This document shows positions 1 through 64,000 of a stretch of DNA of 64,000 bases, one piece after another (position 1 is the first letter of the stretch; every line of letters starts with the position of its first letter). Below the pieces are notes generated by a model that was not told the origin of the DNA, made no database searches, and saw only the letters and a list, made by a program, of their open reading frames with translations. Both the position numbers and the translations under genes were made by a program. Origin of the DNA: an uncultured Actinomycetes bacterium (GTDB lineage: Bacteria > Actinomycetota > UBA4738 > HRBIN12); assembly GCA_963810635.1 (NCBI GenBank), contig CAWEOB010000001.1, positions 141,751 to 205,750 of the forward strand. Direction: 5' to 3'.

Positions 1-2
1 GG

Positions 3-371
3 TTGGCGACGGACACTCGCGCCATGACACGGCCATCGCTGCCAGATCCGCCCGCTCCCAACCATGCACGAGCCCGCGCGCGACGCGGCGCTGCACGGAC
101 CCGGGGCACCCGAACGGTGTCACGGATAACACGCTGGGCCATCGCCGGATCCGTGGCCCTCACGGGAGCCGTGTCGGCGGTGGCAGCAACGACCTTCTCT
201 GGACACCGTGCCGACGCGAGCGTCGCGGGGGCCTCCGGGACCGCGACGCAGCAGGGACCGGGGGCAGTCGTGGCCCTCCCGCCCGCGGATCGCGGCGGCG
301 CGCCCGCTCCTCCCCTCCAGCCCCCGATCGCCGCCCCCGGGCCGGCCCAAGTGGGTTCCGGAGGCTCCTGA
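3..371 (+). CDS. hypothetical Pro/Ala-rich membrane-anchored protein (5' end uncertain)
   Basis: ORF 3..371. One hydrophobic helix (WAIAGSVALTGAVSAVAATTF) is followed by a Pro/Ala/Gly-rich tail. Its TGA overlaps the apbE ATG (TGATG at 369-373). The start could be TTG at 3, ATG at 24, or upstream of the window. Confidence 0.4.
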   Translation: MATDTRAMTRPSLPDPPAPNHARARARRGAARTRGTRTVSRITRWAIAGSVALTGAVSAVAATTFSGHRADASVAGASGTATQQGPGAVVALPPADRGGAPAPPLQPPIAAPGPAQVGSGGS

Positions 372-1288
372 TGCTCGGACCGGGCTCGATCACGTTCGAG
401 GCGCTCGGCACGAGCGCCTCGGTCGTGACCGCCGACGCCGGCCGGCTCCCGGCGGCCGTCGACGCGGTCCGCCGGGAGGTATCCGAGATCGATCTCGCGT
501 GCAGTCGGTTCCGTGACGACTCGGACCTCGCTCGGCTCCACCGGGCTCGCGGACGGTGGACGTCCGTAGGTCCTCTGCTCTTCGAGGCGATCGAGGTCGC
601 CCTCGGCGCGGCGCTCGCCACGGGCGGTATGGTCGATCCCACGGTCGGCGAGGCCGTGATCCGTTCGGGCTACGACCGCGACTTCCGAGACCTCGTCCGG
701 GACGGTCCGGCGTTCGAGCCGGTGCCCTGCCCAGGGTGGCACGTCGTAGGGATCGACCCTGCTCGTTGGGCGGTGTACCTGCCCAGCGGGGTCTCGCTCG
801 ACCTCGGTGCGACGGCGAAGGCGCTGGCCGCCGATCGCGCAGCGTCGAGCGCTGCGAGCTCGGCGGGCTGCGGTGTGCTCGTGTCGCTTGGCGGGGATCT
901 CGCTGCGATGGGCGACGCACCCCCGGGCGGGTGGACCGTCTCGATCGCGGACGATCACGGCGGCCCTGCGAACCCGGGCGACACCGTGGCGATCTCGGGA
1001 GGCGGGCTCGCGACCTCGAGCACGACCGTGCGACGGTGGCAACGGGCCGGCACCGCCGTGCATCACGTCATCGATCCCCGGACGGGTGGACCGGCGTCGG
1101 AGGTCTGGCGGACGGTCTCGGTCGCCTCCGCGGATTGCGTCGGTGCGAACACCGCCACCACCGCGGCCCTCGTGCTCGGCGATGAAGCGGTCGGCTGGCT
1201 GCGCGACCGCGGGCTTCCCGCCCGCCTGGTACGCCGTGACGGCAGTGCCATCCGTGTCTGCGACTGGCCCGAGGAACAGGCAGCATGA
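371..1288 (+). CDS. apbE: FAD:protein FMN transferase (ApbE family)
   Basis: 305-aa ORF with ApbE-like blocks (SLDLGATAKALAADRAA; GGLATSSTTVRRW; HHVIDPRTG). It overlaps both neighbours (TGATG at 369-373, ATGA at 1285-1288). Confidence 0.85.
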   Translation: MLGPGSITFEALGTSASVVTADAGRLPAAVDAVRREVSEIDLACSRFRDDSDLARLHRARGRWTSVGPLLFEAIEVALGAALATGGMVDPTVGEAVIRSGYDRDFRDLVRDGPAFEPVPCPGWHVVGIDPARWAVYLPSGVSLDLGATAKALAADRAASSAASSAGCGVLVSLGGDLAAMGDAPPGGWTVSIADDHGGPANPGDTVAISGGGLATSSTTVRRWQRAGTAVHHVIDPRTGGPASEVWRTVSVASADCVGANTATTAALVLGDEAVGWLRDRGLPARLVRRDGSAIRVCDWPEEQAA

Positions 1289-2349
1289 TCGCCGTCACCT
1301 CACCTGCCGCTCTGTGGTACCTGACCCGAGGGACCGGGGTCGTCTCGATGCTCCTGCTGACCGCGGTGGTCGTCGTGGGCATCGCGAACGTCGGACGGTG
1401 GACCGCGGGCGACACCCCCCGGTTCGTGATCCAGCGGATCCACAGGAACCTGTCGCTCATGGTGCTGGTGTTCATCGCGCTGCACGTGGTCACCGCGGTG
1501 CTCGACGCGTTCGCCCCCATCCGCTGGCTCGACGCCGTCGTTCCTTTCGGCTCGGCCTATCGGGCGATCTGGCTCGGCCTCGGGGCGCTGGCGTTCGACG
1601 TCCTGCTCGCGGTCGCGATCACGAGCCTCGTGCGAGCGCGCCTCGGGTATCGAGCCTGGCGAGCGGTCCACTGGACCGCGTACGGCACCTGGGTCGCCGT
1701 CGTCCTGCACGCCGCCGGTGCCGGGAGCGACGCGGGTCAACCGTGGATGCTGGCCCTCGTGGGACTCTCCACCGTCGCCGTCCTCGCCGCGGTCGGTTGG
1801 CGGGTCGCGGCGGGATGGACGGGGTGGGATCCTGCGCGCGTCCTCCTCGTGGCGGGCGCGGTCCTCGTCCCGCCGGCGCTCGCCCTGTGGATGATCGTCG
1901 GCCCTCTCCGTCCCGGATGGGCCGCCCGTGCCGGAACACCCGCCGAGCTCCTCACCACGAACGTCGCCCAGGCACCGGCCACCGTGGCCAGGCTGGTGCT
2001 GCCCTCGCAGGCCTCGTTCTCCGGCTCGGCGACGGTCGACGGCGCGACCCTGACGACCGTGGCCAGGACGAGCGACGCCGACCCGTTGTCGCTCCGCATC
2101 GTGCTCGACGGGCAGAGCTCCGACGCCGGCTTCCTCGTGAACTCCGGGAGCGTGCGCCTCGCTCCGCCGGAAGGCGCCGCCGCGTACCGGGGAGCGCTCC
2201 TCGGCCTGGACGAGGGCACCCTCACCGCACGGCTCTCCGACGGCCACGGCGACGTGATCGACGTCCAGGTCGCCATGTCGGTCGGACCGTCGGGCGACGT
2301 GGCCGGGCAACTCGTGATCGGTGCGGTCCAGAGCGGAGGTTTCGCGTGA
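1285..2349 (+). CDS. ferric-reductase-like (MsrQ/YedZ-type) transmembrane protein with a C-terminal soluble domain
   Basis: 354-aa ORF. The N-terminal ~200 aa has multiple TM helices with conserved His residues (RIHRNLSLMVLVFIALHVV; WRAVHWTAYGTWVAVVLHA). The last ~150 aa are non-hydrophobic. Its stop overlaps the next gene's GTG (GTGA at 2346-2349). Confidence 0.7.
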   Translation: MIAVTSPAALWYLTRGTGVVSMLLLTAVVVVGIANVGRWTAGDTPRFVIQRIHRNLSLMVLVFIALHVVTAVLDAFAPIRWLDAVVPFGSAYRAIWLGLGALAFDVLLAVAITSLVRARLGYRAWRAVHWTAYGTWVAVVLHAAGAGSDAGQPWMLALVGLSTVAVLAAVGWRVAAGWTGWDPARVLLVAGAVLVPPALALWMIVGPLRPGWAARAGTPAELLTTNVAQAPATVARLVLPSQASFSGSATVDGATLTTVARTSDADPLSLRIVLDGQSSDAGFLVNSGSVRLAPPEGAAAYRGALLGLDEGTLTARLSDGHGDVIDVQVAMSVGPSGDVAGQLVIGAVQSGGFA

Positions 2350-3638
2350 CCTCGCTCCCGCCTCCTCCGACCCTCTCCGCTTCCTCGGATCGGCTGGCCG
2401 CGCATCTGCGGTCCAGGCGAGCGGTCTCGCTGGAGGAGCACCGAGCATCCTTCCCCGCGCCGCCCTCACCCACGAGAGCCCGCCACGATCTCATCGACCT
2501 GGCGGATGGAGCGGGGCTCCGCGGGCGCGGCGGTGCCGCCTTCCCGACGGCGATCAAGATGCGTGCCGTGGCGAGCGGACGTCGCCGCCCCCTCGTCGTG
2601 GTCAACGGGAGCGAGAGCGAGCCCGCCAGCAGGAAGGACGCCGCCTTGCTGACCTCGGCCCCCCACCTCGTGCTGGACGGCGCAGCCGTCGCCGCCGCGG
2701 CGGTCGGCGCCGACGAAGCGATCGTCGGGGTCAAGGCAACCGCGGTCACGGCGCGGCGCGCGATCGAGCTCGCGATCAGGGAACGCGTTCGATCGGAACA
2801 ATCGGGTCTGCGGATCACGGCGGTCGATGTCCCGGCGACGTACGTCGCCGGCGAAGAGCGTTCGCTCGTGCACCTGCTCGACGGCGGGCAGGCGACCCCG
2901 ACGGCGGGACCGAGACCCTTCGAGCGTGGGGTCCGTGGCCGTCCCACGCTCGTCGACAACGTGGAGACGCTCGCACACCTCGCACTCATCGCTCGTTCGG
3001 GTGCAGCGTGGTTCCGAGCGATCGGGACACCCGAGATGCCGGGGTCGATGCTGATCACCGTGTCGGGTGGGGTCGCACGTCCGGGGATCTACGAGATCCC
3101 CGTCGGAGCTCCACTGACCGATCTGCTCCGCACGGCCGGAGGAACACCGGGAGGGGTCGCGAGCGTGCTCGTCGGCGGGTACTCGGGAGCCTGGCTCGAG
3201 CCCGCCCGACTCGACACCGTCACCCTCGACCCGGCCGGCCTGGCCGCGGCCGGCGGGATCCTCGGTGCGGGCGTGGTCGCGGTGCTCCCGGCGCAGGCGT
3301 GCGGCTGGAGCGAGACGTCGGCCGTGGTCGGATGGCTCGCGGGGCAGACCGCAGGGCAGTGCGGACCGTGCGTGCACGGACTCGCCGCGATCGCCGGCGC
3401 CACGCAGCAGGTGAAGGCGGGGCGCGGCGGCGAGGCAGCCCTCGCGCGGCTGACCCGCTGGTCGGGCCAGGTCAAGGGGCGAGGTGCCTGTCGGTTCCCC
3501 GACGGCGCCGTTCGACTCCTCGAGAGCGCGCTCGAGGTGTTCCACGATGACGTCCGTGCCCACCTGCGGGGAGCGCCGTGCGCCGGATCGCGATCGACCC
3601 CGCTGCTCCCGATCCCAGGGGTCAGGAGAGCGGCATGA
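2346..3638 (+). CDS. NuoF-like protein (NADH-ubiquinone oxidoreductase-F iron-sulfur binding region family)
   Basis: This is the 3' 431 codons of track ORF 807..3638, starting at GTG 2346. It carries the GRGGAAFPT nucleotide/FMN-site motif, a soluble-ligand-binding-like middle region, and C-terminal Cys motifs (GQCGPCVHG; RGACRFPDG). Confidence 0.8.
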   Translation: MTSLPPPPTLSASSDRLAAHLRSRRAVSLEEHRASFPAPPSPTRARHDLIDLADGAGLRGRGGAAFPTAIKMRAVASGRRRPLVVVNGSESEPASRKDAALLTSAPHLVLDGAAVAAAAVGADEAIVGVKATAVTARRAIELAIRERVRSEQSGLRITAVDVPATYVAGEERSLVHLLDGGQATPTAGPRPFERGVRGRPTLVDNVETLAHLALIARSGAAWFRAIGTPEMPGSMLITVSGGVARPGIYEIPVGAPLTDLLRTAGGTPGGVASVLVGGYSGAWLEPARLDTVTLDPAGLAAAGGILGAGVVAVLPAQACGWSETSAVVGWLAGQTAGQCGPCVHGLAAIAGATQQVKAGRGGEAALARLTRWSGQVKGRGACRFPDGAVRLLESALEVFHDDVRAHLRGAPCAGSRSTPLLPIPGVRRAA

Positions 3639-3889
3639 ATCCAAGGCGCAGACTGCGCGTTGACCCGATCGCCTGTACGGGGCACGGGATCTGTGCCGAG
3701 CTGTTCCCCGAGGTCATCGAGCTCGACGATTGGGGGTACCCCATCATCGACGAGAGCCCGATCCCACGTGAGCTCCTTCCGCTCGCCCGTCGCGTGCTGG
3801 ATGCGTGCCCGGCTCTCGCTCTCCATCTCGAGACGACTCGACCCGAACAAGCTCCACCGGCGCGCACCACGTCCGCTGGCGCACCCTGA
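3635..3889 (+). CDS. small ferredoxin (single-cluster type)
   Basis: ATG at 3635 is preceded by GGAGAG and overlaps the upstream stop. The sequence 'VDPIACTGHGICAELFPEVIELDDWGYP...LDACPALAL' is typical of actinobacterial 3Fe/4Fe ferredoxins. Confidence 0.7.
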   Translation: MNPRRRLRVDPIACTGHGICAELFPEVIELDDWGYPIIDESPIPRELLPLARRVLDACPALALHLETTRPEQAPPARTTSAGAP

Positions 3890-3900
3890 CGGCGACGACC

Positions 3901-4794
3901 TCACAGCTCCGCGAGGACGCTCGCGACCCACGCCTCGAACCGCGAGCGATCGTGGCCCTCGAGATCGTTCCGGTGAGGGAGATCGATCGTGGCGTCGGCC
4001 GCATCGCGGAGGTCCCAATACGGGTGGCGATCGTCCGGATCGCCGCCGACCGCGCGATAGGCCTCCAGGAACCGACGCTCGCTGGCCGGACCGACCTCCT
4101 CGACGAGGTTGAGCCGCATCCGAGCGAGATCGATCCCTGGAGGGCCCCAGGCTGCGGTCGGCCAATCGATGACGGCGACGACGCGATCGTCCTCCACGAG
4201 CGTGTTGCCCTGGTGATAGTCACGATGGATGAAGCACTCGCGGGTCGCCGGCGCTCCGGCTTCGAGCACCTCGAGCACGCGCTCCCACAACCTTGGCCGG
4301 CTGGTCCAACGTGGAGGTCGGAGCTCGATGCCGTCAGCGACCGCATAGGGGATGTAGTCGGGGAGCGCTTCGGGACGGCTCTGAGCGAACGCATGGATCC
4401 GCACCAGGGTCTCTGCAGCCGACCGCAGATAGCCGTCGACGTCGCGTGGATCCGCCGGCTCGCCCGGCACCCACGATTCCAGCACCGCGGGGACATCGCA
4501 GACGGTCCCCGCGAGATCGGCGCCGTAGAGATGCGGCGCCGGGATGTCCGAGCCCTCGAGCAGCTCGAGAGCTCGCACCTCGTTCGCCGGGTCGTAGCAC
4601 GGGTCGACACCGAGGTGGTCGGGGTCCGTGTAGCGACGGAGGACGAGTCGATGCTCGGCACCGTCCACCGCTTCGACCAGCACGTCGTGCATCTCGACCG
4701 ACCACTCGGGCATCTCGCGGACGGATCGCACCCGAGAGCCCGGACCGACCGTCGCCTCGACCCAACCCAGGACGGATGTCGACAGACCGGCCAT
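3901..4794 (-). CDS. aminoglycoside/phosphotransferase-family kinase (APH-like)
   Basis: 297-aa ORF with an APH catalytic loop (FIHRDYHQGNTLV) and the metal-binding segment VIDWPTAAWGPPGIDLA. Confidence 0.8.
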   Translation of the reverse strand: MAGLSTSVLGWVEATVGPGSRVRSVREMPEWSVEMHDVLVEAVDGAEHRLVLRRYTDPDHLGVDPCYDPANEVRALELLEGSDIPAPHLYGADLAGTVCDVPAVLESWVPGEPADPRDVDGYLRSAAETLVRIHAFAQSRPEALPDYIPYAVADGIELRPPRWTSRPRLWERVLEVLEAGAPATRECFIHRDYHQGNTLVEDDRVVAVIDWPTAAWGPPGIDLARMRLNLVEEVGPASERRFLEAYRAVGGDPDDRHPYWDLRDAADATIDLPHRNDLEGHDRSRFEAWVASVLAEL

Positions 4795-4822
4795 CGATCA
4801 CGAGCCCGAACCGCGCCGGACG

Positions 4823-5503
4823 CTAGGCGGAGTGGTAGCCGACGACCTTCACCTTCCACACGACGGCGAAGGCGTACTCCCCCTCGATGAACACGCGCAT
4901 GACGATCCGGTGCCGACCGACCGCCATCGGACGGACGATGTAGAAGACGCCCTTGCTGACCGACTTCGACGGGCCCGGCACCGCGCCCCAGATGTTGTCC
5001 TCCGGGAAGTCGATGATCTCGCCGGGGGTCACGAACGTCCAACGACGCGGCTGCCGCACGAGCTCGCCGTCGATCCGCAACGTGGTGCGGAAGGCCGGCG
5101 GCGCGAAATCGATGTCGTAGTTCTCGATCGCGCAGGTCCGCAACTCGTGGAACGTGTCCCCTAGTCCTTCGGCGGTGGAGCACTCCCAGCCCGGGCCACC
5201 GAACGCGAACGCTTGTCCGGCGCGTGCTCTGCATCCGTCGCCCGAACCGAACGGCCCACCGAACACGACAGGGCCTCGTGACGCGCAGTTCCTCGGAGCC
5301 TCAGGGTCGATGGCGGGGTTCACCGGTGTCGGGATCGAGTTCCACCACACCTGGTAGCCGCTGAACCACTCCGGGTACGTCATCCCGTACGGTCGGGACA
5401 GCGGCGGGAAGACCCTGTCACCGAGGTGGGGGTGTGCCGAGACCGATGTGGCCGGCACCACCAGCAAGGCGAGGCAGACGACGCCGAGCAACGCTCTCTT
5501 CAT
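4823..5503 (-). CDS. secreted hypothetical protein
   Basis: 226-aa ORF with a clear Sec signal peptide (MKRALLGVVCLALLVVPATSVSA/HP). I recognise no family. Confidence 0.6.
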   Translation of the reverse strand: MKRALLGVVCLALLVVPATSVSAHPHLGDRVFPPLSRPYGMTYPEWFSGYQVWWNSIPTPVNPAIDPEAPRNCASRGPVVFGGPFGSGDGCRARAGQAFAFGGPGWECSTAEGLGDTFHELRTCAIENYDIDFAPPAFRTTLRIDGELVRQPRRWTFVTPGEIIDFPEDNIWGAVPGPSKSVSKGVFYIVRPMAVGRHRIVMRVFIEGEYAFAVVWKVKVVGYHSA

Positions 5504-5661
5504 GACCCATCCTCCTCGCGGGCACGAAGGGCATCGACCTGGCTGTCACGGGTCTCGCGGGACCGGGACCCCTGTTCGTGGCGAGCCTACGTGGAGGTCG
5601 CGACGAAGCGCAAGCCGTAGCATCCTCCCGGCGACACACCCCAGACAGGGAGCCAGCGACG

Positions 5662-6366
5662 ATGGATGAGGCAACGCGAGCCGGCGACGACGCGGGGAAC
5701 CCTCGTTCCGACGCGTCGCGGCCCGAACGTCGCTGGCCGATGGCGCTTGCGGTGCTCGGAGCGATCGCCCTCCAAGTGGGGGTGCCGCACCGGGGACGCC
5801 TCCAAGGGTGGTGGGTCTTCCCGATTCTCGAAACGATCCTGCTCGTGGTCGTCATCGTCCGCGACCCCGGAAGGATCGACCGTCGCACCCGAGCCGCGCG
5901 ACGGTCCACCATCGCGCTCATCGCGGTCATGACCATCGGCACGATGGCGGGGGTCACCCTCCTCATCTACGACATCTTGACGTTCGGGAACCCAGGAACC
6001 GATCAAGGGATCAACGCCACGGACCTCCTGGGGCGCGGCGCCGCCATCTGGTTCACCAACGTGATCGTGTTCAGCCTCTGGTACTGGGAGCTGGACCGTG
6101 GCGGGCCTGCGGAACGAGCCGCCGGCTCCGGCGTTCCTCCGAGCTTCGCGTTCCCGGAGAACGCCATGCCGGAGTTCGCGCAGGCCGGCTGGCAGCCGAG
6201 GTACCCGGACTACCTCTATCTCGCCTTCACCAACGCCACCGCGTTCAGCCCGACGGATACCCTGCCGGTCAAGACGTGGGCGAAGATGACCATGCTCGTA
6301 CAGTCCGCGGTGTCGTTGGTGACCGCGATCCTGGTCATCGCCTGGTCGATCAACGATCTCGGCTAG
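5662..6366 (+). CDS. DUF1345-like integral membrane protein
   Basis: Part of track ORF 5578..6366; I prefer the ATG at 5662 (MDEATR). It has 4-5 TM helices and a C-terminal 'YLAFTNATAFSPTD' segment resembling DUF1345. The family call is from memory. Confidence 0.5.
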   Translation: MDEATRAGDDAGNPRSDASRPERRWPMALAVLGAIALQVGVPHRGRLQGWWVFPILETILLVVVIVRDPGRIDRRTRAARRSTIALIAVMTIGTMAGVTLLIYDILTFGNPGTDQGINATDLLGRGAAIWFTNVIVFSLWYWELDRGGPAERAAGSGVPPSFAFPENAMPEFAQAGWQPRYPDYLYLAFTNATAFSPTDTLPVKTWAKMTMLVQSAVSLVTAILVIAWSINDLG

Positions 6367-6373
6367 GGCCCTG

Positions 6374-7005
6374 ATGGCGGACGAGCAGCGGCCGCGCTGG
6401 CAGACGTTCATCGAGATCGCCGAGGTCGCCGTGCTCGCCATCGTGGCCATCGCGACGGCGTGGAGCGGCTACCAAGCAACACAGTGGGGCGGCCGGCAAG
6501 CGGTCCTCTACGGGCAGGCGTCGAGCACCCGGTTCCAGGCGGATGCTGCCTCCACCCTCGGGGGCCAACAGCTCGTGGCGGACTCGGCCATCTTCACCGC
6601 GTGGCTCGAAGCCCGGCAGGCCAGCGATGAGGACCTCGAAGCCCTGCTCGTCCGGCGGTTCAGCCCCGACTACCGGGAGGCCTTCCACGCGTGGCTGGGA
6701 ACGGATCCTTTCGAGGATCCTCGGCGCCGCCGGGGCCGGGCTACATGCCCGGCTTCACGAACCCGAACCTCGAAGAGGCGAAGAGGCTGAACGCCCAGGC
6801 ATCGGCCGCCTTCGCAGAAGGCACGGACGCGCGCGAGACCGCGAACAAGTACGTCCGCGGCACGGTCCTGTTCGCCTCGGTGCTGTTCTTCGTCGCGATC
6901 GCGCAGCGTTTCACGATCCGCGGCGTGCGGCTCGGAGCCAACGCGCTCGCGCTGGTGCTCCTGCTCTACACGCTCTCCACGCTGGTGACGCTCCCGAGGT
7001 TCTAG
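6374..7005 (+). CDS. hypothetical membrane protein (one frameshift as sequenced, near 6720)
   Basis: Track ORFs 6374..6790 and 6691..7005 join into one protein (...GTDPFEDP | SAPPGPGYMPGFTNP...) if 1 nt is restored near 6718-6724. There is a TM helix at each end. Confidence 0.5.
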
Positions 7006-7010
7006 CGCCG

Positions 7011-7968
7011 TCACTCCATCACGATCACGAGCTTGCCCAACGTGTGCTCGATCGGTGAGGCCGGCGAGCGCTCGGGCAGCGTCCGCGAGCGGATAGGTCC
7101 GCCGGACCGCGGGTCGGAGGCGCCCGTCGACCACCATCGAAGCCAGCTCAGCCAAGTGCGAGGGATCGCTGCCGACGTTCGCGACGCTCACTCCCCCGAT
7201 CTCGGTGACCTCACCAGCACCGCCGAGAGCCGATGCGGCTCGCCCTCCCTCGCGGACGAGGGCCGCGAGGTCCGCGAACACGCTCGGATCACGGTTGACG
7301 AGATCGATCAAGCCGTCGACACCGTGCGGGTAGCGGTCGCGAACGTCGGCTGCGAGGTCGCCCGTGTAGTCAACCGTCTCCGCCGCACCCAGCTCGGTGA
7401 CGAACCCTTCATCCCCGGGCCTGACCGATGCGATCACGTGCGCGCCGCGAGCAGCCGCCAATTGGACCGCGAAGGTCCCCACGCCGCCGGTGGCCCCCAC
7501 CACGACGATCGTCGCGCCCTCGGCGGGATCGAGCACGGTGATCGCGGTCATCGCCGTGGTGCCGGCGACCCCGAGCGTCGCGGCCGCGGCGTCGTCGAGC
7601 CCGTCCTGCGTGCGGGCGATCGAGGGGGCCTGCGGTGTGGCCAGCTCACCGAACGTTCCGTCGTGGATCACGCCCTTCATGCCGAGCGTGCCGAACACGC
7701 GGTCACCCGGCGCGAATCCCTCGACCCCTTCACCGACACCCTCCACCACCCCGGCGACATCCATCCCTAGGACGGCCGGGAACACGTACTCCATGTACTC
7801 CTGCATCGCCCCCAGGGCCACGAAGGCGTCGTACGGGTTCACGGAGGCCGCGCGGACGCGGACGAGCACCTCGCCCGGTCCGACCTCCGGTGCCGGCACC
7901 TCGATCACCGCCGGTGGGTCGCCGAAGGACGTCACGGCGAATGCCTGCATCGATGCTGCATCGGACAT
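7011..7968 (-). CDS. zinc-type alcohol dehydrogenase / NADPH:quinone oxidoreductase family (one frameshift near 7050)
   Basis: ATG at 7968 preceded by GGAGGA. MDR-family blocks are present (GEVLVRVRAASVNPYD; VVGATGGVGTFAVQLA). The natural C-terminus 'EHTLGKLVIVME*' is in another frame, with its stop at 7011-7013. The length is 3n+1, which indicates a 1-nt insertion near 7050. Confidence 0.8.
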
Positions 7969-8041
7969 GACGGGTCCTCCTCGGTCGAGAGATGTCGCGC
8001 TCGTCCCGACGCTGGACGGCGGCGAGGTATTCCCACGTGGC

Positions 8042-9046
8042 CTAGGTGCGATCCGCGGATAGTTTCGCCAGTGCCGCCGTCCGGCTGCGAACACCGAGCT
8101 TGTCGTACACGTGTTCGAGGTGTTTGCGAACGGTGGCCCGCTCGATCCAGAGCCTCCCGGCGATCTCCGTGTTGGAGAGGCCGTCGGCCACACAGCGCAT
8201 CACCTCGCGTTCCCGAGAGGTGAGCAGCTCGAGACACGAGGGTGACTCACGGAGGAGGAGGGTCGAACCGTCTGCCAGTGCTTCGATGCGGAGGGCCCTG
8301 TCGTCGCTCGGGATGTCGAAGTGGGGCTCGCGGGCATCCTCGAACCAACCCGCGATCTCATCCGACAGGTGCTCTGAGGTCGTGCCGAAGTATCGCTGCA
8401 GCAACCGCTCAGCCGGAGGCGAGGCAAACTCGATCACATGGTTCGACGAGATGAAGAGCACGCCTTGCCCATCATCTCGTTCGAGAGCAGCCAGGGCCGC
8501 TTGCAGGTGCCGGCGTGCCTTCGCCCTCCGCCACAGCTCGCCGAGATGCGGCCGCAGCAACCACGCGAGACGGCGGTCTCGCTCATCGAAAGTCCGCTTA
8601 CACCGGTCGAAGGCGAAGCCCCCCCATCGGGGACCCTCTACGGAGATCCACATCCGATCGGTGATCCCCCAGCGGTCGAACTCATCGCCCCAATCGGACG
8701 CAGCCTCATCGATCCCCGAACGAGCGACCTCCTCGGACGCTATGAAGACGGCTGTCCCACACGAGTAGCTCGCCCGGTAACAGGGATCGGAAAGGAACTC
8801 GTTCCATCCGTCGTCGTCCATCTCGTCGGATACTCCCTCGGCATCGACCTCCGCGCTGCACGGGGTGTACGCGATCTCGATCCGCTGGGCGACGTCCATC
8901 TCCTCGTACCGCCCGAACTCACATCCGACGACGTCCACCAACCGATCCACGAGCGTCTGGGTGAACGGTGCCGGTCCCTCTTCGGCCTGGGCATCCTCGA
9001 GGAACCCCAGCACCGCTGCCAGGTCTGCAGCGCTGGTCGCCGTCAT
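8042..9046 (-). CDS. LuxR-family transcriptional regulator
   Basis: C-terminal LuxR/GerE HTH (LTSREREVMRCVADGLSNTEIAGRLWIERATVRKHLEHVYDKLGV). I prefer the start at ATG 9046 (MTATSAADL); the track ORF extends to 9130. Confidence 0.8.
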   Translation of the reverse strand: MTATSAADLAAVLGFLEDAQAEEGPAPFTQTLVDRLVDVVGCEFGRYEEMDVAQRIEIAYTPCSAEVDAEGVSDEMDDDGWNEFLSDPCYRASYSCGTAVFIASEEVARSGIDEAASDWGDEFDRWGITDRMWISVEGPRWGGFAFDRCKRTFDERDRRLAWLLRPHLGELWRRAKARRHLQAALAALERDDGQGVLFISSNHVIEFASPPAERLLQRYFGTTSEHLSDEIAGWFEDAREPHFDIPSDDRALRIEALADGSTLLLRESPSCLELLTSREREVMRCVADGLSNTEIAGRLWIERATVRKHLEHVYDKLGVRSRTAALAKLSADRT

Positions 9047-9212
9047 TGCGTCCTGAAGATACGCGCAAAGGCGAATGGACTCAACCGGACGTCTGCGCGA
9101 CCCTCGCCGGAAAGCGGGGCGGTCAGCCAACGCCTGAAGAAGAGGTCGACCCGAGCTAAGCGGATGCGCCCCGCCGCGCGTTCATGGTCCACGGAACGAG
9201 GAGGGAGATGTC

Positions 9213-10557
9213 ATGTCTATCCGGAAGCCCGTTCATCGGCGCGTTGTCGGCCTGCTGGCCGCAGCCGCGACCCTTGTGGCTCTCGCGGCCGTGCCCCCCG
9301 CGGGAGCCGACGCCACGGCAACGGTGAGCTCAACCGTGCGCGACTGGAACCTGTACGCGGTGAACGCCCTGACCGCGGCCGGATTCTCCGCTCCTTGCGC
9401 CGCAGAGTCGCCCACGGTGGGCTCCATCCACATGGCGATGGTGCAAGGCGCCGTCTACGACGCGGTCAACGCGATCGACCGCGGGTACCGCCCGTACCTG
9501 TCGGGGCTCCCGAAGGTCTCGGCCTCTGCTTCGATGGATGCGGCGATCGCGACCGCGGCGCACGATGTGCTGCTCGGGCTGGCGCCGGTCGCACCCGTAC
9601 CGTCCCTGTGCGACGCGATCCGAGCTCAGCTCGAGACGGCGTACGGGGCGACGCTCGCCTCGATCACTGACGGTCCGTCGAAGACCGACGGGATCGCGAT
9701 CGGAGCCGCGGCGGCGGCGGCGATGCTCGCCCAGAGGGCGAACGACGGCCGGTTCGGCGCTCCTGGATTCACGGTCCCCGCGAACCCCGGGCCGGGCCAA
9801 TGGCGGCCCGAGCTGCCGGCGTTCGTGAACGACCCCTTCGGCTGGGTCCGCAACGTTCGGCCGTTCACCCTCCAGAACGCGGCCCAGGTGCTCACGCGCG
9901 GGCCGAACGCACTCACGAGCACGAAGTACGCGAAGGAGTTCAATGAGGTGAAGGCGATCGGGTCGGCCTCAAGCGCCACGCGGACGCCGGAGCAGACCAC
10001 GCTCGCGTTCTTCTACACCGAGAACGTGGTCCCGCTCTGGAACCGGACGTTCCGTTCGATCGTAGATACGCAGGGGCTCTCGCTGCCCCAGCAGGCCCGC
10101 CTCTTCGCGATGCTGAACATGGCGGGGGCCGACGCATTCATCGGCTGCTGGAACGACAAGGAGACCCGGAGCTTCTGGCGTCCCATCACCGCGATCCGGC
10201 TGGCCGACACCGATGGGAACCCGGCCACCTCACCGGACACCGGCTGGACGCCACTGTTCCCGACGCCGCCGTATCCGGATCGACCCGTCGGGGTTCAACT
10301 GCTACACCGGCGCCGTCATGCACGCGGCACGCCACTTCTTCGGCAGCGACCTGATGACCTTCTCGGTCCACAGCAACGCGGTCGGTGCGGGACCCGATCG
10401 GACCTACCACCGCTTCACCGATGTGCTGCACGACACGATCGATGCGCGCGTCTTCCTCGGCATCCATTTCCGGACGCCGGACGTGCAGGGCGCTGGACTC
10501 GGGAAGGAGGTCGCCGACTGGCTCGCGGGCCACTTCTTCCGGCGCACGGGTCACTGA
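9213..10557 (+). CDS. secreted PAP2 / vanadium-haloperoxidase-like protein (one frameshift near 10277)
   Basis: Signal peptide (VGLLAAAATLVALAAVPPAGADA). PAP2-type motifs are present: K-x6-RP (KETRSFWRP), PSG (HPSGF) and GIHFR..D. Track ORFs 9213..10652 and 10213..10557 join if one G is removed from 'gatcGaccc' at about 10277. The length is 3n+1. Confidence 0.65.
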
Positions 10558-10580
10558 TCGTCCCGACCCTGGAGCGGCGG

Positions 10581-10606
10581 AGGGGCGCGCACAGCGCTCC
10601 GCCCCT
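10581..10606. terminator. GC-rich hairpin between convergent genes (possible bidirectional terminator)
   Basis: AGGGGCG (10581-10587) pairs with CGCCCCT (10600-10606), with a 12-nt loop. It lies between the stop at 10557 (+) and the stop at 10607 (-). There is no U-tract. Confidence 0.3.
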
Positions 10607-11185
10607 TCACGTGGTCGACCGAGCTCGCCACTCCCGCTCGAGGATCGCGTAGACCAGCTCGCTCTGCCACTCGCCCTTCACGAACTCGTTCTCGACGAAG
10701 TGGGCCTCCAGCCGCATCCCCAGCTTCTCGAGGACGCGGGCCGAGGCGAGATTCCGCGGCTCCACCCGGCCGATCACACGATGCAACCCGAGCCCGTCGA
10801 ACGCGAGTGCGAGCATGGCCCGTCCCGCCTCCGTCGCGAAGCCGCTGCCGTGGTGATCCGGATGGACGATGTAGCCGATCTCACCCTCGCGCTGCTCCTC
10901 GTTCACGACTGACAGGATGATGTCACCGACGAACGCCCCCGTGTCTCGGCGCACGACCGCCAACGCCAGGTGATCGCCTTCCGCATCGATGCTGGTTGCC
11001 TGCATCTTCCGCTCGAGCGCGGCTCGCACCTCTTCCTCGGTCCGCACGTCCCAGAGGAGGTACTCCACGACGTCCGGGCGCGATTGGTACGAGAACAGCG
11101 CCTCGAAGTCGTCCTCGGTGAACGGTCGCAGGAGGAGCCGCTCGGTTTCCACGGTCCCATCGAGCTCGAAGGAATCCACGATCAC
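10607..11185 (-). CDS. GNAT-family N-acetyltransferase (RimJ/RimL-like)
   Basis: 'ERLLLRPFTEDDFEALF', 'GEIGYIVHPDHHGSGFATEA' and 'RVIGRVEPRNLASARVLEKLGM' are typical of this family. I take GTG 11185 as the start; the track ORF runs to 11308. Confidence 0.8.
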   Translation of the reverse strand: MIVDSFELDGTVETERLLLRPFTEDDFEALFSYQSRPDVVEYLLWDVRTEEEVRAALERKMQATSIDAEGDHLALAVVRRDTGAFVGDIILSVVNEEQREGEIGYIVHPDHHGSGFATEAGRAMLALAFDGLGLHRVIGRVEPRNLASARVLEKLGMRLEAHFVENEFVKGEWQSELVYAILEREWRARSTT

Positions 11186-11300
11186 GCCTCGCTCTCTGCG
11201 CCGGCCATGGTGAGCGATCCTACGTGGTCGACGCAGAGCATGTCGTTCGTCGAACCGGCATCCGGTGATCTGCCCCGCGCGTCGGTGATAGCGTCCGGCC

Positions 11301-11681
11301 ATGCCCATCTACGTCCGCTACCTGGTCCCCGATGTCACGATCGCGAAGGCGTTCTACGTCGACTTCCTGGGCTTCGAGGTCGAGCAGGACTGGGGCGACC
11401 CGTTCGTGATGCTGTCGCGTGGCGAGCTCCGTGTCTGGCTGAGCGGTCCCGCGAGTTCCGCCGCGCGTCCCATGCCGGACGGCCGCGAGCCTTCCCCCGG
11501 TGGTTGGAACCGTTTCGTGCTCGAGGTGGACGACCTCGATGCGGAGGTCGCCCGGCTCCGCGAGGCGGGCGCGACGTTCCGCAACGACGTGGTCCGCGGC
11601 CCCGGAGGGGCCCAGATCCTCCTCGAGGATCCCGCCGGCAACCCGATCGAGCTCTTCCAACCGCGCGAGGACCCGGACTGA
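11301..11681 (+). CDS. VOC / glyoxalase-bleomycin-resistance family protein
   Basis: 126-aa ORF. 'AKAFYVDFLGFEVEQDWG...' and '...GAQILLEDPAGNPIELFQP' match the glyoxalase fold pattern. Confidence 0.8.
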   Translation: MPIYVRYLVPDVTIAKAFYVDFLGFEVEQDWGDPFVMLSRGELRVWLSGPASSAARPMPDGREPSPGGWNRFVLEVDDLDAEVARLREAGATFRNDVVRGPGGAQILLEDPAGNPIELFQPREDPD

Positions 11682-11682
11682 C

Positions 11683-12765
11683 GTGCAGCTGACCGCCGTC
11701 GTCGCCGGAGCCTTGCTCATCGGCCTGGTGCTCTGGGAGACGTTCGAGACCTTGGTGCTGCCTCGGCGCGTCGCCCGGCGGCTGCGCGTGACCCGTGGGT
11801 ATTACCGTGCGTTCTGGGGCGCGTGGTCGGCGGTGGGACGACGGCACCCGGGGCCGACACGCGAGAACTACCTGAGCGTCTTCGCTCCCCTGTCGTTGCT
11901 GATCCTGTTCGTCCTGTGGGCCGGCGCGGTGATCGTCGGGTTCGCGCTCATCCAGTGGGGTCTCGATACGCCGATCGAGCCGGGTATCGACGTGGGCTTC
12001 GCGACCGACCTCTACATGAGCGCCACGACGTTCGTGACCCTCGGCTTGGGGGACGTCGCTCCCGCGTCGGCGGCCGGTCGTGCGATCACGGCCGTCGAGG
12101 CCGGGGCGGGCTTCGCGTTCCTCGCGCTGTCGATCTCGTACCTGCCGGTGCTCTACCAGGCGTTCTCGCGGCGTGAGGTCGCGATCTCCATGCTCGATCA
12201 ATGGGCGGGCTCACCGCCCACGGCCGTCGAGCTGCTCCGGCGCGCCGCGAAGTACGGCGACCTCGCATCGGTGAACGACCTCCTCGCCGAGTGGGAGCGA
12301 TGGTCGGCCGAGCTGCTCGAGAGTCACCTCTCGTATCCGATCTTGGCCTACTTCCGGTCGCAGCACGACGAGCAGTCCTGGCTCGCCGCGCTGACCTCCG
12401 TCCTCGACGCGTCGGCCGTCGTGCTCTCGGGCGTCGATGGGGTCTCGTCCTGGCAGGCCCGCCGGACCTTCGCGATCTCGCGGCACGCGGTCGTCGACCT
12501 CACGCAGGTCTTCCGGCTCCCACCTGAACCGCCGGGCCGGGACCGCCTCACCGGTGACGGGATGCCGCGGGTCCGGCAGCTCCTCGAAGCCGCCGGCATC
12601 GGGCTCGAGCCACATGCCGAAGGGCGCATCGCCGCCTACCGGGAGATGTACGAGCCGTACGTGCACGCCATGTCGCACCGGCTCGAGATGCCGCTCCCGT
12701 CGTTCGTACCCGCGGCGGGAGCGTTGGACGACTGGCAGCGATCGGCGTGGTCGGAGCCGGGTTAG
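11683..12765 (+). CDS. two-TM potassium-channel-family protein with a long cytoplasmic C-terminal domain
   Basis: GTG at 11683, in the frame of track ORF 11500..12765. It has a pore-helix/filter-like segment (ATTFVTLGLGDVAP) flanked by TM helices. The reading frame is intact. Confidence 0.7.
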   Translation: MQLTAVVAGALLIGLVLWETFETLVLPRRVARRLRVTRGYYRAFWGAWSAVGRRHPGPTRENYLSVFAPLSLLILFVLWAGAVIVGFALIQWGLDTPIEPGIDVGFATDLYMSATTFVTLGLGDVAPASAAGRAITAVEAGAGFAFLALSISYLPVLYQAFSRREVAISMLDQWAGSPPTAVELLRRAAKYGDLASVNDLLAEWERWSAELLESHLSYPILAYFRSQHDEQSWLAALTSVLDASAVVLSGVDGVSSWQARRTFAISRHAVVDLTQVFRLPPEPPGRDRLTGDGMPRVRQLLEAAGIGLEPHAEGRIAAYREMYEPYVHAMSHRLEMPLPSFVPAAGALDDWQRSAWSEPG

Positions 12766-12783
12766 ATCCTCACCGAGCCACCA

Positions 12784-13808
12784 TCACGACGTGGCGAGCA
12801 CGCTCTCCGCGATGGCAGGGATGACCTTCTCCCCGTAGGCCTCGCAGCGTCTCGTCCTTGGCGTCGTGCTGCAGGTAGACGGCGAACTGGTCCACGCCCG
12901 AGCGCCCGCAGCTCCTCGAGCCGCCGCACGTGCTCCTCCACCGGGCCGAGGATGCAGAAGCGGTCGACGATATCGTCGGGCACGAAGGCCGTGTGGGTGT
13001 TCCCCGCCTGTCCGTGCTCGTTGTAGTCGTAGCCCTCGCGACCCTTGATGTAGTCGGTCAGCGCCGCCGGGACCTCCGAGGTCCTCGCCGTAGCGGGCGA
13101 CGATGTCGGCCACGTGGTTGCCGACCATGCCGCCGAACCACCGGCACTGGTCGCGCGCGTGACGCGAGGTCGTCCGTGACGTACGCAGGCGCCGCCACGC
13201 AGATCGTGAGCGCGCCGGGGTCGCGGCCGGCGGCCTCGGCGGCTGCGCCGCACCGCGCCGATCGTCCACGCCGCGATGTCGGGATCGGCGAGCTGCAGGA
13301 TGAACCCGTCGCCGACCTCGCCGATCAGCGCGAGCGCCTTCGGCCCGTACCCGGCCACCCAGACCTCGGCCCTGCTCCTGGTCGGCCCAGGGGAACCGCA
13401 GCGTCGAGCCCCGGTACTCGACCTCGCGGCCGTTCGCGAGCTCGCGGATCACGTGGACGGCCTCGCGCGAGCGCCACGAGCGTCGACGGCTTGCCGTTGA
13501 TCACGCGCACCGCCGAGTCGCCGCGGCCGATCCCGATCACGGTGCGGTTGCCGAACATCTCGTTCAGCGTGGCGAAGAGGCTGGCCGTCACGGTCCAGTC
13601 GCGCGTCAGCGGGTTCGTGACCATCGGGACCGACGATGACGTTGCGGGTCTCGGCGAGGATCCGCGTGTAGATCGGGAACGGCTCCTCCCACAGGAGGTG
13701 GCTGTCGAACGTCCACACGTGGGTGAAGCCGTACGTCTCCGCCTGCTTCGCCAGGTCCACCACCCGGGCGCTGGGCGGGGTCGTCTGCAGCACCACGCCG
13801 ATGTCCAT
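12784..13808 (-). pseudogene. LLM-class (luciferase-like) F420-dependent oxidoreductase, broken by ~8 frameshifts as sequenced
   Basis: Conserved segments are spread over three frames: MDIGVVLQTTPP...THVWTFDSHLLWEEPF; MVTNPLTRDWTVTASLFATLNEMFGNRTVIGIGRGDS; IRELANGREVEYRG; VWVAGYGPKALALIGEVGDGFILQLAD; RWFGGMVGNHVADIVARYGEDL; DYIKGREGYDYNEHGQAGNTHTAFVPDDIVDRFCILGP; VDQFAVYLQHDAKDETL; EAYGEKVIPAIAESVLATS*. Confidence 0.75.
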
Positions 13809-13823
13809 GTGCTTCCCTCCGGT

Positions 13824-15258
13824 TCAATGCAGGTACTGCGACAGCCCACGTTCGATGAACCTGCCGTGTCCCTTGCGTCCCGTGTAGGTGTCGTTCTCGA
13901 TCACGACGGTGCCGCGGGACAGGACCGTGTCGACCTTGCCGTCGATCACGAAGCCCTCGTACGCCGAGTAGTCCATGTTCATGTGGTGCTTGTCGTTGAT
14001 GCCGATCGTGGTCGGGCGGTTCGGGTCCCACACGACGACGTCGGCGTCGGCGCCCGGGCGCGATGATCCCCTTGCGCGGGTACATGCCGAACATCCGCGC
14101 CGGCGTCGTGCAGCAGGTCTCGACCCACCGCTCCAGGGTGAGCTCGCCCGTCACGACGCCCTGGTAGATCAGCTCCATCCGGTGCTCGACCCCGCCGATC
14201 CCGTTCGGGATCTTCGAGAAGTCGCCCAGGCCCAGCTCCTTCTGGTCCTTGATGCAGAACGGGCAGTGGTCGGTGCTGACCACGGCGAGCTCGTTCGTGC
14301 GCAGACCCCGCCACAGGCTCGTCCTGATGGTGGTGCTCGTCGTTCGGCGAGCGCAGCGGGGTCGAGCAGACCCACTTGGCGCCCTCGAACCCGGGCCGTG
14401 GCGAGCGTCTCCTCGAGCGTCAGCCACAGGTACTGCGGGCAGGTCTCGGCGAAGACGTTGCGCCCGTCGTGCCGCGCGGCGGCGATCTCCTCCGAGCGCG
14501 TCGCCGGCGGACATGTGCACGACGTAGAGCGGCACGTTGCCGGCGACCTTCGCCAGCATGATCGCGCGATGGGTGGCCTCGGCCTCCAACGGCGACGGCC
14601 GGGTGTAGCAGTGGTACCGGGGGTCGGTGTCGCCGCGAGCCGAGCGCCTGCGCCACGAGCACGTCGATCGCGATGCCGTTCTCGGCGTGCATCATGATCA
14701 TGGCGCCGCACTCCGCGGCCGTCTGCATGGCCCGCAGGATCTGCCCGTCGTCGCTGTAGAGGACGCCGGGGTACGCCATGAAGAGCTTGAAGCTCGTGAC
14801 GCCCTCGTGCTCGGTGAGGTACTTCATGGCCTTCAGCGAGCCCGTCGTCGACGCCGCCGATGATCTGGTGGAAGGCGTAGTCGATCGCGCATTCGCCGTC
14901 GGCCTTGCGGTGCCACTCGGCCAGGCCGGCCTGCACGTCCTCGCCGGTGCGCTGCAGGGCGAAGTCGACGATCGTCGTGACGCCGCCCCACGCGGCGGCG
15001 CGGGTGCCGGTCTCGAACGTGTCGGAGGCGAACGTGCCGCCGAAGGGCAGCTCCATGTGGGTGTGGACGTCGATGCCGCCGGGGATCACGTACTTGCCGG
15101 TCGGCGTCGATGACCTGGTCCGCCCCCGGCTCGTGCGTCGGCGAAGAAGCCGGGCGCGCCCACGGCGGCGATCGTCTCGCCGTCGATCAGGACGTCCTGC
15201 TCGCGCGACGCCGGTGGACGAGATGACCGTTGCCGTTCTCGATCAGCGTGCGTGCCAT
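13824..15258 (-). pseudogene. dihydropyrimidinase / D-hydantoinase, broken by ~9 frameshifts as sequenced
   Basis: ATG at 15258 preceded by GGAGGAGG. Cyclic-amidohydrolase segments lie in different frames: GKYVIPGGIDVHTHMELPFGGT; EGVTSFKLFMAYPGVL; MMHAENG; PLYVVHMS; NVFAETCPQYL; AVVSTDHCPFCIKDQKELGLGDFSKIPNGIGGVEHRM; ADADVVVWDPN...SQYLH*. Confidence 0.85.
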
Positions 15259-15278
15259 CGGCGACCTCCTCCGGGACG

Positions 15279-16126
15279 TCAGCGGGCTACGATCTCGTCG
15301 TAGGCGTCGGGCCGCCGGTCGCGATAGAACGCCCAGCGGTCGCGGACCTGGCGGATCGTGTCCAGGTCGAGGTCGCGGACGATCAGCTCCGGCTTGTACG
15401 CGTCGCCCGACCTCGCCCGACGAACCGTCCCTCGGGATCGACGAAGTAGCTCTGCCCGTAGAAGTCGTTCTCGCCGAGCGGCTCGATGCCCGACCCGGTT
15501 GATCGCGCCCACGTAGTACATGTTCGCCACGGCCGCCGCCGGCTGCTCGAGGCGCCACAGGTACTCGCTCAGACCCCGGTGCGTGGCCGAGGGGTTGAAG
15601 ACGATCTCGGCGCCGCGGAGGCCGAGGATCCGCCAGCCCTCGGGGAAGTGGCGGTCGTAGCAGATGTAGACGCCGACCTTGCCGACGGCGGTCTCGAAGA
15701 CCGGGTAGCCGCCGGTGCCCGGGCGCGAAGTAGAACTTCTCCCAGAACCCCTGGACCTGCGGGATGTGCTGCTTGCGGTACTTGCCCGAGGTAGGTCCCG
15801 TCGGCGTCGATGACCGCGGCGGTGTTGTGGTACAGGCCCGGCTGCACGATCTCGTACATGGGCAGCACGATCACCATGCCGAGCTCCTTCGCGACGCTCT
15901 GGAAACGCGCCGTGGTCGGGCCGTCGGGGATCGGCTCGGTGTAGTCGTAGTACTGAGCGTCCTGCACCTGGCAGAAGTACGGCCCGTAGAACAGCTCCTG
16001 GAAGCACATGACCTGCGCGCCCTGCGCGGCGGCCTCGCGGGCCGCCTCCTCGTGCTTGTCGGTCATGGCCTCTTTGCTGCCGGCCCAGTCGGTCTGGAGC
16101 AGGGCGGCTTTCACGATCCTCGACAT
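15279..16126 (-). pseudogene. nitrilase-superfamily beta-ureidopropionase / N-carbamoyl-amino-acid amidohydrolase, ~4 frameshifts as sequenced
   Basis: ATG at 16126. The first ~113 codons are intact (MSRIVKAALLQTDWAG...VMCFQELF...). After that the segments KYRKQHIPQVQGFWEKFYF, GTGGYPVFETAVGKVGVYICYDRHFPEGWR...IVFNPSAT, IEPLGENDFYGQSYFVDPEGRFV and GDAYKPELIVRDLDLD...IVAR* alternate between frames. Confidence 0.8.
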
Positions 16127-16232
16127 CGTGCGACCCCTTCGTCGGTGAACGGCGAGGTGCTGCTCGGACCCGGCCATGGTAGCCATGCGGAGGCGAGGGC
16201 GCGACCAGGGCCGGCCCCCCTAGACTCGCCCG

Positions 16233-17124
16233 ATGGCGCTGCGCATCGGGATCCAGCTCCCCGAGGTCGAGCGGGACGTGCGGTGGAGGGAGTACGCGTC
16301 CATGGCTCGCGCGGCCGAGACGACGGGCTTCGACTCGATCTGGGTCGGCGACCATCACCTGTATCGCGGCGACGGCCGACCCGAGCGTGGCCCCTGGGAG
16401 GCGTGGACCCTCCTCGCCGCGCTGGCGGCCGTCACCCACGGCGTGCGGTTAGGGCCGCTGGTGGCGTGTCTCGGCTTCCACGAGCCGGCGATCCTGGCGA
16501 AGATGGCCGTCACGGTCGACGAGGTGAGCGGCGGACGCCTCGTCCTCGGGGTCGGCGCCGGCTGGAACCGGACCGAGTTCGAGGCGTTCGGGATCTCCTT
16601 CGACCATCGTGCCTCGCGGTTCGAGGAGGCGTTCGAGATCGTGCGGCGGCTCGTGGCCGGCGAACGGGTCACGTTCGACGGGCGTTGGCATCGGACGGAC
16701 GATGCCGTGCTCCTGCCGACGCCGGCGCGGCGGCCCGCGCTCATGGTCGGGTCCACGGGCCCCCGCGTGCTGGCTGCCACGCTCCCCTCCGTGGACGTGT
16801 GGAACACCTGGTACGACTGGTTCGGCAACTCGCCCGAGGGGTTCCGTGAGGCGCAAGCCGGCATCGATGCGGCGTGCGCACGGGTCGATCGCGATCCGGC
16901 CACCCTCGAGCGGAGCGCGTGCGTGCTCGTCCGGCTCGGTCCGGACGCAGAGCGTCCGGACGAGCCGGGCGTCGCCCCCCTGGAAGGATCCGCCGGAGAC
17001 GCTCGCTGCCGGCCTCCGCGCCTTCGCGGAGGCCGGCGCCGACGAGGTGATCGTGGTCTGCGACCCCATCACCGAAGCGTCGATCACGCACCTCGGACCG
17101 GTCCTCGCGATGGTCCGAGGCTGA
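16233..17124 (+). CDS. LLM-class flavin/F420-dependent oxidoreductase (one frameshift near 16975-16980)
   Basis: 'FDSIWVGDHH', 'LGPLVACLGFHEPAILAKM' and 'GRLVLGVGAGWNRTEFEAFG' are LLM blocks. The C-terminus 'PETLAAGLRAFAEAGADEVIVV...MVRG*' is in the frame of track ORF 16609..17124. The switch occurs at a C6 run (16975-16980). The length is 3n+1. Confidence 0.75.
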
Positions 17125-17142
17125 CGCGGCGCCTCGCGTCAG
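17121..17142. terminator. hairpin spanning both stop codons of convergent genes
   Basis: CTGACGCG (17121-17128) pairs with CGCGTCAG (17135-17142), an 8-bp stem with a 6-nt loop. It contains the TGA of the + gene (17122-17124) and the TCA (reverse TGA) of the - gene (17139-17141). Confidence 0.35.
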
Positions 17143-17981
17143 GTCGGAGGTGGCTCCGTGCGGCCGGTCGCGAGACCTTCCCGCAGCGCCGTGAGCTCCA
17201 CCCGGAGGTCGGCGAGCTCCTGCTGGACGGTCCGGGTCCCCTCCCCTTCCGCCTCGCCTGCGCCCGTCGTGTCCTCCTCCTCGTCGGGCGACGTGACCAA
17301 CACGCTCGCCAAGATGCTCGCGAGCGCCCCGATGATGCCGACGCCGGCGAACATCACGAACACCGCGGTCAGCCGTCCACCCATGGTCACCGGGTACTGG
17401 TCGCCGTACCCGACCGTCGTGATCGTCACCACCGCCCACCACAGGGCGTCCCCGCCCGTGGTGATGTTCGCGTCGGGCGCCTTGCTTTCGAACTGGAGGA
17501 CGAGGACGCTCGCCACGGTCAAGACGATCATCGCAGCCATGATCGTGATGAAGGCCGCGTATTCACCCCGGTGCGTGACGACGTCCTGGATCAGCTCCTT
17601 CTTCTTCTTGCCCTTCAGCAACCGCATGATCCGAGCGAGGCGGCTCAATCGCGCCAATCTGAGGAGCGCGGTGAACCGGAACAAGCCGAAGGTCGGGATC
17701 GACCCCAGCAGGTCCAACCACCCGCGCTCGCCGATGAAGTACGAACGCTTCGGGGACGCTTTCGAGATCCTCCACGTGAAGTCGATGAGGAAGACGACGC
17801 AGATCAGGTTGTCGTAGACGGTCAGCAGCTTGAGCGTCGCGTCGCTCAACGGCAGGAGGAGGACCACCATGACCACCAGGGAGAGGACGGTGAGGACCAG
17901 GATGAAGAGGTCGTACGCGTTGCTCTTCTTCGCGGCCGCGGGCACGGGATCGGTCATCGCGGACAGGCTAGCCCTCGTCAC
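17139..17981 (-). CDS. voltage-gated-type (6TM, Kv-like) potassium channel
   Basis: 280-aa ORF with an S4-like arginine ladder ([20 protein letters not shown]) and the canonical K+ selectivity filter TTVGYGD. Confidence 0.8.
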
Positions 17982-18035
17982 CTGGTGAACCGTGGAGGCA
18001 TGCCGACTTCCGTCCGCACGCGGTCCGGTTCGTCG

Positions 18036-19193
18036 TCAGACGACGTGCAGCGTCGGTGCCTCGACGGCGGTCACCGTCCCTGGAAGCTCCACGACGAAGC
18101 GCGCGCCCCCTCCCGGGCGATCCTCCACGTGCGCGCTCCCGCCGTGCAGCTCCGCGAACCGGCGGACGAGCGAGAGCCCGATGCCCACCCCACCGCGTGA
18201 TTCCGCTCCCTGGCGGAACGGTTCGAAGATCTCGTCCTTGATCTCGTCCGGGACGCCGGGCCCCTCATCCTCCACGTGCAGGACCACGCCGTCGGGCCGC
18301 TCGAGCACCTCGATGTGGATCGGGGTCCCCTGCGGTGTGTGGCGCCCCGCGTTCCCCAGCAGGTTCTCGACGATCCGTTCGACCTTGGCGGCGTCGACCT
18401 CGACCAGGACGGGGTCACCTTCGACCCGCACCGGGTGGCCGGCGAGCGCCGGGACGTCGGCCGCTGCGCGCCGAGCCAGGTCCGCCACGTCGGTGGCGTC
18501 CCGATCCGGCTTCAGCTGGCCCCGGCGCAGACGGTCGAGGTCCAGGAGGTCGTCGACGAGCCGGGTCGCCTTCGCTCCCGCCTGCTCGATCACGCGGTAG
18601 AGATCCTCCAGCTCCTCGTCGGTGAGCACGAGCTGATCGGACCGCCGGATCGTCTGCATCGCCCCGAGGATGCCGGCGAGCGGGCCCTTCAGGTCGTGCG
18701 AGACGGCGTGGAGCAAGGTGTCCTTCATCTCGTTGCGCTGCTGCAGGTCATCGGAGCGCTCGGTCTCGAAGGCGAGCTGCATGCCCTGCTGCTTGACGGC
18801 CGACCGGAGGATCGACAGGAGCCACACGACGAAGACGAAGACGCCGAACCACACGACGGCGTTCCAGGACGGCACCAAGCCGTTGCTGAGGCCGACGGTC
18901 ACGTCGGCGGCCTGGGCGGCGATCGTGGCGAAGCCCGCGATCATCAGCCCCCAGGGGCGCCCGACGTTCCAGGTGACCAGGAGGATCGGCATCAGGTAGA
19001 ACGGCGCGAGCGAGAATCCCCACCCGGTCATGTAGTCGATCAACCCGACCACGACCACGAAGATCACGCTCAGGGCGACCACGGCCCACGCCGGGGCACC
19101 CGAGAAGAACCCGTCCAAGGGTGATGCGCGCGGCTTCTTCTTCCGGCCACGCTTCCCGCGCCCCGCGCGCTCATCCGTCTGGCGAAGACCCAT
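18036..19193 (-). CDS. membrane sensor histidine kinase (HisKA + HATPase_c); no adjacent response regulator
   Basis: H-box 'HAVSHDLKGPL', N-box 'ENLLGNAGRHT', G-boxes 'DEGPGVP' and 'GGVGIGLSLV'. The N-terminal 4-TM region resembles the KdpD-type DUF4118 membrane module (from memory). Confidence 0.8.
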   Translation of the reverse strand: MGLRQTDERAGRGKRGRKKKPRASPLDGFFSGAPAWAVVALSVIFVVVVGLIDYMTGWGFSLAPFYLMPILLVTWNVGRPWGLMIAGFATIAAQAADVTVGLSNGLVPSWNAVVWFGVFVFVVWLLSILRSAVKQQGMQLAFETERSDDLQQRNEMKDTLLHAVSHDLKGPLAGILGAMQTIRRSDQLVLTDEELEDLYRVIEQAGAKATRLVDDLLDLDRLRRGQLKPDRDATDVADLARRAAADVPALAGHPVRVEGDPVLVEVDAAKVERIVENLLGNAGRHTPQGTPIHIEVLERPDGVVLHVEDEGPGVPDEIKDEIFEPFRQGAESRGGVGIGLSLVRRFAELHGGSAHVEDRPGGGARFVVELPGTVTAVEAPTLHVV

Positions 19194-19280
19194 CGATGCA
19201 GTACTCGGCGGACCCCTCGCCTACCTTGAGTCGAGTAGTCGGGTGGCTCCGAGCGGGATCCCGGCGGGCGAGAGCCCAGG

Positions 19281-19880
19281 TCAGTCCGGGAGACGGCGGA
19301 GGGCTCGGAGCGCGCGTCCTCGATGGCTGATGCGGTCTTTGTCGGCGGGTTCGAGCTCGGCCATGGTCCGATCCCACCCCTCGGGGACGAAGATGGGGTC
19401 GTACCCGAAGCCCCCGCTCCCCCGGGGTGTCGTGAGGATCGTTCCCTCGCAGGTTCCCTCGGCGTGGATCACCCGTCCCTCAGGGGTGGCGAGGACCGCG
19501 AGGCAGCGGTACCGCGCGGTCCGTCCGCCGGACGGGATGCCGCGGACGGCTCGGATCAACTCCGCCAGGTTCCGCTCGTCGGTGGCCCCCGCCCCCGCGT
19601 ACCGAGCGCTGCGGACGCCGGGCGCCCCGCCGAGCGCGTCGACCTCGATCCCGGAGTCATCGGCCAGGGCCGGGAGACCTGCGGCGGCCGCGACCGCCAC
19701 GGCCTTCAACGTCGCGTTCTCCAGGTACGTGGCGCCGGTCTCCTCGACCTCGGGGAAAGCGTCCGGATCGTGGTTCTCGACCGTGAACCACCGCACGGGC
19801 CAGTCGGCCGCGATGCGGGTGATCTCCCTGATCTTGTGCGCGTTGCGGGTGGCGAGCGCGAGAGCGGGCGGGAGCTCCAC
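19281..19880 (-). CDS. rdgB: dITP/XTP pyrophosphatase (RdgB/HAM1 family)
   Basis: 'LATRNAHKIREI', 'TYLENATLKA', 'ALADDSGIEVDALGGAPGVRSARYAG', 'GFGYDPIF' and 'DRISHRGRALR'. GTG start at 19880, 4 nt after the rph stop. Confidence 0.85.
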   Translation of the reverse strand: MELPPALALATRNAHKIREITRIAADWPVRWFTVENHDPDAFPEVEETGATYLENATLKAVAVAAAAGLPALADDSGIEVDALGGAPGVRSARYAGAGATDERNLAELIRAVRGIPSGGRTARYRCLAVLATPEGRVIHAEGTCEGTILTTPRGSGGFGYDPIFVPEGWDRTMAELEPADKDRISHRGRALRALRRLPD

Positions 19881-19884
19881 GGCC

Positions 19885-20604
19885 TCAGGCGCCGAGCGCT
19901 TCGTCCTGGATCTTCGTGAGCCGGGCGATACCCCCGGCCGCCAGGTCGAGCATCGCGTCCAGCTGTGCCCGGGTGAACGGCTCACCTTCGGCGGTCCCCT
20001 GCACCTCCACCAGATCACCGGCGCCGGTCATCACCACGTTGAAGTCGACCTCGGCACCAGCATCCTCCTCGTAGCAGAGATCGAGCAGCGGCTCACCCGC
20101 GACGAGGCCGACCGAGACGGCGGCCACGCGATCGCGCAGGAGATCGTCCTCGACGAGTCCTTGCTCCGCGAGCCCCCGGATCGCGAGCGCGAGCGCGAGG
20201 TATCCGCCCGTGATAGATGCCGTCCGCGTGCCCGCGTCGGCCTGGAGGACGTCACAGTCGACCGTGATCACCCGCTCGCCCAGGCGGCGGAGGTCCGTGA
20301 CGCTCCGCAACGCACGGCCGATGAGCCGCTGGATCTCCTGCGTGCGCCCGCCCGGCCGTCCGCGGGTCACCTCGCGCTGCGAGCGCTCGGCGGTGGCCGC
20401 GGGCAGCATCGAGTACTCGCCCGTCACCCAGCCTTTCCCGGTGCCGCGGAGCCAGCGCGGAGGATCGTCGGCAACGCTCGCGGCGCACAGCACCCGGGTA
20501 CGTCCCATGGAGAGCAGCACCGAGCCGGCCGCCCACTCCTGGTAGCCGAGCTCGTAGGTGACGGGCCGGAGCTCGTCGGGGGCGCGTCCATCCGGACGCG
20601 TCAC
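19885..20604 (-). CDS. rph: ribonuclease PH
   Basis: 'RPDGRAPDELRPV', 'GSVLLSMGRTRVLCAASV', 'GWVTGEYSMLPAAT', 'GRTQEIQRLIGRALR' and 'DCDVLQADAGTRTASITG'. The GTG at 20604 overlaps the upstream stop (GTGA). Confidence 0.9.
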   Translation of the reverse strand: MTRPDGRAPDELRPVTYELGYQEWAAGSVLLSMGRTRVLCAASVADDPPRWLRGTGKGWVTGEYSMLPAATAERSQREVTRGRPGGRTQEIQRLIGRALRSVTDLRRLGERVITVDCDVLQADAGTRTASITGGYLALALAIRGLAEQGLVEDDLLRDRVAAVSVGLVAGEPLLDLCYEEDAGAEVDFNVVMTGAGDLVEVQGTAEGEPFTRAQLDAMLDLAAGGIARLTKIQDEALGA

Positions 20605-21353
20605 CCGCCGACCTCCCACGACGATCCCGGTGTCGCGACGTCGACGCGGCCGCGGAACACCGCGGCCGCCTCGTCGCGCGACCGCCCGCCGTCCAGCGAA
20701 GGCAGCAGGTGCGTGAGCACCAGGCTGCCGACGTCGGCCTTCGCGGCGTGCTCCGCGGCTTGCGCCGCGCTCAGATGGAAGTAGGTGAGATCCTCGCCGT
20801 TCTGGTAGCTGGCCTCGCACAGGAACAGGTCGGCGCCCCGGGCGAGCTCGACGGCCGCGTCGCACGGGCCGGTGTCGCCGGTGTACGCGAGCGTCGCGCC
20901 GCCCGCCTCGATCCGATACCCGAGCGACCGCACGCCGATGTGCGTCATCTCGTACGGCGTGATCCGGAACGGGCCGACCTCGAACGACGTTCCGTCGTGC
21001 GCCTCCGTGAAGGCGAACGCCTCCCCCATCACGTTGCGTCCGTTCTCCGACACCAGGAGGCTGGCGAGATCCGTGAACCCCTCGGGCGAGAAGAAGGGCA
21101 GGTTCGGTTCGCCCATCCCGCCGTAGTGGCGCGCGTAGAACGCCGGGATGATGTCGATGAAGTGGTCGGCGTGACCGTGCGAGATGGCGATGGCTCCCAC
21201 CTCCTCGACCCCCACGTGCTCCTGCAGCTTCGCGAAGGTCCCCGTGCCGGCGTCGAGCCACAGGTTGAAGCCGTCGTGGGAGACCAGGTACCCACAGCAC
21301 TCACCACCGGGCCCCGGCCAGGTGCCCTGAGCGCCCAACACCATCAGCCTCAC
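20601..21353 (-). CDS. MBL-fold metallo-hydrolase (Rv1339-like position between murI and rph)
   Basis: 250-aa ORF with the HxHxDH motif (ISHGHADHF). Its position between murI and rph matches the mycobacterial arrangement as I recall it. Confidence 0.8.
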   Translation of the reverse strand: MRLMVLGAQGTWPGPGGECCGYLVSHDGFNLWLDAGTGTFAKLQEHVGVEEVGAIAISHGHADHFIDIIPAFYARHYGGMGEPNLPFFSPEGFTDLASLLVSENGRNVMGEAFAFTEAHDGTSFEVGPFRITPYEMTHIGVRSLGYRIEAGGATLAYTGDTGPCDAAVELARGADLFLCEASYQNGEDLTYFHLSAAQAAEHAAKADVGSLVLTHLLPSLDGGRSRDEAAAVFRGRVDVATPGSSWEVGG

Positions 21354-22160
21354 GCGCGCACCTCGGCATCCAGGTGCACCGCGTCAACGTGATCGAGCTC
21401 GTGGCCGAGGAACAGCTCGGCCAGCCGGCGGAACGGGGCCACCTTGCCTGTGGTCAGGAAGCCGTGACGGGGCGGCTCGGCGTCGGTCCGGAGCCGGTCG
21501 CCGCGCACGAGCTCGGCGTAGACATCCTTCCCGGTCTCCTCGGCCGAGGAGACCAGCACGACGTCGGGCCCCATCTCCATCTGGAGGAGCCCCGACAGCA
21601 ACGGGTAGTGCGTGCAGCCAAGGATCAGCGTGTCCACTCCCTCGTCCTTCAGCGGTGCAAGATACCCTCGCGCGGCCCTCCGTAGCTCGTCGGAGGTGGT
21701 ATCGCCCCGCTCGACGTGCTCCACGAAGACCGGGCACGTGGCCGCGTGCAGCGTTGCCGCGGACCCGATGGCTCGTTGATAGGCCCCGGTCGCGAGGGTG
21801 GCCTCCGTGCCGATCACGCCGACGACACCGCTGCGCGTGGCCCGGATCGCGGCTCGTACGCCGGGGTTCACCACGCCCACGACCGGCACACCATGTTCCG
21901 AGGCGATGTCGCCGATCGCGCTCACCTCGATCGAGTTGCAGGCAACCACGAGCATCTTGACGCCGCGGTCCGCGAGGTAGCGCGCGATGGCAAGGGCGAA
22001 GCCCCGGATCTCCACCGACGGACTTCGGCCCGTAGGGGAAATGAGCCGCGTCGCCGACGTACAGGAGCGACTCGTTCGGGAGCTGGTCGAGGATGGCGCG
22101 AGCCACGGTGAGACCACCGACCCCTGAGTCGAACACCCCGATGGGGCGACTATCCGGCAT
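21350..22160 (-). CDS. murI: glutamate racemase (one frameshift near 22015 as sequenced)
   Basis: The N-terminus '[17 protein letters not shown]...[15 protein letters not shown]' (track ORF 21384..22160) joins '[14 protein letters not shown]...MLVVACNS...[11 protein letters not shown]' (track ORF 21350..22486). The length is 3n+1. Confidence 0.85.
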
Positions 22161-22163
22161 CCG

Positions 22164-23111
22164 TTACCACCACAACGACTCCTCGACGCCCTTCTCCGCG
22201 GCGGCCACATCATCCGCCCAGGCCTGGGTGGACAGGTACTTCCAGCCGCCGTCCGCCAGCAAGCAGACCACATCGCCCTCCTCGAGGTCCTGGGCGATCC
22301 GTTGCGCCACGTGCACGACCGCACCCGAAGAGATCCCCGAGAAGATCCCTTCCCTGGCCGTGAGCTCACGTGTCGCTCGCAACGAGTCGGTCGAATCGAC
22401 CAGGAACTTCCGGTCGATCTGCGCCGGGTCGAAGATCGGCGGCACGAATCCCTCCTCGAGCGATCGGAGCCCGTAGACGAGGTCACCGAGCTCCGGCTCG
22501 GCCGCGATCACCTGGATCGAGGCGTCGTGGGCATGCAGCGCTCGCCCCACGCCGGTGAGCGTTCCCCCGGTGCCCATGCCTGCCACGAAATGGCTCACAT
22601 CCGGCAGGTCGCGAAGGATCTCCACGGCCGTGCCCTCCTCGTGAGCCTTCGGGTTCGCCGGGTTGCCGTACTGGAAGGGCATGAAGTAGCGCTCATCCCG
22701 CGCGAGCGCCCGGGCAACCTCGATCGATCCGTTCGTACCCTTCCGACCGTCGCTGAACACGATCTCGGCGCCGAACAAGCGTAGGAGCCCGATGCGCTCC
22801 TCGCTCGCGTTGTCGGGGATCACGACCGTGAGGGCATAGCCCTTCCGGCGCGCGACCATGGCGAGCGCGATGCCGGTGTTGCCCGAGGTCGGCTCGAGGA
22901 TGGTCTTGTCGGGCGTGAGCTCGCCGCTCGCTTCCGCGTCCTCGATCATCCGGAGTGCGATCCGGTCCTTGGTGGAGCCGGTCGGGTTGCTCCCCTCGAG
23001 CTTGGCCCACAGGCGGACACGCGGCTTCGGAGACATGCGAGAGATGCCGACCAACGGGGTGTCGCCGATCGCATCCAGGATGGAGTCGTAGCGGGCCACG
23101 GCGCCGATCAT
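22164..23111 (-). CDS. cysM: CysM-type cysteine synthase (PLP; CysO-thiocarboxylate/O-phosphoserine type)
   Basis: 315-aa intact ORF. 'NPTGSTKDR' contains the PLP lysine, and 'EPTSGNTGIALA' and 'GMGTGGTLTG' are present. Overall and in its C-terminal tail ('...WKYLST...LWW') it closely resembles mycobacterial CysM as I remember it. Confidence 0.85.
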   Translation of the reverse strand: MIGAVARYDSILDAIGDTPLVGISRMSPKPRVRLWAKLEGSNPTGSTKDRIALRMIEDAEASGELTPDKTILEPTSGNTGIALAMVARRKGYALTVVIPDNASEERIGLLRLFGAEIVFSDGRKGTNGSIEVARALARDERYFMPFQYGNPANPKAHEEGTAVEILRDLPDVSHFVAGMGTGGTLTGVGRALHAHDASIQVIAAEPELGDLVYGLRSLEEGFVPPIFDPAQIDRKFLVDSTDSLRATRELTAREGIFSGISSGAVVHVAQRIAQDLEEGDVVCLLADGGWKYLSTQAWADDVAAAEKGVEESLWW

Positions 23112-23133
23112 CCTACCGGCGCACGATCGCGGG

Positions 23134-23992
23134 TCATGCGGTCGGGAGGCGTTCGCGCCCGCCCTGGAACCTGCGCTCCGCGATCCGCCGGCCCACCTCG
23201 GCGGCGATCACGATCCCGACGGAGGCCACCAGGACGAGCGACGACACCGCCAGCAGCTGCGGCAGCTGGCTCGGCACCCGCAGCTGTGAGAAGAGGTACA
23301 CGGGCCAGGTCGACTGGGTTCCGGCCAGGAAGGACGCGATCGCGTACTCGTCGAAGGACAACGTGAATGCGATGACGTACGCCGAGACGAGGGCCGGCAT
23401 CAGCAAGCGTGAGGGTCACGCGGCGGAAGGCCTGCCACGGGCTGGCACCGAGGTCCCGCGCGGCATCGTCCAGGTCGAGGCCGAGCCGTTCGAGCAAGGG
23501 GAGGATGGTGAGGATCGTGTACGGGAGCGACACCACCACGTGCCCGATCACGACGGCGTGGAGTCCGAGACCGATGTACTGGCCCGTCGCCGATGCGAGG
23601 AACCGGTCCACCACCGTGAAGATCACGAGCAGCGCGATCCCGAACACCAGATAGGGCACGACGAGCGGCGAGAAGACGAGCGCCGAGACGGCCGACTTGC
23701 CGAGGAACCGCCGTCGCACGAGGGCGAACGAGACCAGGACGCCCAGGACGACCGCGATGGCGCTCGACACGGCGGCAACCATGAAGCTCCGCTGCAAGGA
23801 GACGACGAGCGTCGGGTTCGAGAGGAACCGGTGGTACCACTCGGTCGTGAACCCCTCGAGGGGGAAGCTCGGGCCCCCATCGTTGAAGGAGAACACCGTC
23901 AACAGGACGATCGGGAGATAGAGGAAGACGACCAGCAGACAGAAGAATGCGATCAACAGCCGTCGGGCGGCGGGCGAGGTGGCGATCTCCAT
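23134..23992 (-). CDS. ABC transporter permease (PotC/PotI-like; one frameshift near 23408)
   Basis: 'MEIATSPAARRLLIAFFCLLVVFLYLPIVLL...' through 'DLDDAARDLGASPWQAFRRVTL' joins 'LLMPALVSAYVIAFTLSFDEYAIASFLAG...' (track ORF 23134..23406). The ATG at 23992 overlaps the upstream stop (ATGA). The length is 3n+1. Confidence 0.75.
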
Positions 23993-24910
23993 CAGCCGGC
24001 CACCTCTCGGACCCTCAGGTACCGCCCGAACACCGCCATCAGGATCGCGATGACCCCGAGCAGGAACAATGCGAGCACCGACCCCGTCTCCCAGTCGAGC
24101 CCTCGCGTGAAGGCGTCTTGGATCGCGTTGCCGTACATGTAGCCGCTCGGACCTCCGACCAGCAGCGGCGTCACGAACTCGCCGATGGTGGGGATGAACA
24201 CGAACAGGAAGGCGGCGAAGATCCCCGGCAGGCTCAGCCGGAGGGTGACGCGCAGGAAGGTCGACCACCGGCTCGCGCCCAGATCGCTCGACGCCTCGAG
24301 CAGACTCCGGTCGAGGTTGTCGAGGCTCACGAAGATGGGGAGGGCCACGAAGGGGACCCACACGTACGCCAGGACGAGCATCACCGTGAACTGGCTGTAG
24401 ATCAACCAGGTGACCGGGTCGTCGGGCTCCCGGAGCCCCGTCCAGAAGAGGAACGAGTTCACGACACCGGCATCTCCGAGGATGACCTTCCATGCCAGGA
24501 CGCGGAGCAGGTAGCTCGTCAGGAACGGCGCGATGATCACCAAGAGCAGGACGTACTTGCGCTTATGGACGCAGAGCGCCAGGAAATAGCCCGTGGGGTA
24601 CGCCAGGAGGACCACCACGACCGAGACCGTGAGCGACATCCGGATCGACTTCAAGAACAGGTTGAGGTAGACGGAATCACCGGTCAGGAACCGCCGCCAT
24701 CCGTCGAGCGTCGCCACGCCCGTGTCGTTGGGGAAGAGCTTGACCGCGCCGACGCTCTCCGCGGCGACGAACGCCACCGGCACCACGAAGAAGAGGAGCA
24801 GCCACAGCATCGGGGCGCCGAGCGATCGCCGCCGTCACCCGGCGATCGTGCCGACGCCAGACCTTCTCGGTCGACTCGGGCGCATCCTCGAGCGTGGTCG
24901 CCACGGGCAC
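23992..24910 (-). CDS. ABC transporter permease (PotB/PotH-like; probable frameshift near 24835, or internal start at 24810)
   Basis: Track ORF 23992..24810 carries the EAA-type loop 'LLEASSDLGASRWSTFLRVTL'. A GTG at 24910, 18 nt after the SBP stop, opens 'MPVATTLEDAPESTEKVWRRHDRR', which would join '...RRRSLGAPMLWLLLFF' after one frame change. Confidence 0.65.
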
Positions 24911-24928
24911 CGGCGCGGGGAGCGCCCC

Positions 24929-26119
24929 TCAGGCCGCCTGAACCTCGGTCCAGTACTGCTGATAGACATCGCGCCGGGGGATCCACTGCTCCGGGTGCGA
25001 GTTGGGCTCCTGGAGCACCGTCGGATCGTCGAGTCCGAGGGCTCCACGGACGCCGTCGGGAACCACCGACAGATCCGCCTGCGTGTTCGTGTGACCGTAG
25101 TAGTAGTAGCCGAGGAGGAACTCCGCAGCGTCCGTGCTCGCCCAGGAGTTGACGTACTCGTGCGCGTGCCGGTAGTTCTCGGAATCCGCGAACAGGCCGA
25201 ACCCGCAGACCCAGGAGATCCGCCCCTCCTTGGGCTGCATGTACGCGTAGTTCATGCCCTCGGCATCCGCGTACCCCACCGTGTCCGGCCAGGAGTACCC
25301 GGCCCACACCTCTTCCTTCTGGAAGGCCAACCAGAAGTCGTACGACTGGTTCCAGTAGAAGCGAACGAGTCCCTTCTTGGAGATGAGGAAGTCACGGACC
25401 TCGGCGAGCTCGTCATCGGTCATGTCCCACGGGTCGGGCATCTCGAGGAAGTAGCCCGCCACGACCATCATGTTGAGCGTGTCGATCCACGAGATCTTGT
25501 CCTTGTAGCGCTCATCGAACAGCACGCCGAACGTCTCGTCGCTCGCATCCACGTGATCAGCGTTGACGAGCGGCGCGATGAAGCCCCAGTCCATGGGCAC
25601 GAAGTACTGCTGGCCATCGAACTGCCCGGCTTCCATGAGTTTCGGGTTGAGCTGCGTGTAGTTGGCGATGAGCGAGGTGTCCCAGGGCTGGAGGACCCCG
25701 AGGTCGACCCAATCCTTGTACCGGTAGCCGCACGGATGCACGACGTCGTAGCGAGCGCCCGCGACCACGTCCGTGTAACCCGTGTCGTCGTTCTCGTACA
25801 GGATGAACTCGGGGGTATCACCGGTGGCGGCCGCATAGTCGGCCCAGAGGTACCGCTTCTCCTTGCCGGGGTAGTAATCGCCGTTCCCGTACCCCGACCA
25901 ATCGAAGACCTGCAGACCCCCCGGCTCCGCGGAGATCGGCGGGATGCTCGCCGAGTTCGATCCCGGCCCCGCAGCGGTCTCCGCGTTCTTGCAGGCGGCC
26001 AGGACGCCACCGGCGCCGAGGGCGACGCCCGAGTACCCCGCGTACCTGAGGAAATCGCGTCGCCCGATGCCGCGCGTGGAGCGCCTGTCCACCATGCCGG
26101 ATCCTCCCCCTTCGGTCAC
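24929..26119 (-). CDS. ABC transporter substrate-binding lipoprotein (PotD/PotF polyamine-type), Tat signal
   Basis: Twin-arginine and lipobox leader (RGIGRRDFLRYAGYSGVALGAGGVLAAC). The mature part is aromatic-rich, like polyamine-binding proteins. An alternative start is the ATG at 26095. Confidence 0.8.
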   Translation of the reverse strand: MTEGGGSGMVDRRSTRGIGRRDFLRYAGYSGVALGAGGVLAACKNAETAAGPGSNSASIPPISAEPGGLQVFDWSGYGNGDYYPGKEKRYLWADYAAATGDTPEFILYENDDTGYTDVVAGARYDVVHPCGYRYKDWVDLGVLQPWDTSLIANYTQLNPKLMEAGQFDGQQYFVPMDWGFIAPLVNADHVDASDETFGVLFDERYKDKISWIDTLNMMVVAGYFLEMPDPWDMTDDELAEVRDFLISKKGLVRFYWNQSYDFWLAFQKEEVWAGYSWPDTVGYADAEGMNYAYMQPKEGRISWVCGFGLFADSENYRHAHEYVNSWASTDAAEFLLGYYYYGHTNTQADLSVVPDGVRGALGLDDPTVLQEPNSHPEQWIPRRDVYQQYWTEVQAA

Positions 26120-26198
26120 GAAACTCCCGAGACGGTCCGTATCATCGGGCAGGAGTGGACCGGGAGCAAGGCATCAGCGTTCGGGGGCAACGAACCAG

Positions 26199-26783
26199 AT
26201 GAGACGGACCCTGATGATCGCGGTGATCGTCGCGACCGCGCTCACATCCTGTGCGAGCGACCTCGACGTGGGAGCCGTCCCGACGCGGGCGGGGTCCCCG
26301 CCGCCCGCGTTGCCGGCCGCGGCGCTCCCGACCATGACGGTAACGGGCGAGATGGCATCGATCGACGCCGAGGTCGTCGCGGCCGAGGCGACCCACCCGG
26401 ACGACCTCCAGGCCCTCCTGGAGGAGTCGGGTTTCGCGGGTGGGGTGCAGCGCTCCTTCGGTGGCGGGCGGGGTGCTTTCGCCCGCGTCCTGGCCCGGGG
26501 CCTCGCGTTCACCGATGTCGAAGGAGCGACCGCCTACCTCGACTGGTTCGGGGAACTCGGAGGCGTGGAGCTCATCAACGCCGACCCGATCGCGCCGACG
26601 AACCTCCCATCGGGGGCGGTGGCGTTCCGGCACCTCCCGGACGGCTGCTGTCACAACGATGTCCCCGTGTTCATGGCCGCGTGGCGCCGCGGCTCGTCCG
26701 TCCTCTATGTGAGCGGCGCGGGTCGCCGCGCGAACGCCGCAGCGTTGGTCGACCTGGTGCGCGTCTACGACGAGGAGACCTGA
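26199..26783 (+). CDS. hypothetical lipoprotein
   Basis: ATG at 26199 within track ORF 25944..26783. Lipoprotein signal MRRTLMIAVIVATALTSC. I recognise no family. Confidence 0.55.
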   Translation: MRRTLMIAVIVATALTSCASDLDVGAVPTRAGSPPPALPAAALPTMTVTGEMASIDAEVVAAEATHPDDLQALLEESGFAGGVQRSFGGGRGAFARVLARGLAFTDVEGATAYLDWFGELGGVELINADPIAPTNLPSGAVAFRHLPDGCCHNDVPVFMAAWRRGSSVLYVSGAGRRANAAALVDLVRVYDEET

Positions 26784-26788
26784 ACGTG

Positions 26789-27210
26789 ATGTCCGACCTC
26801 CCGGGCGAGCCGGTCGACCACATGAACGCGCTGCTCCGGCTGCTCCTGCCGTTCGCGAGGAGCTCGATCACGACCGATGGGACCTTGGAGCCGCTCGGCG
26901 CCTGCATGGCGACCGACGGCGAGCTGGAGACCGCCCAGGCCGACGGGGACCCGTCGGATGCCGTGGAGGAGATCCGGGCCGGGTTCCGCCGACGTGCCGC
27001 CGACGGAGGGCTCGTGGCAGCCGGCATCTGCACCGCGGTGGCCCTCGACGAGGAAGGGTGGCCGGGGGGTGTGAGCGTCCAGCTCGAGCATCGCAACGCG
27101 GAGCCGTTCACGCTCGTCCACCCGTACCGACGGGAGGACGACGTCACGACGTGGGGTGAGGCGTTCCGGGATCCCCGGGAGAGCGCAGCATCTGGACGGC
27201 GGCCCGCTGA
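26789..27210 (+). CDS. hypothetical cytoplasmic protein (3' end uncertain)
   Basis: ATG at 26789, 6 nt after the upstream stop, in the frame of the 1070-aa track ORF. The sequence is protein-like up to '...TTWGEAFRDP'. The frame then runs antisense through the next gene with no stop. A shift near 27185 would give a stop at about 27210. Confidence 0.3.
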
Positions 27211-27228
27211 TCGCCGCGATCCGATCGG

Positions 27229-27801
27229 TCAGAGCCCGGTGCCCTCGTCCGGCGATGTCGGGGGCTTGCGCGAGCGGTTCCAGATGATCCAGGCCACGAC
27301 GCCGATCGCGGCGGCCAGGAGGAGCAACCACCACCAGCCGCTCCCGTCCTCGCTCGCAGGCGCCGGTGAAGGTGAGACGGAGCTGGTGGAGGAAGTCACC
27401 GTCGGCGAGAGGGTCGGCGACGCCGACGTACTCGACGTCGTGGGGGTCGAGGATGCGGTTGGCGTCGGCGACGGCTCCGAAGATGGCTCTTCGGTCGGCG
27501 AGGACGTCGATGAGCTCGAGGAAGAGGCTTCCTCCGAGGACGACGTCGGCTCCGACGGCTCAGGCTCTTCGGACGGCGTGGGTTCGTCGGTGGGCGCGGG
27601 GGCTTCGGACGGCGTGGGTTCGTCTGTCGGCGTGGGCTCGTCCGTGGGTCGGGGCGAGATCGAGATGGTGGGAAGCGTGACGGAGCGGCTGACCGTGGGA
27701 AGGCCGCTGAACGTGGGGAGATCCGTGGGCCGATCTCCCGAGCACGCCACCAGGATCAGGGCCAGGAGCCCGAGCCCGACCGTCGGGTGCCAGGGCTTCA
27801 T
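27229..27801 (-). CDS. Pro/Thr/Ser/Glu-rich lipoprotein with a C-terminal TM anchor
   Basis: Lipobox leader (MKPWHPTVGLGLLALILVAC), a long low-complexity PTDEPTPSE/S-rich linker, and a C-terminal helix (WWWLLLLAAAIGVVAWIIW). An opposite-strand long ORF also exists (see the rejected list). Confidence 0.5.
   Translation of the reverse strand: MKPWHPTVGLGLLALILVACSGDRPTDLPTFSGLPTVSRSVTLPTISISPRPTDEPTPTDEPTPSEAPAPTDEPTPSEEPEPSEPTSSSEEASSSSSSTSSPTEEPSSEPSPTPTASSTPTTSSTSASPTLSPTVTSSTSSVSPSPAPASEDGSGWWWLLLLAAAIGVVAWIIWNRSRKPPTSPDEGTGL
27567..27638. repeat. imperfect 36-bp tandem duplication inside the PT-rich gene
   Basis: 'cttcggacggcgtgggttcgtc' occurs at 27567-27588 and again at 27603-27624, a 36-nt period. 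It encodes the repeated PTDEPTPSE(A/E)P on the minus strand. Confidence 0.5.
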
Positions 27802-27884
27802 CCGCGAGGACGACCGAACCCTCATTCAGGTAGCCAACCACAAGAACCGACGTCTTCACGTCAACGAACGGGAGATCGTCGGTC

Positions 27885-28160
27885 TCAGCCGCCCGCAACC
27901 GCCGGCAGGATCGAGACCGTATCCCCTTCGCTGACCTCGGTCTCGAGCGAGCCCAGGTACCGCACGTCCTCGTCGTTCACGTACACGTTGATGAAGCGGT
28001 GGAGACCGCCGTCGTCCGCCACCACGTTCTTCGTGATGCCCGGGTACTTGGACTCGAGGTCGTTCAGGACGTCGCGGAGCGTGGCGCCATCGGCGCCGAC
28101 CCGCGCTTCGCCCGCCGCATGCTTGCGGAGGATGGTCGGGAGCTTGACGGTGACGGACAT
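27885..28160 (-). CDS. cysO: MoaD/ThiS-family ubiquitin-like sulfur carrier (CysO-like), C-terminal GG
   Basis: 91-aa ORF ending ...SILPAVAGG*. 'VNDEDVRYLGSLETEVSEGDTVSILPAVAGG' is typical of CysO/MoaD carriers. Confidence 0.8.
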   Translation of the reverse strand: MSVTVKLPTILRKHAAGEARVGADGATLRDVLNDLESKYPGITKNVVADDGGLHRFINVYVNDEDVRYLGSLETEVSEGDTVSILPAVAGG

Positions 28161-28182
28161 GTCGGTGGGATCTCCTTCGGTC

Positions 28183-29007
28183 TCACGCGGGTCGGGCCGG
28201 CACGCCGCAGAACGCTTCGTAGTCGACCAGGTCGGTGATGGTGGGCTCCTTGCCGCACACGGGGCAGTCGGCGTCCCACCGGATCTTCACTTCCTGGAAG
28301 CTCATGTGCAGGGCGTCGTACAGGAGGAGACGGCCTTCCAGCGTCTCGCCCTCGCCGGTGATCAGCTTGATCGCCTCGGTCGCCTGGATCGCACCGATCA
28401 CCCCGGGCAAGACGCCGAAGACGCCACCTTCCGCGCAGCTCGGCACGGTCCCGGGCGGTGGCGGCGACGGGAACAGGCACCGGTAGCACGGCGTCTCCTT
28501 GCCCGGCATGAACACGGTGGCCTGACCTTCGAACTGATAGATCGAGCCGTACGCGAGCGGTTTGCGCAGGAACTGCGTGGCGTCGTTCACCAGGTAGCGA
28601 ACGGGGAAGTTGTCGGTGCCGTCGACCACCACGTCATAGGGCTCCATGATCTCCATCACGTTGTCGGAGAAGAGCAGCGTGTCGTGCCCGATCACGTCGA
28701 TCGTGGGGTTGATCGCGCGGAGGTGCTCGACGGCGGACTCGACCTTGGGGCGCCCGACATCGGCATCGGTGTGGAGGATCTGGCGCTGGAGGTTGGACAC
28801 GTCGACGGTGTCGAAGTCGACCACACCGAGCGTGCCGATCCCCGCCGCGGCGAGATACATCGCGATCGGTGACCCGAGGCCACCAGCGCCGATCACGAGG
28901 ACGGAGCTGTCGAGGAGCTTGCGCTGCCCCTTCCCACCGATGTTGGGCAGGATGATGTGGCGCGCGTACCGCTGGACCTGCTCCTCGTTGAACATCGGCG
29001 TGCTCAC
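28183..29007 (-). CDS. ThiF/MoeB/HesA-family E1-like adenylyltransferase (no rhodanese domain)
   Basis: 'YARHIILPNIGGKGQRKLLDSSVLVIGAGGLGSP', 'DFDTVDVSNLQRQILH', and two CxxC pairs (CYRC, CPVC). Confidence 0.85.
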   Translation of the reverse strand: MSTPMFNEEQVQRYARHIILPNIGGKGQRKLLDSSVLVIGAGGLGSPIAMYLAAAGIGTLGVVDFDTVDVSNLQRQILHTDADVGRPKVESAVEHLRAINPTIDVIGHDTLLFSDNVMEIMEPYDVVVDGTDNFPVRYLVNDATQFLRKPLAYGSIYQFEGQATVFMPGKETPCYRCLFPSPPPPGTVPSCAEGGVFGVLPGVIGAIQATEAIKLITGEGETLEGRLLLYDALHMSFQEVKIRWDADCPVCGKEPTITDLVDYEAFCGVPARPA

Positions 29008-29402
29008 GTGATGGTCAGCTCCTCTTCGGTGACCTCTCCGTCAGCGATACGGAAGGACCGCATCACCGGCTGGGTGCGGTCGGCGAGCGACAAGAGGACG
29101 TAGTGGGCTTCGGGGTAGAACGCGAGCTTCACGTCCGTCTCGCTCGGGTAGGCCTCGGAGTGCGTGTGGGAATGGAAGATCGCCCACAGGTCCCAGCCCT
29201 TCTGGTCGAGCTCCTCGAACACCTGGAGCTGCTCCTTGCCATCCAGCCGATAGGTGGCGGGACTCGCGTCCGCGTTCCGCATGGGGAACACGCGCACGGG
29301 AGCGCCGTCCTCGGCCGCGATGAGTCCGCAGGCCTCGTTCGGGAACTCCCGGAGCCCCTGCGCCACGATCTCATCGACGAACACGCGGTCCAGCTCAGCC
29401 AT
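29004..29402 (-). CDS. mec: JAMM/MPN+ metalloprotease (Mec-like)
   Basis: 'EACGLI' plus the JAMM motif 'HSHTHSEAYPSETD'. ATG at 29402 (MAELDRVF...). The stop overlaps the thiF-like start. Confidence 0.8.
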   Translation of the reverse strand: MAELDRVFVDEIVAQGLREFPNEACGLIAAEDGAPVRVFPMRNADASPATYRLDGKEQLQVFEELDQKGWDLWAIFHSHTHSEAYPSETDVKLAFYPEAHYVLLSLADRTQPVMRSFRIADGEVTEEELTIT

Positions 29403-29435
29403 ATCTCGTCTCCGGGTCGCCCAGCTCGGATCTTG

Positions 29436-29453
29436 GACGCGGCTCGCCGCGTC
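29436..29453 (-). terminator. GC hairpin in the 90-nt selD-mec spacer (possible terminator/attenuator)
   Basis: GACGCGG (29436-29442) pairs with CCGCGTC (29447-29453), a 7-bp stem with a 4-nt loop, about 40 nt downstream of the selD stop. There is no U-tract. Confidence 0.25.
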
Positions 29454-29492
29454 TGTTGCAGGTGCAAATGCTACCAATGGGGTCGGCTATTC

Positions 29493-30566
29493 CTAGGCCG
29501 GAGCTGAGCCGCTGGTGCCACCGAGCGACGAGCCGGTCACCTCGATGCGTCCCGCTTCGCCCTCGAGCACCTCGCCGATGCGGTGGGCGGGAACGGCCCT
29601 CGCAGCGAGCGCCGCGACCATAGCCTCCGGATCCCGGGTGGCGATGAGCAACCCCCCGCTCGTCTGTGCGTCTGCGAGGAGGAGCTGCTCGGGTTCGGGC
29701 AGTTCCGTCACCAGGTGGGAGCGCACGTGGGCGTGGTTCCGGCGGGAACCCCCGGGCATCACGCCCGCGCGTGCCAGGTCGAGGACGCGCGGATCGAGGA
29801 GCGGCACGGCGTCGGCCTCCAGCCGGGCCGCCACGCCCGACGCCACCAGCATGCGGTGCAGGTGCCCGAGCAGACCGAACCCGGTGACGTCGGTGGCGGC
29901 GTCGGCTCCGGCCTCGCGCATCGCCGACGATGCATCGCGGTTCGGGGTCGTCATCAGGTCGACCGCCGTCTGAACCAGATCCGTTGGCGCGGTGCCCTGC
30001 TTGAGCGCGGTCGCCACGACCCCGAGCCCGATCGGCTTCGTGAGGATCAGCGCGTCCCCGCTCACGGCGGTCGAGTTCCGCAGGATGCGGTCGGGCTCCA
30101 CGAGCCCGAGGACGACCATGCCGTACTTCGGCTCCGGATCCGTGATCGAGTGACCGCCGAGGACGGCGACGCCGTTATCGGTGGCCACGTCGATGCCGCC
30201 CTGCAGGACGCGTCCGAGCATGTCGAGCGGGAGGTCGTCGACCGGCCAGTTCACGATGTTGAGCGCCAGGAACGGCGTGCCGCCCATGGCGTAGACGTCC
30301 GACAGGGCGTTCGTCGCGGCGATCCGGCCCCAGTCGTACGGGTCGTCCACGATCGGCGTGAAGAAGTCGAGCGTGGCGATGAGCGCGTCACCGTTGGGGA
30401 GGCGGACGACGGCAGCGTCGTCGCCGGTCTCGGCGGCGACGAGGACGTCGTCCGCCGGCACGGGGAGCGTCAGCCCGCCCAGCACCGAGCGCAGGTCGTC
30501 GGGGCCGAGCTTGCAGCCGCATCCGGCACCGTGACTGAAGCTCGTGAGCCTTGCGTTCTGGAGCAT
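29493..30566 (-). CDS. selD: selenide, water dikinase (selenophosphate synthetase), Cys-type
   Basis: ATG at 30566 (MLQNARLTSFSHGAGCGCKLGP...). The N-terminal GxGCGCK loop has Cys rather than Sec. AIR-synthase-like blocks are present (DDAAVV, DFFTPIVDDPYDWGRIAATNALSDVYAMGG). Confidence 0.85.
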   Translation of the reverse strand: MLQNARLTSFSHGAGCGCKLGPDDLRSVLGGLTLPVPADDVLVAAETGDDAAVVRLPNGDALIATLDFFTPIVDDPYDWGRIAATNALSDVYAMGGTPFLALNIVNWPVDDLPLDMLGRVLQGGIDVATDNGVAVLGGHSITDPEPKYGMVVLGLVEPDRILRNSTAVSGDALILTKPIGLGVVATALKQGTAPTDLVQTAVDLMTTPNRDASSAMREAGADAATDVTGFGLLGHLHRMLVASGVAARLEADAVPLLDPRVLDLARAGVMPGGSRRNHAHVRSHLVTELPEPEQLLLADAQTSGGLLIATRDPEAMVAALAARAVPAHRIGEVLEGEAGRIEVTGSSLGGTSGSAPA

Positions 30567-30589
30567 CACGTAAGGATATGCTGCGCGCC

Positions 30590-31282
30590 ATGTCCCTTCC
30601 CCCTCCTCCCGCGTCGGGCGAGAGCGGCGGACGCGGTCCGGAGACACCCCTTCCCGATAGACCGACTCCCGGCCCCGCCACGAAGCGTGGTACCTGGATC
30701 GCCGTTGTCGTGGTGGTCGCGATCCTCGTCGCGATCGTGGCGGCCGGGGTGGTCGCGGTGGTCGCCGGCGGCGGGCCCGATGCCGCGTCGTCGCCGGCTT
30801 CGTCGCTTCCGTCACCGACCGAGAGCGGGCGGGCGTCCGCTTCGCCGACCGACGCCGAGACGCCGGATGCCCTTCCGGACTCCATCGACGGGTCCGATCG
30901 CCTCACGGGCTCGATCGCCGATGCGTACGAGGATCTCATGCGGAGCGTCGAAGGGGGGGACCTCGCGATCGCGTACGGCGTCTACGGCACCGAGACACGC
31001 CCGCGCTTCGTGATGGCCCACCTCACGGAGTCGCTCCCGCTCGACGAGTTCCCCGGCGAGTCACTGCTGGAGCTCATCTCCGAAACGGGGCAGCTCGAGC
31101 TCACCGGGCAGGTCCACACCGGCGAGGAAGGTGGCGTCGCCGCCGCCTGCTCGGCCGTGGAGGTTCCGGGGGTCTCCTTCCTCTGTCTCCTGAACTCCGA
31201 GACCGGCTATTTCATGCTGATGGGGCTCGAGCCGGCATCGGGCGACGAGATGCTCACGTTCGCGTACGAGGCTGGTTCCTGA
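30590..31282 (+). CDS. hypothetical single-pass membrane protein
   Basis: Part of track ORF 30551..31282; I prefer the ATG at 30590 (MSLPPPP). It has a Pro-rich N-terminus, one TM helix (WIAVVVVVAILVAIVAAGVVAVVAGG) and an extracytoplasmic domain. Confidence 0.5.
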   Translation: MSLPPPPASGESGGRGPETPLPDRPTPGPATKRGTWIAVVVVVAILVAIVAAGVVAVVAGGGPDAASSPASSLPSPTESGRASASPTDAETPDALPDSIDGSDRLTGSIADAYEDLMRSVEGGDLAIAYGVYGTETRPRFVMAHLTESLPLDEFPGESLLELISETGQLELTGQVHTGEEGGVAAACSAVEVPGVSFLCLLNSETGYFMLMGLEPASGDEMLTFAYEAGS

Positions 31283-31288
31283 TCCCAC

Positions 31289-32068
31289 TCAATCCAGCTC
31301 GGTGCCGATGGCGTGGAAGCCACCGTCCACGTGGATCAGCTCGCCGGTGATCCCTTTCGAGAGGTCGGAGAAGAGGAACGCCACCGTGTCACCGACGGGG
31401 GTCGGATCCTGGACGTCCCACCCGAGCGGCGCTCGCCGTCCCCACTGGCCCGTGATCCGGTCGAACCCCGGGATCCCCTTGCCCGCGATGGTCTTGATGG
31501 GTCCGGCGCTCACCGTGTTGACGCGGATCCCCTTCGGGCCGAGGTCGCGTGCCAGGTACCTCGTCACCGACTCGAGACCGGCTTTCGCCACGCCCATCCA
31601 GTCGTAGACCGGCCAGGCAACCGTGGCGTCGAAGTCGAGCGACACGACCGACGCGCTCCCGGCGGCCTCGAGCAACGGCTGCAGTCCGACCGACAGCGCC
31701 TTCAACGAGTAGGCGCTGGTCTGGAACGCCGTGGCCACGCTCTCCCAAGGCGTCTGCAAGAAGTTGCCACCCAAGGCGTCCGGCGGCGCGAACGCGATCG
31801 CATGGAGGAACCCGTCGAGCGAGCCCCACCGGCCCTGGAGTTCGGTGCGGACCGCCTCGATCTGCGCCTCGTCGTTCACGTCGAGCTCGAGCACATCGGG
31901 AGGATCGGGCAACCGCTTGGCCACCTTCTGGGTCAGGCTCACCCCACGTCCGAAGTTCGACAGGACGATCGATGCCCCCTGCTCCTGGGCGGAGCGGGCC
32001 GCCGCGAACGCGATCGACTGTGGGGTCAGCACGCCGGTGATGAGCAATCTCTTCCCGTCCAGCAGCAC
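31289..32068 (-). CDS. fabI: enoyl-[acyl-carrier-protein] reductase, NADH-dependent (FabI/InhA type)
   Basis: GTG at 32068 after GAGGAG. 'LLDGKRLLITGVLTPQSIAF', 'HAIAFAP', 'AYSLKAL', 'YDWMGVAKAGLESVTRYLA' (Tyr/Lys catalytic pair) and 'IRVNTVSAGPIKT'. Confidence 0.85.
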   Translation of the reverse strand: MLLDGKRLLITGVLTPQSIAFAAARSAQEQGASIVLSNFGRGVSLTQKVAKRLPDPPDVLELDVNDEAQIEAVRTELQGRWGSLDGFLHAIAFAPPDALGGNFLQTPWESVATAFQTSAYSLKALSVGLQPLLEAAGSASVVSLDFDATVAWPVYDWMGVAKAGLESVTRYLARDLGPKGIRVNTVSAGPIKTIAGKGIPGFDRITGQWGRRAPLGWDVQDPTPVGDTVAFLFSDLSKGITGELIHVDGGFHAIGTELD

Positions 32069-32100
32069 CTGGTCTCCTCGCTCCCTGAGGGGGTCGCTCA

Positions 32101-32379
32101 CTATCCCGTGACGATCTCGAACGTGACGTTCCCGTCGTCGTCGACCTGCGTGACACGCACCGTCCACTCGACGCCCTCCCCGGCGGCGGTGCACTCGAAG
32201 GTGGCGCCGGCTTCGACCGCGATGTCGGCGGGGCACGTCACCTCCGACACGGGGGGTCCGCCCCCATCCTGCAGCTCCGCCACGATCTGCTCCTCGAGAC
32301 CCTCCGTGTCGAGCGAACGGGTGCACGCCGCTCCGGTGAGGGCGACCATGGCAACGAGGAGCAAGACGCGTGCGCGCAC
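32101..32379 (-). CDS. DUF4333-family small lipoprotein
   Basis: Lipobox (LLLVAMVALTGAAC) and the characteristic 'VTCPADIAVEAGATFECTA...VTFEIV' pattern. Confidence 0.7.
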   Translation of the reverse strand: MRARVLLLVAMVALTGAACTRSLDTEGLEEQIVAELQDGGGPPVSEVTCPADIAVEAGATFECTAAGEGVEWTVRVTQVDDDGNVTFEIVTG

Positions 32380-32458
32380 CGTACCTCCGGGCCGGGAACG
32401 CCCGAGCGTAGCGGCGGCCGCGACGCCGGGTCAACGAGGACCGCTAGCATCGGCATCC

Positions 32459-33172
32459 ATGGACCTCGGATTGGACGGCAGGGTCGCGCTCGTGACCGCC
32501 GCGTCGCGGGGACTGGGGCGCGGCGCCGCCCGGGCGCTGGCCGAGGAGGGTGCCCGGGTCGCGATCTGCGCCCGCGATCCCGAGCGCTTGGCCGCTACCG
32601 CCGAGTCTTTGCCCGGCGAGACGCTCGCGATCCCCGCCGACATGGCGGATCCGGAGACGCCGGCGCGACTGGTCGAGGCCGCGGTGGAACGGTTCGGCCG
32701 CCTCGACATCGTCGTCGGCAACGCCGGGGGTCCTCCCCCCGCCCGTGCTCTGGAGGTCGACGGCACGGCGCTGCACGCGGCCGTGGACGCGAACCTCCTC
32801 TCGTCGATCCGGCTCGTCCGGTCGGCGCTCCCGCACCTGCGCGCGGCGGGATGGGGACGGATCGCCCTCATCACCTCGGCCGCCGTGAAGCAGCCGATCC
32901 CCGCGCTCGCGTATTCGAACACCGTGCGGACCGGTCTCTGGGCGTGGGCGAAGACCGCCGCCCAGGATCTCATCGACGACGGCATCACCCTGAACCTGGT
33001 CTGCCCGGGTCTCCACGACACCGACCGGGTCCGCGAGCTCGGGATGACGGGGCGCATGGGCGATCCCGAGGACTTCGGGCGGGTCGTCGCTTTCCTGTGC
33101 TCCGAGCCCGCCGGCTTCGTGTCGGGCGCCGCCCTCCAGGTCGACGGCGCCGGTACCCTGGGCCTCCTGTGA
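32459..33172 (+). CDS. SDR-family oxidoreductase (FabG-like)
   Basis: ATG at 32459. 'GRVALVTAASRGLGRGAA' (TGxxxGxG variant), 'NAGG' and 'YSNTVRTGL' (Y-x3-R/K region). Confidence 0.8.
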   Translation: MDLGLDGRVALVTAASRGLGRGAARALAEEGARVAICARDPERLAATAESLPGETLAIPADMADPETPARLVEAAVERFGRLDIVVGNAGGPPPARALEVDGTALHAAVDANLLSSIRLVRSALPHLRAAGWGRIALITSAAVKQPIPALAYSNTVRTGLWAWAKTAAQDLIDDGITLNLVCPGLHDTDRVRELGMTGRMGDPEDFGRVVAFLCSEPAGFVSGAALQVDGAGTLGLL

Positions 33173-33188
33173 ACCCAGGAGGATCCGT

Positions 33189-34842
33189 GTGACCGAGAAC
33201 GACCGCGTCGATGCCCTCGTGGCCCGCGCTTGGGACAACCTGCTCGAGATCGAGCCGCTGATTGGGACCATGGTCGGCGACGGACGTCACGACGATCGTC
33301 TCGGCGATCCGAGCGAAGCCGGGCGCGACCACCAAGAAGAGGTGTTCCGAAGAGCGCAAGCTGACGCTGCGTCGATCGATCGGTCGAGCCTCGACGACGA
33401 CCATGCGGCGACCCTCGACATCCTCGACGCCATCAGCGCACGCTTCCTGGCCAAGCTCGAGAACCGCATCGATCGCCTCGAGGTCGCGAACCATCTCTTC
33501 GGCCCTGCAGCGTTGCTCGGCGAGGTCGCGTCCATCCAGCAGGCCGACACGCCCGAGCGCTTGGACCGGTACGAGGGCCGTCTCCGTGCCTTCCCCGCGT
33601 TCCTCGAGGCCTCCGAAGACATCGCTCGGGAGGCGGTCGAGACAGGCGTCGTGGCGCCCCGCGTCGTGGCCGAGCGCGCGATCGGGCAGCTCGACCGCGT
33701 TCTGGCGCTCGACGCGGAGAACTCACCCGCGCTCATGCCCGTCGGTGAGGATCCGGAGGCCCGCGAGCGGATCGCCGGCGTCGTCCGCGACGTCGTGAAC
33801 CCGGCGCACAGCCGCTTCCGCGACGTGCTTCGTCACGAGCTCCTCCCGGTCGCGACCGAAACGATCGGGCTCTCCGACCTCCCGGGCGGGGACGGGATGT
33901 ACGCGGCCGAGATCGCTCGGATGGACCTCGCTTCCGCTCGACCCCGAGGCCGTCCACCGGCTCGGACTCGAGCGCCTCGCGGCGATCCAGGAGGAGCGGT
34001 CGGCCGTCGCCGCCGGGCTCGGGTTCGCCTCGCCGGCGGCGGCGATCGCCGACAGGACGGCCCGCGGCGAGAACACGGCGTCGTCCCCCGAGGAGCTGGT
34101 GGCCATGGCCGAGGATCAGGTCCGCCGGAGCTGGGAGGCCTCTCCCGCCTTCTTCGGACGGTTGCCCAAGGTCAACTGTCAGGTGAGGCGTGTGGAAGCC
34201 TTCCGCGAGGCCGACTCGCCCTTCGCGTTCTACAACCAGGCCACGGAGGACGGCTCCCGTCCGGGGATCTACTACATCAACGCCTTCGGCCTGGACGACC
34301 GCGCGCTGCATCACGTGGCGAGCGTGACCTACCACGAGGCGAATCCCGGTCATCACTTCCAGATCGCCATCGAACAGGAGATGAATGATCGGCCGTTGCT
34401 GCGCCGGTTCGGGACGATCCTCGCCGGAGCGGCGTTCGTGGAGGGCTGGGGGCTCTACGCGGAGCGCCTCGCCGACACGATGGGCCTGTACCTCGACGAG
34501 TGGGAGCGGATGGGCATGCTCGAGAACCAGGCCCACCGGGCGGCTCGCCTCGTGACCGACACCGGGATCCACGCGCTCGGCTGGACCCGGGATGCGGCGA
34601 TCGCGACCCTCGAGGAGAGCGGCCAGACCCACGTCGACTCGGTCATCGAGGTCGACCGCTACATCGGTATGCCCGCGCAGGCCCTCTGCTACATGATCGG
34701 CATGATCGAGATGGAGAAGGCGCGGGACGCGGAGCGGGCTCGACGCCGCGCCGACTTCTCGCTCCAGGGGTTCCACGACCACGTGCTCGACCTCGGGCAG
34801 CTCCCCCTGCCGTCGTTCCGCCGGGTGTTCGGCACCAGCTGA
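33189..34842 (+). CDS. DUF885-family protein (one frameshift at about 33921)
   Basis: The N-terminal part (track ORF 33189..34388) joins 'WTSLPLDPEAVHRLGLERLAAIQEE...' in the frame of track ORF 34099..34842, which carries the family motif 'YHEANPGHHFQ'. An extra 'a' at about 33921 explains the 3n+1 length. Confidence 0.8.
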
Positions 34843-34864
34843 ACGGGCCGCGCGAGCGTGCCGC

Positions 34865-36054
34865 TCAGGCCGCAGCGCGCCAGGCGTCGCGGAGCTTGAC
34901 CCTCGCTCCGGTCCGCAGGATCGCACCGGCGTAGAGCCGGCCCGACAACGGGATCAGGAGCAGCGTGCCGCCGATCAGCAGGACCAGCGCGAGAGCGATC
35001 TGCCACGGTTCCGCCGCGCCGAGCGAGATCCGCACGGGCATCGCGAGCGCCGACGATGTCGGGAGGATCGAGGCAACCACCGAGAGGGTGCTGTCGGGGT
35101 TCTCGAGGGCGCCCACCGAGATGAAGAACGAGACGAGGATGACCAGGTTGATCGGCGTGAGCGCGTTCTGGAGCTCCTCCATCCGGGACACGAGTGACCC
35201 CGCCACTGCGAACACGCCCGCGTAGAACGCGAAGCCCAGCACGAACCACCCGATCACCAGCGCCGCCGTGCTGATGGCTTCACCGGGCACCTCGATGGCA
35301 CCCGTCACGAGCGCGAGCACGATGGCGAACACCGCGATGCAGACCAATTGACCGAGACCGAGCAGGCCGATGCCGACGATCTTGCCGGCCATCAGCTGCC
35401 GGGGCCGGATGGCCGACAGGAGGATCTCGACCACCCGCGAGGACTTCTCCTCGATCACCCCGGTCGCGATCCAGACCCCGTACCCGAAGAGCTGGCCGTA
35501 CAGGATGATCACGCCGATCAACGCGTAGCCGCCGTTCTCATCACGGTTCGGACTCACGGGTTCCAGCGTTCGGGTGTCCACCGGCGACTGGTCGGCGATC
35601 GCTGCCTGCTCATCGGCCGGCACGTCGAACCGTTCGAACACGCTCTGCAGCCTGCTCGTGATCGCCGCGGCCTGGACGATCTGCCGGAGTTGGCTGGGCA
35701 CGCTCGTCTCGACGATGAGCTCGTCCCCCGCGACGACCGCATCGACCTCGCCGTCTCGCACCGCGGCCTCGGCCGTGGCGAGGTCGTCGTAGGTCGTGAC
35801 GGTGATCTGCACCGGCGGCTTGAGGCCGGCCCCCACAGCGGCCGCCTGGTCAGCGAGCTCCTCCCCCTGGATCCGCCGAGGTCGTACGACGGCGTGGAGC
35901 CCTCGTTGTTCGCACGGATGAAGATGAGGATCGACAAGACCGCCAGCGTGATGACGGTCGAGATCACGAACCCACGATCGCGCAGGCGCACCCAGAAGTC
36001 GCGGCGTGCCACCAGCCGCCACGTGCCCCGGTCGGTGGGGCGCGGGTCGCTCAC
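34865..36054 (-). CDS. ABC-2-type transporter permease (NatB/YhaP-like; one frameshift near 35885)
   Basis: GTG at 36054 overlaps the ATPase stop. 'MSDPRPTDRGTWRLVARRDFWVRLRDRGFVISTVITLAVL...STPSYDLGG' joins 'IQGEELADQAAAVG...' and 6 C-terminal TM helices. The length is 3n+2. Confidence 0.7.
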
Positions 36055-36944
36055 GCGAGCACCACCTCACGGAAGAGCTCCGCGAGCGTGGGCCGGACAC
36101 GGCTGAAGTGCACGACGTCGCCGGCGCCCCGCGCCAGGTCCAGGATCCGCTGTTCGTCGACGTCGTCGGCGAGCGTGAGCACGACCGCACCGTTCGACCG
36201 ACCGGCGAGCTCGACCCCGGGGATCACCTCGTACCACCCGTCGGGGGCCCGCAGGACCTCGACGCTGACCTGCCGGCGCTCGCGGGACGCCCGGAGCGCG
36301 TCGATGGTCCCCGCCTGCACCACCCGACCGTGATGGATCAGCACCACCTCGTCGCAGACGCGCTCGACCAGGTCGAGCTGGTGGCTCGAGAACACCACGG
36401 GGACGCCGCCTTCCCGGGCTTCGCGTTGGAGCACGCCTACGAGGACGTCCACGCCGACCGGGTCCAAGCCCGAGAAGGGCTCGTCCAGGACGAGGCACGC
36501 GGGCCGGTGGACGAGGGCGGCCGCCAACTGCGCCCGCTGTTGGTTGCCGAGCGAGAGCGACTCGACGCGATCGCGCGCCCGGTCGGCGATCCCGAGCACC
36601 TCGAGGATCTCGTTGGCCCGACACGTCGCCTCCGCGCGAGGCATCCCGTGGAGCATGGCGAGATAGACGAGCTGCTCCTGAACCCGCATCTTCGGGTACA
36701 GGCCGCGCTCCTCCGGCATGTACCCGAACCGGCGTCGTTCCACGCTGTCGAGGGGCCGGTCGTTCCACCGGACGTCGCCTGCGTCCGGCTCCAGCACACC
36801 GAGCGCGATCCGCATCGTCGTGGTCTTCCCGGAACCGTTCGGCCCGACGAACCCCACGATGCGGCCGTCTCCGACATCGAACGACACGCCGTCGAGCGCG
36901 ACGACGTCGTCGAAGCGACGATGCAGGTCGATCAGTTCGAGCAC
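36051..36944 (-). CDS. ABC transporter ATP-binding protein
   Basis: Walker A 'GPNGSGKTT', signature 'LSLGNQQR', Walker B 'CLVLDEPFSGLD'. Confidence 0.85.
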   Translation of the reverse strand: MLELIDLHRRFDDVVALDGVSFDVGDGRIVGFVGPNGSGKTTTMRIALGVLEPDAGDVRWNDRPLDSVERRRFGYMPEERGLYPKMRVQEQLVYLAMLHGMPRAEATCRANEILEVLGIADRARDRVESLSLGNQQRAQLAAALVHRPACLVLDEPFSGLDPVGVDVLVGVLQREAREGGVPVVFSSHQLDLVERVCDEVVLIHHGRVVQAGTIDALRASRERRQVSVEVLRAPDGWYEVIPGVELAGRSNGAVVLTLADDVDEQRILDLARGAGDVVHFSRVRPTLAELFREVVLA

Positions 36945-37061
36945 GGGCTCCGACAGGATAGGTCAGCGTCGGTTCCGGACCCGGCAACCGATCCGATGTG
37001 CGGACCCCGTCTCGAAGGCCTACGCTGCGGGACGTCGGACGACCGACCTGGGGAAGAGGGG

Positions 37062-37601
37062 ATGTTCGACATCGATGACACCGATGCGCTGTTCGGTGGC
37101 GCGATCGGTGCGGTGAGCGCGTCCGACCGGTTGGACGACGCCCTCTCCGCGCTCGCGTCGGTGTTCTCCCCGTCCATCGCGGTCTCGCGGATCAGCGTGC
37201 GGACCTACGACGCTGTCGACGAGATCCTCGTCGTCGACGGACTCTGGACACTCGCTCCGACCGACGTCGGCGTCGGAACACGGCTGCCGGCACGCTCGAC
37301 CTCGTTCCCCGAGGTCGAGCGGGCCGGCCGTGCGGTCGTGGCCAGGTGGCGCGAGCCGACCGCGGCGAGCGACACCTCGCTGCTCGACCGCGTGATCCGC
37401 GACGAAGGCCACCGCTCGTGGGTCGTGATCCCGCTCCGCCGGGAACGACTCCTCGCCGGTCTGCTCACGATCTGCACCGCGGAGCCGGATGCGTTCGGGG
37501 CCTCCGACCTGCCGTTCTTCGATGCGCTCGGTGAGGCCGTGGCGGACCGGCTCCTGGCGCTGGCCGCCGAGGCTCGCGGACCTAGTTCGACACCCCGATA
37601 G
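37062..37601 (+). CDS. GAF-domain-like stand-alone protein
   Basis: ATG at 37062 after a purine-rich stretch, in the frame of track ORF 36006..37601. It is about 180 aa with a GAF-like pattern (...HRSWVVIPLRRERLLAGLLTICTAEPDAF...). The family call is tentative. Confidence 0.5.
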   Translation: MFDIDDTDALFGGAIGAVSASDRLDDALSALASVFSPSIAVSRISVRTYDAVDEILVVDGLWTLAPTDVGVGTRLPARSTSFPEVERAGRAVVARWREPTAASDTSLLDRVIRDEGHRSWVVIPLRRERLLAGLLTICTAEPDAFGASDLPFFDALGEAVADRLLALAAEARGPSSTPR

Positions 37602-38172
37602 CGACCCCGATGTGCTCACGGGCGATCGCCTCGTGGAGCACGACGTCCGCGAGGTCCTCGCGCGCGATCTCCCAGGTGGGAGCCCGATGCTCGACCTCGA
37701 CCTCCACGTGACCGGTCGGGGGGCCATCGGTGATGCCGGGAGCGACGACCCCCACCCAGTCGAGCGAGCCGTTGCGGAGCAGCTCGAGGTTCCGGCGGTG
37801 CTCGTCGGTGACGTGGGCGAACTCCGGAGCGACCTTCTTCAGCAGGACCCCCACGGTCAGGAGCACGACCACGCGTGAGGGACCGGTGCGCTCCAGGACC
37901 TCCGCCACGGAACGGAAGGCGTCCGACAAGGCGGTCGGGGCCGCGTCAGGCGCGACGCCGAGCGTCGAGATGGCGCTCTCCTGGCCCGCCGCGGCGCGCT
38001 CGACGGCGGCGCCGTCGAGCGCGTCGCCCAGTTCGATCCGCAGACCCGCGGGAACCGGGTCGAAGGCGTCGGGTCGCCGCACGAAGGCGGTCACCTCGTG
38101 ACCGCCGTCGAGCGCCTTGCCCACCACGACCCGGCCCGTGCGACCGGCGGCGCCGAACACGACGATCTTCAT
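37582..38172 (-). CDS. NAD(P)H-binding (NmrA/BVR-B-like) atypical SDR
   Basis: ATG at 38172. 'MKIVVFGAAGRTGRVVV' Rossmann motif. The 3' end overlaps the convergent GAF gene by 20 nt. Confidence 0.75.
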   Translation of the reverse strand: MKIVVFGAAGRTGRVVVGKALDGGHEVTAFVRRPDAFDPVPAGLRIELGDALDGAAVERAAAGQESAISTLGVAPDAAPTALSDAFRSVAEVLERTGPSRVVVLLTVGVLLKKVAPEFAHVTDEHRRNLELLRNGSLDWVGVVAPGITDGPPTGHVEVEVEHRAPTWEIAREDLADVVLHEAIAREHIGVAIGVSN

Positions 38173-38173
38173 G

Positions 38174-39578
38174 TCACCCGTCCCGGACGACGGGCAGACC
38201 CTCCGCGCGCCAGGCGCCCATGCCGCCCACGACGGTGGCGGCATCGTCGCGCCCCATCGACACGAGCAGGCTCGCGATGACCGACGACCTGAAGCCGCCC
38301 CCGCAGATCACCGCCAGAGGACGACCGTCCGGCGGCGGCAACGATCCCACCCCGGCGGGCACGTCCGCGCCGGTCATGAAGGTCGCGCCCTCGATGTGAC
38401 CGTGGGCCCACTCGTCGGGCTGTCGCACGTCGAGCACGCGGACAGAGCCCTCCTGCCGCTTCTCGGCCACCTGCCGCACCGAGAGCTGGGCCGCGCTCGC
38501 CACGTCCATCCCCGTGGTGCGCCAGCCCTGCATCCCGCCGACGAGCCAGCCGGCCGGCGGCGCGTATCCGATCCTCAGGAGCTGCCAGGTGGCTTCCCAG
38601 GAGATCTTCGGCTCGGTCGAGCACCAGCAGCGTCTCGGCGCCGTCGGGAAGGACCGTGCCGGCCCAGGTCGCGAACGACCCTTCGATCGCCACGTGGAGC
38701 GCTCCCGGCACGTGGCCGCCCGCGAACGCCTCCGTCCGACGTGTATCGAGGACCACCGCGCCGCCGTCGCGGAGCTTGGCGAACAGGTCCACGGTGAGCG
38801 CGGGTGGTTCGGCGACCATGCCGAGCACCTCGGGTCCCGCCATGTTCTGCGCTCGCATCCGTCTCCAGTACGGCGGCACACCCGGGAGCGCCGCGAGGCC
38901 GAACACCTCGTCGACGGGACGCCCCTCGAGGGCCCGCGCGATCACCGGGTTGGTTCGCCGCTCGTAGCCGATGGTCGTGGAGAGCCGCGAGCCGATGGCG
39001 CCGCCGCACAACGAACCGGCCACGTGCGTGGGATAGACCTCGACGTGGTCGGGCAAGGTGAGGATCCGCTCCTGGAGCGTGCGCAGGAGCGACTCCGCGC
39101 TCTCACGCGTGGCCTCATCGCCACCGAGGAGGTCGGGCCGGGCCACGTCGTGCACCAGGAGTGCCCCGCCGGAGAAGAGGACGGCGGGCTCGTCGCTCAC
39201 CGAACGGTCGCGGACGAGGAGGCTGACGTGCTCGGGCGTGTGACCGGGAGTGTGGAGGACCTCGAGCGAGACCTCCCCCATCTCGAGCACCTCGCCGTGC
39301 GCGAGCGGACGGTGGTGGTAGCCGTACGTTCCGGTGCCCGGCGCCAGCGCTTGGACGCTCGGAACACCGGCGACCAGCTCGCTGATCCCCGACAGGTAGT
39401 CGTTGTGCCCATGCGTGTCGAGCACGTAGGCGATCCGCATCCCCCGGTCGCGGGCTTCGTGCAGGTACGCGGCGATGTCTCGCCGTGGGTCGAGGACGAG
39501 CGCCTCACCGGTCCGCTCGTCGCCGACGAGGTACGACGCGTGGCCGAGGCCCTCGAGGTGGAACTGCCGCAGATGCAC
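38174..39578 (-). CDS. MBL-fold (persulfide-dioxygenase-like) protein fused to two rhodanese domains (one frameshift near 38605)
   Basis: The N-terminus carries 'LDTHGHNDYLSG' (HxHxDY) and 'LHTPGHTPEH'. The first rhodanese-like region has 'VVLDTRRTEAFAGGHVPGAL'. The second, in the frame of track ORF 38174..38881, has 'VLDVRQPDEWAHGHIEGA...AVICGGGFRSS' (active-site Cys loop). The length is 3n+1. Confidence 0.8.
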
Positions 39579-39682
39579 GACCCGACCTTACCGAACGTCC
39601 GCGGAACACGAGCCTCTGCATCTCGAGGGCGCCGCGCCGGTCCGTGTGCCGTATGTCGCCTGTCGCCGGTAGGGTTGGAAGG

Positions 39683-40708
39683 GTGAGTCGATCGATCATC
39701 CGGACCGAGGGGCTCCGGAAGCGGTTCGGTGAGGTCGAGGCCCTCAAGGGCGTCGACCTCCTCGTGGAACGGGGCACCGTGTTCGGCCTCCTCGGCCCGA
39801 ACGGTGCCGGCAAGACCACGTCCGTCCGCATCCTGACCACCCTGCTGCTCCCCGACGAAGGCATCGCCCAGGTCGACGGACTCGACGTCGTGCGCGACGC
39901 CGAGGTGCTCCGTTCCAAGATCGGCCTCGCCGGGCAATTCGCTGCCGTCGACGAGAACCTCACCGGTTTCGAGAACCTCGAGATGGTCGGGCGCCTCTAT
40001 CACCTGCCACGGGCGGAGGCCCGCCGTCGCGCGGGCGAGGTCCTCGAGCGCTTCCGTCTCTCCGACGCAGCCGACCGGGCGGCCAAGACCTACTCCGGGG
40101 GCATGCGGCGCCGTCTCGATGTGGGCGCCAGCTTGGTGGGTCGCCCCGACGTCCTGTTCCTCGACGAGCCCACCACCGGTCTCGACCCCCGCAGCCGGAT
40201 GGACCTGTGGGCGTTGATCCGCGAGCTGCAGCAGGAAGGCATGACCTTGTTGCTCTGCACCCAGTACCTGGAGGAGGCCGACCACCTCTCGGATCGGATC
40301 GCCGTGATCGACGTCGGCACGGTGATCGCTGAGGGGACGTCCGATGAGCTCAAGGACAAGGTCGGCGGTCAGGTCCTCGAGGTCGCCGTCCAGGACGGGA
40401 CCTCGGTGCGTGACGTGTCGGCCTCGCTGGGTGGGATCGGCAACGGTGAGCCCCTGGTCGATGAGGAGGCGCGCCGGATCCGGATCCAGGTCGGTTCCGA
40501 TGGACACACGGCGTTGATGGAGACGGTGCGCAGGCTGGCCGACGCCCGGATCGACCTGTCGGACATCGGCCTGCACCGCCCGACGCTCGATGACGTGTTC
40601 CTCTCACTCACCGGTCACACCGCTGAGGACGGCTCGGGGGCCGAGGACGAGGCCGCCCCCACGGGGCGGGGCAAGCGTCGCCGCGAGAAGGCGAAGGAGA
40701 ACGCGTGA
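39683..40708 (+). CDS. ABC transporter ATP-binding protein (DrrA-like)
   Basis: GTG at 39683. Walker A 'GPNGAGKTT', signature 'YSGGMRRR', Walker B 'VLFLDEPTTGLD'. Confidence 0.85.
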   Translation: MSRSIIRTEGLRKRFGEVEALKGVDLLVERGTVFGLLGPNGAGKTTSVRILTTLLLPDEGIAQVDGLDVVRDAEVLRSKIGLAGQFAAVDENLTGFENLEMVGRLYHLPRAEARRRAGEVLERFRLSDAADRAAKTYSGGMRRRLDVGASLVGRPDVLFLDEPTTGLDPRSRMDLWALIRELQQEGMTLLLCTQYLEEADHLSDRIAVIDVGTVIAEGTSDELKDKVGGQVLEVAVQDGTSVRDVSASLGGIGNGEPLVDEEARRIRIQVGSDGHTALMETVRRLADARIDLSDIGLHRPTLDDVFLSLTGHTAEDGSGAEDEAAPTGRGKRRREKAKENA

Positions 40709-41535
40709 GCATCGCGGTCCAGCATCGGATGGATCTGCCGGCCCGGGTGGCCCGCGCCATCGGCGACGGTTTGATCGCGGCTCGGCGCAACGTCGTGGTG
40801 GTCTGGCGGGTCCCCACCGTGCTCGTCTTCGAGCTCGTGCAGCCCATCATGTTCGTGGTCCTGTTCGTCTACGTCTTCGGTGGCAACATCGTGAACCTGG
40901 GCGGGAACGCCTACGTGGACTTCCTGATGCCGGGCATCATCATCCAGAACGCCATCTTCGGCTCGACCACCACGGCGATCGGGATCGCGGACGACCTCAA
41001 GAAGGGGATGATCGACCGGTTCCGGTCCCTGCCCATGGCACGCTCAGCGGTGCTGGCAGGCCGGACCACGGCCGATGTGATGAAGAACTTCATCCTGGTC
41101 GTGCTCGTGATCGCCGTGGGCTACCTGGTGGGGTTCAACTTCCAGAACGGCCTCGTGGGGGCCCTCGCGTTGGTGATCCTCACCCTGGCCGTCGGGTTCG
41201 CGTTCTCGTGGATCTCGGCGACCGTCGGCCTGTGGCTGAAGGAGGTCGAGGCCGTTCAAGCCGCTACGTTCACGTGGATCTTCCCGGTGGTGTTCATCTC
41301 GTCCGCCCTGGTGCCGATCCGCGGCATGGCCCCGGTCTTCAAGTGGATCGCCGAGCACAACCCGGTGACCTATTGGGCCAACCTGGCTCGCTATTTCGCG
41401 CTCGGGCCGAAGGGGCTGATCGGACAGACCCCCGATTCCCTCGAGGCCCTGATCTTCAAGTCCGCCATCTGGTGGGTCGTGATCCTGGCGATCTTCGTGC
41501 CGCTCTCGATCCGCCTGTACCGCAAACTGAACTGA
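40705..41535 (+). CDS. ABC-2 transporter permease (DrrB-like)
   Basis: 276-aa, 6-TM ORF whose start overlaps the ATPase stop. Confidence 0.8.
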   Translation: MSIAVQHRMDLPARVARAIGDGLIAARRNVVVVWRVPTVLVFELVQPIMFVVLFVYVFGGNIVNLGGNAYVDFLMPGIIIQNAIFGSTTTAIGIADDLKKGMIDRFRSLPMARSAVLAGRTTADVMKNFILVVLVIAVGYLVGFNFQNGLVGALALVILTLAVGFAFSWISATVGLWLKEVEAVQAATFTWIFPVVFISSALVPIRGMAPVFKWIAEHNPVTYWANLARYFALGPKGLIGQTPDSLEALIFKSAIWWVVILAIFVPLSIRLYRKLN

Positions 41536-41605
41536 CCCGGGAACAGTCCCGGCTCGCTCCGCGTTCACCGTCTGAAGCGCCTGGATGTGACCTGAGGGGG
41601 GATAC

Positions 41606-43177
41606 GTGCTCGGTTTCGAAGGTGACAACGCTCGCGAGAAGGTCATCGTCCTGCTCACCATGTGCTTCGCGCTGGCCATGGCCATGCTCGACAACACGGT
41701 CGTCAACGTGGCGCTCCCCACCCTCAACCAGGAGCTCGGAGCCGGGGTCTCGGGTCTGCAGTGGATCGTCGACGGCTACGTGCTCGCCTTCGCGTCGCTC
41801 CTGCTCACCGGCGGGATCCTCGGCGACAAGTACGGCCGCAAGAAGATGTTCCAGATCGGGCTGGCCATCTTCACGTTCAGCTCGCTGCTCTGCGGACTGT
41901 CACAGACCACCGGCCAGCTGATCGCCGCCCGTGTCCTGCAGGGCGTCGGCGGGGCACTGCTGATGCCGGGGACGCTCTCCATCATCACGGTCACGTTCCC
42001 TCCGCGTGAGCGCGCCAAGGCCATCGGGCTGTGGGCGGGGGTCTCGGGACTCGCGCTCGCGCTCGGACCGACCTTGGGGGGCTACCTCGTCGAGCACCAG
42101 GGATGGCAGTCGGTGTTCTTCATCAACGTGCCGATCGGCATCATCGCCTTCGCGGTGGCGGCGTGGGTCGTGAAGGAGTCACGTTCGGACCAGGCCCGCT
42201 ACCTCGACGTGCCCGGCCTCATCATGGGATCGCTGACGTTGTTCCTCGCCACCTTCGGTCTCATCGAAGCCAACCAGCGCGGGTGGACCGACCCACTGAT
42301 CGTCGCCTCGCTGACCGGAGCTGCCGTCCTGTTGGTGGCCTTCCTGATGTGGGAGCGGCGCAGCCCGCACCCCATGATGCCCCTCGACTACTTCAAGATC
42401 CCCGCGTTCTCGGCCGGCAACACGGTGGCGTTCTGCGTGTCCCTCGGCATGTTCGCCTCGTTCTTCTTCCTGTCCTTGTACATGCAGGGGATCCACGGCT
42501 ACACGCCGTTCCAGGCGGGCGTCCGATTCTTGCCACTGACCCTCGCCATCGTCGTCACCGCGCCGCTCGCCGGCCGGTACGCCTCGCAGCACGGGTCGCG
42601 GGCACCTATGACGTATGGACTGCTCCTGGCCGGAGGGGGCCTGTTGCTGCTCGGCCTCACCCTCCAGGCCGATACCTCGTACCTCTACATGCTCCCCATC
42701 TTCGCCGTGATGGGGCACGGGATGGGTGCGACCATGGCGCCCATGACGGCCGCCGTGATGAACGCGGTCGGCCCGCAGCGGGCAGGGCTCGGCTCTGCCA
42801 TGACCAACACCAGCCGGGAGGTCGGCGGCGTCCTCGGGATCGCCCTCCTCGGAACCATCCTCACGACCCGGTTGAAGTCGGCGTTCGTGCCGGCCATCAC
42901 GGATCTCGGACTGTCGCCCTCGCAGACGGCTGCCATCGGCACCGCGGCAGGACACGGAGAGGTGGAACGGTCGCTGTTGCAGGGTCTGTCACCGGAACAG
43001 CAGGCGGGCATCGGCCAGGCGTTCTCCGCTGCGTTCATGGACGGCTTCCACGTGGCCCTCGTGATCGGCGGGCTCGTCCTGATGGCAGGCGCGCTCGTGG
43101 CCTACCACTTCATCCCGGGGCGGGAGACCATCGAGCAGCATCACGCCGACGCCGAAGCGCTGGCCGTGGCGCACTGA
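41606..43177 (+). CDS. MFS transporter, DHA2 (EmrB/QacA, 14-TM) type
   Basis: 523 aa. 'LDNTVVNVALPTL' and 'GGILGDKYGRKKMF' (motif A). Confidence 0.85.
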   Translation: MLGFEGDNAREKVIVLLTMCFALAMAMLDNTVVNVALPTLNQELGAGVSGLQWIVDGYVLAFASLLLTGGILGDKYGRKKMFQIGLAIFTFSSLLCGLSQTTGQLIAARVLQGVGGALLMPGTLSIITVTFPPRERAKAIGLWAGVSGLALALGPTLGGYLVEHQGWQSVFFINVPIGIIAFAVAAWVVKESRSDQARYLDVPGLIMGSLTLFLATFGLIEANQRGWTDPLIVASLTGAAVLLVAFLMWERRSPHPMMPLDYFKIPAFSAGNTVAFCVSLGMFASFFFLSLYMQGIHGYTPFQAGVRFLPLTLAIVVTAPLAGRYASQHGSRAPMTYGLLLAGGGLLLLGLTLQADTSYLYMLPIFAVMGHGMGATMAPMTAAVMNAVGPQRAGLGSAMTNTSREVGGVLGIALLGTILTTRLKSAFVPAITDLGLSPSQTAAIGTAAGHGEVERSLLQGLSPEQQAGIGQAFSAAFMDGFHVALVIGGLVLMAGALVAYHFIPGRETIEQHHADAEALAVAH

Positions 43178-43204
43178 GGCCGGCCCCCGTGCGCGGGTCC
43201 AACG

Positions 43205-43687
43205 TCAGCCCGGCTTGACCACCATATCGGCCACCACGAGCACCAGGACCAGCAGGTCGATACGGGAGATGATCAAGATCCGGTGGATCCCGGCCTGGAT
43301 TCCAGGGTCCTCGGGCGGGCGCTCAGCGACGAGCTTGCCGAGCCTGCCGGCTTCCGGTCCCAGGAAGAACGCGCCCGTGACGAACGTCGCCGCGTACCCG
43401 ATCAGACCGAGCCACACCCACGTGGTGGTGAAGTCGAGTGGACTGAGCCACACGAGGGTCACGCCGGACACGATCACGAGGATCGACATCGGCATGATGT
43501 AGGTCAACGCGATCTTCTCGAGTTGCTTCGAGAAGCCCGCCAACTGGACGAAGTCCTGCTGCGAGATCAGCCGGCTCGCGTACACCTGCGCGTAGGCTCC
43601 GGCGCCGACCCACGCGATGGCGGCGAGCACATGGATCAGTTTGAGTGCGTCGTACCCCGCTTCCGACAGCGCGATCACCTGGTGCAC
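43205..43687 (-). CDS. small integral membrane protein (DUF2269-like)
   Basis: GTG at 43687 preceded by GGGAGGAG. It has 4 TM helices. The family call is from memory and tentative. Confidence 0.5.
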   Translation of the reverse strand: MHQVIALSEAGYDALKLIHVLAAIAWVGAGAYAQVYASRLISQQDFVQLAGFSKQLEKIALTYIMPMSILVIVSGVTLVWLSPLDFTTTWVWLGLIGYAATFVTGAFFLGPEAGRLGKLVAERPPEDPGIQAGIHRILIISRIDLLVLVLVVADMVVKPG

Positions 43688-43754
43688 CGCGGGCCTCCTC
43701 CCTACGCAGCATCCGTCCTCGTCCGACAGCGCCGCCAGCCTATCCTCGGCGCGC

Positions 43755-45077
43755 TCACGCGACCGGGGCGCCCGCGTCGTACCGCCAGAACCCAGGGGCG
43801 AACCACCGGAGCACCCCGATCCCGGCGATCGTGAGCAGGCCACCGCTCACGAGCGAGAACGGGATGCTCGTGAGCGAGGCGACCACGCCCGACTCGACAT
43901 CGCCGAGCGACGGACCCGTGGCCCACACTGCCATGCCGATGCCGTCGAGCCGGCCGCGGTAACGATCCTCGACGGCCGCCTGCAGGATCGTCATGCGGAA
44001 GATGCCGCTCACCATGTCGCCGGCGCCCGCGACGGCGAGCATGGTGAGCGACAGCCAGAGGGTTCCTGAGAAGCCGAACACCACGATGGCGGCTCCCCAG
44101 ACCACGATCGACAGCATGACGGCGCGACCCTGGCGCCGGACGTGCTTCGCACGCCCGGACACCAGGGTCGCCAGGAAGGCGCCCGCCGCCGGTGCCGCGT
44201 AGAGCAGACCCAACACGTACCCCTGCCGTTCCGGCCCCCCGAGATCCAAAGCGATCGCCGGCAACAACGCCATCGGGAAGCCGAAGATCATCGCGTTCAG
44301 ATCCGCGAGGAAGACCGCCTGGACGTTGCGCTTGCCCTTCAGGAAGCGGAAGCCGTCCTTGATCGCCGCCCAGCTGATCTCGGTCTCCTCGTGGGTCGGC
44401 GGGGAGGGACGCATCCGCCAGAGCATCGCGATCACCACCAGGAAGGTGGCCGCGTCGAAGACGTACGCCCCGGTCGGTCCGATCGTCGCCAGCAGGACGC
44501 CGGCCACGACCGGCGCGATCAGCCCGTCGAGGGTGCCGAAGCCTGCCTCGAGGGCGTTCGTGGAGGGCAGGAGCTCCGGCTCCACCAGCCGGGCGGGCCA
44601 GGTGGACAGGTTCGGGCGGTTGAACGTGTACAGCCCGGCCGCGAGGAACGTGAAGAGGTAGAGCGGCCACAGCAAGGGCTCGTCGAGCGACGCGTTCACC
44701 GCCATGAAGAGCGAGAGCACCGCCAGCACCGCGTGGGTGCTCAGTGCGAGCTTGCGGCGGTCAACCGCGTCGGCGACGGCGCCGCCCACGATCGGGAACA
44801 CGAAGACGGGCACCAACGCCGCCAAGCCGAGGAGCCCCACCGCCAGGGTCGACCCCGTGATGACAAAGACCTGGAAGGGCACCACGACCGCGACGATCTC
44901 GTCCCCGAAATCCGAAACGGAACGGCCGAAGAAGAGCAGGCGGAAGTCACGCGAGATCCTCAGCGGTGTGAGGTCGACGAGATGCGCGCGGGCGCGAGCG
45001 ACGATGCCGCGTGGCGGTGGACCCTCGTCATCCTCGTCCGGGTCGTGAACCGGTGGTGGCGGTTCGTGTTCGGCCAT
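43755..45077 (-). CDS. MFS transporter (EntS/enterobactin-exporter-like)
   Basis: ATG at 45077 (MAEHEPP...). 12 TM helices. 'RDFRLLFFGRSVSDFGDEI' and 'GGAVADAVDRRKL'. Confidence 0.8.
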   Translation of the reverse strand: MAEHEPPPPVHDPDEDDEGPPPRGIVARARAHLVDLTPLRISRDFRLLFFGRSVSDFGDEIVAVVVPFQVFVITGSTLAVGLLGLAALVPVFVFPIVGGAVADAVDRRKLALSTHAVLAVLSLFMAVNASLDEPLLWPLYLFTFLAAGLYTFNRPNLSTWPARLVEPELLPSTNALEAGFGTLDGLIAPVVAGVLLATIGPTGAYVFDAATFLVVIAMLWRMRPSPPTHEETEISWAAIKDGFRFLKGKRNVQAVFLADLNAMIFGFPMALLPAIALDLGGPERQGYVLGLLYAAPAAGAFLATLVSGRAKHVRRQGRAVMLSIVVWGAAIVVFGFSGTLWLSLTMLAVAGAGDMVSGIFRMTILQAAVEDRYRGRLDGIGMAVWATGPSLGDVESGVVASLTSIPFSLVSGGLLTIAGIGVLRWFAPGFWRYDAGAPVA

Positions 45078-45091
45078 GGCGGCCGACCACG

Positions 45092-45928
45092 CTACCGCAG
45101 CAGTCGGGACAGCCGGCGATCGGCCAGGAGCTTCCCGCCGGTCTGGCAGTCGGGGCAATACGTGACCTCGTAATCCTCGTACGAGACCCGCCGCAGGTCA
45201 GCGCCGCACCGCGGACAGGGTTCTCCATAACGGTTGTGCACCGTGAAGTGGTCACCGAGCTTCGTCGGGAGCCCACCGGTGCGTTGCCGTTCGGCTTCGA
45301 GGGCATCGTCGACGATCCGGTGGACCGCGCCGACCAGGATCTCGCGCTGCTCGGGGTCGAGCTTCGCGAGCTGGGCGGTGGGAGAGAGCTTCGCCTCGTG
45401 CAGCACGTCGTCGCTGTAGCCGCGGCCCAGCCCGGCGATCGTCCGCTGGTCCCGCAGGACGGTGTGGATACGCCGGTTGTCGGTCGCCGTCCGGAGCAGG
45501 TGGTCGGCCTCCGAGGTGAGGACATCGGGACCGAGCTTGGCGAGCGGTCCGTCGTCGCCGCCGGCGAGCACCCACCATCCGGCCTTTCGCTGCGTGCCGA
45601 ACTCCTTCACGAGCAGCGCCGGCCGATCCGCGAACCGGATCCGAACGACCGCGCCCCGGGGCTTCGTCGTCTTGGGGGACGGCTCGACGTCCAGGCGGCC
45701 GCCCTGCGACAGGTGGATCAGCAGACGCCGGGCATCCTCGAAACCGATCACGACGTACTTCCCGCGGTTCGTGACCCCCGAGGCCACGGCGCCGCTGAGC
45801 TCTTCGGGACGCGGCGCATACGTCTTCAAAGATGAGAACTGCAGGATGTCCGCTCGGTCGAACGCGGCACCCGCCACGACCTCATCGAGGCGCTCGGCGA
45901 GCGCACGGATCTCCGGGAGCTCGGGCAC
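45092..45928 (-). CDS. Fpg/Nei-family DNA glycosylase/AP lyase
   Basis: N-terminal 'MPELPEI' (catalytic Pro2/Glu3) and a C-terminal zinc finger 'CPRCG...YCPDCQ'. Confidence 0.85.
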
Positions 45929-45934
45929 GGATGG

Positions 45935-47344
45935 TCACCCGGCGATCGCGGTCGCGGCCTCGCGGATGATGTCCACGCACTCGAGCGTGCGGTCGCGATG
46001 GGTCCGGTGGCTCAAGATGGCGGCTCGCAGCGTGTAGCGACCGTCGACCACCGTGCTCGACAGGAACACGCGCTTCGTCGCGTTGATCCGCGCCAGGAGC
46101 TCACGGTTGGCCCCCTCGTCGCCGTCACGGAGCCGGAACGGCGTGATGGTGAGCTGCGTGGACCACGGGAGCTCCAGCCTCGGCTCCTCGCGCAGGAGCC
46201 CGTCGAGCTCCTCGGAGAGGTCGAGCTTCTCGTCGAGCGCCTCGCGGAACCGCTGGACCCCGTGCAGGACGAGAGGGAACCACACGCGCAACCCGCGCAT
46301 GTCGCGCGAGAGCTCCGGCGTCAACTCGGCGTAGTTCGGGAGGTCGCCGGACGGTGGGAGGTCCTGGAGGTACGCGGCACCCTCGAAGTGCGCCGCGCGG
46401 AGCGGTTCGCGGTCACGGACGACGAGCCCGCCGGTCCCGTAGGGCAGGAACATCCCCTTGTGCGGATCGAGGGTGATGCTGTCGGCGCGTTCGATCCCGC
46501 GGAACCTCTCACGACCCCGCGCGGTGAGCTGGAAGAACCCGCCGTAGGCGGCATCGACGTGCATCCAGAGGCCCTCCGCCCTCGCGATGTCCGCGACCTG
46601 CTCGATCGGATCGACGGCGCCGGTGTTCGTGGTCCCGGCCGCAGGCACCACGAGGAACGGCCGGAGCCCGCTCGCACGGTCCTGCCGGATCATCGACCGC
46701 AGGGCCTCGGGGTCCATCCGGAGCTCGCGATCCGTGGGGACCAGGCGGAGCCCCCGACGAGGCAGACCGGCGATCGCGGCCGCCTTCGTGACGCTCGCGT
46801 GCGCCTGCCCGGTCACGTAGTACGTGCCGTCCAGGAACCCTTCGCCGAGCTTCTCGTGGCGCGCGGTAACCACGGCCGACAGGTTCGCGATCGAACCGCC
46901 CGTGGTGAGCACCCCCTGCGCGGTCTCCGGGAGGTCGAAGATCGAGCACAGCCAGTCCGTCACGTTCTCCTCGAGCTGGACCATGGCGGGGCTCTGTTGC
47001 CACATGCCGGTGTACCGGTTGAGCCCCTGGGCGAGGAACTCGGCCAGGGCCGCCGTGTACAACCCGCCACCGGGGATGTACGCGAGGAAGCCGGGGCCGC
47101 TGTATTCGAAGGTGTGGTGCGCGGCCTCGAGGGCGTCGTCGACGAGCGCACGCACGTCGGCCACGCCCTCGAGGGGCGGGGCCGACCGCAGCCGTTTCGC
47201 GACGTCGAGCGCCTCGTCGATCGCCTGGGCGGGCGCCTCTTCGAGGCCCCCGATCCAAGCGATCAGCTCGCCCACGACCAGCTCTCCCATCGCCCGCATC
47301 TCGGCGGGCGATGGGTCGAACGGATAGCCGCCCGGCTCGATCAC
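45935..47344 (-). CDS. PLP-dependent group II decarboxylase (aromatic-L-amino-acid/tyrosine decarboxylase-like)
   Basis: 469 aa. 'SITLDPHKGMFLPYGTG' contains the PLP lysine, and 'GGSIANLSAV' is present. Confidence 0.8.
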   Translation of the reverse strand: MIEPGGYPFDPSPAEMRAMGELVVGELIAWIGGLEEAPAQAIDEALDVAKRLRSAPPLEGVADVRALVDDALEAAHHTFEYSGPGFLAYIPGGGLYTAALAEFLAQGLNRYTGMWQQSPAMVQLEENVTDWLCSIFDLPETAQGVLTTGGSIANLSAVVTARHEKLGEGFLDGTYYVTGQAHASVTKAAAIAGLPRRGLRLVPTDRELRMDPEALRSMIRQDRASGLRPFLVVPAAGTTNTGAVDPIEQVADIARAEGLWMHVDAAYGGFFQLTARGRERFRGIERADSITLDPHKGMFLPYGTGGLVVRDREPLRAAHFEGAAYLQDLPPSGDLPNYAELTPELSRDMRGLRVWFPLVLHGVQRFREALDEKLDLSEELDGLLREEPRLELPWSTQLTITPFRLRDGDEGANRELLARINATKRVFLSSTVVDGRYTLRAAILSHRTHRDRTLECVDIIREAATAIAG

Positions 47345-47390
47345 GCCAGCCCCGTCGACCCGTCCACCATCGGGCGCTGCACGGGTGGCG

Positions 47391-47612
47391 TCACGTTGCC
47401 GTTCCCTGGCCCATCCGCTGCGTCACCTGCTCGAGGAGCGCTTCGGAGGCGGCGGCGACCTCGTCGACCGCGGCGTCGAACGCCGCGCGGTGCTTCGCGG
47501 ACGGTTCCCGGAAGCCGCTCACCTTGCGGACGTACTGCAGGGCCGCCTCGTGGATCTCATCGGTCGTGGCGACGTCGGTCCCGTCACGGAGTCGCTTGAT
47601 GCTTCGACACAT
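47391..47612 (-). CDS. DUF2277-family small protein
   Basis: 73 aa starting 'MCRSIKRLR...AALQYVRKVSG', the characteristic DUF2277 N-terminus (from memory). Confidence 0.7.
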   Translation of the reverse strand: MCRSIKRLRDGTDVATTDEIHEAALQYVRKVSGFREPSAKHRAAFDAAVDEVAAASEALLEQVTQRMGQGTAT

Positions 47613-47651
47613 GACGGCGAGCCTACCGCGGCCCGACGTCGGCGGCCGGGC

Positions 47652-49834
47652 TCACCGTCCGACGAGCTCGCGCACCCGCTCTGCGGCGGCGAGCGCACGC
47701 ATCACCTCGGCCTCGGTCGGCGCTTCGCGCGGCGGCGCGTAGCGCGCGCGCTCGAACGTCCGCACGACCAGCTCGGCGTGCGCGACGACCTCGCCCGCGA
47801 GGGCCGGATCGCCCTCCACCACCACCAAGAGCTCCGAGGGTGTCTCGGCGGGCGCCCGCGGATGGCCCGAACGTGCCAGGGCCTCGACGAGATCCTCGAA
47901 CGCACGGCCTGCGTCGTCCGCCGGGCCCGTGGAACGGGCCCGGCGGAGACGGCGGTACAGGAGGGCGATCGCGGCGCCGAGCGCCGCGATCGCCACCACG
48001 ACGAGCCACGCGTCCCACACGGCGCCGGCGGCGGCCGCGATGCCGCGGCTCGCCGCGCCGATGGCCTGCTTCATGGACTCGGGCACCCGTTGGCCGATCG
48101 TCCGCGCGAGGGCCGCGAGGGCCTCCCCGCCGAGGAACCTGGCCCCCGCCGACGGCTCCGCAGGTGGGACACCGAACGTGGGGTCGTACGGCAACCATCC
48201 CGCCTGCGGGTACCAGACCTCCACCCAGGCGTGAGCGTCGGACTGCCGCACCTCGAAGTACCCCGTGAGCGGGTTCCGCTCCCCCGGTCCGTAGCCGACC
48301 ACGAGCCGGGTAGGGACGCCGACGCTCCGGAGGAGCACCGCCATGGCGCTTGCGATGTGCTCGCAGAACCCTCGCTTCGTCTCGAACAGGAAGTGATCCA
48401 CCGCGTCGACGCCATCGGGCTCGCGTGGCACGTCGAGGTCGTACCGCGTGTTGGCCCGGAGCCACGCCTCCACCGCGTGCACCGCATCGACCTCCGACGG
48501 CGCGCCGGCCACGATCGAGTGCGCGAGCTGCCTGACGCGCGATGGCGTGCTGTCGGGCACCCGCAGGTACGGGGCCAGTCGCCGGGACGCCGGGTCCGGC
48601 TCCGGCAACTGTCGCAGGAGCGACGGCGGGAGCACCGGCACGTTCGAGACCACGGAGTACACGAGTCCCTCGTCGAGCAGGATCGGCGAGCGGATCGCGC
48701 CGTACCGATCCAGCCGGAGACCTCCCGAAGGGAAGTAGACCTTCGTCGCGTGGGCGGCCGCGAACACCACGTTGGGCTGCGCCGTCTCGATGTAGAAGGT
48801 CTGGATGACCTCGTTCGTGAGTCCCCACGGGAGCTGGGCGTCCACCCCGATCGAGGGCACGTCGTAGCCATCGTCCTCCGCTCGCGGCAGGGTCTCCTGC
48901 TCGTCGTTCGATGCGGTCCACACCAACCCGTCGAAGAGGTCGAACGCTTCGGCGCGGTAGAGCGAGGCCTGGTCCGCTCGCACGCGGAACACGACCTCGT
49001 CCGAGAGCTGCCCCCGGGCCCGCAGGTCCATCGCCGAGCTGAAGCCCGGGTAGGCATCGGGCGCGAAGTCGACCACGCCGTCGGTGCCGGCGGACGGGAG
49101 CCCCGGGTTGCGGATCTCGTCGGGCGACGCATCGGACGGCACGCCGCCGCCGAGGGAGAACGGCGGCGTGCGCACGAGCGCGGCGGGGAGCCGCGGCATC
49201 GCCATGAAGATCGCGACGCCGAGGATGAGCGCCGCCATGCCGGCCGTAGCGAGCGATCGACCCACGGGCGCGCGCGACGGGCGCTCGGGCACGATCCGCC
49301 GGATCGACAGGGGCGCGGTCACCTGGTCCGGTCGGGGGCGGGCCGACAGCCAGAGCCACGTGGCGGCGAGGCAGGCCCAGGTGACGATGACCCAGACGTA
49401 CGTGGTGGTCAGGGAGAGGGCTCCTGCCGCCGCCACGAGGGTGAGGCTCGACACCATCGAGAAGGCCAGATCCTGCGGCGTGGCACATCGAAGGCGTGGA
49501 GCACCTGGACCCACAGGAACAAGGAGGCCAGCGGCACCCGTGCTTGGTCAACGTTGTTGACCAAACGGACCGACGAGAGGAACTGGCCGAGCGCCGCGAG
49601 GAGCGCCACCGAGAGCACGACCTTGACCGCGAGGTTGCTGGTGGCCCGGCGCCGGTACGAGAAGAGGTAGCCGAGGGGCGCGAGCAGGAGGGCTGCGACC
49701 GCGGAGAGCGGATCGACCGCCGCCTGCAGGACGACCGCCAGGATTCCAGCTTCCACCGCGAGCGCCACGACGACGCGGATCGCCACGGAATCTTCGGGTG
49801 GCGCGCTCGGCGGCCGGCGCAGCGCGAACCTCAC
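47652..49834 (-). CDS. transglutaminase-domain membrane protein (TgpA-like: DUF3488 + TGase core + DUF4129-like tail; one frameshift near 49472)
   Basis: The GTG at 49834 overlaps the DUF58 stop. The N-terminal TM region (track ORF 49409..49906) joins track ORF 47652..49514 at '...HAFDVPRRR|DLAFSMVSS...'. The TGase core has 'KRGFCEHIASAMAVLLRSVGVPTRLVVGY' (Cys) and 'DAHAWVEVW...GWLPYDPT' (His/Asp). Confidence 0.8.
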
Positions 49835-51049
49835 GGGGCGCCCACCCGTGTGGGGACGCCGCCACCGGTGCCGAGGCTCAGGGCCAGATCGCCGTCCACG
49901 CGCCACGGCCGGACGTCGACCCCGGCTGCGTCGAGCGCCGCAACGAACGCGTCGAGCTCACGGTCGGCGCGTGACACCCCGACCGGTACGACGACCAACC
50001 GCGAGACCATCCGGCCCAGCCGCGTGAGATTCGTGACCAACCCCTCCCGCCGCTCACCTCTCCACACGGGCATGACGACGAGGACGCTCTCCACGCCGCG
50101 CAGCTCGTCATGCTGGAGACCGTCCAGGACAGAGTCGAGGGGGGGTCCGCCACCCTCGAGTCGCGCGAGCCACCGGAACGCCTCCCGCGTGTCGGCGCGG
50201 AGCAGGACGTCGACCTCACCGCCGGGGAGGCCGGCGATCGAATCGAGCTCCTGTTCCGTGCGCGGATGCTGCCTCGAGGACGGATGCCGCCACGGAGCAG
50301 CAACGGTCGAGCGGGGTCCACGCGTCACCCGCATCGCGCTCGGCGTCGACCACGATCGCCAGCCGGCGCGTCCGCTCCTCTTCGAACTCACGCACCATCA
50401 CCTGCCCGTGACGGGCGGTGAGCCCCCAGTGGACGTGCCGCATCGAGTCACCGGACCGGTACTCGCGGACCCCCAGGTACTCGGGGCCGGTGCCGCGTCG
50501 CGGCCAACGATGGGCCGCCGGCTCGGTGGTGCGTACCGGCTCCACGAACGACAGGGGACCGAGCGGGATCGTCGCGGGCAGCACCAAGGTCTCGCCAGGC
50601 GGGTCGAGGGGGAGGCGTCGGCGCCGTTCGGCGACGCCGAACGGCGCCGACGACCGCACCTCGACCCACGTGGTCCGGGCCGGCCCGCGCCGGCCCGGCA
50701 CCCGGACCGTCGTGGCGTCGATCCGCTCCTTGGGGCGGATCGACGCCACGAACACCTGGACCCGCTCGAGGTGCGGGTCCACGACCCGCACCGACCACCG
50801 GACCCCCCGGGCGCGGTTCGCCAATCGGACGTCGACGAAGGCCTCGGTGCCCTGGTCGGCCTCTTCGGGTGCCTGTATCGACGCCCGGAGCCCACGGAGC
50901 CCGACCAACGGGAGCACGAGGCCAGCGAGGAGCGCCCCCATCAGGAGTGCCGACAGGACGTACAGCCATCCGGCCTGGATGTTGGTGGCGATCGCGAACA
51001 GGACGAGCGCGCCGACCAGGAGTCCGGCCGCGCGCTTGCGCGGACGCAT
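49831..51049 (-). CDS. DUF58-family protein (one frameshift near 50268)
   Basis: ATG at 51049. Two N-terminal TM helices and the DUF58 core 'GPEYLGVREYRSGDSMRHVHWGLTARHGQVMVREFEEE'. The C-terminal part is in the frame of track ORF 49831..50391. The length is 3n+1. Confidence 0.8.
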
Positions 51050-51053
51050 CGGC

Positions 51054-52052
51054 TCAGCCCTTCCGGGGGACGTGCAGCGGCACGGGGATCTCGTCCAGAA
51101 CGCGACGCACGACCTCGTGCACCACCGCGCCCCCACCCCGCGCCTGCTTCGGGACGATCCGGTGCTCCAGGACCGCCGGTACGAGCGCCTTCACATCGTC
51201 AGGCAGGACGAAGTCCCGGCCCTCGGCCACGGCTCGGGCCTGTGCGCATCGGACGACCCAGACGCTCGAGCGGGGCGACGCGCCGAGCTCGACCTCGGGG
51301 GCGTTGCGGGTGGCGCCGACGATGCTGACGGCGTAGCCGAGCACCGCCTCGTCCACGTGGACCTCGCGGACGGCGTGCTGGCACCTCGCCACCTCGTCGG
51401 GCTTCAGCACGGCTTCGAGGTCGAGCAGGGGATGCCGTTCCATCTGACGGCGCACCAGATCGGTCGACCCGTCCGCGTCCGGATACCCGACCCGCACCGC
51501 GAGCGCGAACCGGTCCAGCTGTCCCTCGGGCAAGGGGTACGTGCCGTGCTGCTCGATCGGGTTCTCCGTTGCGATCACGACGAAAGGTTCGGGAAGGCGG
51601 TGGGTCACGCCCTCCACCGTCACCTGTCGCTCTTCCATGGGTTCCAGCAGCGCCGATTGCGTGCGCGGCGTGGTCCGGTTGATCTCGTCCACCAGCACCA
51701 CGTTCGCGAAGAGGGGTCCGGGCACGAACCGGAAGCCCCCCTGAGCCTGGTCGTAGATGCTCACGCCGGTCAGATCGCTCGGCAGGAGGTCGGGCGTGGC
51801 TTGGATCCGGTTGAAGTCGCCGCCGATCGACACCGCGAGCGCCCGAGCGAGCGTCGTCTTGCCCACCCCGGGCACCCCTTCGAGCAGGAGGTTGCCATCG
51901 GCGAACAGGCAGACCGCGGCGAGCTCCACGGCCTCGTCGTTCCCGGCGATGACGCGCCCGACGTTCTCGACCAGCCGACGGAACGCCGCGGTCGCCTCGC
52001 TGAAGGCATGCTGCGGCTCGATCACGTTCCAGGCTTCGTCGCCCGAGGGCAC
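51054..52052 (-). CDS. MoxR-family AAA+ ATPase
   Basis: Walker A 'GVPGVGKTTLARALA', Walker B 'VVLVDEINRTTPRTQSALLEPMEE', and 'VIATENPIEQHGTYPLPEGQLDRF'. Confidence 0.9.
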   Translation of the reverse strand: MPSGDEAWNVIEPQHAFSEATAAFRRLVENVGRVIAGNDEAVELAAVCLFADGNLLLEGVPGVGKTTLARALAVSIGGDFNRIQATPDLLPSDLTGVSIYDQAQGGFRFVPGPLFANVVLVDEINRTTPRTQSALLEPMEERQVTVEGVTHRLPEPFVVIATENPIEQHGTYPLPEGQLDRFALAVRVGYPDADGSTDLVRRQMERHPLLDLEAVLKPDEVARCQHAVREVHVDEAVLGYAVSIVGATRNAPEVELGASPRSSVWVVRCAQARAVAEGRDFVLPDDVKALVPAVLEHRIVPKQARGGGAVVHEVVRRVLDEIPVPLHVPRKG

Positions 52053-52076
52053 CGCCTTGAGCAGGGACGCTGCCGG

Positions 52077-53105
52077 CTACGGCTTGCGCGCGGCCAGCGC
52101 GCTGATCGCCTCGAGCACGCACCGGTGCGCGAGCGCCGCGGTCACATCGGCGGTGTCGTACGGAGGCGAAACCTCGACCACGTCCATGCCCACGACCTCC
52201 ACCTGGCTGACGATCTGCCGGACAGCCCGGAGCAGCTCCCGCGGCAGCATGCCGCCCGGTTCGGGGGTCCCGGTCCCCGGGGCGCTCCCCGGGTCGACGA
52301 CATCGATGTCGATCGACAGGTAGATGCAGTCGGGCCCGTCCAGCGCCTCGACGATCGCCTCGGCGATCACGGCCTCGCTCCCCCGCTCCTCGATCTCGGT
52401 CATCCGGTGCCACCGCAGGCCGTGTGCGCGCATCCAGTCGAAGGTCGCCTCCTCGGGCCAGTACCCGCGGAGGCCGACCTGCACGAAGTTCCTCCCCTCG
52501 ACCCAGCCCTGCTCGATCAGATTGCGCATCGGTGTGCCGTGGCTGATGAGCGAGCCGTAGACCTCGAGAGAGGTGTCCGCGTGCGCGTCGAAGTGCAGGA
52601 GCCCGACCTTCCGAGGGTGGACGGCACGCGCCACCGCGGCACACGAGGGGTAGGTGATCGAGTGGTCGCCGCCCAGCACGATCGGGATGGCGCCCGTGCG
52701 TGCGACCCGCCAGACCTTCTCGTGCACGACGCGCAGCGCGCGCTCGAGGCGCGACGGCATGATCGGCGCGTCGCCCGCATCGACCGCCTTCACCTTGTCG
52801 AACAACGAGGTCTGGAGCTGGATCGACCAGAGATCGCCGGCGTGGTAGCTGGCCTGCCGGATCGCTCGCGGACCGAAGCGCGCACCGGCCCGGTTCGAGG
52901 CGCCGTCGTCGACCGGCGCCCCGATGATCGCGACCTCTGCTCCGAAGGTCGCGAGCTCGTCGTCGTCCGTGATGAGCGGGAGCTTCTGGAACGAGGTCGA
53001 GCCGACGTAGCTCGGCAGGTAGAAGTCGGGCGCCTCGTCGTACTCGATGTCACCGAGCAGCATCTCGGACGGATCGGGAAGGCGGAACTCACGCGGGTCG
53101 GTCAT
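52077..53105 (-). CDS. ureohydrolase (agmatinase / guanidino-acid hydrolase family)
   Basis: Arginase-fold Mn ligand motifs: 'LGGDHSITYP', 'HFDAHADT', 'SIDIDVVDPGSAPGTGTPEPGG'. Confidence 0.85.
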   Translation of the reverse strand: MTDPREFRLPDPSEMLLGDIEYDEAPDFYLPSYVGSTSFQKLPLITDDDELATFGAEVAIIGAPVDDGASNRAGARFGPRAIRQASYHAGDLWSIQLQTSLFDKVKAVDAGDAPIMPSRLERALRVVHEKVWRVARTGAIPIVLGGDHSITYPSCAAVARAVHPRKVGLLHFDAHADTSLEVYGSLISHGTPMRNLIEQGWVEGRNFVQVGLRGYWPEEATFDWMRAHGLRWHRMTEIEERGSEAVIAEAIVEALDGPDCIYLSIDIDVVDPGSAPGTGTPEPGGMLPRELLRAVRQIVSQVEVVGMDVVEVSPPYDTADVTAALAHRCVLEAISALAARKP

Positions 53106-53145
53106 CGCGCGAAGCTTGCCACACGCTCGCGTCGGCGGCGTGGTC

Positions 53146-54720
53146 TTACTTCTTCAGATCCTTGAGCAACTGCTTCGCCGCGTTCGCGCCCGGACCGCCG
53201 GTGATCCCGCCGCCGGGATGCGCGCCGGAACCGGCCAGGTAGAGACGATCCACCGCGAACCGGTACCGCGCTTCCTGGTTGAGGGGCCGCCAGGCGAACC
53301 ATTGATCCAGACCCGGTGCGGCGTGGAAGACGTCGCCGCCGGTGAGCCCATACCCGGTCTCGACGTCCTCGGGGGTCGTCACGGTCCGCGCCTCGACGAG
53401 CGAGGAGAGCCCCGGCGCGTACTGTTCCAGGGTCTTCAACACGATGTCGCCGAGCGACTCACGCTCCGACACCCAGGTCGAGTCTCGGAGGCTCCGCGGC
53501 GCCGCTTGGACGAGCACGCTCATCACGTGCTTGCCCTCGGGCGCCAGTGACGGGTCGCCGATCGACGGGATGGTGGCCTCGAGCATCGGGGAATCGGCCA
53601 GGACCCCGTACTTCGCCGCGTCCATCGCACGCTCCACGTCGTCGATGGACGGGCCGATCACGATCCGGCCGCCCAGCCGCTCGGCATCGGCTCCCGGGAA
53701 GACGGGCAGACCGCCCAGGGCGAGGTCGACCTTCGCGGTCGCCCCCGGCTGCCGGATGTTCTCGCCTCGCCACACCAAGGTGGGACCGAGCACCTCGGGA
53801 TCGACGAGCCGGAGCGTCCGCTTCGGATCGGCGGCCGAGACCACCACGTCGGCCGGCAGCTCGCTGCCGTCCGACAGCACGACCCCCGTGGCGCGATCGC
53901 CACGCGTGGCGATCGCGACCACCTCCGCCCCGGTCCGGATCGTGGCGCCGAAGGTCTGGGCGGCGGCGGCGAGCGCGCTCGCGAGCGCGCCGGTGCCGCC
54001 ACGGGCGAACGTCGACTGCCCCGCCGCTCCGCCGTCGTTGCCGGCCGCATCGTTCAGGAACACGGCCGCTGTCCCCGACGCCCAGGGGCCGTTGCTCGTG
54101 TACAGGACACCTCGCGTGGCGAGCGGACCACGGACCGCCTCGGACGCGAACACCTCGCCGACGAGGTCCGCGACAGCCATCGGCAGCGTGCGGATCGCCT
54201 CCCGGCCGGTCTTGGCGCCCAGGTCGCGGAACGCCTTCCCGAGCTTCAGCCCGGCGATCGCGTCGGCGATCGACGGCGAGCGCACGTCGGGCGGGGTCGC
54301 CACGTTCACGTACGCGAGGAAGCTGGCGATGGCGCGCACCTTCCGGTCGAAGGCGGGATACGCCTCGCCGTCGGCCGCCGACCGATCACGGAGCTCTGCG
54401 CCCGTCCGAGCCGCGTCGGCCCAGAACGTGACAGAGGTCCCGTCGGGCTGGGGTGCGAACGCGCGGACAGCGGGCTCGATGGGCTCGTAGCCGTGACGGT
54501 CGAGCTCGAGATCGCGGACGACCGTGGGCCGCAGACGCCCGACCGTGTGGGCGAGCCCGGGAGCCGTGAAGCCGTCGGCCAGCGGCACGGGACGGAGGAT
54601 GCCGCCGACCTCGTCGGCACGCTCAACCACGGTCACGTGACGTCCAGCTTTCGCGAGGTACGCCGCCGCGACCAGCCCGTTGTGGCCGGCGCCGATGACG
54701 ACGATCCGCTCCTTGGACAT
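53146..54720 (-). CDS. NAD(P)/FAD-dependent oxidoreductase, phytoene-desaturase (CrtI)/PYROXD2 family, paralogue A
   Basis: Intact 524-aa ORF. 'RIVVIGAGHNGLVAAAYLAKAG' and C-terminal 'LYLAGSGAHPGGGITGGPG'. The ATG at 54720 overlaps the stop of paralogue B (ATGA). Confidence 0.8.
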   Translation of the reverse strand: MSKERIVVIGAGHNGLVAAAYLAKAGRHVTVVERADEVGGILRPVPLADGFTAPGLAHTVGRLRPTVVRDLELDRHGYEPIEPAVRAFAPQPDGTSVTFWADAARTGAELRDRSAADGEAYPAFDRKVRAIASFLAYVNVATPPDVRSPSIADAIAGLKLGKAFRDLGAKTGREAIRTLPMAVADLVGEVFASEAVRGPLATRGVLYTSNGPWASGTAAVFLNDAAGNDGGAAGQSTFARGGTGALASALAAAAQTFGATIRTGAEVVAIATRGDRATGVVLSDGSELPADVVVSAADPKRTLRLVDPEVLGPTLVWRGENIRQPGATAKVDLALGGLPVFPGADAERLGGRIVIGPSIDDVERAMDAAKYGVLADSPMLEATIPSIGDPSLAPEGKHVMSVLVQAAPRSLRDSTWVSERESLGDIVLKTLEQYAPGLSSLVEARTVTTPEDVETGYGLTGGDVFHAAPGLDQWFAWRPLNQEARYRFAVDRLYLAGSGAHPGGGITGGPGANAAKQLLKDLKK

Positions 54721-56322
54721 CAGGCCGCCCGCCGGCCCTTCTTCTTCTCCTTCAGGTACTCGAGCGCGGCCAGGCGCCCGTTCGCGCCCATGATGCCGCC
54801 GCCGGGATGCGTGGCGGAGCCGCACATCCAGAGGTCCTTCACCGGGGTCCGGTAGCGGGCCCAGCCCGCCACCGGCCGGTTGAAGAAGAGCTGCTCCAGC
54901 GAGAGCTCGCCCTGGAAGATGTTGCCCTCGGTGAGCCCGGTCCAGTCCTCGATGTCCTTCGGCGACAGCACGAGCCGGTGGAGGATCTTCGAGCGGATGT
55001 CGGGGAACCGCTCCTCGAGCGTGTCGATGACCGTCTCCGCGAAGTCGTCGCGCATCCGGTCGTCCCACTCCTTGCCCGGCTCGAGCTTGTACGGCGCGTA
55101 CTGCACGAAGCACGACATCACGTGCTTGCCGGGGGGCGCCATCGACGGGTCGACGAGCGTCGGGATGATGCAGTCGATGTACGGGCGGCGGCTGAACCGT
55201 CCGTACTTGGCGTCGTCGTAGGCCCGCTCCATGTAGTCGAGCGAGGGACTGAACGAGATGGCGCCCCGGAGCCACGGCCCGACCCCGGGCTTGCAGGCGA
55301 GCTCGGGCAGGCCGTCGAGCGCCAGGTTCACCTTGCCGCTCGAACCGCGGAACTTGTACCGGCGCACCTCGGCCTCGAAGTCCGGATCGAGCGTGCCGGA
55401 CTCGAGCAGCTTCAGGAAGGTCAGGTTCGCGTCCACGGACGACATCACGACGCCCGCCTCGATCTCCTCACCGGTCCCGAGCGCCACGCCCACCGCGCGG
55501 CCGCCCTTCACGATCACGTTCGACACCGGTGCCTCGGTCCGGATCTCCACGCCCAGCCCGAGCGCCGCGTCCGCGATCGCGTACGAGATGCCGCCGGTGC
55601 CGCCCCGCGGGATCCCCCACGCGCGGAACGCGCCGTCGATCTCACCCATGTAGTGATGCAGGAGCACGTACGCGGTGCCCGGCGAACGCGGTCCCTGGAA
55701 GGTCCCGATGATCCCCGAGGCGCTCATCGTTGCCTTCAGCGGCTCGGTCTCGAACCACTGCTCGAGGAACTCTGCGGCGCTCATGGTCATCAGCTGGATG
55801 AAGCAGGTCTGGAGCCGCTCGGGGAAGTCGCTTGAAGTCCTTCGCGAGGCCGGTGAGCGGGAGCCAGTCGAGCGGGCTGATCTTCCCCGGGTCCGGCGGG
55901 ACGATCGACAGGATCGGCTTGATGAACCGGGCCATCTCGGCCATGAGCATCGAGTACTCGCCGTAGGCCTCGGCGTCGTTCAGCGACCACCGGCGCAGCT
56001 CGCGGACCGTCTTGCCGTGGTCGTTCACGCGCCAGAGGTAGTCGTCGTCGAGCGGTGTGATGGTGCCGTCGAGCGGAGAGATCTCCAACCCGTGCTTCGG
56101 GAGCTCCAGCTCACGGATGATCTCGGGCCGGAGCAGCGAGACGACGTACGACATGGCGGAGAAGCGGAACCCCGGGAAGTGCTCGACGGTGGTCGCGGCG
56201 CCGCCGAGGATCGGGTTCTTCTCGAGGACCAGCACGGACTGACCGGCCTTCGCGAGATAGGCGGCCGTCGTGAGGCCGTTGTGACCCCCGCCGATCACGA
56301 CGGCGTCGTACCGCCTGGCCAT
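54720..56322 (-). CDS. NAD(P)/FAD-dependent oxidoreductase, PYROXD2 family, paralogue B (one frameshift at the C4/G4 run 55821-55824)
   Basis: ATG at 56322 after GGAGGAGG. 'YDAVVIGGGHNGLTTAAYLAKAG...SYVVSLLRPEIIRELELPKHGL' (track ORF 55642..56394) joins 'ERLQTCFIQLMTMSAAEFLEQWFETEPLKAT...YVLLHHYMG...LWMCGSATHPGGGIMG' (track ORF 54720..55790). These blocks closely resemble human PYROXD2 as I recall it. Confidence 0.8.
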
Positions 56323-56444
56323 CGACCCTCCTCCTGGACGCAGACCCCGCGGCACCCGGACGAACCGCGCCGCACGCCGGCAGCGACGCCCCATCGGCGC
56401 CGGTCCGCATGGTAAACGGGCACCTCCGGACCCGACCCGCGCAC

Positions 56445-56470
56445 CCTGACCTCAGGTCAGGTGTCAGGTG
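56445..56470. promoter_or_regulatory. perfect palindrome plus an extra half-site in a divergent promoter region (candidate operator)
   Basis: CCTGACCT c AGGTCAGG at 56445-56461 is followed immediately by tGTCAGGTg. It lies in the 183-nt spacer between paralogue B (-) and the GcvT-like gene (+), about 35-60 nt upstream of ATG 56506. Confidence 0.3.
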
Positions 56471-56505
56471 CCGCCCACGGAGTGCCCTGGCTACGCTACG
56501 CCGCG

Positions 56506-57699
56506 ATGACGGTCGGCACCGCGTTCTATCAGCGACAGCAGGAGCTCAACACGAAGCTCGCCTGGGGTGAGTGGTCGGGCTACCACGCCCCCGCGGTCTA
56601 CGCGGACTTCCACGACATCGAGTACAACGCGGTGCGCGAAGCGGCGGGCGTGATCGATACGTCGCCCCTGTACAAGTACGTCGTGCGGGGTCCCGACGCG
56701 GGCCGGCTCATGGACCGCGTGATGACCCGCGACATCGCGAAGCTCCGTGTCGACCGCGTCTTCTACACACCGTGGTGCGACGAGGACGGCAAGCTCATCG
56801 ATGACGGGACCATCGCCAGGATCGCCGACGACGCTTACCGCGTCACCGCGGCCGACCAGACCCGGCGGTGGTTCCTGATGAACGCCACGGGCCTCGACGT
56901 CGAGATCGACGACGTGACCGACACCCTTGCGGCGCTGGCGCTCCAGGGGTTGCTGTCCCGCGAGGTCCTGCACAAGGCCACGGGTGAGGACTGGTCCGAT
57001 GTCCCGTACTTCGGTCGCCGGATGACAACGATCGCGGGCATCGAGGTGGACGTGACACGCACGGGCTACACGGGCGACCGTGGTTTCGAGCTCTGGATCC
57101 CGGTCGACGGCGCGCTCGCCGTGTGGGATGCGGTGTTCGCGGCCGGTGCCGACTACGGGATCCACCCGGTCGGGATCCGCGCGTTGGACGTCTGCCGCGT
57201 GGAGGCCGGGCTGATCCTCGCTGAGGTGGAGTTCTCGAGCGCCCGCCACGTGACGGCACCCGAGCTCAAGTACTCACCGTTCGAGGTGGGCCTCGGCCGC
57301 CTCGTCGCGTTCGACAAGGCGGCACCGTTCGTCGGCAAGCGGGCCTTGCTCGCCGAGCGTTCGGCGGGTGGACCGGCGCGCCGCCTCGTCGGCCTCGAGC
57401 TCGATTGGAGCGGAATCGAGGGCCTCTACGCGAAGCACGACCTCGCCCCCGGTGTGTCCCCGCTCGTCCACCGCGATCCGGTGCCTGTGTTCAAGGAGGG
57501 CAGGCAGGTCGGCCGCGCCACCTCGATCACCTGGGGACCTACGATCAAGAAGATGGTCGGCTTCGGGAGCGTCGACAAGGGCTTGAGCGCGCCCGGCACC
57601 CGGGTCAGCGTGGAGTGGAGCGTCGAGGGTGAGCGCGGGAAGGTCGGGGCCACGGTGGTGCCGACCCCGTTCCTCGACCTCGAGCGCAAGCGCACCTGA
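56506..57699 (+). CDS. aminomethyltransferase-family (GcvT-like, folate-binding) protein
   Basis: ATG at 56506 (MTVGTAFYQR...). 'EYNAVREAAGVIDTSPLYKYVVRGPDA', 'TRTGYTGDRGFELW' and 'AGLILAEVEF' are GcvT-fold hallmarks. Confidence 0.8.
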   Translation: MTVGTAFYQRQQELNTKLAWGEWSGYHAPAVYADFHDIEYNAVREAAGVIDTSPLYKYVVRGPDAGRLMDRVMTRDIAKLRVDRVFYTPWCDEDGKLIDDGTIARIADDAYRVTAADQTRRWFLMNATGLDVEIDDVTDTLAALALQGLLSREVLHKATGEDWSDVPYFGRRMTTIAGIEVDVTRTGYTGDRGFELWIPVDGALAVWDAVFAAGADYGIHPVGIRALDVCRVEAGLILAEVEFSSARHVTAPELKYSPFEVGLGRLVAFDKAAPFVGKRALLAERSAGGPARRLVGLELDWSGIEGLYAKHDLAPGVSPLVHRDPVPVFKEGRQVGRATSITWGPTIKKMVGFGSVDKGLSAPGTRVSVEWSVEGERGKVGATVVPTPFLDLERKRT

Positions 57700-57765
57700 C
57701 CAGCACCGGAACTCCACACGGCGCTTGGCTGTCTCGACGCTCCGTTCTGCCACCATAGGAACGGC

Positions 57766-59667
57766 GTGAACACCACCCGCATCCCTCGCACCCTCGTCGT
57801 CTTCGTGCTGGCCGGAGGCTTGGCCACGCTCGTCGTGACGTTCTCCGGGAGCCTCGTGGTGGGCCTCGCGACGGGTCTCGCTGTGTGGCTCATCGCGATG
57901 CTCCTGATCTGGTCGGTGGACCGCCGCGGCACGCTGGGCGGCGCCCACGACGCCTCCCGTCGGCGCTTCCTCCTGGGCGCCAGCCTGGGCGGTCTCGCTC
58001 TCGTTGCCGGAGGAGCGGCCCTCGGGCGCACGCTCGCCAAGCTCGCCCGGCCCGATGCGATCGCGGCCCAGGACGCGGGCGCGACGCGGCTCGGCGCCGA
58101 GTACATGGAGCTGGTCAGGCGCGCCTACCGCAAGGGGCGTTCTGCCGAGCTACAGCTGGTGGTTGCCCCGTTCAACAGCGCGAACTACCCGCCGGAGTCG
58201 CGCTCCCTGTTGCCGAAGGACCCGAGGACCAGCCACGCGGCCCCGTGGATGTACCTGGAGCGGATCCCGCTCGTCGTCTACGGTCCCGGCGTCGTCGAGC
58301 CCGGCGACAACGATGATCGCGTCACGCTCGCCGACCTGGCGCCGACCACCGCCGAGCTCATCGGCTTCGACACCTGGCCGGCCGATCGCGCCGGCCGGGC
58401 CCTGCCGGGCCTTGGGACCACCGGCGTGACTCCGAAGGTCGTCGTGACGTTCGTGATCGACGGCGGCGGTTGGAACGTCCTCGACCACTGGCCCGACGAC
58501 TGGCCCACGCTCAAGCGCCTGATGGGCGAAGGCATGCACTACCGGGACGCGATCACCGGCTCGTTCCCCGCGGTCACGGCGGCGGCGCACGCCACGATCG
58601 GCACCGGAACCTTCCCGAACGAGCACGGGATCACGGGCCACAACATCCGCGACGGTGCGAACCCGCGGAAGGCCTACCGCGATCGTGGCCTCGCGGATCC
58701 CACCGACATCCTGGTCCCGACCCTGGCGGACCTCTGGCACGACGAGACCGGCGCGTGGGTCGGTGAGGTCGGCTACCAGGTCTGGCACCTGGGGATGCTC
58801 GGACGCGGAGGGACCCAACGACCGGCGGGCGACCTCCCGGTCGCGATCTACTTCGATGAGGACGATGAGTTCGGCGGCGGCTGGGTGCCGCACAACCCCG
58901 AGCTGTACCGGATGCCGGCGCGGTGGCCCGGTCTCGAGGTGTTCGAGGCGCGGGTGGCGGCCGACGACTCGTCGATCTCGGACGAGGAGTACGCGCGATG
59001 GGGGAACCCGTACTGCTGCGCGCCGCCGATCGCGGGCTACCAGACCGACCTGCTCGAGCTCACGCTCGACTCGGAGCCCGTGGGCGCCGACGCCACCGGC
59101 TTGCTGTACACCACGTACAAGGCCCCGGACTACACCGGTCACGTCTACGGGATGTTCTCCGAGCAGACCGCCCTCATGCTCCACGCGGTCGACGACGAGC
59201 TGGCGCGGATGGTGGACATCCTCGAGGAGTGCTACCCCGGCGAGTACGTGCTCATCATCACGGCTGATCACGGACAATGCCCGCTCCCCGATGCGGCCGG
59301 GGGCGTGCGCCTGGATCCGATCCAGCTCGAGAGCGTGATCGAGCAGGAGTTCGGCGCGGGGATCGCCGACGCGGTCCAGAACGTCTACCCGAGCGAGGTC
59401 TACCTGGATGTCCCCGGGCTCCGAGACGCCGACGCAACCCCTGATGACGTGGCCGCGTTCCTCGAAGGGCTGACGTACCGGCAGAACCTCGGTCCGTACG
59501 TGCCCGAAGACGCGATCCAGCAGGATCTGCTCGACCGGCGGGAGTTCGCAGCGGTGTTCTCCACCACGTGGCTCGATGAGCTCGGCGACACGAGCGCGTA
59601 CGGCGACACCGAGTACGCCGGGGCGGACGTGGACCCGGGCGTTCCGCCCGCGTCCGTCATCGGCTGA
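57766..59667 (+). CDS. alkaline-phosphatase-superfamily protein (type I phosphodiesterase/nucleotide pyrophosphatase-like), exported
   Basis: 633 aa. N-terminal TM helices then a Tat-like 'SRRRFLLGASLGGLALVAGGAALG'. 'FPAVTAAAHATIGTGTFPNEHGITGHNI' (nucleophile Thr region) and 'LIITADHGQ'. Confidence 0.7.
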   Translation: MNTTRIPRTLVVFVLAGGLATLVVTFSGSLVVGLATGLAVWLIAMLLIWSVDRRGTLGGAHDASRRRFLLGASLGGLALVAGGAALGRTLAKLARPDAIAAQDAGATRLGAEYMELVRRAYRKGRSAELQLVVAPFNSANYPPESRSLLPKDPRTSHAAPWMYLERIPLVVYGPGVVEPGDNDDRVTLADLAPTTAELIGFDTWPADRAGRALPGLGTTGVTPKVVVTFVIDGGGWNVLDHWPDDWPTLKRLMGEGMHYRDAITGSFPAVTAAAHATIGTGTFPNEHGITGHNIRDGANPRKAYRDRGLADPTDILVPTLADLWHDETGAWVGEVGYQVWHLGMLGRGGTQRPAGDLPVAIYFDEDDEFGGGWVPHNPELYRMPARWPGLEVFEARVAADDSSISDEEYARWGNPYCCAPPIAGYQTDLLELTLDSEPVGADATGLLYTTYKAPDYTGHVYGMFSEQTALMLHAVDDELARMVDILEECYPGEYVLIITADHGQCPLPDAAGGVRLDPIQLESVIEQEFGAGIADAVQNVYPSEVYLDVPGLRDADATPDDVAAFLEGLTYRQNLGPYVPEDAIQQDLLDRREFAAVFSTTWLDELGDTSAYGDTEYAGADVDPGVPPASVIG

Positions 59668-59691
59668 CCGGCCCATGCCATCATCCGCGCC

Positions 59692-60950
59692 ATGGCGCTG
59701 GCGCTGACCACCGACGAACGCGCGCTCCTCGACGAACCGTCGTCCGCCACCGCGATGCGCATCCTCGTCGAGATGGCCGAGGTGATGGGTGCCCGGCACC
59801 TCGTGCCGATCACCCGTGCCCACATCGATAGTTGCCTGTACCACGGGCTCGCCGGGGTGGACTTCGCCGAGCGCTTGGCGGCCGAGGGCGCGCGGGTCCG
59901 GGTCCCGGCCACCCTCAACGTGGCGGCCCTCGACCTGCTGCACCCGGGGCTGGTCCGGCTGGATGTCGCCACCGCCGAGCTCGCGAAGCGCCAGATGGAC
60001 GCCTACGTCGCGATGGGATGCCGGCCCACCTGGACGTGCGCGCCCTATCAGCTCGCCGACCGGCCGGCACCCGGGGAACAGATCGCCTGGGCGGAGTCGA
60101 ACGCGATCGTGTTCGCGAACTCCGTGTTGGGCGCGCGGACCGAGCGGTACGGCGACTTCCTCGACATCTGCTGCGCGATCGCCGGGAGGGCGCCGTCCGT
60201 CGGGATGCACACCGACGGGGGGCGGCGCGCGCGGCTCGTCGTCGACGCGTCGGCCGTGCCGCCGCGCCTCCTGCGGGAGACGGCCGGCGCGGCTGCGCTC
60301 GGCCATCTCCTCGGGAAGCGAGCGGGCACGGCGGTGGCAGCGATCGTCGGCCTGCCGGCGGAGATCGGCGAAGACGCGCTGAAGGCGCTCGGGGCCGCCG
60401 GCGCCTCATCGGGTCCGTCGCCCTGTTCCATGCCGTGGGGGTCACGCCGGAAGCGCCGACCTTGGAGGCCGCCACCGGCGGGGGCACCGACCTCCCCCAG
60501 GTCACCGTTGCGCTCGCCGACCTCCGCCGGGCCCGGGACGAGCTCTCCACGGTCGCGGGCGGCGCCGTCGGCGCCGTCGGTGCCGTCACGCTTGGCACGC
60601 CGCACGCGTCCGCCGCGGAGCTCGCCCGACTCGTCGATCTGGTTGAGGGTTCGCCGCCGACGATCCCCTTCTACGTGAACCTGGGCCGCGACACGCTCGC
60701 GGGTGCCGGTGCGGATGCCGCCGAGCGACTCACGGCGGCCGGGGTCCAGTTGGTCACCGACACGTGCGCCTACCTCGCCCCGGTGATCCACGACGTCGAG
60801 GGAGCGCTGATGACCGACTCGGCGAAGGCCGCCTGGTACGCGCCTGCCAACCTGGGCGTCGAGACGGTCTTCGGGACGACCGACGAGTGCGTCCGCACGG
60901 CGGCCGTGGGCGCCCTGTGGCGCGACCGGGAGCTGTGGGGCGATGCCTGA
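59692..60950 (+). CDS. aconitase X catalytic subunit (DUF521; one frameshift near 60414)
   Basis: 'ITRAHIDSCLYHG', 'TWTCAPYQL', 'AWAESNAIVFANSVLGARTERYGDFLDICCAI'. The C-terminal part 'SVALFHAVGVTPEAP...VTDTCAY...MTDSAKAAWY' is in the frame of track ORF 59832..60950. The length is 3n+2. Confidence 0.8.
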
Positions 60951-61365
60951 TCTCGACGTGCTCGTCGGCGGCACCGCCGAGGGCGACGTCCTGACGCTGG
61001 ACGAGCCGCTCAGCCTGTGGGGCGGTCTCGACCCCTCGACCGGCGACGTGATCGACGTTCGACACCCGCAACGAGGCGCCCGGGTCGCCGGGCGTATCCT
61101 CCTCCTCCCGGGAGGCCGTGGGTCCAGCTCGAGCTCCACGATCCTCGCCGAAGCGATCCGTGCGGGGACCGCGCCCGCGGCCATCGTCCTGGGGGAACCG
61201 GACCCCATCCTGGCGCTCGGGGCGATCGTGGGCCGCGAGCTCTATCGGATCACCGTGCCCGTCGTGGTGGCCAACCCTGCCACCTACGCGGTGGTGACGG
61301 CCTGGGAGCGGGTCCGCGTCGACAGGAACACCATCGAGCAGGTGAAGGATCGGCCCAGCCCGTGA
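60943..61365 (+). CDS. aconitase X swivel-domain subunit (DUF126)
   Basis: 140 aa. 'GEGDVLTLDEPLSLWGGLDPSTGDVIDVRHPQRG...GRILLLPGGRGSSSSSTILAEAIRAGTAPAAIV'. It overlaps the large-subunit gene by 8 nt. Confidence 0.8.
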   Translation: MPDLDVLVGGTAEGDVLTLDEPLSLWGGLDPSTGDVIDVRHPQRGARVAGRILLLPGGRGSSSSSTILAEAIRAGTAPAAIVLGEPDPILALGAIVGRELYRITVPVVVANPATYAVVTAWERVRVDRNTIEQVKDRPSP

Positions 61366-61460
61366 CGCCGGGTCACCACCCTCGTTGACCGCCTCCGCGC
61401 GGCGCAACTAGCGTCCCACCCGTCCCGCGACCGTGGAGGCACCCCCAGGATGCACGTCCG

Positions 61461-63065
61461 ATGACCACGACCATCTACGACGCGATCGTGGTGGGAGGAG
61501 GCCACAACGGCCTGACCGCTGCCGCGTACCTGGCGCGCGGCGGTCTCCGCACGCTGGTCCTGGAACGGCGGGACATGGTGGGGGGGGCCTGCGTCACGGA
61601 GGAGATCGCGCCCGGGTGCCGAGCCTCGACGACGTCGTACATCGCGTCGATGCTGCGTCCGGAGGTGATCCGCGACCTCCGTCTCGCCAAGCACGGGTTG
61701 CGCATGGTTCCGTGCGAGCCGGGGCTCCAGGCGGCGTTCGAGGACGGCACGGTCCTCCCCTGGTGGACCGATCACGCACGCACCGTCCAGGAGTGGTCCA
61801 CGATCAGCCCCACCGACGCCAAGACGTTCGACCGGGTCGACCGTCGGCTGAAGCAGCTGGTCCGGTACCTCCAGCCGTTCTTCCTCGAAGCGCCGCCGAA
61901 CGTCCATGCGCGCGGCCTCGAGAAGCTCCGTGAGGGCTGGAGGGTCGGCCGGCGCGTCCGGAAGATCCAGGGCGACGAGATCACGGACCTCGTGGAGTTC
62001 CTCACCGGGTCGCTCGGCGACTTCCTCGACCGGCACTTCGAGCACGACAAGATCAAACGGATGTACCTGGCCAACAACGTCTACGGGATGCACTCGCCCC
62101 CCTACCGGCCGGGGACCGCCATCGGCTTGCTGTTCCACCTGCTTTCCGGAGGCAGCGACGACGTCCAGGGCTGGTTCGGGCACGTGATCGGCGGCATGGG
62201 CTCGATCACGCAGGCCATGGCCGCTGCCGCCCGGGAGTACGGTGCGGAGATCAGGGTCGAGACGCCGGTCTCCAAGATCCTGGTCACCGGCGGGCAGGCC
62301 AGCGGGGTCGTGCTCGAGGACGGGACCGAGCTCCGATCCCGCGTGGTGGTGTCGAACGCCGACCCCAAGCGCACGTTCCTCGGGCTGATGGACGAGGGCG
62401 ACCTCCCGGGCGACTTCCGGCGCGCGGTGGCCGACATCAAGATGGCCGGCCCCTGCGCCAAGGTGAACCTCGTGCTGTCGGAGGAGCCTCGCTGGACGGG
62501 GATGCCCGCCGGCGCCGACGCCAACCGCCGCTCCTTCGCCACGCTCGTCCCCACCCTGGAGGCGGCGGAGCGGATGTACGACGTGGCGAAGTGGGGTGAG
62601 ATCCCCGACGAGCTCTGGGTGGATTGCGTGGTCGCCTCGAACGTCGACGACTCGCTCGCCCCGCCCGGCGTCCACATCATGACCTGCTTCGTGCAGTACG
62701 TGCCGTACGAGCTGCGCCACGGGTCGTGGGACGAGGAACGCGACGTCCTCGGCGCGCGGGTCCTCGAGCAGATCGGGCGCTACGCGACGAACGTCCCCGG
62801 AGCGGTGCAGGCGATGCAGGTCGTGACGCCGCTCGACCTCGAACGCACCTACGGACTGACCGAGGGCAACATCTTCCACGGGGACCTCAACATCCAGCAG
62901 CTGTTCTTCATGCGGCCGGTACCGGGGTGGTCCGACGCCACCACGCCGGTCCGGGGGCTCTACCTGTGCGGTGCCGGGGTCCACCCGGGGGGTGGCGTGA
63001 CGGGTGCACCCGGGTACATCGCCTCGCACCGCGTCCTGCGCGATGCGAAGAGGGCGCGTCCGTGA
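61461..63065 (+). CDS. NAD(P)/FAD-dependent oxidoreductase, PYROXD2 family, paralogue C
   Basis: Intact 534-aa ORF. 'YDAIVVGGGHNGLTAAAYLARGG...SYIASMLRPEVIRDLRLAKHGL', 'GLTEGNIFHGDLNIQQLFFMRPVPGW', 'LYLCGAGVHPGGGVTGAPG'. Its TGA (63063-63065) overlaps the soxD GTG (63062). Confidence 0.85.
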   Translation: MTTTIYDAIVVGGGHNGLTAAAYLARGGLRTLVLERRDMVGGACVTEEIAPGCRASTTSYIASMLRPEVIRDLRLAKHGLRMVPCEPGLQAAFEDGTVLPWWTDHARTVQEWSTISPTDAKTFDRVDRRLKQLVRYLQPFFLEAPPNVHARGLEKLREGWRVGRRVRKIQGDEITDLVEFLTGSLGDFLDRHFEHDKIKRMYLANNVYGMHSPPYRPGTAIGLLFHLLSGGSDDVQGWFGHVIGGMGSITQAMAAAAREYGAEIRVETPVSKILVTGGQASGVVLEDGTELRSRVVVSNADPKRTFLGLMDEGDLPGDFRRAVADIKMAGPCAKVNLVLSEEPRWTGMPAGADANRRSFATLVPTLEAAERMYDVAKWGEIPDELWVDCVVASNVDDSLAPPGVHIMTCFVQYVPYELRHGSWDEERDVLGARVLEQIGRYATNVPGAVQAMQVVTPLDLERTYGLTEGNIFHGDLNIQQLFFMRPVPGWSDATTPVRGLYLCGAGVHPGGGVTGAPGYIASHRVLRDAKRARP

Positions 63066-63292
63066 GCCTGCGGCTCCCCTGCACGCACTGCGGCGACCGA
63101 CCGTTCACGGAGTTCACGTTCGGCGGTGAGGTCCGCCCGGTCGACGCTCCGGATCCGGACGCGGACTTCGCCCGCGTCTTCCTGCGCGAGAACGTCGCCG
63201 GGATCCAGGAGGAACGCTGGTTCCATGCGATGGGCTGCCGTCGATGGCTCACCCTGCATCGCGACACCGTGACGAACCGGATCGTCGGCTGA
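63062..63292 (+). CDS. soxD: sarcosine-oxidase delta-subunit family protein
   Basis: GTG at 63062, in the frame of track ORF 62624..63292. 'LPCTHCGDRPFTEFTFGGE...ERWFHAMGCRRWLTLHRDTVTNRI' matches the SoxD Cys3His zinc motif and spacing. Confidence 0.8.
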   Translation: MSLRLPCTHCGDRPFTEFTFGGEVRPVDAPDPDADFARVFLRENVAGIQEERWFHAMGCRRWLTLHRDTVTNRIVG

Positions 63293-64000
63293 TGGGGGCG
63301 ATCGACTTCGAAGGGAAGCCCGTCGCGGTCGAGGACGGCGACTCCGTGGGCTCCGCGCTCTTCCGTGCGGGGGTCCGGACCTTCACGAGGTCGCTGAAGT
63401 CGCACCGCCGGCGCGGCCTGTACTGCGTCACGGGCGACTGCGCGAACTGCCTGGTGACCGTCGATGGCGTGCCGGGCGAGCGTGCATGCGTCACCGACGC
63501 GCGCGACGGGATGCACGTGGAACGGGAGACCGGCTGGCCGTCGACCGATCACGACGCGCTGGCTGTCGCCGACCACCTCCACTGGGCGATGCCCGTCGGC
63601 TTCTACTACAAGACGTTCGTCCGACCACGGGCTGCATGGGAGGCTGCGGAGAAGGTCGATCCGTCGCGCGACCGGAACGGGGCGGCTGCCGCTCGACCGG
63701 CAGGTCGAGCCGAAGCCGACCCGGTACGCGCGCGCCGAGGTGCTCGTGATCGGTGGGGGGCCGGCGGGGTTGGCGGCCGCGGCCGAGGCCGCGGCCGCCG
63801 GTGGCCGGGTCCTGCTCGCGGACGAGGGTGTGCCCGGCGCGATGCTCGCGCCGGGTCCCACCCTCGACGCGGTCCACCGGCTCGCGGGGGACGTCCACCG
63901 GGCGGGGGTGGAGGTCCTCGTCCGGCACGCCGCGATCGGGATCTACGAAGGGCCGAGCGTCCCCCTGCTCGGCCCGCAGGAGCTCGTCGAGGTCGAGGCC
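63292..64000 (+). CDS. SoxA/HcnA-like 2Fe-2S + FAD/NAD(P)-binding subunit (partial at window end; one frameshift near 63658)
   Basis: This ORF is not in the track because it is open-ended. The ATG at 63292 overlaps the soxD TGA. 'IDFEGKPVAVEDGDSVGSALFRAGV...GLYCVTGDCANCLVTVDGVPGERAC' gives a Cx4Cx2Cx11C pattern. After a frame change the sequence reads 'RYARAEVLVIGGGPAGLAAAAEAAAAGGRVLLADE' (a Rossmann motif). Confidence 0.7.
   Translation, partial: MGAIDFEGKPVAVEDGDSVGSALFRAGVRTFTRSLKSHRRRGLYCVTGDCANCLVTVDGVPGERACVTDARDGMHVERETGWPSTDHDALAVADHLHWAMPVGFYYKTFVRPRAAWEAAEKVDPSRDRNGAAAARPAGRAEADPVRARRGARDRWGAGGVGGRGRGRGRRWPGPARGRGCARRDARAGSHPRRGPPARGGRPPGGGGGPRPARRDRDLRRAERPPARPAGARRGRG

What the first reader, a model, noticed from the sequence alone, without database searches (positions are those of the whole stretch)
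12845..15790. A ~3 kb indel hot zone: about 20 frame changes in three otherwise perfectly conserved genes, with intact flanks
**Seen in the sequence**
- Reconstructing the LLM oxidoreductase, dihydropyrimidinase and beta-ureidopropionase needs roughly 8 + 9 + 4 frame switches between about 12845 and about 15790.
- The rest of the window needs about one switch per 3-4 kb.
- The K+ channel gene ending at 12765 and the first ~113 codons of the ureidopropionase (16126-15790) are intact, so the zone does not coincide with gene boundaries.
- Between the switches the peptide segments look fully conserved. I saw no in-frame stops and no degenerate motifs.
- Five switches I could resolve are an extra G in a GGC codon. 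On the minus strand these are ctcGGGCaag (15781-15790), cccGGGCacc (15714-15723), gtcGGGCatc (15482-15494), cccGGGCgcc (14046-14058) and ctcGGGCgtg (12890-12902).

**Inference**
- The most likely cause is an unpolished or low-coverage stretch, for example a gap filled from a single error-prone read.
- Very recent operon decay, or a hypermutable or heterogeneous locus, is the more interesting alternative.
Basis: seen in the sequence. Interest (0 to 1): 0.6.

Follow-up and report, generated by a model that had tools for sequence, protein, structure and literature searches.

The report
Assembly-error frameshift cluster in pyrimidine genes
The roughly 20 frame breaks in three pyrimidine-breakdown genes are 23 spurious single-base insertions made when this soil genome was assembled from long reads, not gene decay, so the genes should be treated as intact.

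Summary
Between 12840 and 15788, three minus-strand genes carry 23 one-base insertions: CN-hydrolase/beta-ureidopropionase-like (5), dihydropyrimidinase (10) and a TIGR03842 F420-type LLM oxidoreductase (8). There are no deletions, codon indels or stops.

With the extra bases skipped, all three proteins are full length. Dihydropyrimidinase deviates at 0 of 243 conserved columns. dN/dS is 0.08-0.21, as among intact relatives. Real decay is effectively excluded.

The genome is an 11-contig, 82%-complete metagenome bin:
- about 1,560 candidate frameshifts, 72% net +1;
- 36 comparable hot zones;
- a split single-copy ftsZ.

Isolated errors sit next to GATC motifs, which is typical of Nanopore data. 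Hot-zone errors do not.

In this zone, 19 of 23 insertions read as two synonymous third-position alleles side by side. In 16 of 23, both alleles occur at that codon among relatives (chance about 0.2). The best reading is therefore a consensus built from two or more collapsed haplotypes of a patchily distributed three-gene cassette. Simple low coverage is the main rival. The source reads could not be found, so this sub-mechanism is inferred.

Verdict: not a real feature; low interest.

The parts
15279..16126 (-). CN-hydrolase (beta-ureidopropionase / N-carbamoyl-amidase-like) gene, 280 codons once 5 extra bases are skipped
   Evidence: aligned end to end to the 280-aa orthologue. PF00795 matched 1-255/256, E 1e-64; no NCBIfam equivalog above cut-off; the best is aguB at 246 bits against a cut-off of 410.
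13824..15258 (-). Dihydropyrimidinase (D-hydantoinase) gene, 474 codons once 10 extra bases are skipped
   Evidence: TIGR02033 at 555.8 bits, cut-off 393, profile positions 2-454/454; 117 homologues, almost all 474 aa, with 0 deviations at 243 columns that are at least 97% conserved.
12784..13808 (-). TIGR03842-family LLM-class F420-dependent oxidoreductase gene, 338 codons once 8 extra bases are skipped
   Evidence: TIGR03842 at 591.9 bits, cut-off 295, profile positions 1-329/329.
15784..15788 (-). Insertion 1, coding-strand context ctCGGGCaa
   Evidence: Readable as CT[C/G] or GG[G/C], and both alleles occur in relatives. Contigs of other soil metagenomes lack one base at 15785.
15717..15724 (-). 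Insertion 2, context GCCCGGGCac
15488..15492 (-). Insertion 3, context gtCGGGCat
   Evidence: 6-11 contigs per run lack one base at 15489; near-identical short contigs stop here and continue with GCC-GAC where the window has GCCC-GAC.
15415..15419 (-). Insertion 4, context gtCGGGCga
15405..15412 (-). Insertion 5, context GGTCGGGCGA. Together with insertion 4 it makes the apparent '+2' shift.
15230..15232 (-). Insertion 6, context ggCAAcgg, readable as GG[C/A]
15196..15204 (-). Insertion 7, context gcGCGAGCAGG
15130..15134 (-). Insertion 8, context gcACGAG, readable as GC[A/C]; not a homopolymer
15101..15101 (-). Insertion 9, context ccgAccg; not a homopolymer
   Evidence: one base is left out at 15104 in other metagenomes.
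14840..14843 (-). Insertion 10, context gacGGGCtc
   Evidence: (one base left out at 14840)
14640..14642 (-). Insertion 11, context ctCGGct, readable as CT[C/G]; relatives are split 5:5
14492..14494 (-). Insertion 12, context ctCGGag, readable as CT[C/G]
14398..14401 (-). Insertion 13, context cgCCACgg, readable as GC[C/A]
   Evidence: (one base left out at 14398)
14318..14322 (-). Insertion 14, context ggACGAGcc
14052..14059 (-). Insertion 15, context GCCCGGGCgc
   Evidence: (one base left out at 14056)
13625..13629 (-). Insertion 16, context ggTCCCGat, readable as GG[T/C] or CC[C/G]
13467..13467 (-). Insertion 17, context tcgCgcg; second codon position, not a homopolymer
13379..13385 (-). 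Insertion 18, context ggCCGACCAgg
13244..13245 (-). Insertion 19, context cgCAgc, readable as CG[C/A]
13162..13163 (-). Insertion 20, context gcGTca, readable as GC[G/T]
13080..13084 (-). Insertion 21, context gaGGACCtc
12896..12900 (-). Insertion 22, context ctCGGGCgt
   Evidence: (one base left out at 12900)
12840..12843 (-). Insertion 23, context gcGAGGcc
   Evidence: (one base left out at 12845)
11500..12765 (+). Intact flanking ORF of 421 aa with an ion-channel domain. It lies outside the cassette shared with other organisms.
   Evidence: PF07885; homology to relatives stops at 12786.
16233..18200 (+). Divergent flanking ORF whose N-terminal 240 aa are a second LLM-class oxidoreductase. 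The 655-aa length is probably inflated by an isolated frameshift near 16984.
   Evidence: PF00296 matches residues 16-241 only; a +1 event at 16984.

Best explanation
The frame changes are not in the organism's DNA. They are errors of a long-read metagenome assembly.

**Setting.**
- The window belongs to an 11-contig soil metagenome bin (MAG) whose consensus carries roughly one indel per 2 kb.
- Isolated errors sit beside GATC-type motifs. This is typical of Nanopore base-calling at methylated sites.

**A second error class in hot zones.** Within a few dozen zones, including this one, single-base insertions are packed every 100-150 bp.

**Most likely mechanism here (inferred).**
- The three-gene cassette CN-hydrolase / dihydropyrimidinase / F420-type LLM is a patchily distributed module.
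- It was probably present in the sample as two or more diverged haplotypes lying between the same flanks.
- Reads of both were collapsed onto one contig.
- At a subset of the (mostly synonymous, third-position) differences, the consensus or polishing step wrote both alleles one after the other, for example GGG plus GGC giving GGGC. Each such case adds one base and shifts the frame.

**Shown:** the artefact status, the insertion-only pattern, and the coincidence of the insertions with polymorphic synonymous sites.

**Inferred:** the existence of two haplotypes in the reads, and the polishing behaviour.

**Odds:** about 0.95 that the zone is an assembly artefact of some kind, and about 0.6 for this particular mechanism.
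For: **1. Pattern of the events.**
- 23 of 23 events are +1 insertions.
- There are no deletions, codon indels or stops.

**2. No other damage.**
- The corrected proteins match their family profiles end to end.
- Corrected dihydropyrimidinase deviates at 0 of 243 columns that are at least 97% conserved among 117 homologues. The median homologue deviates at 1.
- dN/dS against relatives is 0.08-0.21. Relatives compared with each other give 0.05-0.23.

**3. The problem is genome-wide.**
- There are 1,561 candidate same-strand frame switches (0.53 per kb), 72% of them net +1.
- There are 36 zones with at least 7 events per 3 kb.
- The single ftsZ is split between two frames.
- Estimated completeness is 81.7% despite only 11 contigs.

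**4. A second hot zone behaves the same way.**
- At C5:45-58 kb, a coxL-type gene has 19-23 '+1' and 1-2 '+2' events against 4-6 '-1', with no in-frame stop against four of five reference proteins.
- A PLP-decarboxylase-like gene there has 13 '+1' and one '+2' against two '-1' and one '-2'.

**5. Two error classes.**
- 46% of isolated events have GATC within 12 nt, against 21.5% of controls.
- Hot-zone events show 19%. They are depleted in long homopolymers and enriched in CGGGC.

**6. Link to polymorphic sites.**
- 19 of 23 insertions can be read as two synonymous third-position alleles in tandem (null 0.33-0.45, P <= 2e-4).
- In 16 of 23, both alleles are present at that codon among 6-10 relatives (null about 0.2, P 2e-7 to 8e-5 under random-insertion and homopolymer-duplication nulls).

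**7. Coincidence with the cassette.**
- All events lie inside the stretch that is homologous to other organisms (12786-16138).
- The cassette is intact at 280/474/338 aa, wherever each gene lies whole on the contig, on 8 independent metagenome contigs, and its flanks differ wherever they are present.
- Only 2 of 18 congeneric genomes searched carry it.

**8. groEL in the C5 hot region.** The very conserved groEL-like gene has 1 event in 1.6 kb, while its neighbours have 3-9 per kb. This is expected if errors track the density of differences between haplotypes, and not expected for uniform low coverage.

**9. Literature.** Frameshift errors are a known weakness of Nanopore assemblies. They depend on coverage and are more frequent in soil data (PMC9262707; PMC13087279).
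Against: - No reads of the source sample could be found. The best public run holds only 0.12 of the k-mers, and those come from other organisms. Neither depth nor haplotypes could be inspected.
- Eight of the 23 events are CGGC->CGGGC. For a null restricted to that context, the third-position and both-allele statistics are not significant (P 0.17 and 0.08). Part of the signal could therefore be a context-specific insertion bias. The other 15 events still show both alleles in 9 cases, against an expected 3.
- Another hot zone (C8:108.1-109.7 kb) lies in a stretch with no homologue in the genus and no pile-up in soil metagenomes. Conservation across taxa is therefore not the general driver.
- The polishing behaviour invoked here, writing both alleles, is my inference. 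I did not find it documented.
Confidence: 0.62

Rival explanations
1. This is still an assembly artefact, but caused by local low coverage. The cassette would be carried by only a minority of the population, or be bridged by one or a few reads. The consensus would then keep raw-read indel errors.
For: - The density of one error per ~130 bp is of the order of single-read Nanopore indel error.
- Hot zones are over-represented near contig ends: 33% of hot events lie in the 12.8% of the genome within 20 kb of an end. They also fill the first 120 kb of contig C5.
- Hot zones examined lie in accessory DNA.
- Consensus quality depends on coverage (PMC9262707).
Against: - 23 insertions to 0 deletions is not what random long-read noise gives.
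- No substitution errors appear at 243 conserved dihydropyrimidinase columns.
- The insertions sit at polymorphic synonymous sites far more often than random or homopolymer insertions would.
- groEL is spared inside a hot region.
Confidence: 0.28
2. This is an artefact of a context-specific base-calling bias. One example would be a DNA modification or signal peculiarity at CGGC/GCCG-type contexts that makes the caller add a G. It would act only where the modification or the model fails.
For: - Eight of 23 events produce CGGGC.
- CGGGC is enriched near hot-zone events genome-wide, 13.8% against 7.5%.
- The background errors of this genome are motif-linked to GATC.
Against: - The three corrected genes hold 85 CGGC sites, and only 8 are hit.
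- 15 events have other contexts, and six cannot be homopolymer extensions at all.
- A motif effect does not explain why the errors are confined to zones.
Confidence: 0.06
3. The insertions are real. This would be very recent inactivation of the operon, or a hypermutable locus that accumulates +1 insertions.
For: Only that the deposited sequence contains the insertions, and that the cassette is accessory and so dispensable.
Against: - A gene dead long enough to collect 5-10 indels should carry many times more substitutions, together with deletions and stops. None is seen.
- The same kind of break hits ftsZ and about 1,500 other places.
- Ten other assemblies (two congeneric genomes and eight metagenome contigs) have intact genes at every site.
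Confidence: 0.02
4. This is programmed recoding: +1 ribosomal frameshifting, quadruplet decoding or transcript slippage restores the proteins.
For: The proteins are perfectly conserved between the shifts.
Against: - 23 sites fall in three genes with at least 12 different contexts.
- No orthologue has a shift at any of them.
- No shared slippery motif is present.
- The same pattern occurs in unrelated genes genome-wide.
Confidence: 0.005

Closest known systems
Indel and frameshift errors of long-read (Nanopore) metagenome-assembled genomes. These are what IDEEL scores measure and what tools such as proovframe correct (PMC9262707; PMC13087279; bioRxiv 10.1101/2021.08.23.457338, title and abstract seen).
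   Same: - Single-base indels break otherwise conserved genes across the whole bin, including essential ones.
- Estimated completeness is lowered despite few contigs.
- The sample is soil.
   Different: - This zone is about 20 times denser than the background.
- It is purely insertional.
- It is not tied to long homopolymers.
Motif-localised Nanopore base-calling errors at methylated sites (GATC and similar)
   Same: This describes the isolated background frameshifts of this genome. GATC, CGATCC and TCGATC are enriched 2-4 fold next to them.
   Different: Hot-zone events show no GATC enrichment: 19% against 21.5% in controls.
Collapsed-strain consensus in metagenome assemblies, the problem addressed by strain-separation tools (for example Strainberry, PMC8302730, abstract seen)
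   Same: - The errors coincide with naturally polymorphic synonymous sites.
- The zone is a patchily distributed cassette.
- Other hot zones lie near contig ends and in accessory DNA.
   Different: I found no description of 'both alleles written in tandem' as a known error signature. That step is my inference.
Genuine pseudogene or operon decay, as in reductive genome evolution
   Same: Multiple frameshifts in neighbouring genes.
   Different: - No stops, deletions or missense changes at conserved sites.
- dN/dS is unchanged.
- All events go in one direction.
Reductive pyrimidine and hydantoin catabolism genes (dihydropyrimidinase plus an N-carbamoyl-amidase of the nitrilase superfamily)
   Same: - The corrected genes are a full-length TIGR02033 dihydropyrimidinase and a full-length CN-hydrolase in one operon.
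- This is what the locus encodes.
   Different: - The third gene is a TIGR03842 F420-type LLM oxidoreductase rather than a classical dihydropyrimidine dehydrogenase.
- Its role is untested.

Membership tests
Long-read assembly indel artefact | Frameshifts occur genome-wide and hit single-copy essential genes | tested here: met
   1,561 candidate frame switches and 36 hot zones; the only ftsZ is split between two frames at C6:88550.
Long-read assembly indel artefact | The broken genes show no other sign of decay (stops, missense at conserved sites, relaxed selection) | tested here: met
   0 stops and 0 codon indels; 0 deviations at 243 conserved columns; dN/dS 0.08-0.21, the same as among intact relatives.
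Long-read assembly indel artefact | Independent assemblies of related organisms are intact at the same sites | tested here: met
   two congeneric genomes; eight metagenome contigs. Gene lengths are 280/474/338 aa and the codon alignments are ungapped.
Long-read assembly indel artefact | Raw reads do not support the extra bases | not testable with these tools
   no run holds the organism; only 39-64 bp near-identical contigs, and none of those listed spans an insertion site.
Collapsed-haplotype consensus error | Errors coincide with polymorphic (synonymous) sites, and the extra base equals the alternative allele | tested here: met
   19 of 23 are tandem-synonymous (null 0.33-0.45). In 16 of 23 both alleles are seen in relatives (null about 0.2). 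The result is not significant only against a 'G into CGGC' null.
Collapsed-haplotype consensus error | Two or more haplotypes are visible in the reads across the zone | not testable with these tools
   The source reads are unavailable.
Collapsed-haplotype consensus error | The zone coincides with a segment that can differ between co-occurring strains | tested here: inconclusive
   the events are confined to the cassette shared with other genomes, and only 2 of 18 congeners searched have it; the flanks, where present, differ between contigs. No direct evidence of two alleles in this sample.
Methylation-motif-linked Nanopore error | Events lie next to the motif (GATC family) | tested here: not met
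   hot-zone events 19.4% against control 21.5%. The feature is met only for isolated events (46%).
Pseudogene / operon decay | A mixture of insertions, deletions, nonsense and missense changes, with relaxed selection | tested here: not met
Programmed frameshift / recoding | The shift site and its motif are conserved in orthologues | tested here: not met
   no orthologue has a shift; the contexts are heterogeneous.
Dihydropyrimidinase (TIGR02033) | Full-length match above the curated cut-off | tested here: met
   555.8 bits against a cut-off of 393.25, on the conceptually corrected protein.
Beta-ureidopropionase / N-carbamoyl-amidase | Nitrilase-superfamily fold plus an equivalog-level match | tested here: inconclusive
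   PF00795 full length; the best equivalog model (aguB) scores 246 bits, below its cut-off of 410.
TIGR03842 LLM-class F420-dependent oxidoreductase | Full-length match above the curated cut-off | tested here: met
   591.9 bits against a cut-off of 295.45.

The most novel reading that the evidence does not exclude
The extra bases are really present in the DNA of at least part of the population. That would mean a burst of +1 insertions at synonymous sites, confined to a recently acquired cassette and to other accessory zones, produced by an unknown slippage-prone or editing-like process.
Probability: 0.02. Interest if true: 0.75.

Novelty: not a real feature. Interest (0 to 1): 0.08.

Why it matters
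The value is mainly practical.
- The three genes should be annotated as intact. This bin, and probably its sister long-read bins, should not be used for pseudogene, gene-loss or metabolic-absence claims without frameshift correction.
- There is a small methodological point. This assembly has two separable error classes: motif-linked isolated indels, and dense insertion-only zones. In this zone the insertions look like two alleles of synonymous SNPs written in tandem. If reads confirm this, such zones would flag collapsed haplotypes in long-read bins and could be corrected with haplotype-aware polishing.

Tried and rejected
- **Second copy in the genome confusing the assembly.** None was found.
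- **Finding the source reads.** Three k-mer searches found only unrelated soil metagenomes with shares of 0.12 or less. At 98% or higher likeness only 39-64 bp unitigs match, and none of those listed spans an insertion site.
- **Cross-recruitment of reads from other taxa because the cassette is so conserved.**
  - This was suggested by the pile-up of foreign contigs exactly on 12835-16174.
  - That pile-up is partly a selection effect, because the runs were chosen for it.
  - The C8 hot zone has no pile-up and no homologue in the genus.
  - The gene with the highest pile-up, groEL in C5, is almost error-free.
  - I rejected it as the general driver. Close-haplotype collapse fits better.
- **Homopolymer extension as the sole cause.** 17 of 23 events are compatible with it, against 0.56-0.61 expected by chance. 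Six events cannot be homopolymer extensions. Hot-zone events are depleted in G4/C4 runs.
- **GATC or methylation errors as the cause of the zone.** There is no enrichment.
- **Repeating the SNP-site test in the second hot zone.** I did not attempt it. The nearest homologues are only about 80% identical in protein, so third positions are saturated. Only the insertion-to-deletion ratio was refined there.
Full report
**What is there.**
Six-frame translation of the minus strand of 12700-16250 shows three conserved genes cut into many frame pieces. Intact orthologues exist in two genomes of the same genus, at 82% and 85% DNA identity. I aligned those proteins to the window with a frameshift-aware alignment of my own and checked the result on DNA alignments.

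| Gene | Window coordinates (coding, before stop) | One-base insertions |
|---|---|---|
| CN-hydrolase | 16126->15282 | 5, at 4 shift points (one is double) |
| Dihydropyrimidinase | 15258->13827 | 10 |
| LLM oxidoreductase | 13808->12787 | 8 |

- All 23 events are one-base insertions. There is no deletion, no codon indel and no in-frame stop.
- The flanks are open.
The density is 7.8 per kb, against about 0.36 per kb in the rest of the window.

**The genes are otherwise pristine.**
- With the extra bases skipped, the proteins are 280, 474 and 338 residues, the lengths of their orthologues.
- They match PF00795, TIGR02033 (556 bits) and TIGR03842 (592 bits) end to end.
- Among 117 dihydropyrimidinase homologues of 77-92% identity, the corrected protein deviates at none of 175 invariant columns and none of 243 columns that are at least 97% conserved. 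Homologues themselves deviate at a median of 0-1.
- dN/dS against ten relatives is 0.08-0.21, the same range as relatives among themselves.
- A gene that had been dead long enough to collect 5-10 indels would carry many more substitutions. Real decay is therefore excluded for practical purposes.

**The genome as a whole.**
- The window lies in a 2.96-Mb bin of 11 contigs with estimated completeness of only 81.7%.
- I trained a codon model on the genome and ran a seven-state Viterbi path over all contigs.
- In the finding's zone this scan recovered 19 switch points, matching the reference-based events. Two of them are double insertions.
- Genome-wide it gives 1,561 candidate same-strand frame switches (0.53 per kb), 72% of them net +1. 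Some of these are gene boundaries, as stop-containing k-mers near the '-1' class show.
- The counts per 3 kb are strongly over-dispersed. There are 36 merged zones with at least 7 events, and the densest (18-19 per 3 kb) are this zone and C5:49-71 kb.
- The single ftsZ is split between two frames.
- A second hot zone was checked against reference proteins:
  - a coxL-type gene has 19-23 '+1' and 1-2 '+2' events against 4-6 '-1', with no in-frame stop against four of five reference proteins;
  - a PLP-decarboxylase-like gene has 13 '+1' and one '+2' against two '-1' and one '-2'.
- The zone is therefore one instance of a genome-wide assembly problem.

**Two error classes.**
- Isolated events have GATC within 12 nt in 46% of cases, against 21.5% for random coding positions. 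CGATCC and TCGATC are enriched 3-4 fold.
- Hot-zone events show no such enrichment (19%). They are depleted in G4/C4 runs and enriched in CGGGC, 13.8% against 7.5%.
- The first class fits motif-linked Nanopore base-calling errors. I reproduced the GATC enrichment and the ftsZ break independently.
- The hot zones need another cause.

**What causes the hot zone.**
- For each insertion I listed every single-base removal that restores the best local match to the orthologues.
- In 19 of 23 cases the site can be read as a codon whose third base is written twice with two different synonymous letters, such as GG[GC], CT[CG], GC[AC] or CG[CA].
- Random insertions or homopolymer duplications in the same genes give 0.33-0.45 (P <= 2e-4).
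- In 16 of 23 cases both letters are actually found at that codon among 6-10 relatives, whose DNA aligns without gaps. The chance expectation is about 0.2 (P 2e-7 to 8e-5).
- Only a null restricted to 'G inserted into CGGC' is not rejected (P 0.08-0.17). That context covers eight events. The other 15 still show both alleles in nine cases.
- A sequencer knows nothing about codon positions, but differences between strains concentrate there.
- The best reading is therefore that reads of two or more haplotypes of the cassette were collapsed, and that the consensus step kept both alleles at some differing sites.

This reading also explains the following:
- **Direction.** All errors are insertions.
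- **Confinement.** All errors lie within 12786-16138, the only part of the region homologous to other genomes.
- **Cassette distribution.** The cassette occurs, intact wherever each gene lies whole on the contig, on eight independent contigs whose flanks differ wherever present, and in only 2 of 18 congeners searched.
- **Position of hot zones.** They cluster near contig ends.
- **groEL.** The slowly evolving groEL inside the C5 hot region has one event in 1.6 kb, while its neighbours have 3-9 per kb.

**What remains open.**
- No run of the source sample is available.
- In unrelated soil metagenomes, related contigs lack one base at every insertion site among the best-supported differences. 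Near-identical unitigs among those listed stop at, or lie between, the insertion sites. This is expected under any hypothesis.
- My first idea, recruitment of reads from other taxa because the cassette is so conserved, does not hold in general:
  - the C8 hot zone has no homologue in the genus and no pile-up;
  - the most piled-up gene is nearly error-free.
- Simple low coverage of an accessory segment remains the main rival, at about 0.28. It does not explain the insertion-only, SNP-linked pattern.
- The literature supports the general picture. Nanopore consensus quality depends on coverage, and frameshift errors are more frequent in soil assemblies (PMC9262707; PMC13087279).

**Verdict.**
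- This is an artefact, not biology (about 0.95). The most likely route is a collapsed-haplotype consensus (about 0.6).
- The three genes should be read as intact.
- Interest is low.

Noticed in passing
window 12784-16126; loci L029-L035, L002, L003: The order CN-hydrolase (280 aa), dihydropyrimidinase (474 aa), TIGR03842 F420-type LLM oxidoreductase (338 aa) is kept, with the same lengths, on eight independent metagenome contigs and two congeneric genomes, as far as each contig reaches. The flanking genes, where present, differ between them, and only 2 of 18 congeners searched have the cassette. The LLM enzyme may supply the first, reductive step of pyrimidine breakdown using F420. I found no paper describing this.
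   Followed up: partly
whole genome (G000), isolated frame switches: Isolated frameshifts are 2-4 fold enriched next to GATC, CGATCC and TCGATC. GANTC-like words (GAATC, GATTC) are enriched 4-6 fold. This may be a footprint of DNA methylation in this uncultured actinobacterium. Part of the AT-rich word signal may instead come from gene boundaries wrongly counted as shifts.
   Followed up: partly
G000 contig C5, first ~120 kb (e.g. L015 = C5:45001-65000): Almost half of all hot-zone events (222 of 449) lie in the first 120 kb of contig C5, with 71 events in one 20-kb stretch. This stretch holds form-I CO-dehydrogenase-like genes, whose best hits are about 80% identical proteins of Pseudonocardiaceae and Nocardioidaceae. 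The whole segment may come from a lower-coverage strain, be strain-mixed, or be wrongly joined or binned.
   Followed up: partly
L015:3180-4806 (G000 C5:48180-49806): A groEL-like gene inside the C5 hot region has a single frame switch, although its neighbours have 3-9 per kb. It also has by far the highest pile-up of foreign metagenome contigs.
   Followed up: partly
G000 C6:87985-88918 (L017, L018): The only ftsZ of the genome is split into two frames at about C6:88550. This is an obvious assembly error in an essential gene.
   Followed up: yes
window 16233-18200: The 655-aa ORF divergent from the cassette matches the LLM family only over its first 240 residues. A +1 frame switch is predicted at about 16984, so it is probably a roughly 330-aa second LLM oxidoreductase fused to out-of-frame sequence.
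   Followed up: no
relatives G005, G010, G013, G018: Four other bins of the same genus combine very few contigs (8-10) with low estimated completeness (76-82%). This is the same signature as in this bin, so they probably carry the same kind of indel errors.
   Followed up: no
G016 contigs C125 and C275: In a short-read bin of the genus, the contig breaks inside the hydrolase gene of the cassette. This is consistent with the cassette being variable between strains or repeated across co-occurring populations.
   Followed up: no

Follow-up and report, generated by a model that had tools for sequence, protein, structure and literature searches.

In DMGDH, SARDH and DMGO, an N-methyl group undergoes FAD-dependent oxidation and a GcvT-type fold transfers the C1 unit to tetrahydrofolate (THF); the flavoprotein part, a DAO-family domain, and the GcvT domain belong to a single polypeptide. 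The TMAO demethylase Tdm also removes a methyl group from nitrogen and retains the C1 unit, with catalysis residing in an N-terminal metal-dependent domain. The proline-betaine pathway uses the Rieske enzyme HpbB/C together with the flavin demethylase HpbA (PMC3950512). For PYROXD2, an orphan family, the reported mQTLs involve N-methylated compounds, i.e., TMA/DMA, N-methylpipecolate and N2-acetyl-N6,N6-dimethyllysine (PMC3169529, PMC5780481, PMC13352909).

The 64-kb stretch of DNA analysed here (64,000 nucleotides, "the window") carries three PYROXD2-like paralogues, A, B and C, and no paper in the literature searched describes an assayed enzyme of this A/B/C subfamily. In our best reading, the three act in the catabolism of betaines or N-methyl amino acids as FAD-dependent N-methyl (C–N) dehydrogenases whose C1 unit is captured on THF, and we consider it probable that two conserved modules meet at this locus, both serving the breakdown of N-methylated amino compounds, that is, betaine-type osmolytes and their partly demethylated products. 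The paralogues fall into two separate modules (gcvT-like/B/A on the one hand, C on the other) and are not one interchangeable set of oxidases.

A (53146–54720, minus strand, 524 aa) and C (61461–63065, plus strand, 534 aa) are intact ORFs with Amino_oxidase/NAD_binding_8 matches and the extents that an earlier, sequence-only reading had assigned to them. B (54720–56322, minus strand), the most PYROXD2-like of the three, is not the single ORF assumed there: its 1603 nt encode 533 aa once one extra base is removed, with the N-terminal part in the frame of 55642–56394 and the C-terminal part in that of 54720–55790. The orthologue of B in the closest relative (L001) is intact and ~94% identical on either side of the break, and the alignment between the two locates the extra base at ~55830. 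The start codon of B is the ATG at 56322, with AGGAGGAGGG just 5′ of it. The stop codon of B and the start codon of A have a single base in common (TGATG), rather than the ATGA overlap that had been described.

Pairwise identities among A, B and C are 35–39%, alignable end to end, and the N-terminal GxGHNGL and C-terminal HPGGG blocks are indeed common to all three, as had been claimed. The PYROXD2 motifs that had been described for both B and C are found in B (EQWFETEPLKAT and YVLLHHYMG), whereas C has only diverged counterparts (DRHFEHDKIKRM and IGLLFHLLSGG). Likewise, B retains all of the family-invariant residues and C alters some, while Y59, S62, T179 and H223 (numbering of B in the window), which are invariant in the other clades, are missing from A. 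The loss of these residues and the translational coupling to B lead us to propose that A is a divergent or degenerate, specialised partner of B.

Divergently transcribed from B, as the sequence-only reading had it, is a gene of the GcvT-like aminomethyltransferase family (56506–57699, plus strand; GCV_T 4.5e-60 plus GCV_T_C), for which the L001 orthologue makes the ATG at 56506 a likelier start than the GTG at 56461. The protein covers profile positions 3–244 of 255 in PF01571 and 15–80 of 80 in PF08669; by this coverage it is a full-length member of the GcvT-fold THF-binding superfamily and is predicted to bind THF. In NCBIfam, it scores best against the C-terminal domain of TMAO demethylase, and among PDB entries Tdm (9q5a, 3.6e-46) ranks first, ahead of T-protein, SoxA, DMGDH and DMGO. 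The glycine cleavage T-protein proper was considered as an identity and rejected, since the protein misses the cut-offs for genuine GcvT (PRK00389, 209.6 vs. 300; TIGR00528, 157.5 vs. 235.85) and neither gcvH nor gcvP is present in the annotated loci.

This first module is conserved across phyla and far outside the genome of the window. Among 46 GTDB species-representative loci with a B orthologue, spanning Acidobacteriota, Gemmatimonadota and Dormibacterota, a second paralogue (of the A clade or another) lies directly 3′ of B in every case (median gap, 33 nt), and 42 have a GcvT-like gene no more than 1.5 kb from B, although 37 of the 46 are Acidobacteriota and these counts are thus not phylogenetically independent. 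The same arrangement recurs in ~40 more metagenome contigs, and the Pfam-annotated gene calls give the order AA_permease / GCV_T <> B-A-PurU. Additional neighbours are GbcA-like Rieske proteins (17/42), APC permeases (18/42) and PurU (8), and a P5C dehydrogenase gene adjoins B-A in several loci.

In the second module, C heads a gene order that continues into sarcosine oxidase. The soxD gene (delta subunit; 63062–63292, plus strand; PF04267 5.8e-22) overlaps the end of C and encodes a protein 83% identical to the SoxD of L001. It is followed by the 5′ part of soxA (alpha subunit; 63292–64000, plus strand), which exits the window and contains a frameshift near 63659; in tblastn with the SoxA of L001, residues 1–122 are found in one frame and 126–236 in another. 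The window thus holds only soxD and the start of soxA, and the order in L001 continues with soxG and soxB, beyond the point at which the window ends. The order C-soxD-soxA is seen in the window, in L001, L004 and L005, and in nine metagenome contigs.

Across 19 species loci, the neighbours of C within 5 kb are Rieske proteins (14), DAO (9), BHMT-like (7), TetR (7) and SoxD/A (3). In one locus (L166), an operon of the Pfam families C-DAO-S-methyl_trans-Rieske stands opposite TetR-Rieske-AA_permease, and in another (L165) an S-methyl_trans gene overlaps C. Among NCBIfam models, GbcA fits the Rieske neighbours best, but at 127–220 bits vs. a cut-off of 670. Most C loci have no GcvT-like partner of their own, and the 64-kb window itself contains no Rieske oxygenase, BHMT-like protein, APC permease, PurU or TetR of these types. 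Of the co-occurrences that had been suggested for the paralogues, those with gcvT-like genes (at B-A) and with Sox genes (at some C loci) recur, whereas that with agmatinase genes is limited to the lineage of the window and that with acnX to the window and L001.

A palindrome, TGACCTCAGGTCA (56447–56459, unstranded), lies in the 183-nt intergenic region between B and the divergent gcvT-like gene and is a candidate operator. It occurs once in the window, against 0.08 matches expected. When up to one mismatch is allowed, 28 matches are found in 2.2 Mb of related loci vs. 1–7 in shuffles, and 25 of the 28 are within 450 nt upstream of the starts of B, C, GcvT-like or TetR genes. The palindrome, TGACCTnAGGTCA, is located 5′ of both modules in three phyla (Actinomycetota, Acidobacteriota and Dormibacterota). 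An operator-like element common to the two modules argues for their co-regulation, and one putative regulator appears to govern both of them through it.

Mechanistically, B and its degenerate partner A would form a heteromeric FAD enzyme whose substrate, an N-methyl amino acid (secondary or tertiary), is oxidised at the N-methyl C–N bond. The stand-alone GcvT-like protein would then load the iminium or formaldehyde equivalent so formed onto THF, as the fused GcvT-type domains do in dimethylglycine and sarcosine dehydrogenases and in TMAO demethylase. C would catalyse a middle demethylation, for which the conversion of dimethylglycine to sarcosine is the leading candidate; a quaternary-amine demethylase of the Rieske or BHMT-like type would act before this step and sarcosine oxidase after it. 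The substrate hints given by the neighbours diverge, pointing to glycine betaine, to proline (P5C dehydrogenase, X-Pro peptidase) and to basic amino acids (aminotransferase class III, arginase).

An alternative that we regard as unlikely, though far from negligible, is that the PYROXD2-like proteins act in these pathways in a role other than N-methyl oxidation. What they oxidise in the same substrates may be an alcohol, an aldehyde or a ring C–N or C–C bond, e.g., in a choline-oxidase-like or proline-dehydrogenase-like step, for which the P5C dehydrogenase beside B-A in several loci speaks, as does the fact that the closest solved folds are C–C desaturases. Or they may be redox partners while the GcvT-like protein demethylates the substrate directly, as DmdA or LigM do; the GcvT family does include flavin-independent methyl transferases to THF, and the DmdA and LigM/DesA models match the protein of the window below threshold. 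However, that a flavoprotein and a GcvT-type protein are so tightly paired across phyla follows the domain logic of DMGDH, DMGO, SoxA and Tdm, the nearest structural and sequence relatives of the GcvT-like protein, and in L166 C stands between BHMT-like/Rieske genes and a sarcosine-oxidase-like DAO, which is where a second demethylase would be needed. N-methyl oxidation is retained as the preferred role.

The sequence-only reading had also proposed a guanidino or ureido island, in which the three oxidases would share a pathway with a ureohydrolase, AcnX and an AlkP-family protein. The N-methyl and C1 part of this catabolic island is supported by the conserved neighbours, whereas the guanidino part, to which we give a small chance, is not, the arginase gene being syntenic in this lineage alone. 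That gene, of the arginase/agmatinase family (52077–53105, minus strand; PF00491 8.8e-88), begins 40 nt 3′ of A on the same strand, as had been reported, and its family assignment holds in that it exceeds the agmatinase cut-off of TIGR01230 (194.7 vs. 174.3 bits), while missing that of the subfamily model NF002564 (224.5 vs. 302). The gene directly follows A in the window and in L098, and its position after A is kept in ~25 related metagenome contigs (63–80% identity); furthermore, L002 and L003 have an arginase and a creatinase-family gene 8–10 kb from the C orthologue. However, the syntenic block always includes MoxR and a PLP decarboxylase as well, which are obviously unrelated, and in some contigs, e.g., L087, an S51-peptidase-like ORF (identified by eye only) intervenes between A and the arginase gene. 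In the loci of Acidobacteriota, Gemmatimonadota, Dormibacterota and Pseudomonadota, neither B-A nor C has a linked arginase. Because its synteny is confined to the lineage of the window, the membership of the arginase gene in the module is doubtful.

The remaining members of the proposed island are similarly restricted. The alkaline-phosphatase-superfamily phosphodiesterase (57766–59667, plus strand, 633 aa; PF01663 4e-31) has N-terminal hydrophobic segments and a twin-arginine-like SRRRFLLGAS motif, and it is predicted to be membrane-anchored or exported, in line with the earlier description. Its operon position, with gcvT-like before it and C/sox after it, is peculiar to this lineage; ~20 metagenome contigs have it beside gcvT-like (62–68% identity), and it is absent from the module loci of other phyla. 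The two AcnX subunits do precede C: the large subunit (59692–60950, plus strand) has a 1-nt deletion near 60413, which places AcnX profile positions 2–241 and 239–400 in two frames (the L001 orthologue is intact, 416 aa), and the small, swivel subunit (60943–61365, plus strand) matches PF01989 at 1.9e-26. AcnX is found only in the window and L001, the other relatives having none between the phosphodiesterase and C, and the AcnX pieces miss the cut-off of the cis-3-hydroxy-L-proline dehydratase model NF051439 (248.5, 94.1 and 135.4 vs. 700 bits).

Three 1-nt frameshifts within 8 kb, in B, the AcnX large subunit and soxA, raise the question of whether the locus is decaying, with these genes being true pseudogenes and the island non-functional in this genome. 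We see a slight chance of this at most: neither half of any of these genes is interrupted by a stop codon, and at the protein level the halves are still 75–94% identical to orthologues that are intact. In addition, an unrelated gene of the window is split in the same manner (DUF885 profile positions 1–223 and 225–529 in two frames), the DUF58 and TgpA genes are broken, and the dihydropyrimidinase region is broken at several places. The closest relatives are Flye-style long-read contigs, and L001 itself has frameshifts in soxA, soxG and soxB. Since unrelated genes of the same window are broken too, the frameshifts of B, AcnX and soxA are probably long-read assembly errors.

The resemblance to PYROXD2, which the sequence-only reading had pointed out, stands up against database sequences. 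In full-length BLASTP alignments with mouse PYROXD2 (P0224), identities are 39% for B (E 3e-126), 38% for C (E 2e-121) and 35% for A (E 3e-86), far above the best PDB sequence match, which is a partial one to CrtI (E 6e-17). An AF2 model of C (pLDDT 85.9) has the three-domain FAD/Rossmann fold of CrtI/CrtD; its best fold match is CrtD (4rep, E 1e-25, TM 0.78/0.85), CrtI (4dgk) is also matched, and flavin amine oxidases such as NicA2, putrescine oxidase and MAO come after these. The modelled fold is thus that of the CrtI/flavin amine oxidase superfamily, many members of which oxidise C–N bonds, although with carotenoid desaturases as the closest solved folds, C–C desaturation would be compatible with the structure alone.

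In the source annotations, the paralogues are called "phytoene dehydrogenase-like". That they are ordinary CrtI-type carotenoid or isoprenoid desaturases in a coincidental neighbourhood, as these names, their top NCBIfam matches (CrtO and crtI_fam) and the top folds might suggest, is hardly credible, since every score is far under the curated cut-off, identity to PYROXD2 is much the higher, no carotenoid gene is nearby in the annotated loci and the neighbours that are conserved serve N-methyl and C1 metabolism. For crtI_fam (TIGR02734, cut-off 238.1 bits), the scores are 137.0 for A, 128.8 for C, and 85.2 and 35.1 for the halves of B, and mouse PYROXD2 itself also falls short (117.2 bits); for CrtO (cut-off 1000), the intact A and C score 218–237 bits and the halves of B lower. 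The genes crtB, crtE and crtY are absent from the Pfam-annotated loci, and those conserved ORF clusters from 83 loci that were annotated include no carotenoid gene.

In an NJ tree (100 bootstraps) of the relatives of A, B and C together with PYROXD2, the three paralogues form separate clades (A, 100; B, 95; C, 100). PYROXD2 clusters with sequences of Planctomycetota and others (53%), in a position sister to the B supergroup (71%). By this topology, the eukaryotic PYROXD2 is a paralogue of A, B and C, closest to the B group and the orthologue of none. In the PYROXD2 subclade, 10 of the 12 bacterial species-locus members are without GcvT/Rieske/Sox context. A functional lead for the eukaryotic orphan, as had been anticipated, exists in that homologues occur in a putative N-demethylation context, but it is an indirect one for the human enzyme, since the relationship is only paralogous. 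The modules, conserved across soil bacteria and set among enzymes that take methyl groups off nitrogen compounds such as betaines, give this protein family a testable function.

Among the described proteins, mammalian PYROXD2 shares the motifs GHNGL, QWFE(S/T)EPLKAT, YVLLHH, QYxPY and HPGGG with this group, at a full-length identity of 35–39% to A, B and C, and differs in belonging to another subclade, whose bacterial members mostly lack the GcvT/Rieske/Sox context. With CrtI and CrtD, the three paralogues have in common the fold and the Amino_oxidase Pfam domain, but they lie under the crtI_fam cut-off, are only 16–18% identical in structural alignment (model of C) and are without carotenoid context. 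Relative to SoxBDAG, in which SoxA has the same THF-binding fold, soxD and soxA directly follow C, yet C is an additional upstream gene rather than a replacement of SoxB (soxB is present in L001), and genuine TSOX is without a CrtI-family subunit. The logic of the proline-betaine and GbcAB glycine betaine monooxygenase pathways is the same, with a Rieske enzyme taking the first methyl group and a flavoenzyme the next; HpbA, described only as a flavin-dependent enzyme, presumably belongs to another family than A/B/C, and GbcA is the top NCBIfam match of the Rieske neighbours, which are nevertheless under its cut-off. Among solved structures and NCBIfam models alike, nothing is closer to the GcvT-like protein than the THF-binding domain of Tdm; the match covers only the C-terminal residues 410–784 of Tdm. 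Finally, the GcvT-like protein matches the C-terminal domains of DMGDH and DMGO (5l46, 1pj5), and, in place of their single fused chain, the window has a pair of CrtI/PYROXD2-family paralogues and a separate, usually divergent GcvT-like gene.

The window holds three PYROXD2-like paralogues, A and B on the minus strand and C on the plus strand, in a gene order that the sequence-only reading had described largely correctly, the frameshifts excepted. A (53146-54720) and C (61461-63065) are intact open reading frames; B was given the right span (54720-56322) but is not a single open reading frame, as its 1603 nt yield 533 aa only when one base is removed. The three are alignable end to end at 35-39% identity. 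The order of the remaining genes was also borne out, namely an arginase-family gene (52077-53105), a GcvT-like gene transcribed divergently from B (start probably at 56506), a PF01663 phosphodiesterase whose N-terminus has hydrophobic stretches and a twin-arginine-like motif, and the AcnX large and small subunits preceding C, with soxD and the beginning of soxA directly after C. Two details needed revision: the B/A junction, claimed as ATGA, reads TGATG, and the PYROXD2 motifs cited match B exactly, whereas C has diverged versions of them. The remainder of the window consists of unrelated genes.

The frameshifts could reflect either assembly errors or gene decay. The window has a G+C content of ~70%, and its nearest relatives come from uncultured Actinomycetota of soil; the top protein match to C is 88% identical. 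The closest related locus, L001, lies on an ENA long-read contig and is collinear with window 53.5-64 kb at ~81% nucleotide identity. Relative to L001, B carries one surplus base at ~55830, one base is missing from the AcnX large subunit near 60413, and soxA carries one surplus base near 63659; each half of these three split genes is 75-94% identical to intact orthologues. Unrelated genes of the window are split as well, including a DUF885 gene (profile positions 1-223 and 225-529 in different frames), DUF58 and TgpA genes elsewhere in the window, and a dihydropyrimidinase region with several breaks, part of a putative reductive pyrimidine cluster whose genes were recognised by eye only. Moreover, L001 has frameshifts of its own in soxA, soxG, and soxB. 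Because unrelated genes are broken too, L001 is likewise affected, and the halves are conserved, we take the frameshifts to be assembly errors, a pattern that fits an unpolished long-read assembly better than gene decay, with a small residual chance of true pseudogenes. Besides the three sites given above, the single-base frameshifts lie at 33929, ~49483, ~50272, and 12800-16200.

Conservation of the neighbourhood outside this genome was then assessed by a scan of GTDB species representatives, which gave at least 600 stretches, at least 592 confirmed relatives, and at least 80 loci; these loci were annotated by tblastn with the window proteins, de novo clustering of the flanking ORFs, and Pfam and NCBIfam searches on cluster representatives. 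Two cores, gcvT-like/B/A and C (with or without sox genes), are kept across phyla. An orthologue of B (≥60% identity) occurs in at least 46 species loci. In all 46 loci listed, a second paralogue follows within 600 nt downstream of B (median gap 33 nt), and in 42 of the 46 a GcvT-like gene lies within 1.5 kb, divergent from B in 35 and co-directional in 7, the latter being the Gemmatimonadota loci. Recurring neighbours of B-A in the loci listed are APC amino-acid permeases and PurU, and independent gene calls annotated by Pfam give the same picture (AA_permease / GCV_T <> B-A-PurU). Also recurrent near B-A are Rieske oxygenases that NCBIfam matches best to GbcA, the glycine betaine monooxygenase, at a score under its cut-off, and a P5C dehydrogenase scoring above its curated cut-off. 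The module is widespread, one Acidobacteriota B alone having more than 120 protein clusters listed at ≥87% identity.

The GcvT-like protein does not qualify as a canonical T-protein, because its scores fall under the curated T-protein cut-offs; among solved structures it is closest to the THF-binding domain of TMAO demethylase, T-protein, SoxA, and dimethylglycine dehydrogenase/oxidase. Residues that every other clade keeps unchanged, among them the second His of LLHH, have been lost from A. In a variant found at four loci (L055, L068, L073, and L081; Chloroflexota and Actinomycetota), a co-directional gcvT-like gene is followed by a single B-like gene, 47-49% identical to B and without an A partner. 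These loci include Nocardioides sp. SR21, which is the only record listed without a MAG label and therefore may come from a cultured strain that experiments might use.

The surroundings of C were counted within 5 kb in the 19 species loci listed, from Actinomycetota, Acidobacteriota, Dormibacterota, and Pseudomonadota. GbcA-like Rieske oxygenases are present in 14 of the 19, and a 400-aa DAO protein, kin of N-methyltryptophan oxidase, SoxB, and monomeric sarcosine oxidase, in 9; a BHMT-like S-methyltransferase and a divergent TetR gene each occur in 7, and SoxD/SoxA in 3. At one locus (L166), these genes form a tight operon, C-DAO-S-methyl_trans-Rieske, opposite TetR-Rieske-AA_permease. In the 64-kb window itself, a search for Rieske, BHMT-like, APC permease, PurU, TetR, DAO, and P5CDH genes found none. 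A novel sarcosine oxidase in which C takes the place of SoxB was considered and rejected, as the order in L001 is C-soxD-soxA-soxG-soxB, with soxB present though frameshifted. L001 also has two extra genes at 7886-9920, between the AcnX small subunit and C (335 aa, minus strand; 324 aa, plus strand), both without Pfam matches and both absent from the window.

The other neighbours are less widely kept. The gcvT-like <> B-A arrangement persists in ~40 metagenome contigs of the window's own lineage, many of which retain the full order soxA-soxD-C-phosphodiesterase-gcvT-like <> B-A-arginase-MoxR...PLP decarboxylase; AcnX is absent from all of these ~40 contigs. The arginase gene and the phosphodiesterase are lost once the identity of the A homologue drops below ~60%. 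It is because of this loss with divergence, and of the absence of AcnX, that only gcvT-like/B/A and C (with sox) are treated as cores. The N-methyl and C1 part of the sequence-only reading is well supported by comparative genomics; its guanidino part is not supported, the arginase gene being kept only in the window's own lineage, and the relevance of both arginase and AcnX to the modules is doubtful. In L087, an ORF at ~11600-12270, between A and the arginase gene, resembles by eye an S51 peptidase or cyanophycinase, and many other relatives have a similar-sized gap at this place; should the call hold, the arginase would go with dipeptide or arginine use and not with B-A. The exported NPP-type phosphodiesterase (57766-59667) lies inside the gcvT-like...C-sox operon of this lineage and is a lineage-specific operon member, which, speculatively, may free choline or another amine head-group from phosphodiesters.

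The 183-nt intergenic region between B and the gcvT-like gene contains a palindrome, TGACCTCAGGTCA, at 56447-56459. With at most one mismatch, the palindrome has 28 copies in 2.2 Mb of fetched loci vs. 1-7 in shuffles, and 25 of the 28 are at most 450 nt upstream of a B, gcvT-like, C, or TetR start. Among these 25 are copies in the TetR <> C intergenic regions of Acidobacteriota, one Dormibacterota genome, and one Streptosporangiaceae genome. In Actinomycetota, Acidobacteriota, and Dormibacterota, the palindrome TGACCTnAGGTCA precedes both the B/gcvT-like and the C/TetR pairs (L001 3030-3042; L015 9857-9869; L007 9867; L017 9862; L027 9888; and others). Since the palindrome is common to the promoters of both modules, the two are probably linked in one regulon, whose most evident candidate regulator is the divergent TetR, with TGACCTnAGGTCA as its candidate operator.

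PYROXD2 references were found by a database search, and the matches carry the PYROXD2 name in NCBI and UniRef. Against mouse PYROXD2, BLASTP gives, each time over the full length, 39% identity for B (3e-126), 38% for C (2e-121), and 35% for A (3e-86). The best solved relative by sequence is CrtI, at only 6e-17 and over half of the protein. Membership in the carotenoid desaturases was tested by NCBIfam cut-offs, in place of rooting with CrtI/CrtO/RetSat, and A, B, C, and mouse PYROXD2 all fall below the crtI_fam cut-off; the label "phytoene dehydrogenase-like" on thousands of database entries is probably misleading. Foldseek with an AlphaFold model of C (pLDDT 85.9) ranks CrtD and CrtI at the top, followed by flavin amine oxidoreductases such as NicA2, putrescine oxidase, and MAO; the predicted structure confirms the superfamily fold only and does not tell C-N from C-C chemistry. 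In an unrooted neighbour-joining tree of 52 representatives without CrtI, CrtO, or RetSat sequences (100 bootstraps), the A, C, and B clades receive 100, 100, and 95, and the B clade joins a small B-like group (GcvT-like neighbour, no A partner) at 96. Eukaryotic PYROXD2 groups with Planctomycetota and a few others (53%), and this group is sister to the B supergroup (71%). Because of this grouping, the window genes are paralogues rather than orthologues of PYROXD2; B is the nearest of the three.

Among bacterial members of PYROXD2's own subclade, 10 of the 12 species loci listed have no Rieske, Sox, or GcvT-like neighbour, and the flanks of nine loci, read by eye, are mixed (hydrolases, an oxidoreductase, an ABC component). 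Among the matches listed, an N-methyl context is seen for two members only, L082 and the second PYROXD2-like gene of L019. L082 is a Rubrobacter locus with a Rieske neighbour. L019, an Emcibacter sp. MAG, combines within 10000-21560 a C-type gene with two GbcA-like Rieske genes, soxA, soxD, and a DAO/soxB-like gene, and this second PYROXD2-like gene, which falls in the eukaryotic PYROXD2 subclade, lies there too.

In known GcvT-fold N-demethylases, a catalytic module makes an iminium or formaldehyde equivalent, which the GcvT fold transfers to THF. By analogy, B and its degenerate partner A, which we infer to form a heteromer, would be the flavoprotein half of such a system. C, again by analogy, would carry out an intermediate demethylation, most simply dimethylglycine to sarcosine, placed after a Rieske or BHMT-like first step and before a sarcosine oxidase or DAO last step. 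From the neighbours, possible substrates are glycine betaine derivatives, N-methylproline, and methylated basic amino acids. Betaines serve in soil as major osmolytes and as sources of carbon and nitrogen, and gcvT-like/B/A, a widespread uncharacterised soil module, may supply a missing step of their turnover. The conserved contexts narrow an "unknown oxidoreductase" down to a few testable reactions on N-methylated amino compounds.

The functional lead for human PYROXD2 claimed earlier is reasonable but indirect, the window genes being paralogues. On a tentative and rather unlikely extension, the PYROXD2 family would be a second, independently evolved class of flavoenzymes demethylating N-methyl amines and amino acids (in bacteria, B and A as a heteromer alongside a free GcvT-type THF protein, or C before sarcosine oxidase), and the mitochondrial PYROXD2 enzyme would supply the demethylase still missing for lysine, pipecolate, or related amines in free N-methylated form. 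Such a role would match the old orphan activity "N6-methyl-lysine oxidase" and, if true, would explain the strong metabolite QTLs. PYROXD2 is a mitochondrial flavoprotein whose loss is reported to cause disease (PMC8777681); it has some of the strongest human metabolite QTLs, its function still being described as unknown, with no reaction assigned, in 2026 (PMC13352909). The associated metabolites are N-methylated compounds, namely trimethylamine and dimethylamine (PMC3169529), N-methylpipecolate (PMC5780481), and N2-acetyl-N6,N6-dimethyllysine (PMC13352909). The missense QTL variant p.Met461Thr (rs2147896; PMC5780481) falls on the variable x of Q-Y-x-P-Y (residue 461 in the comparison protein P0122 and in mouse PYROXD2, P0224; residues 407-411 of B); every bacterial clade conserves the four flanking residues, and apes and mouse have Thr at 461. 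Our literature search found neither a characterised bacterial PYROXD2 homologue nor an assigned PYROXD2 reaction. The pairing of a flavoprotein with a GcvT fold, and a Rieske step followed by a flavin step, both follow known logic (PMC3950512), while no description seems to exist of a system whose flavoprotein comes from the CrtI/PYROXD2 family, as two paired paralogues, alongside a free GcvT-like protein.
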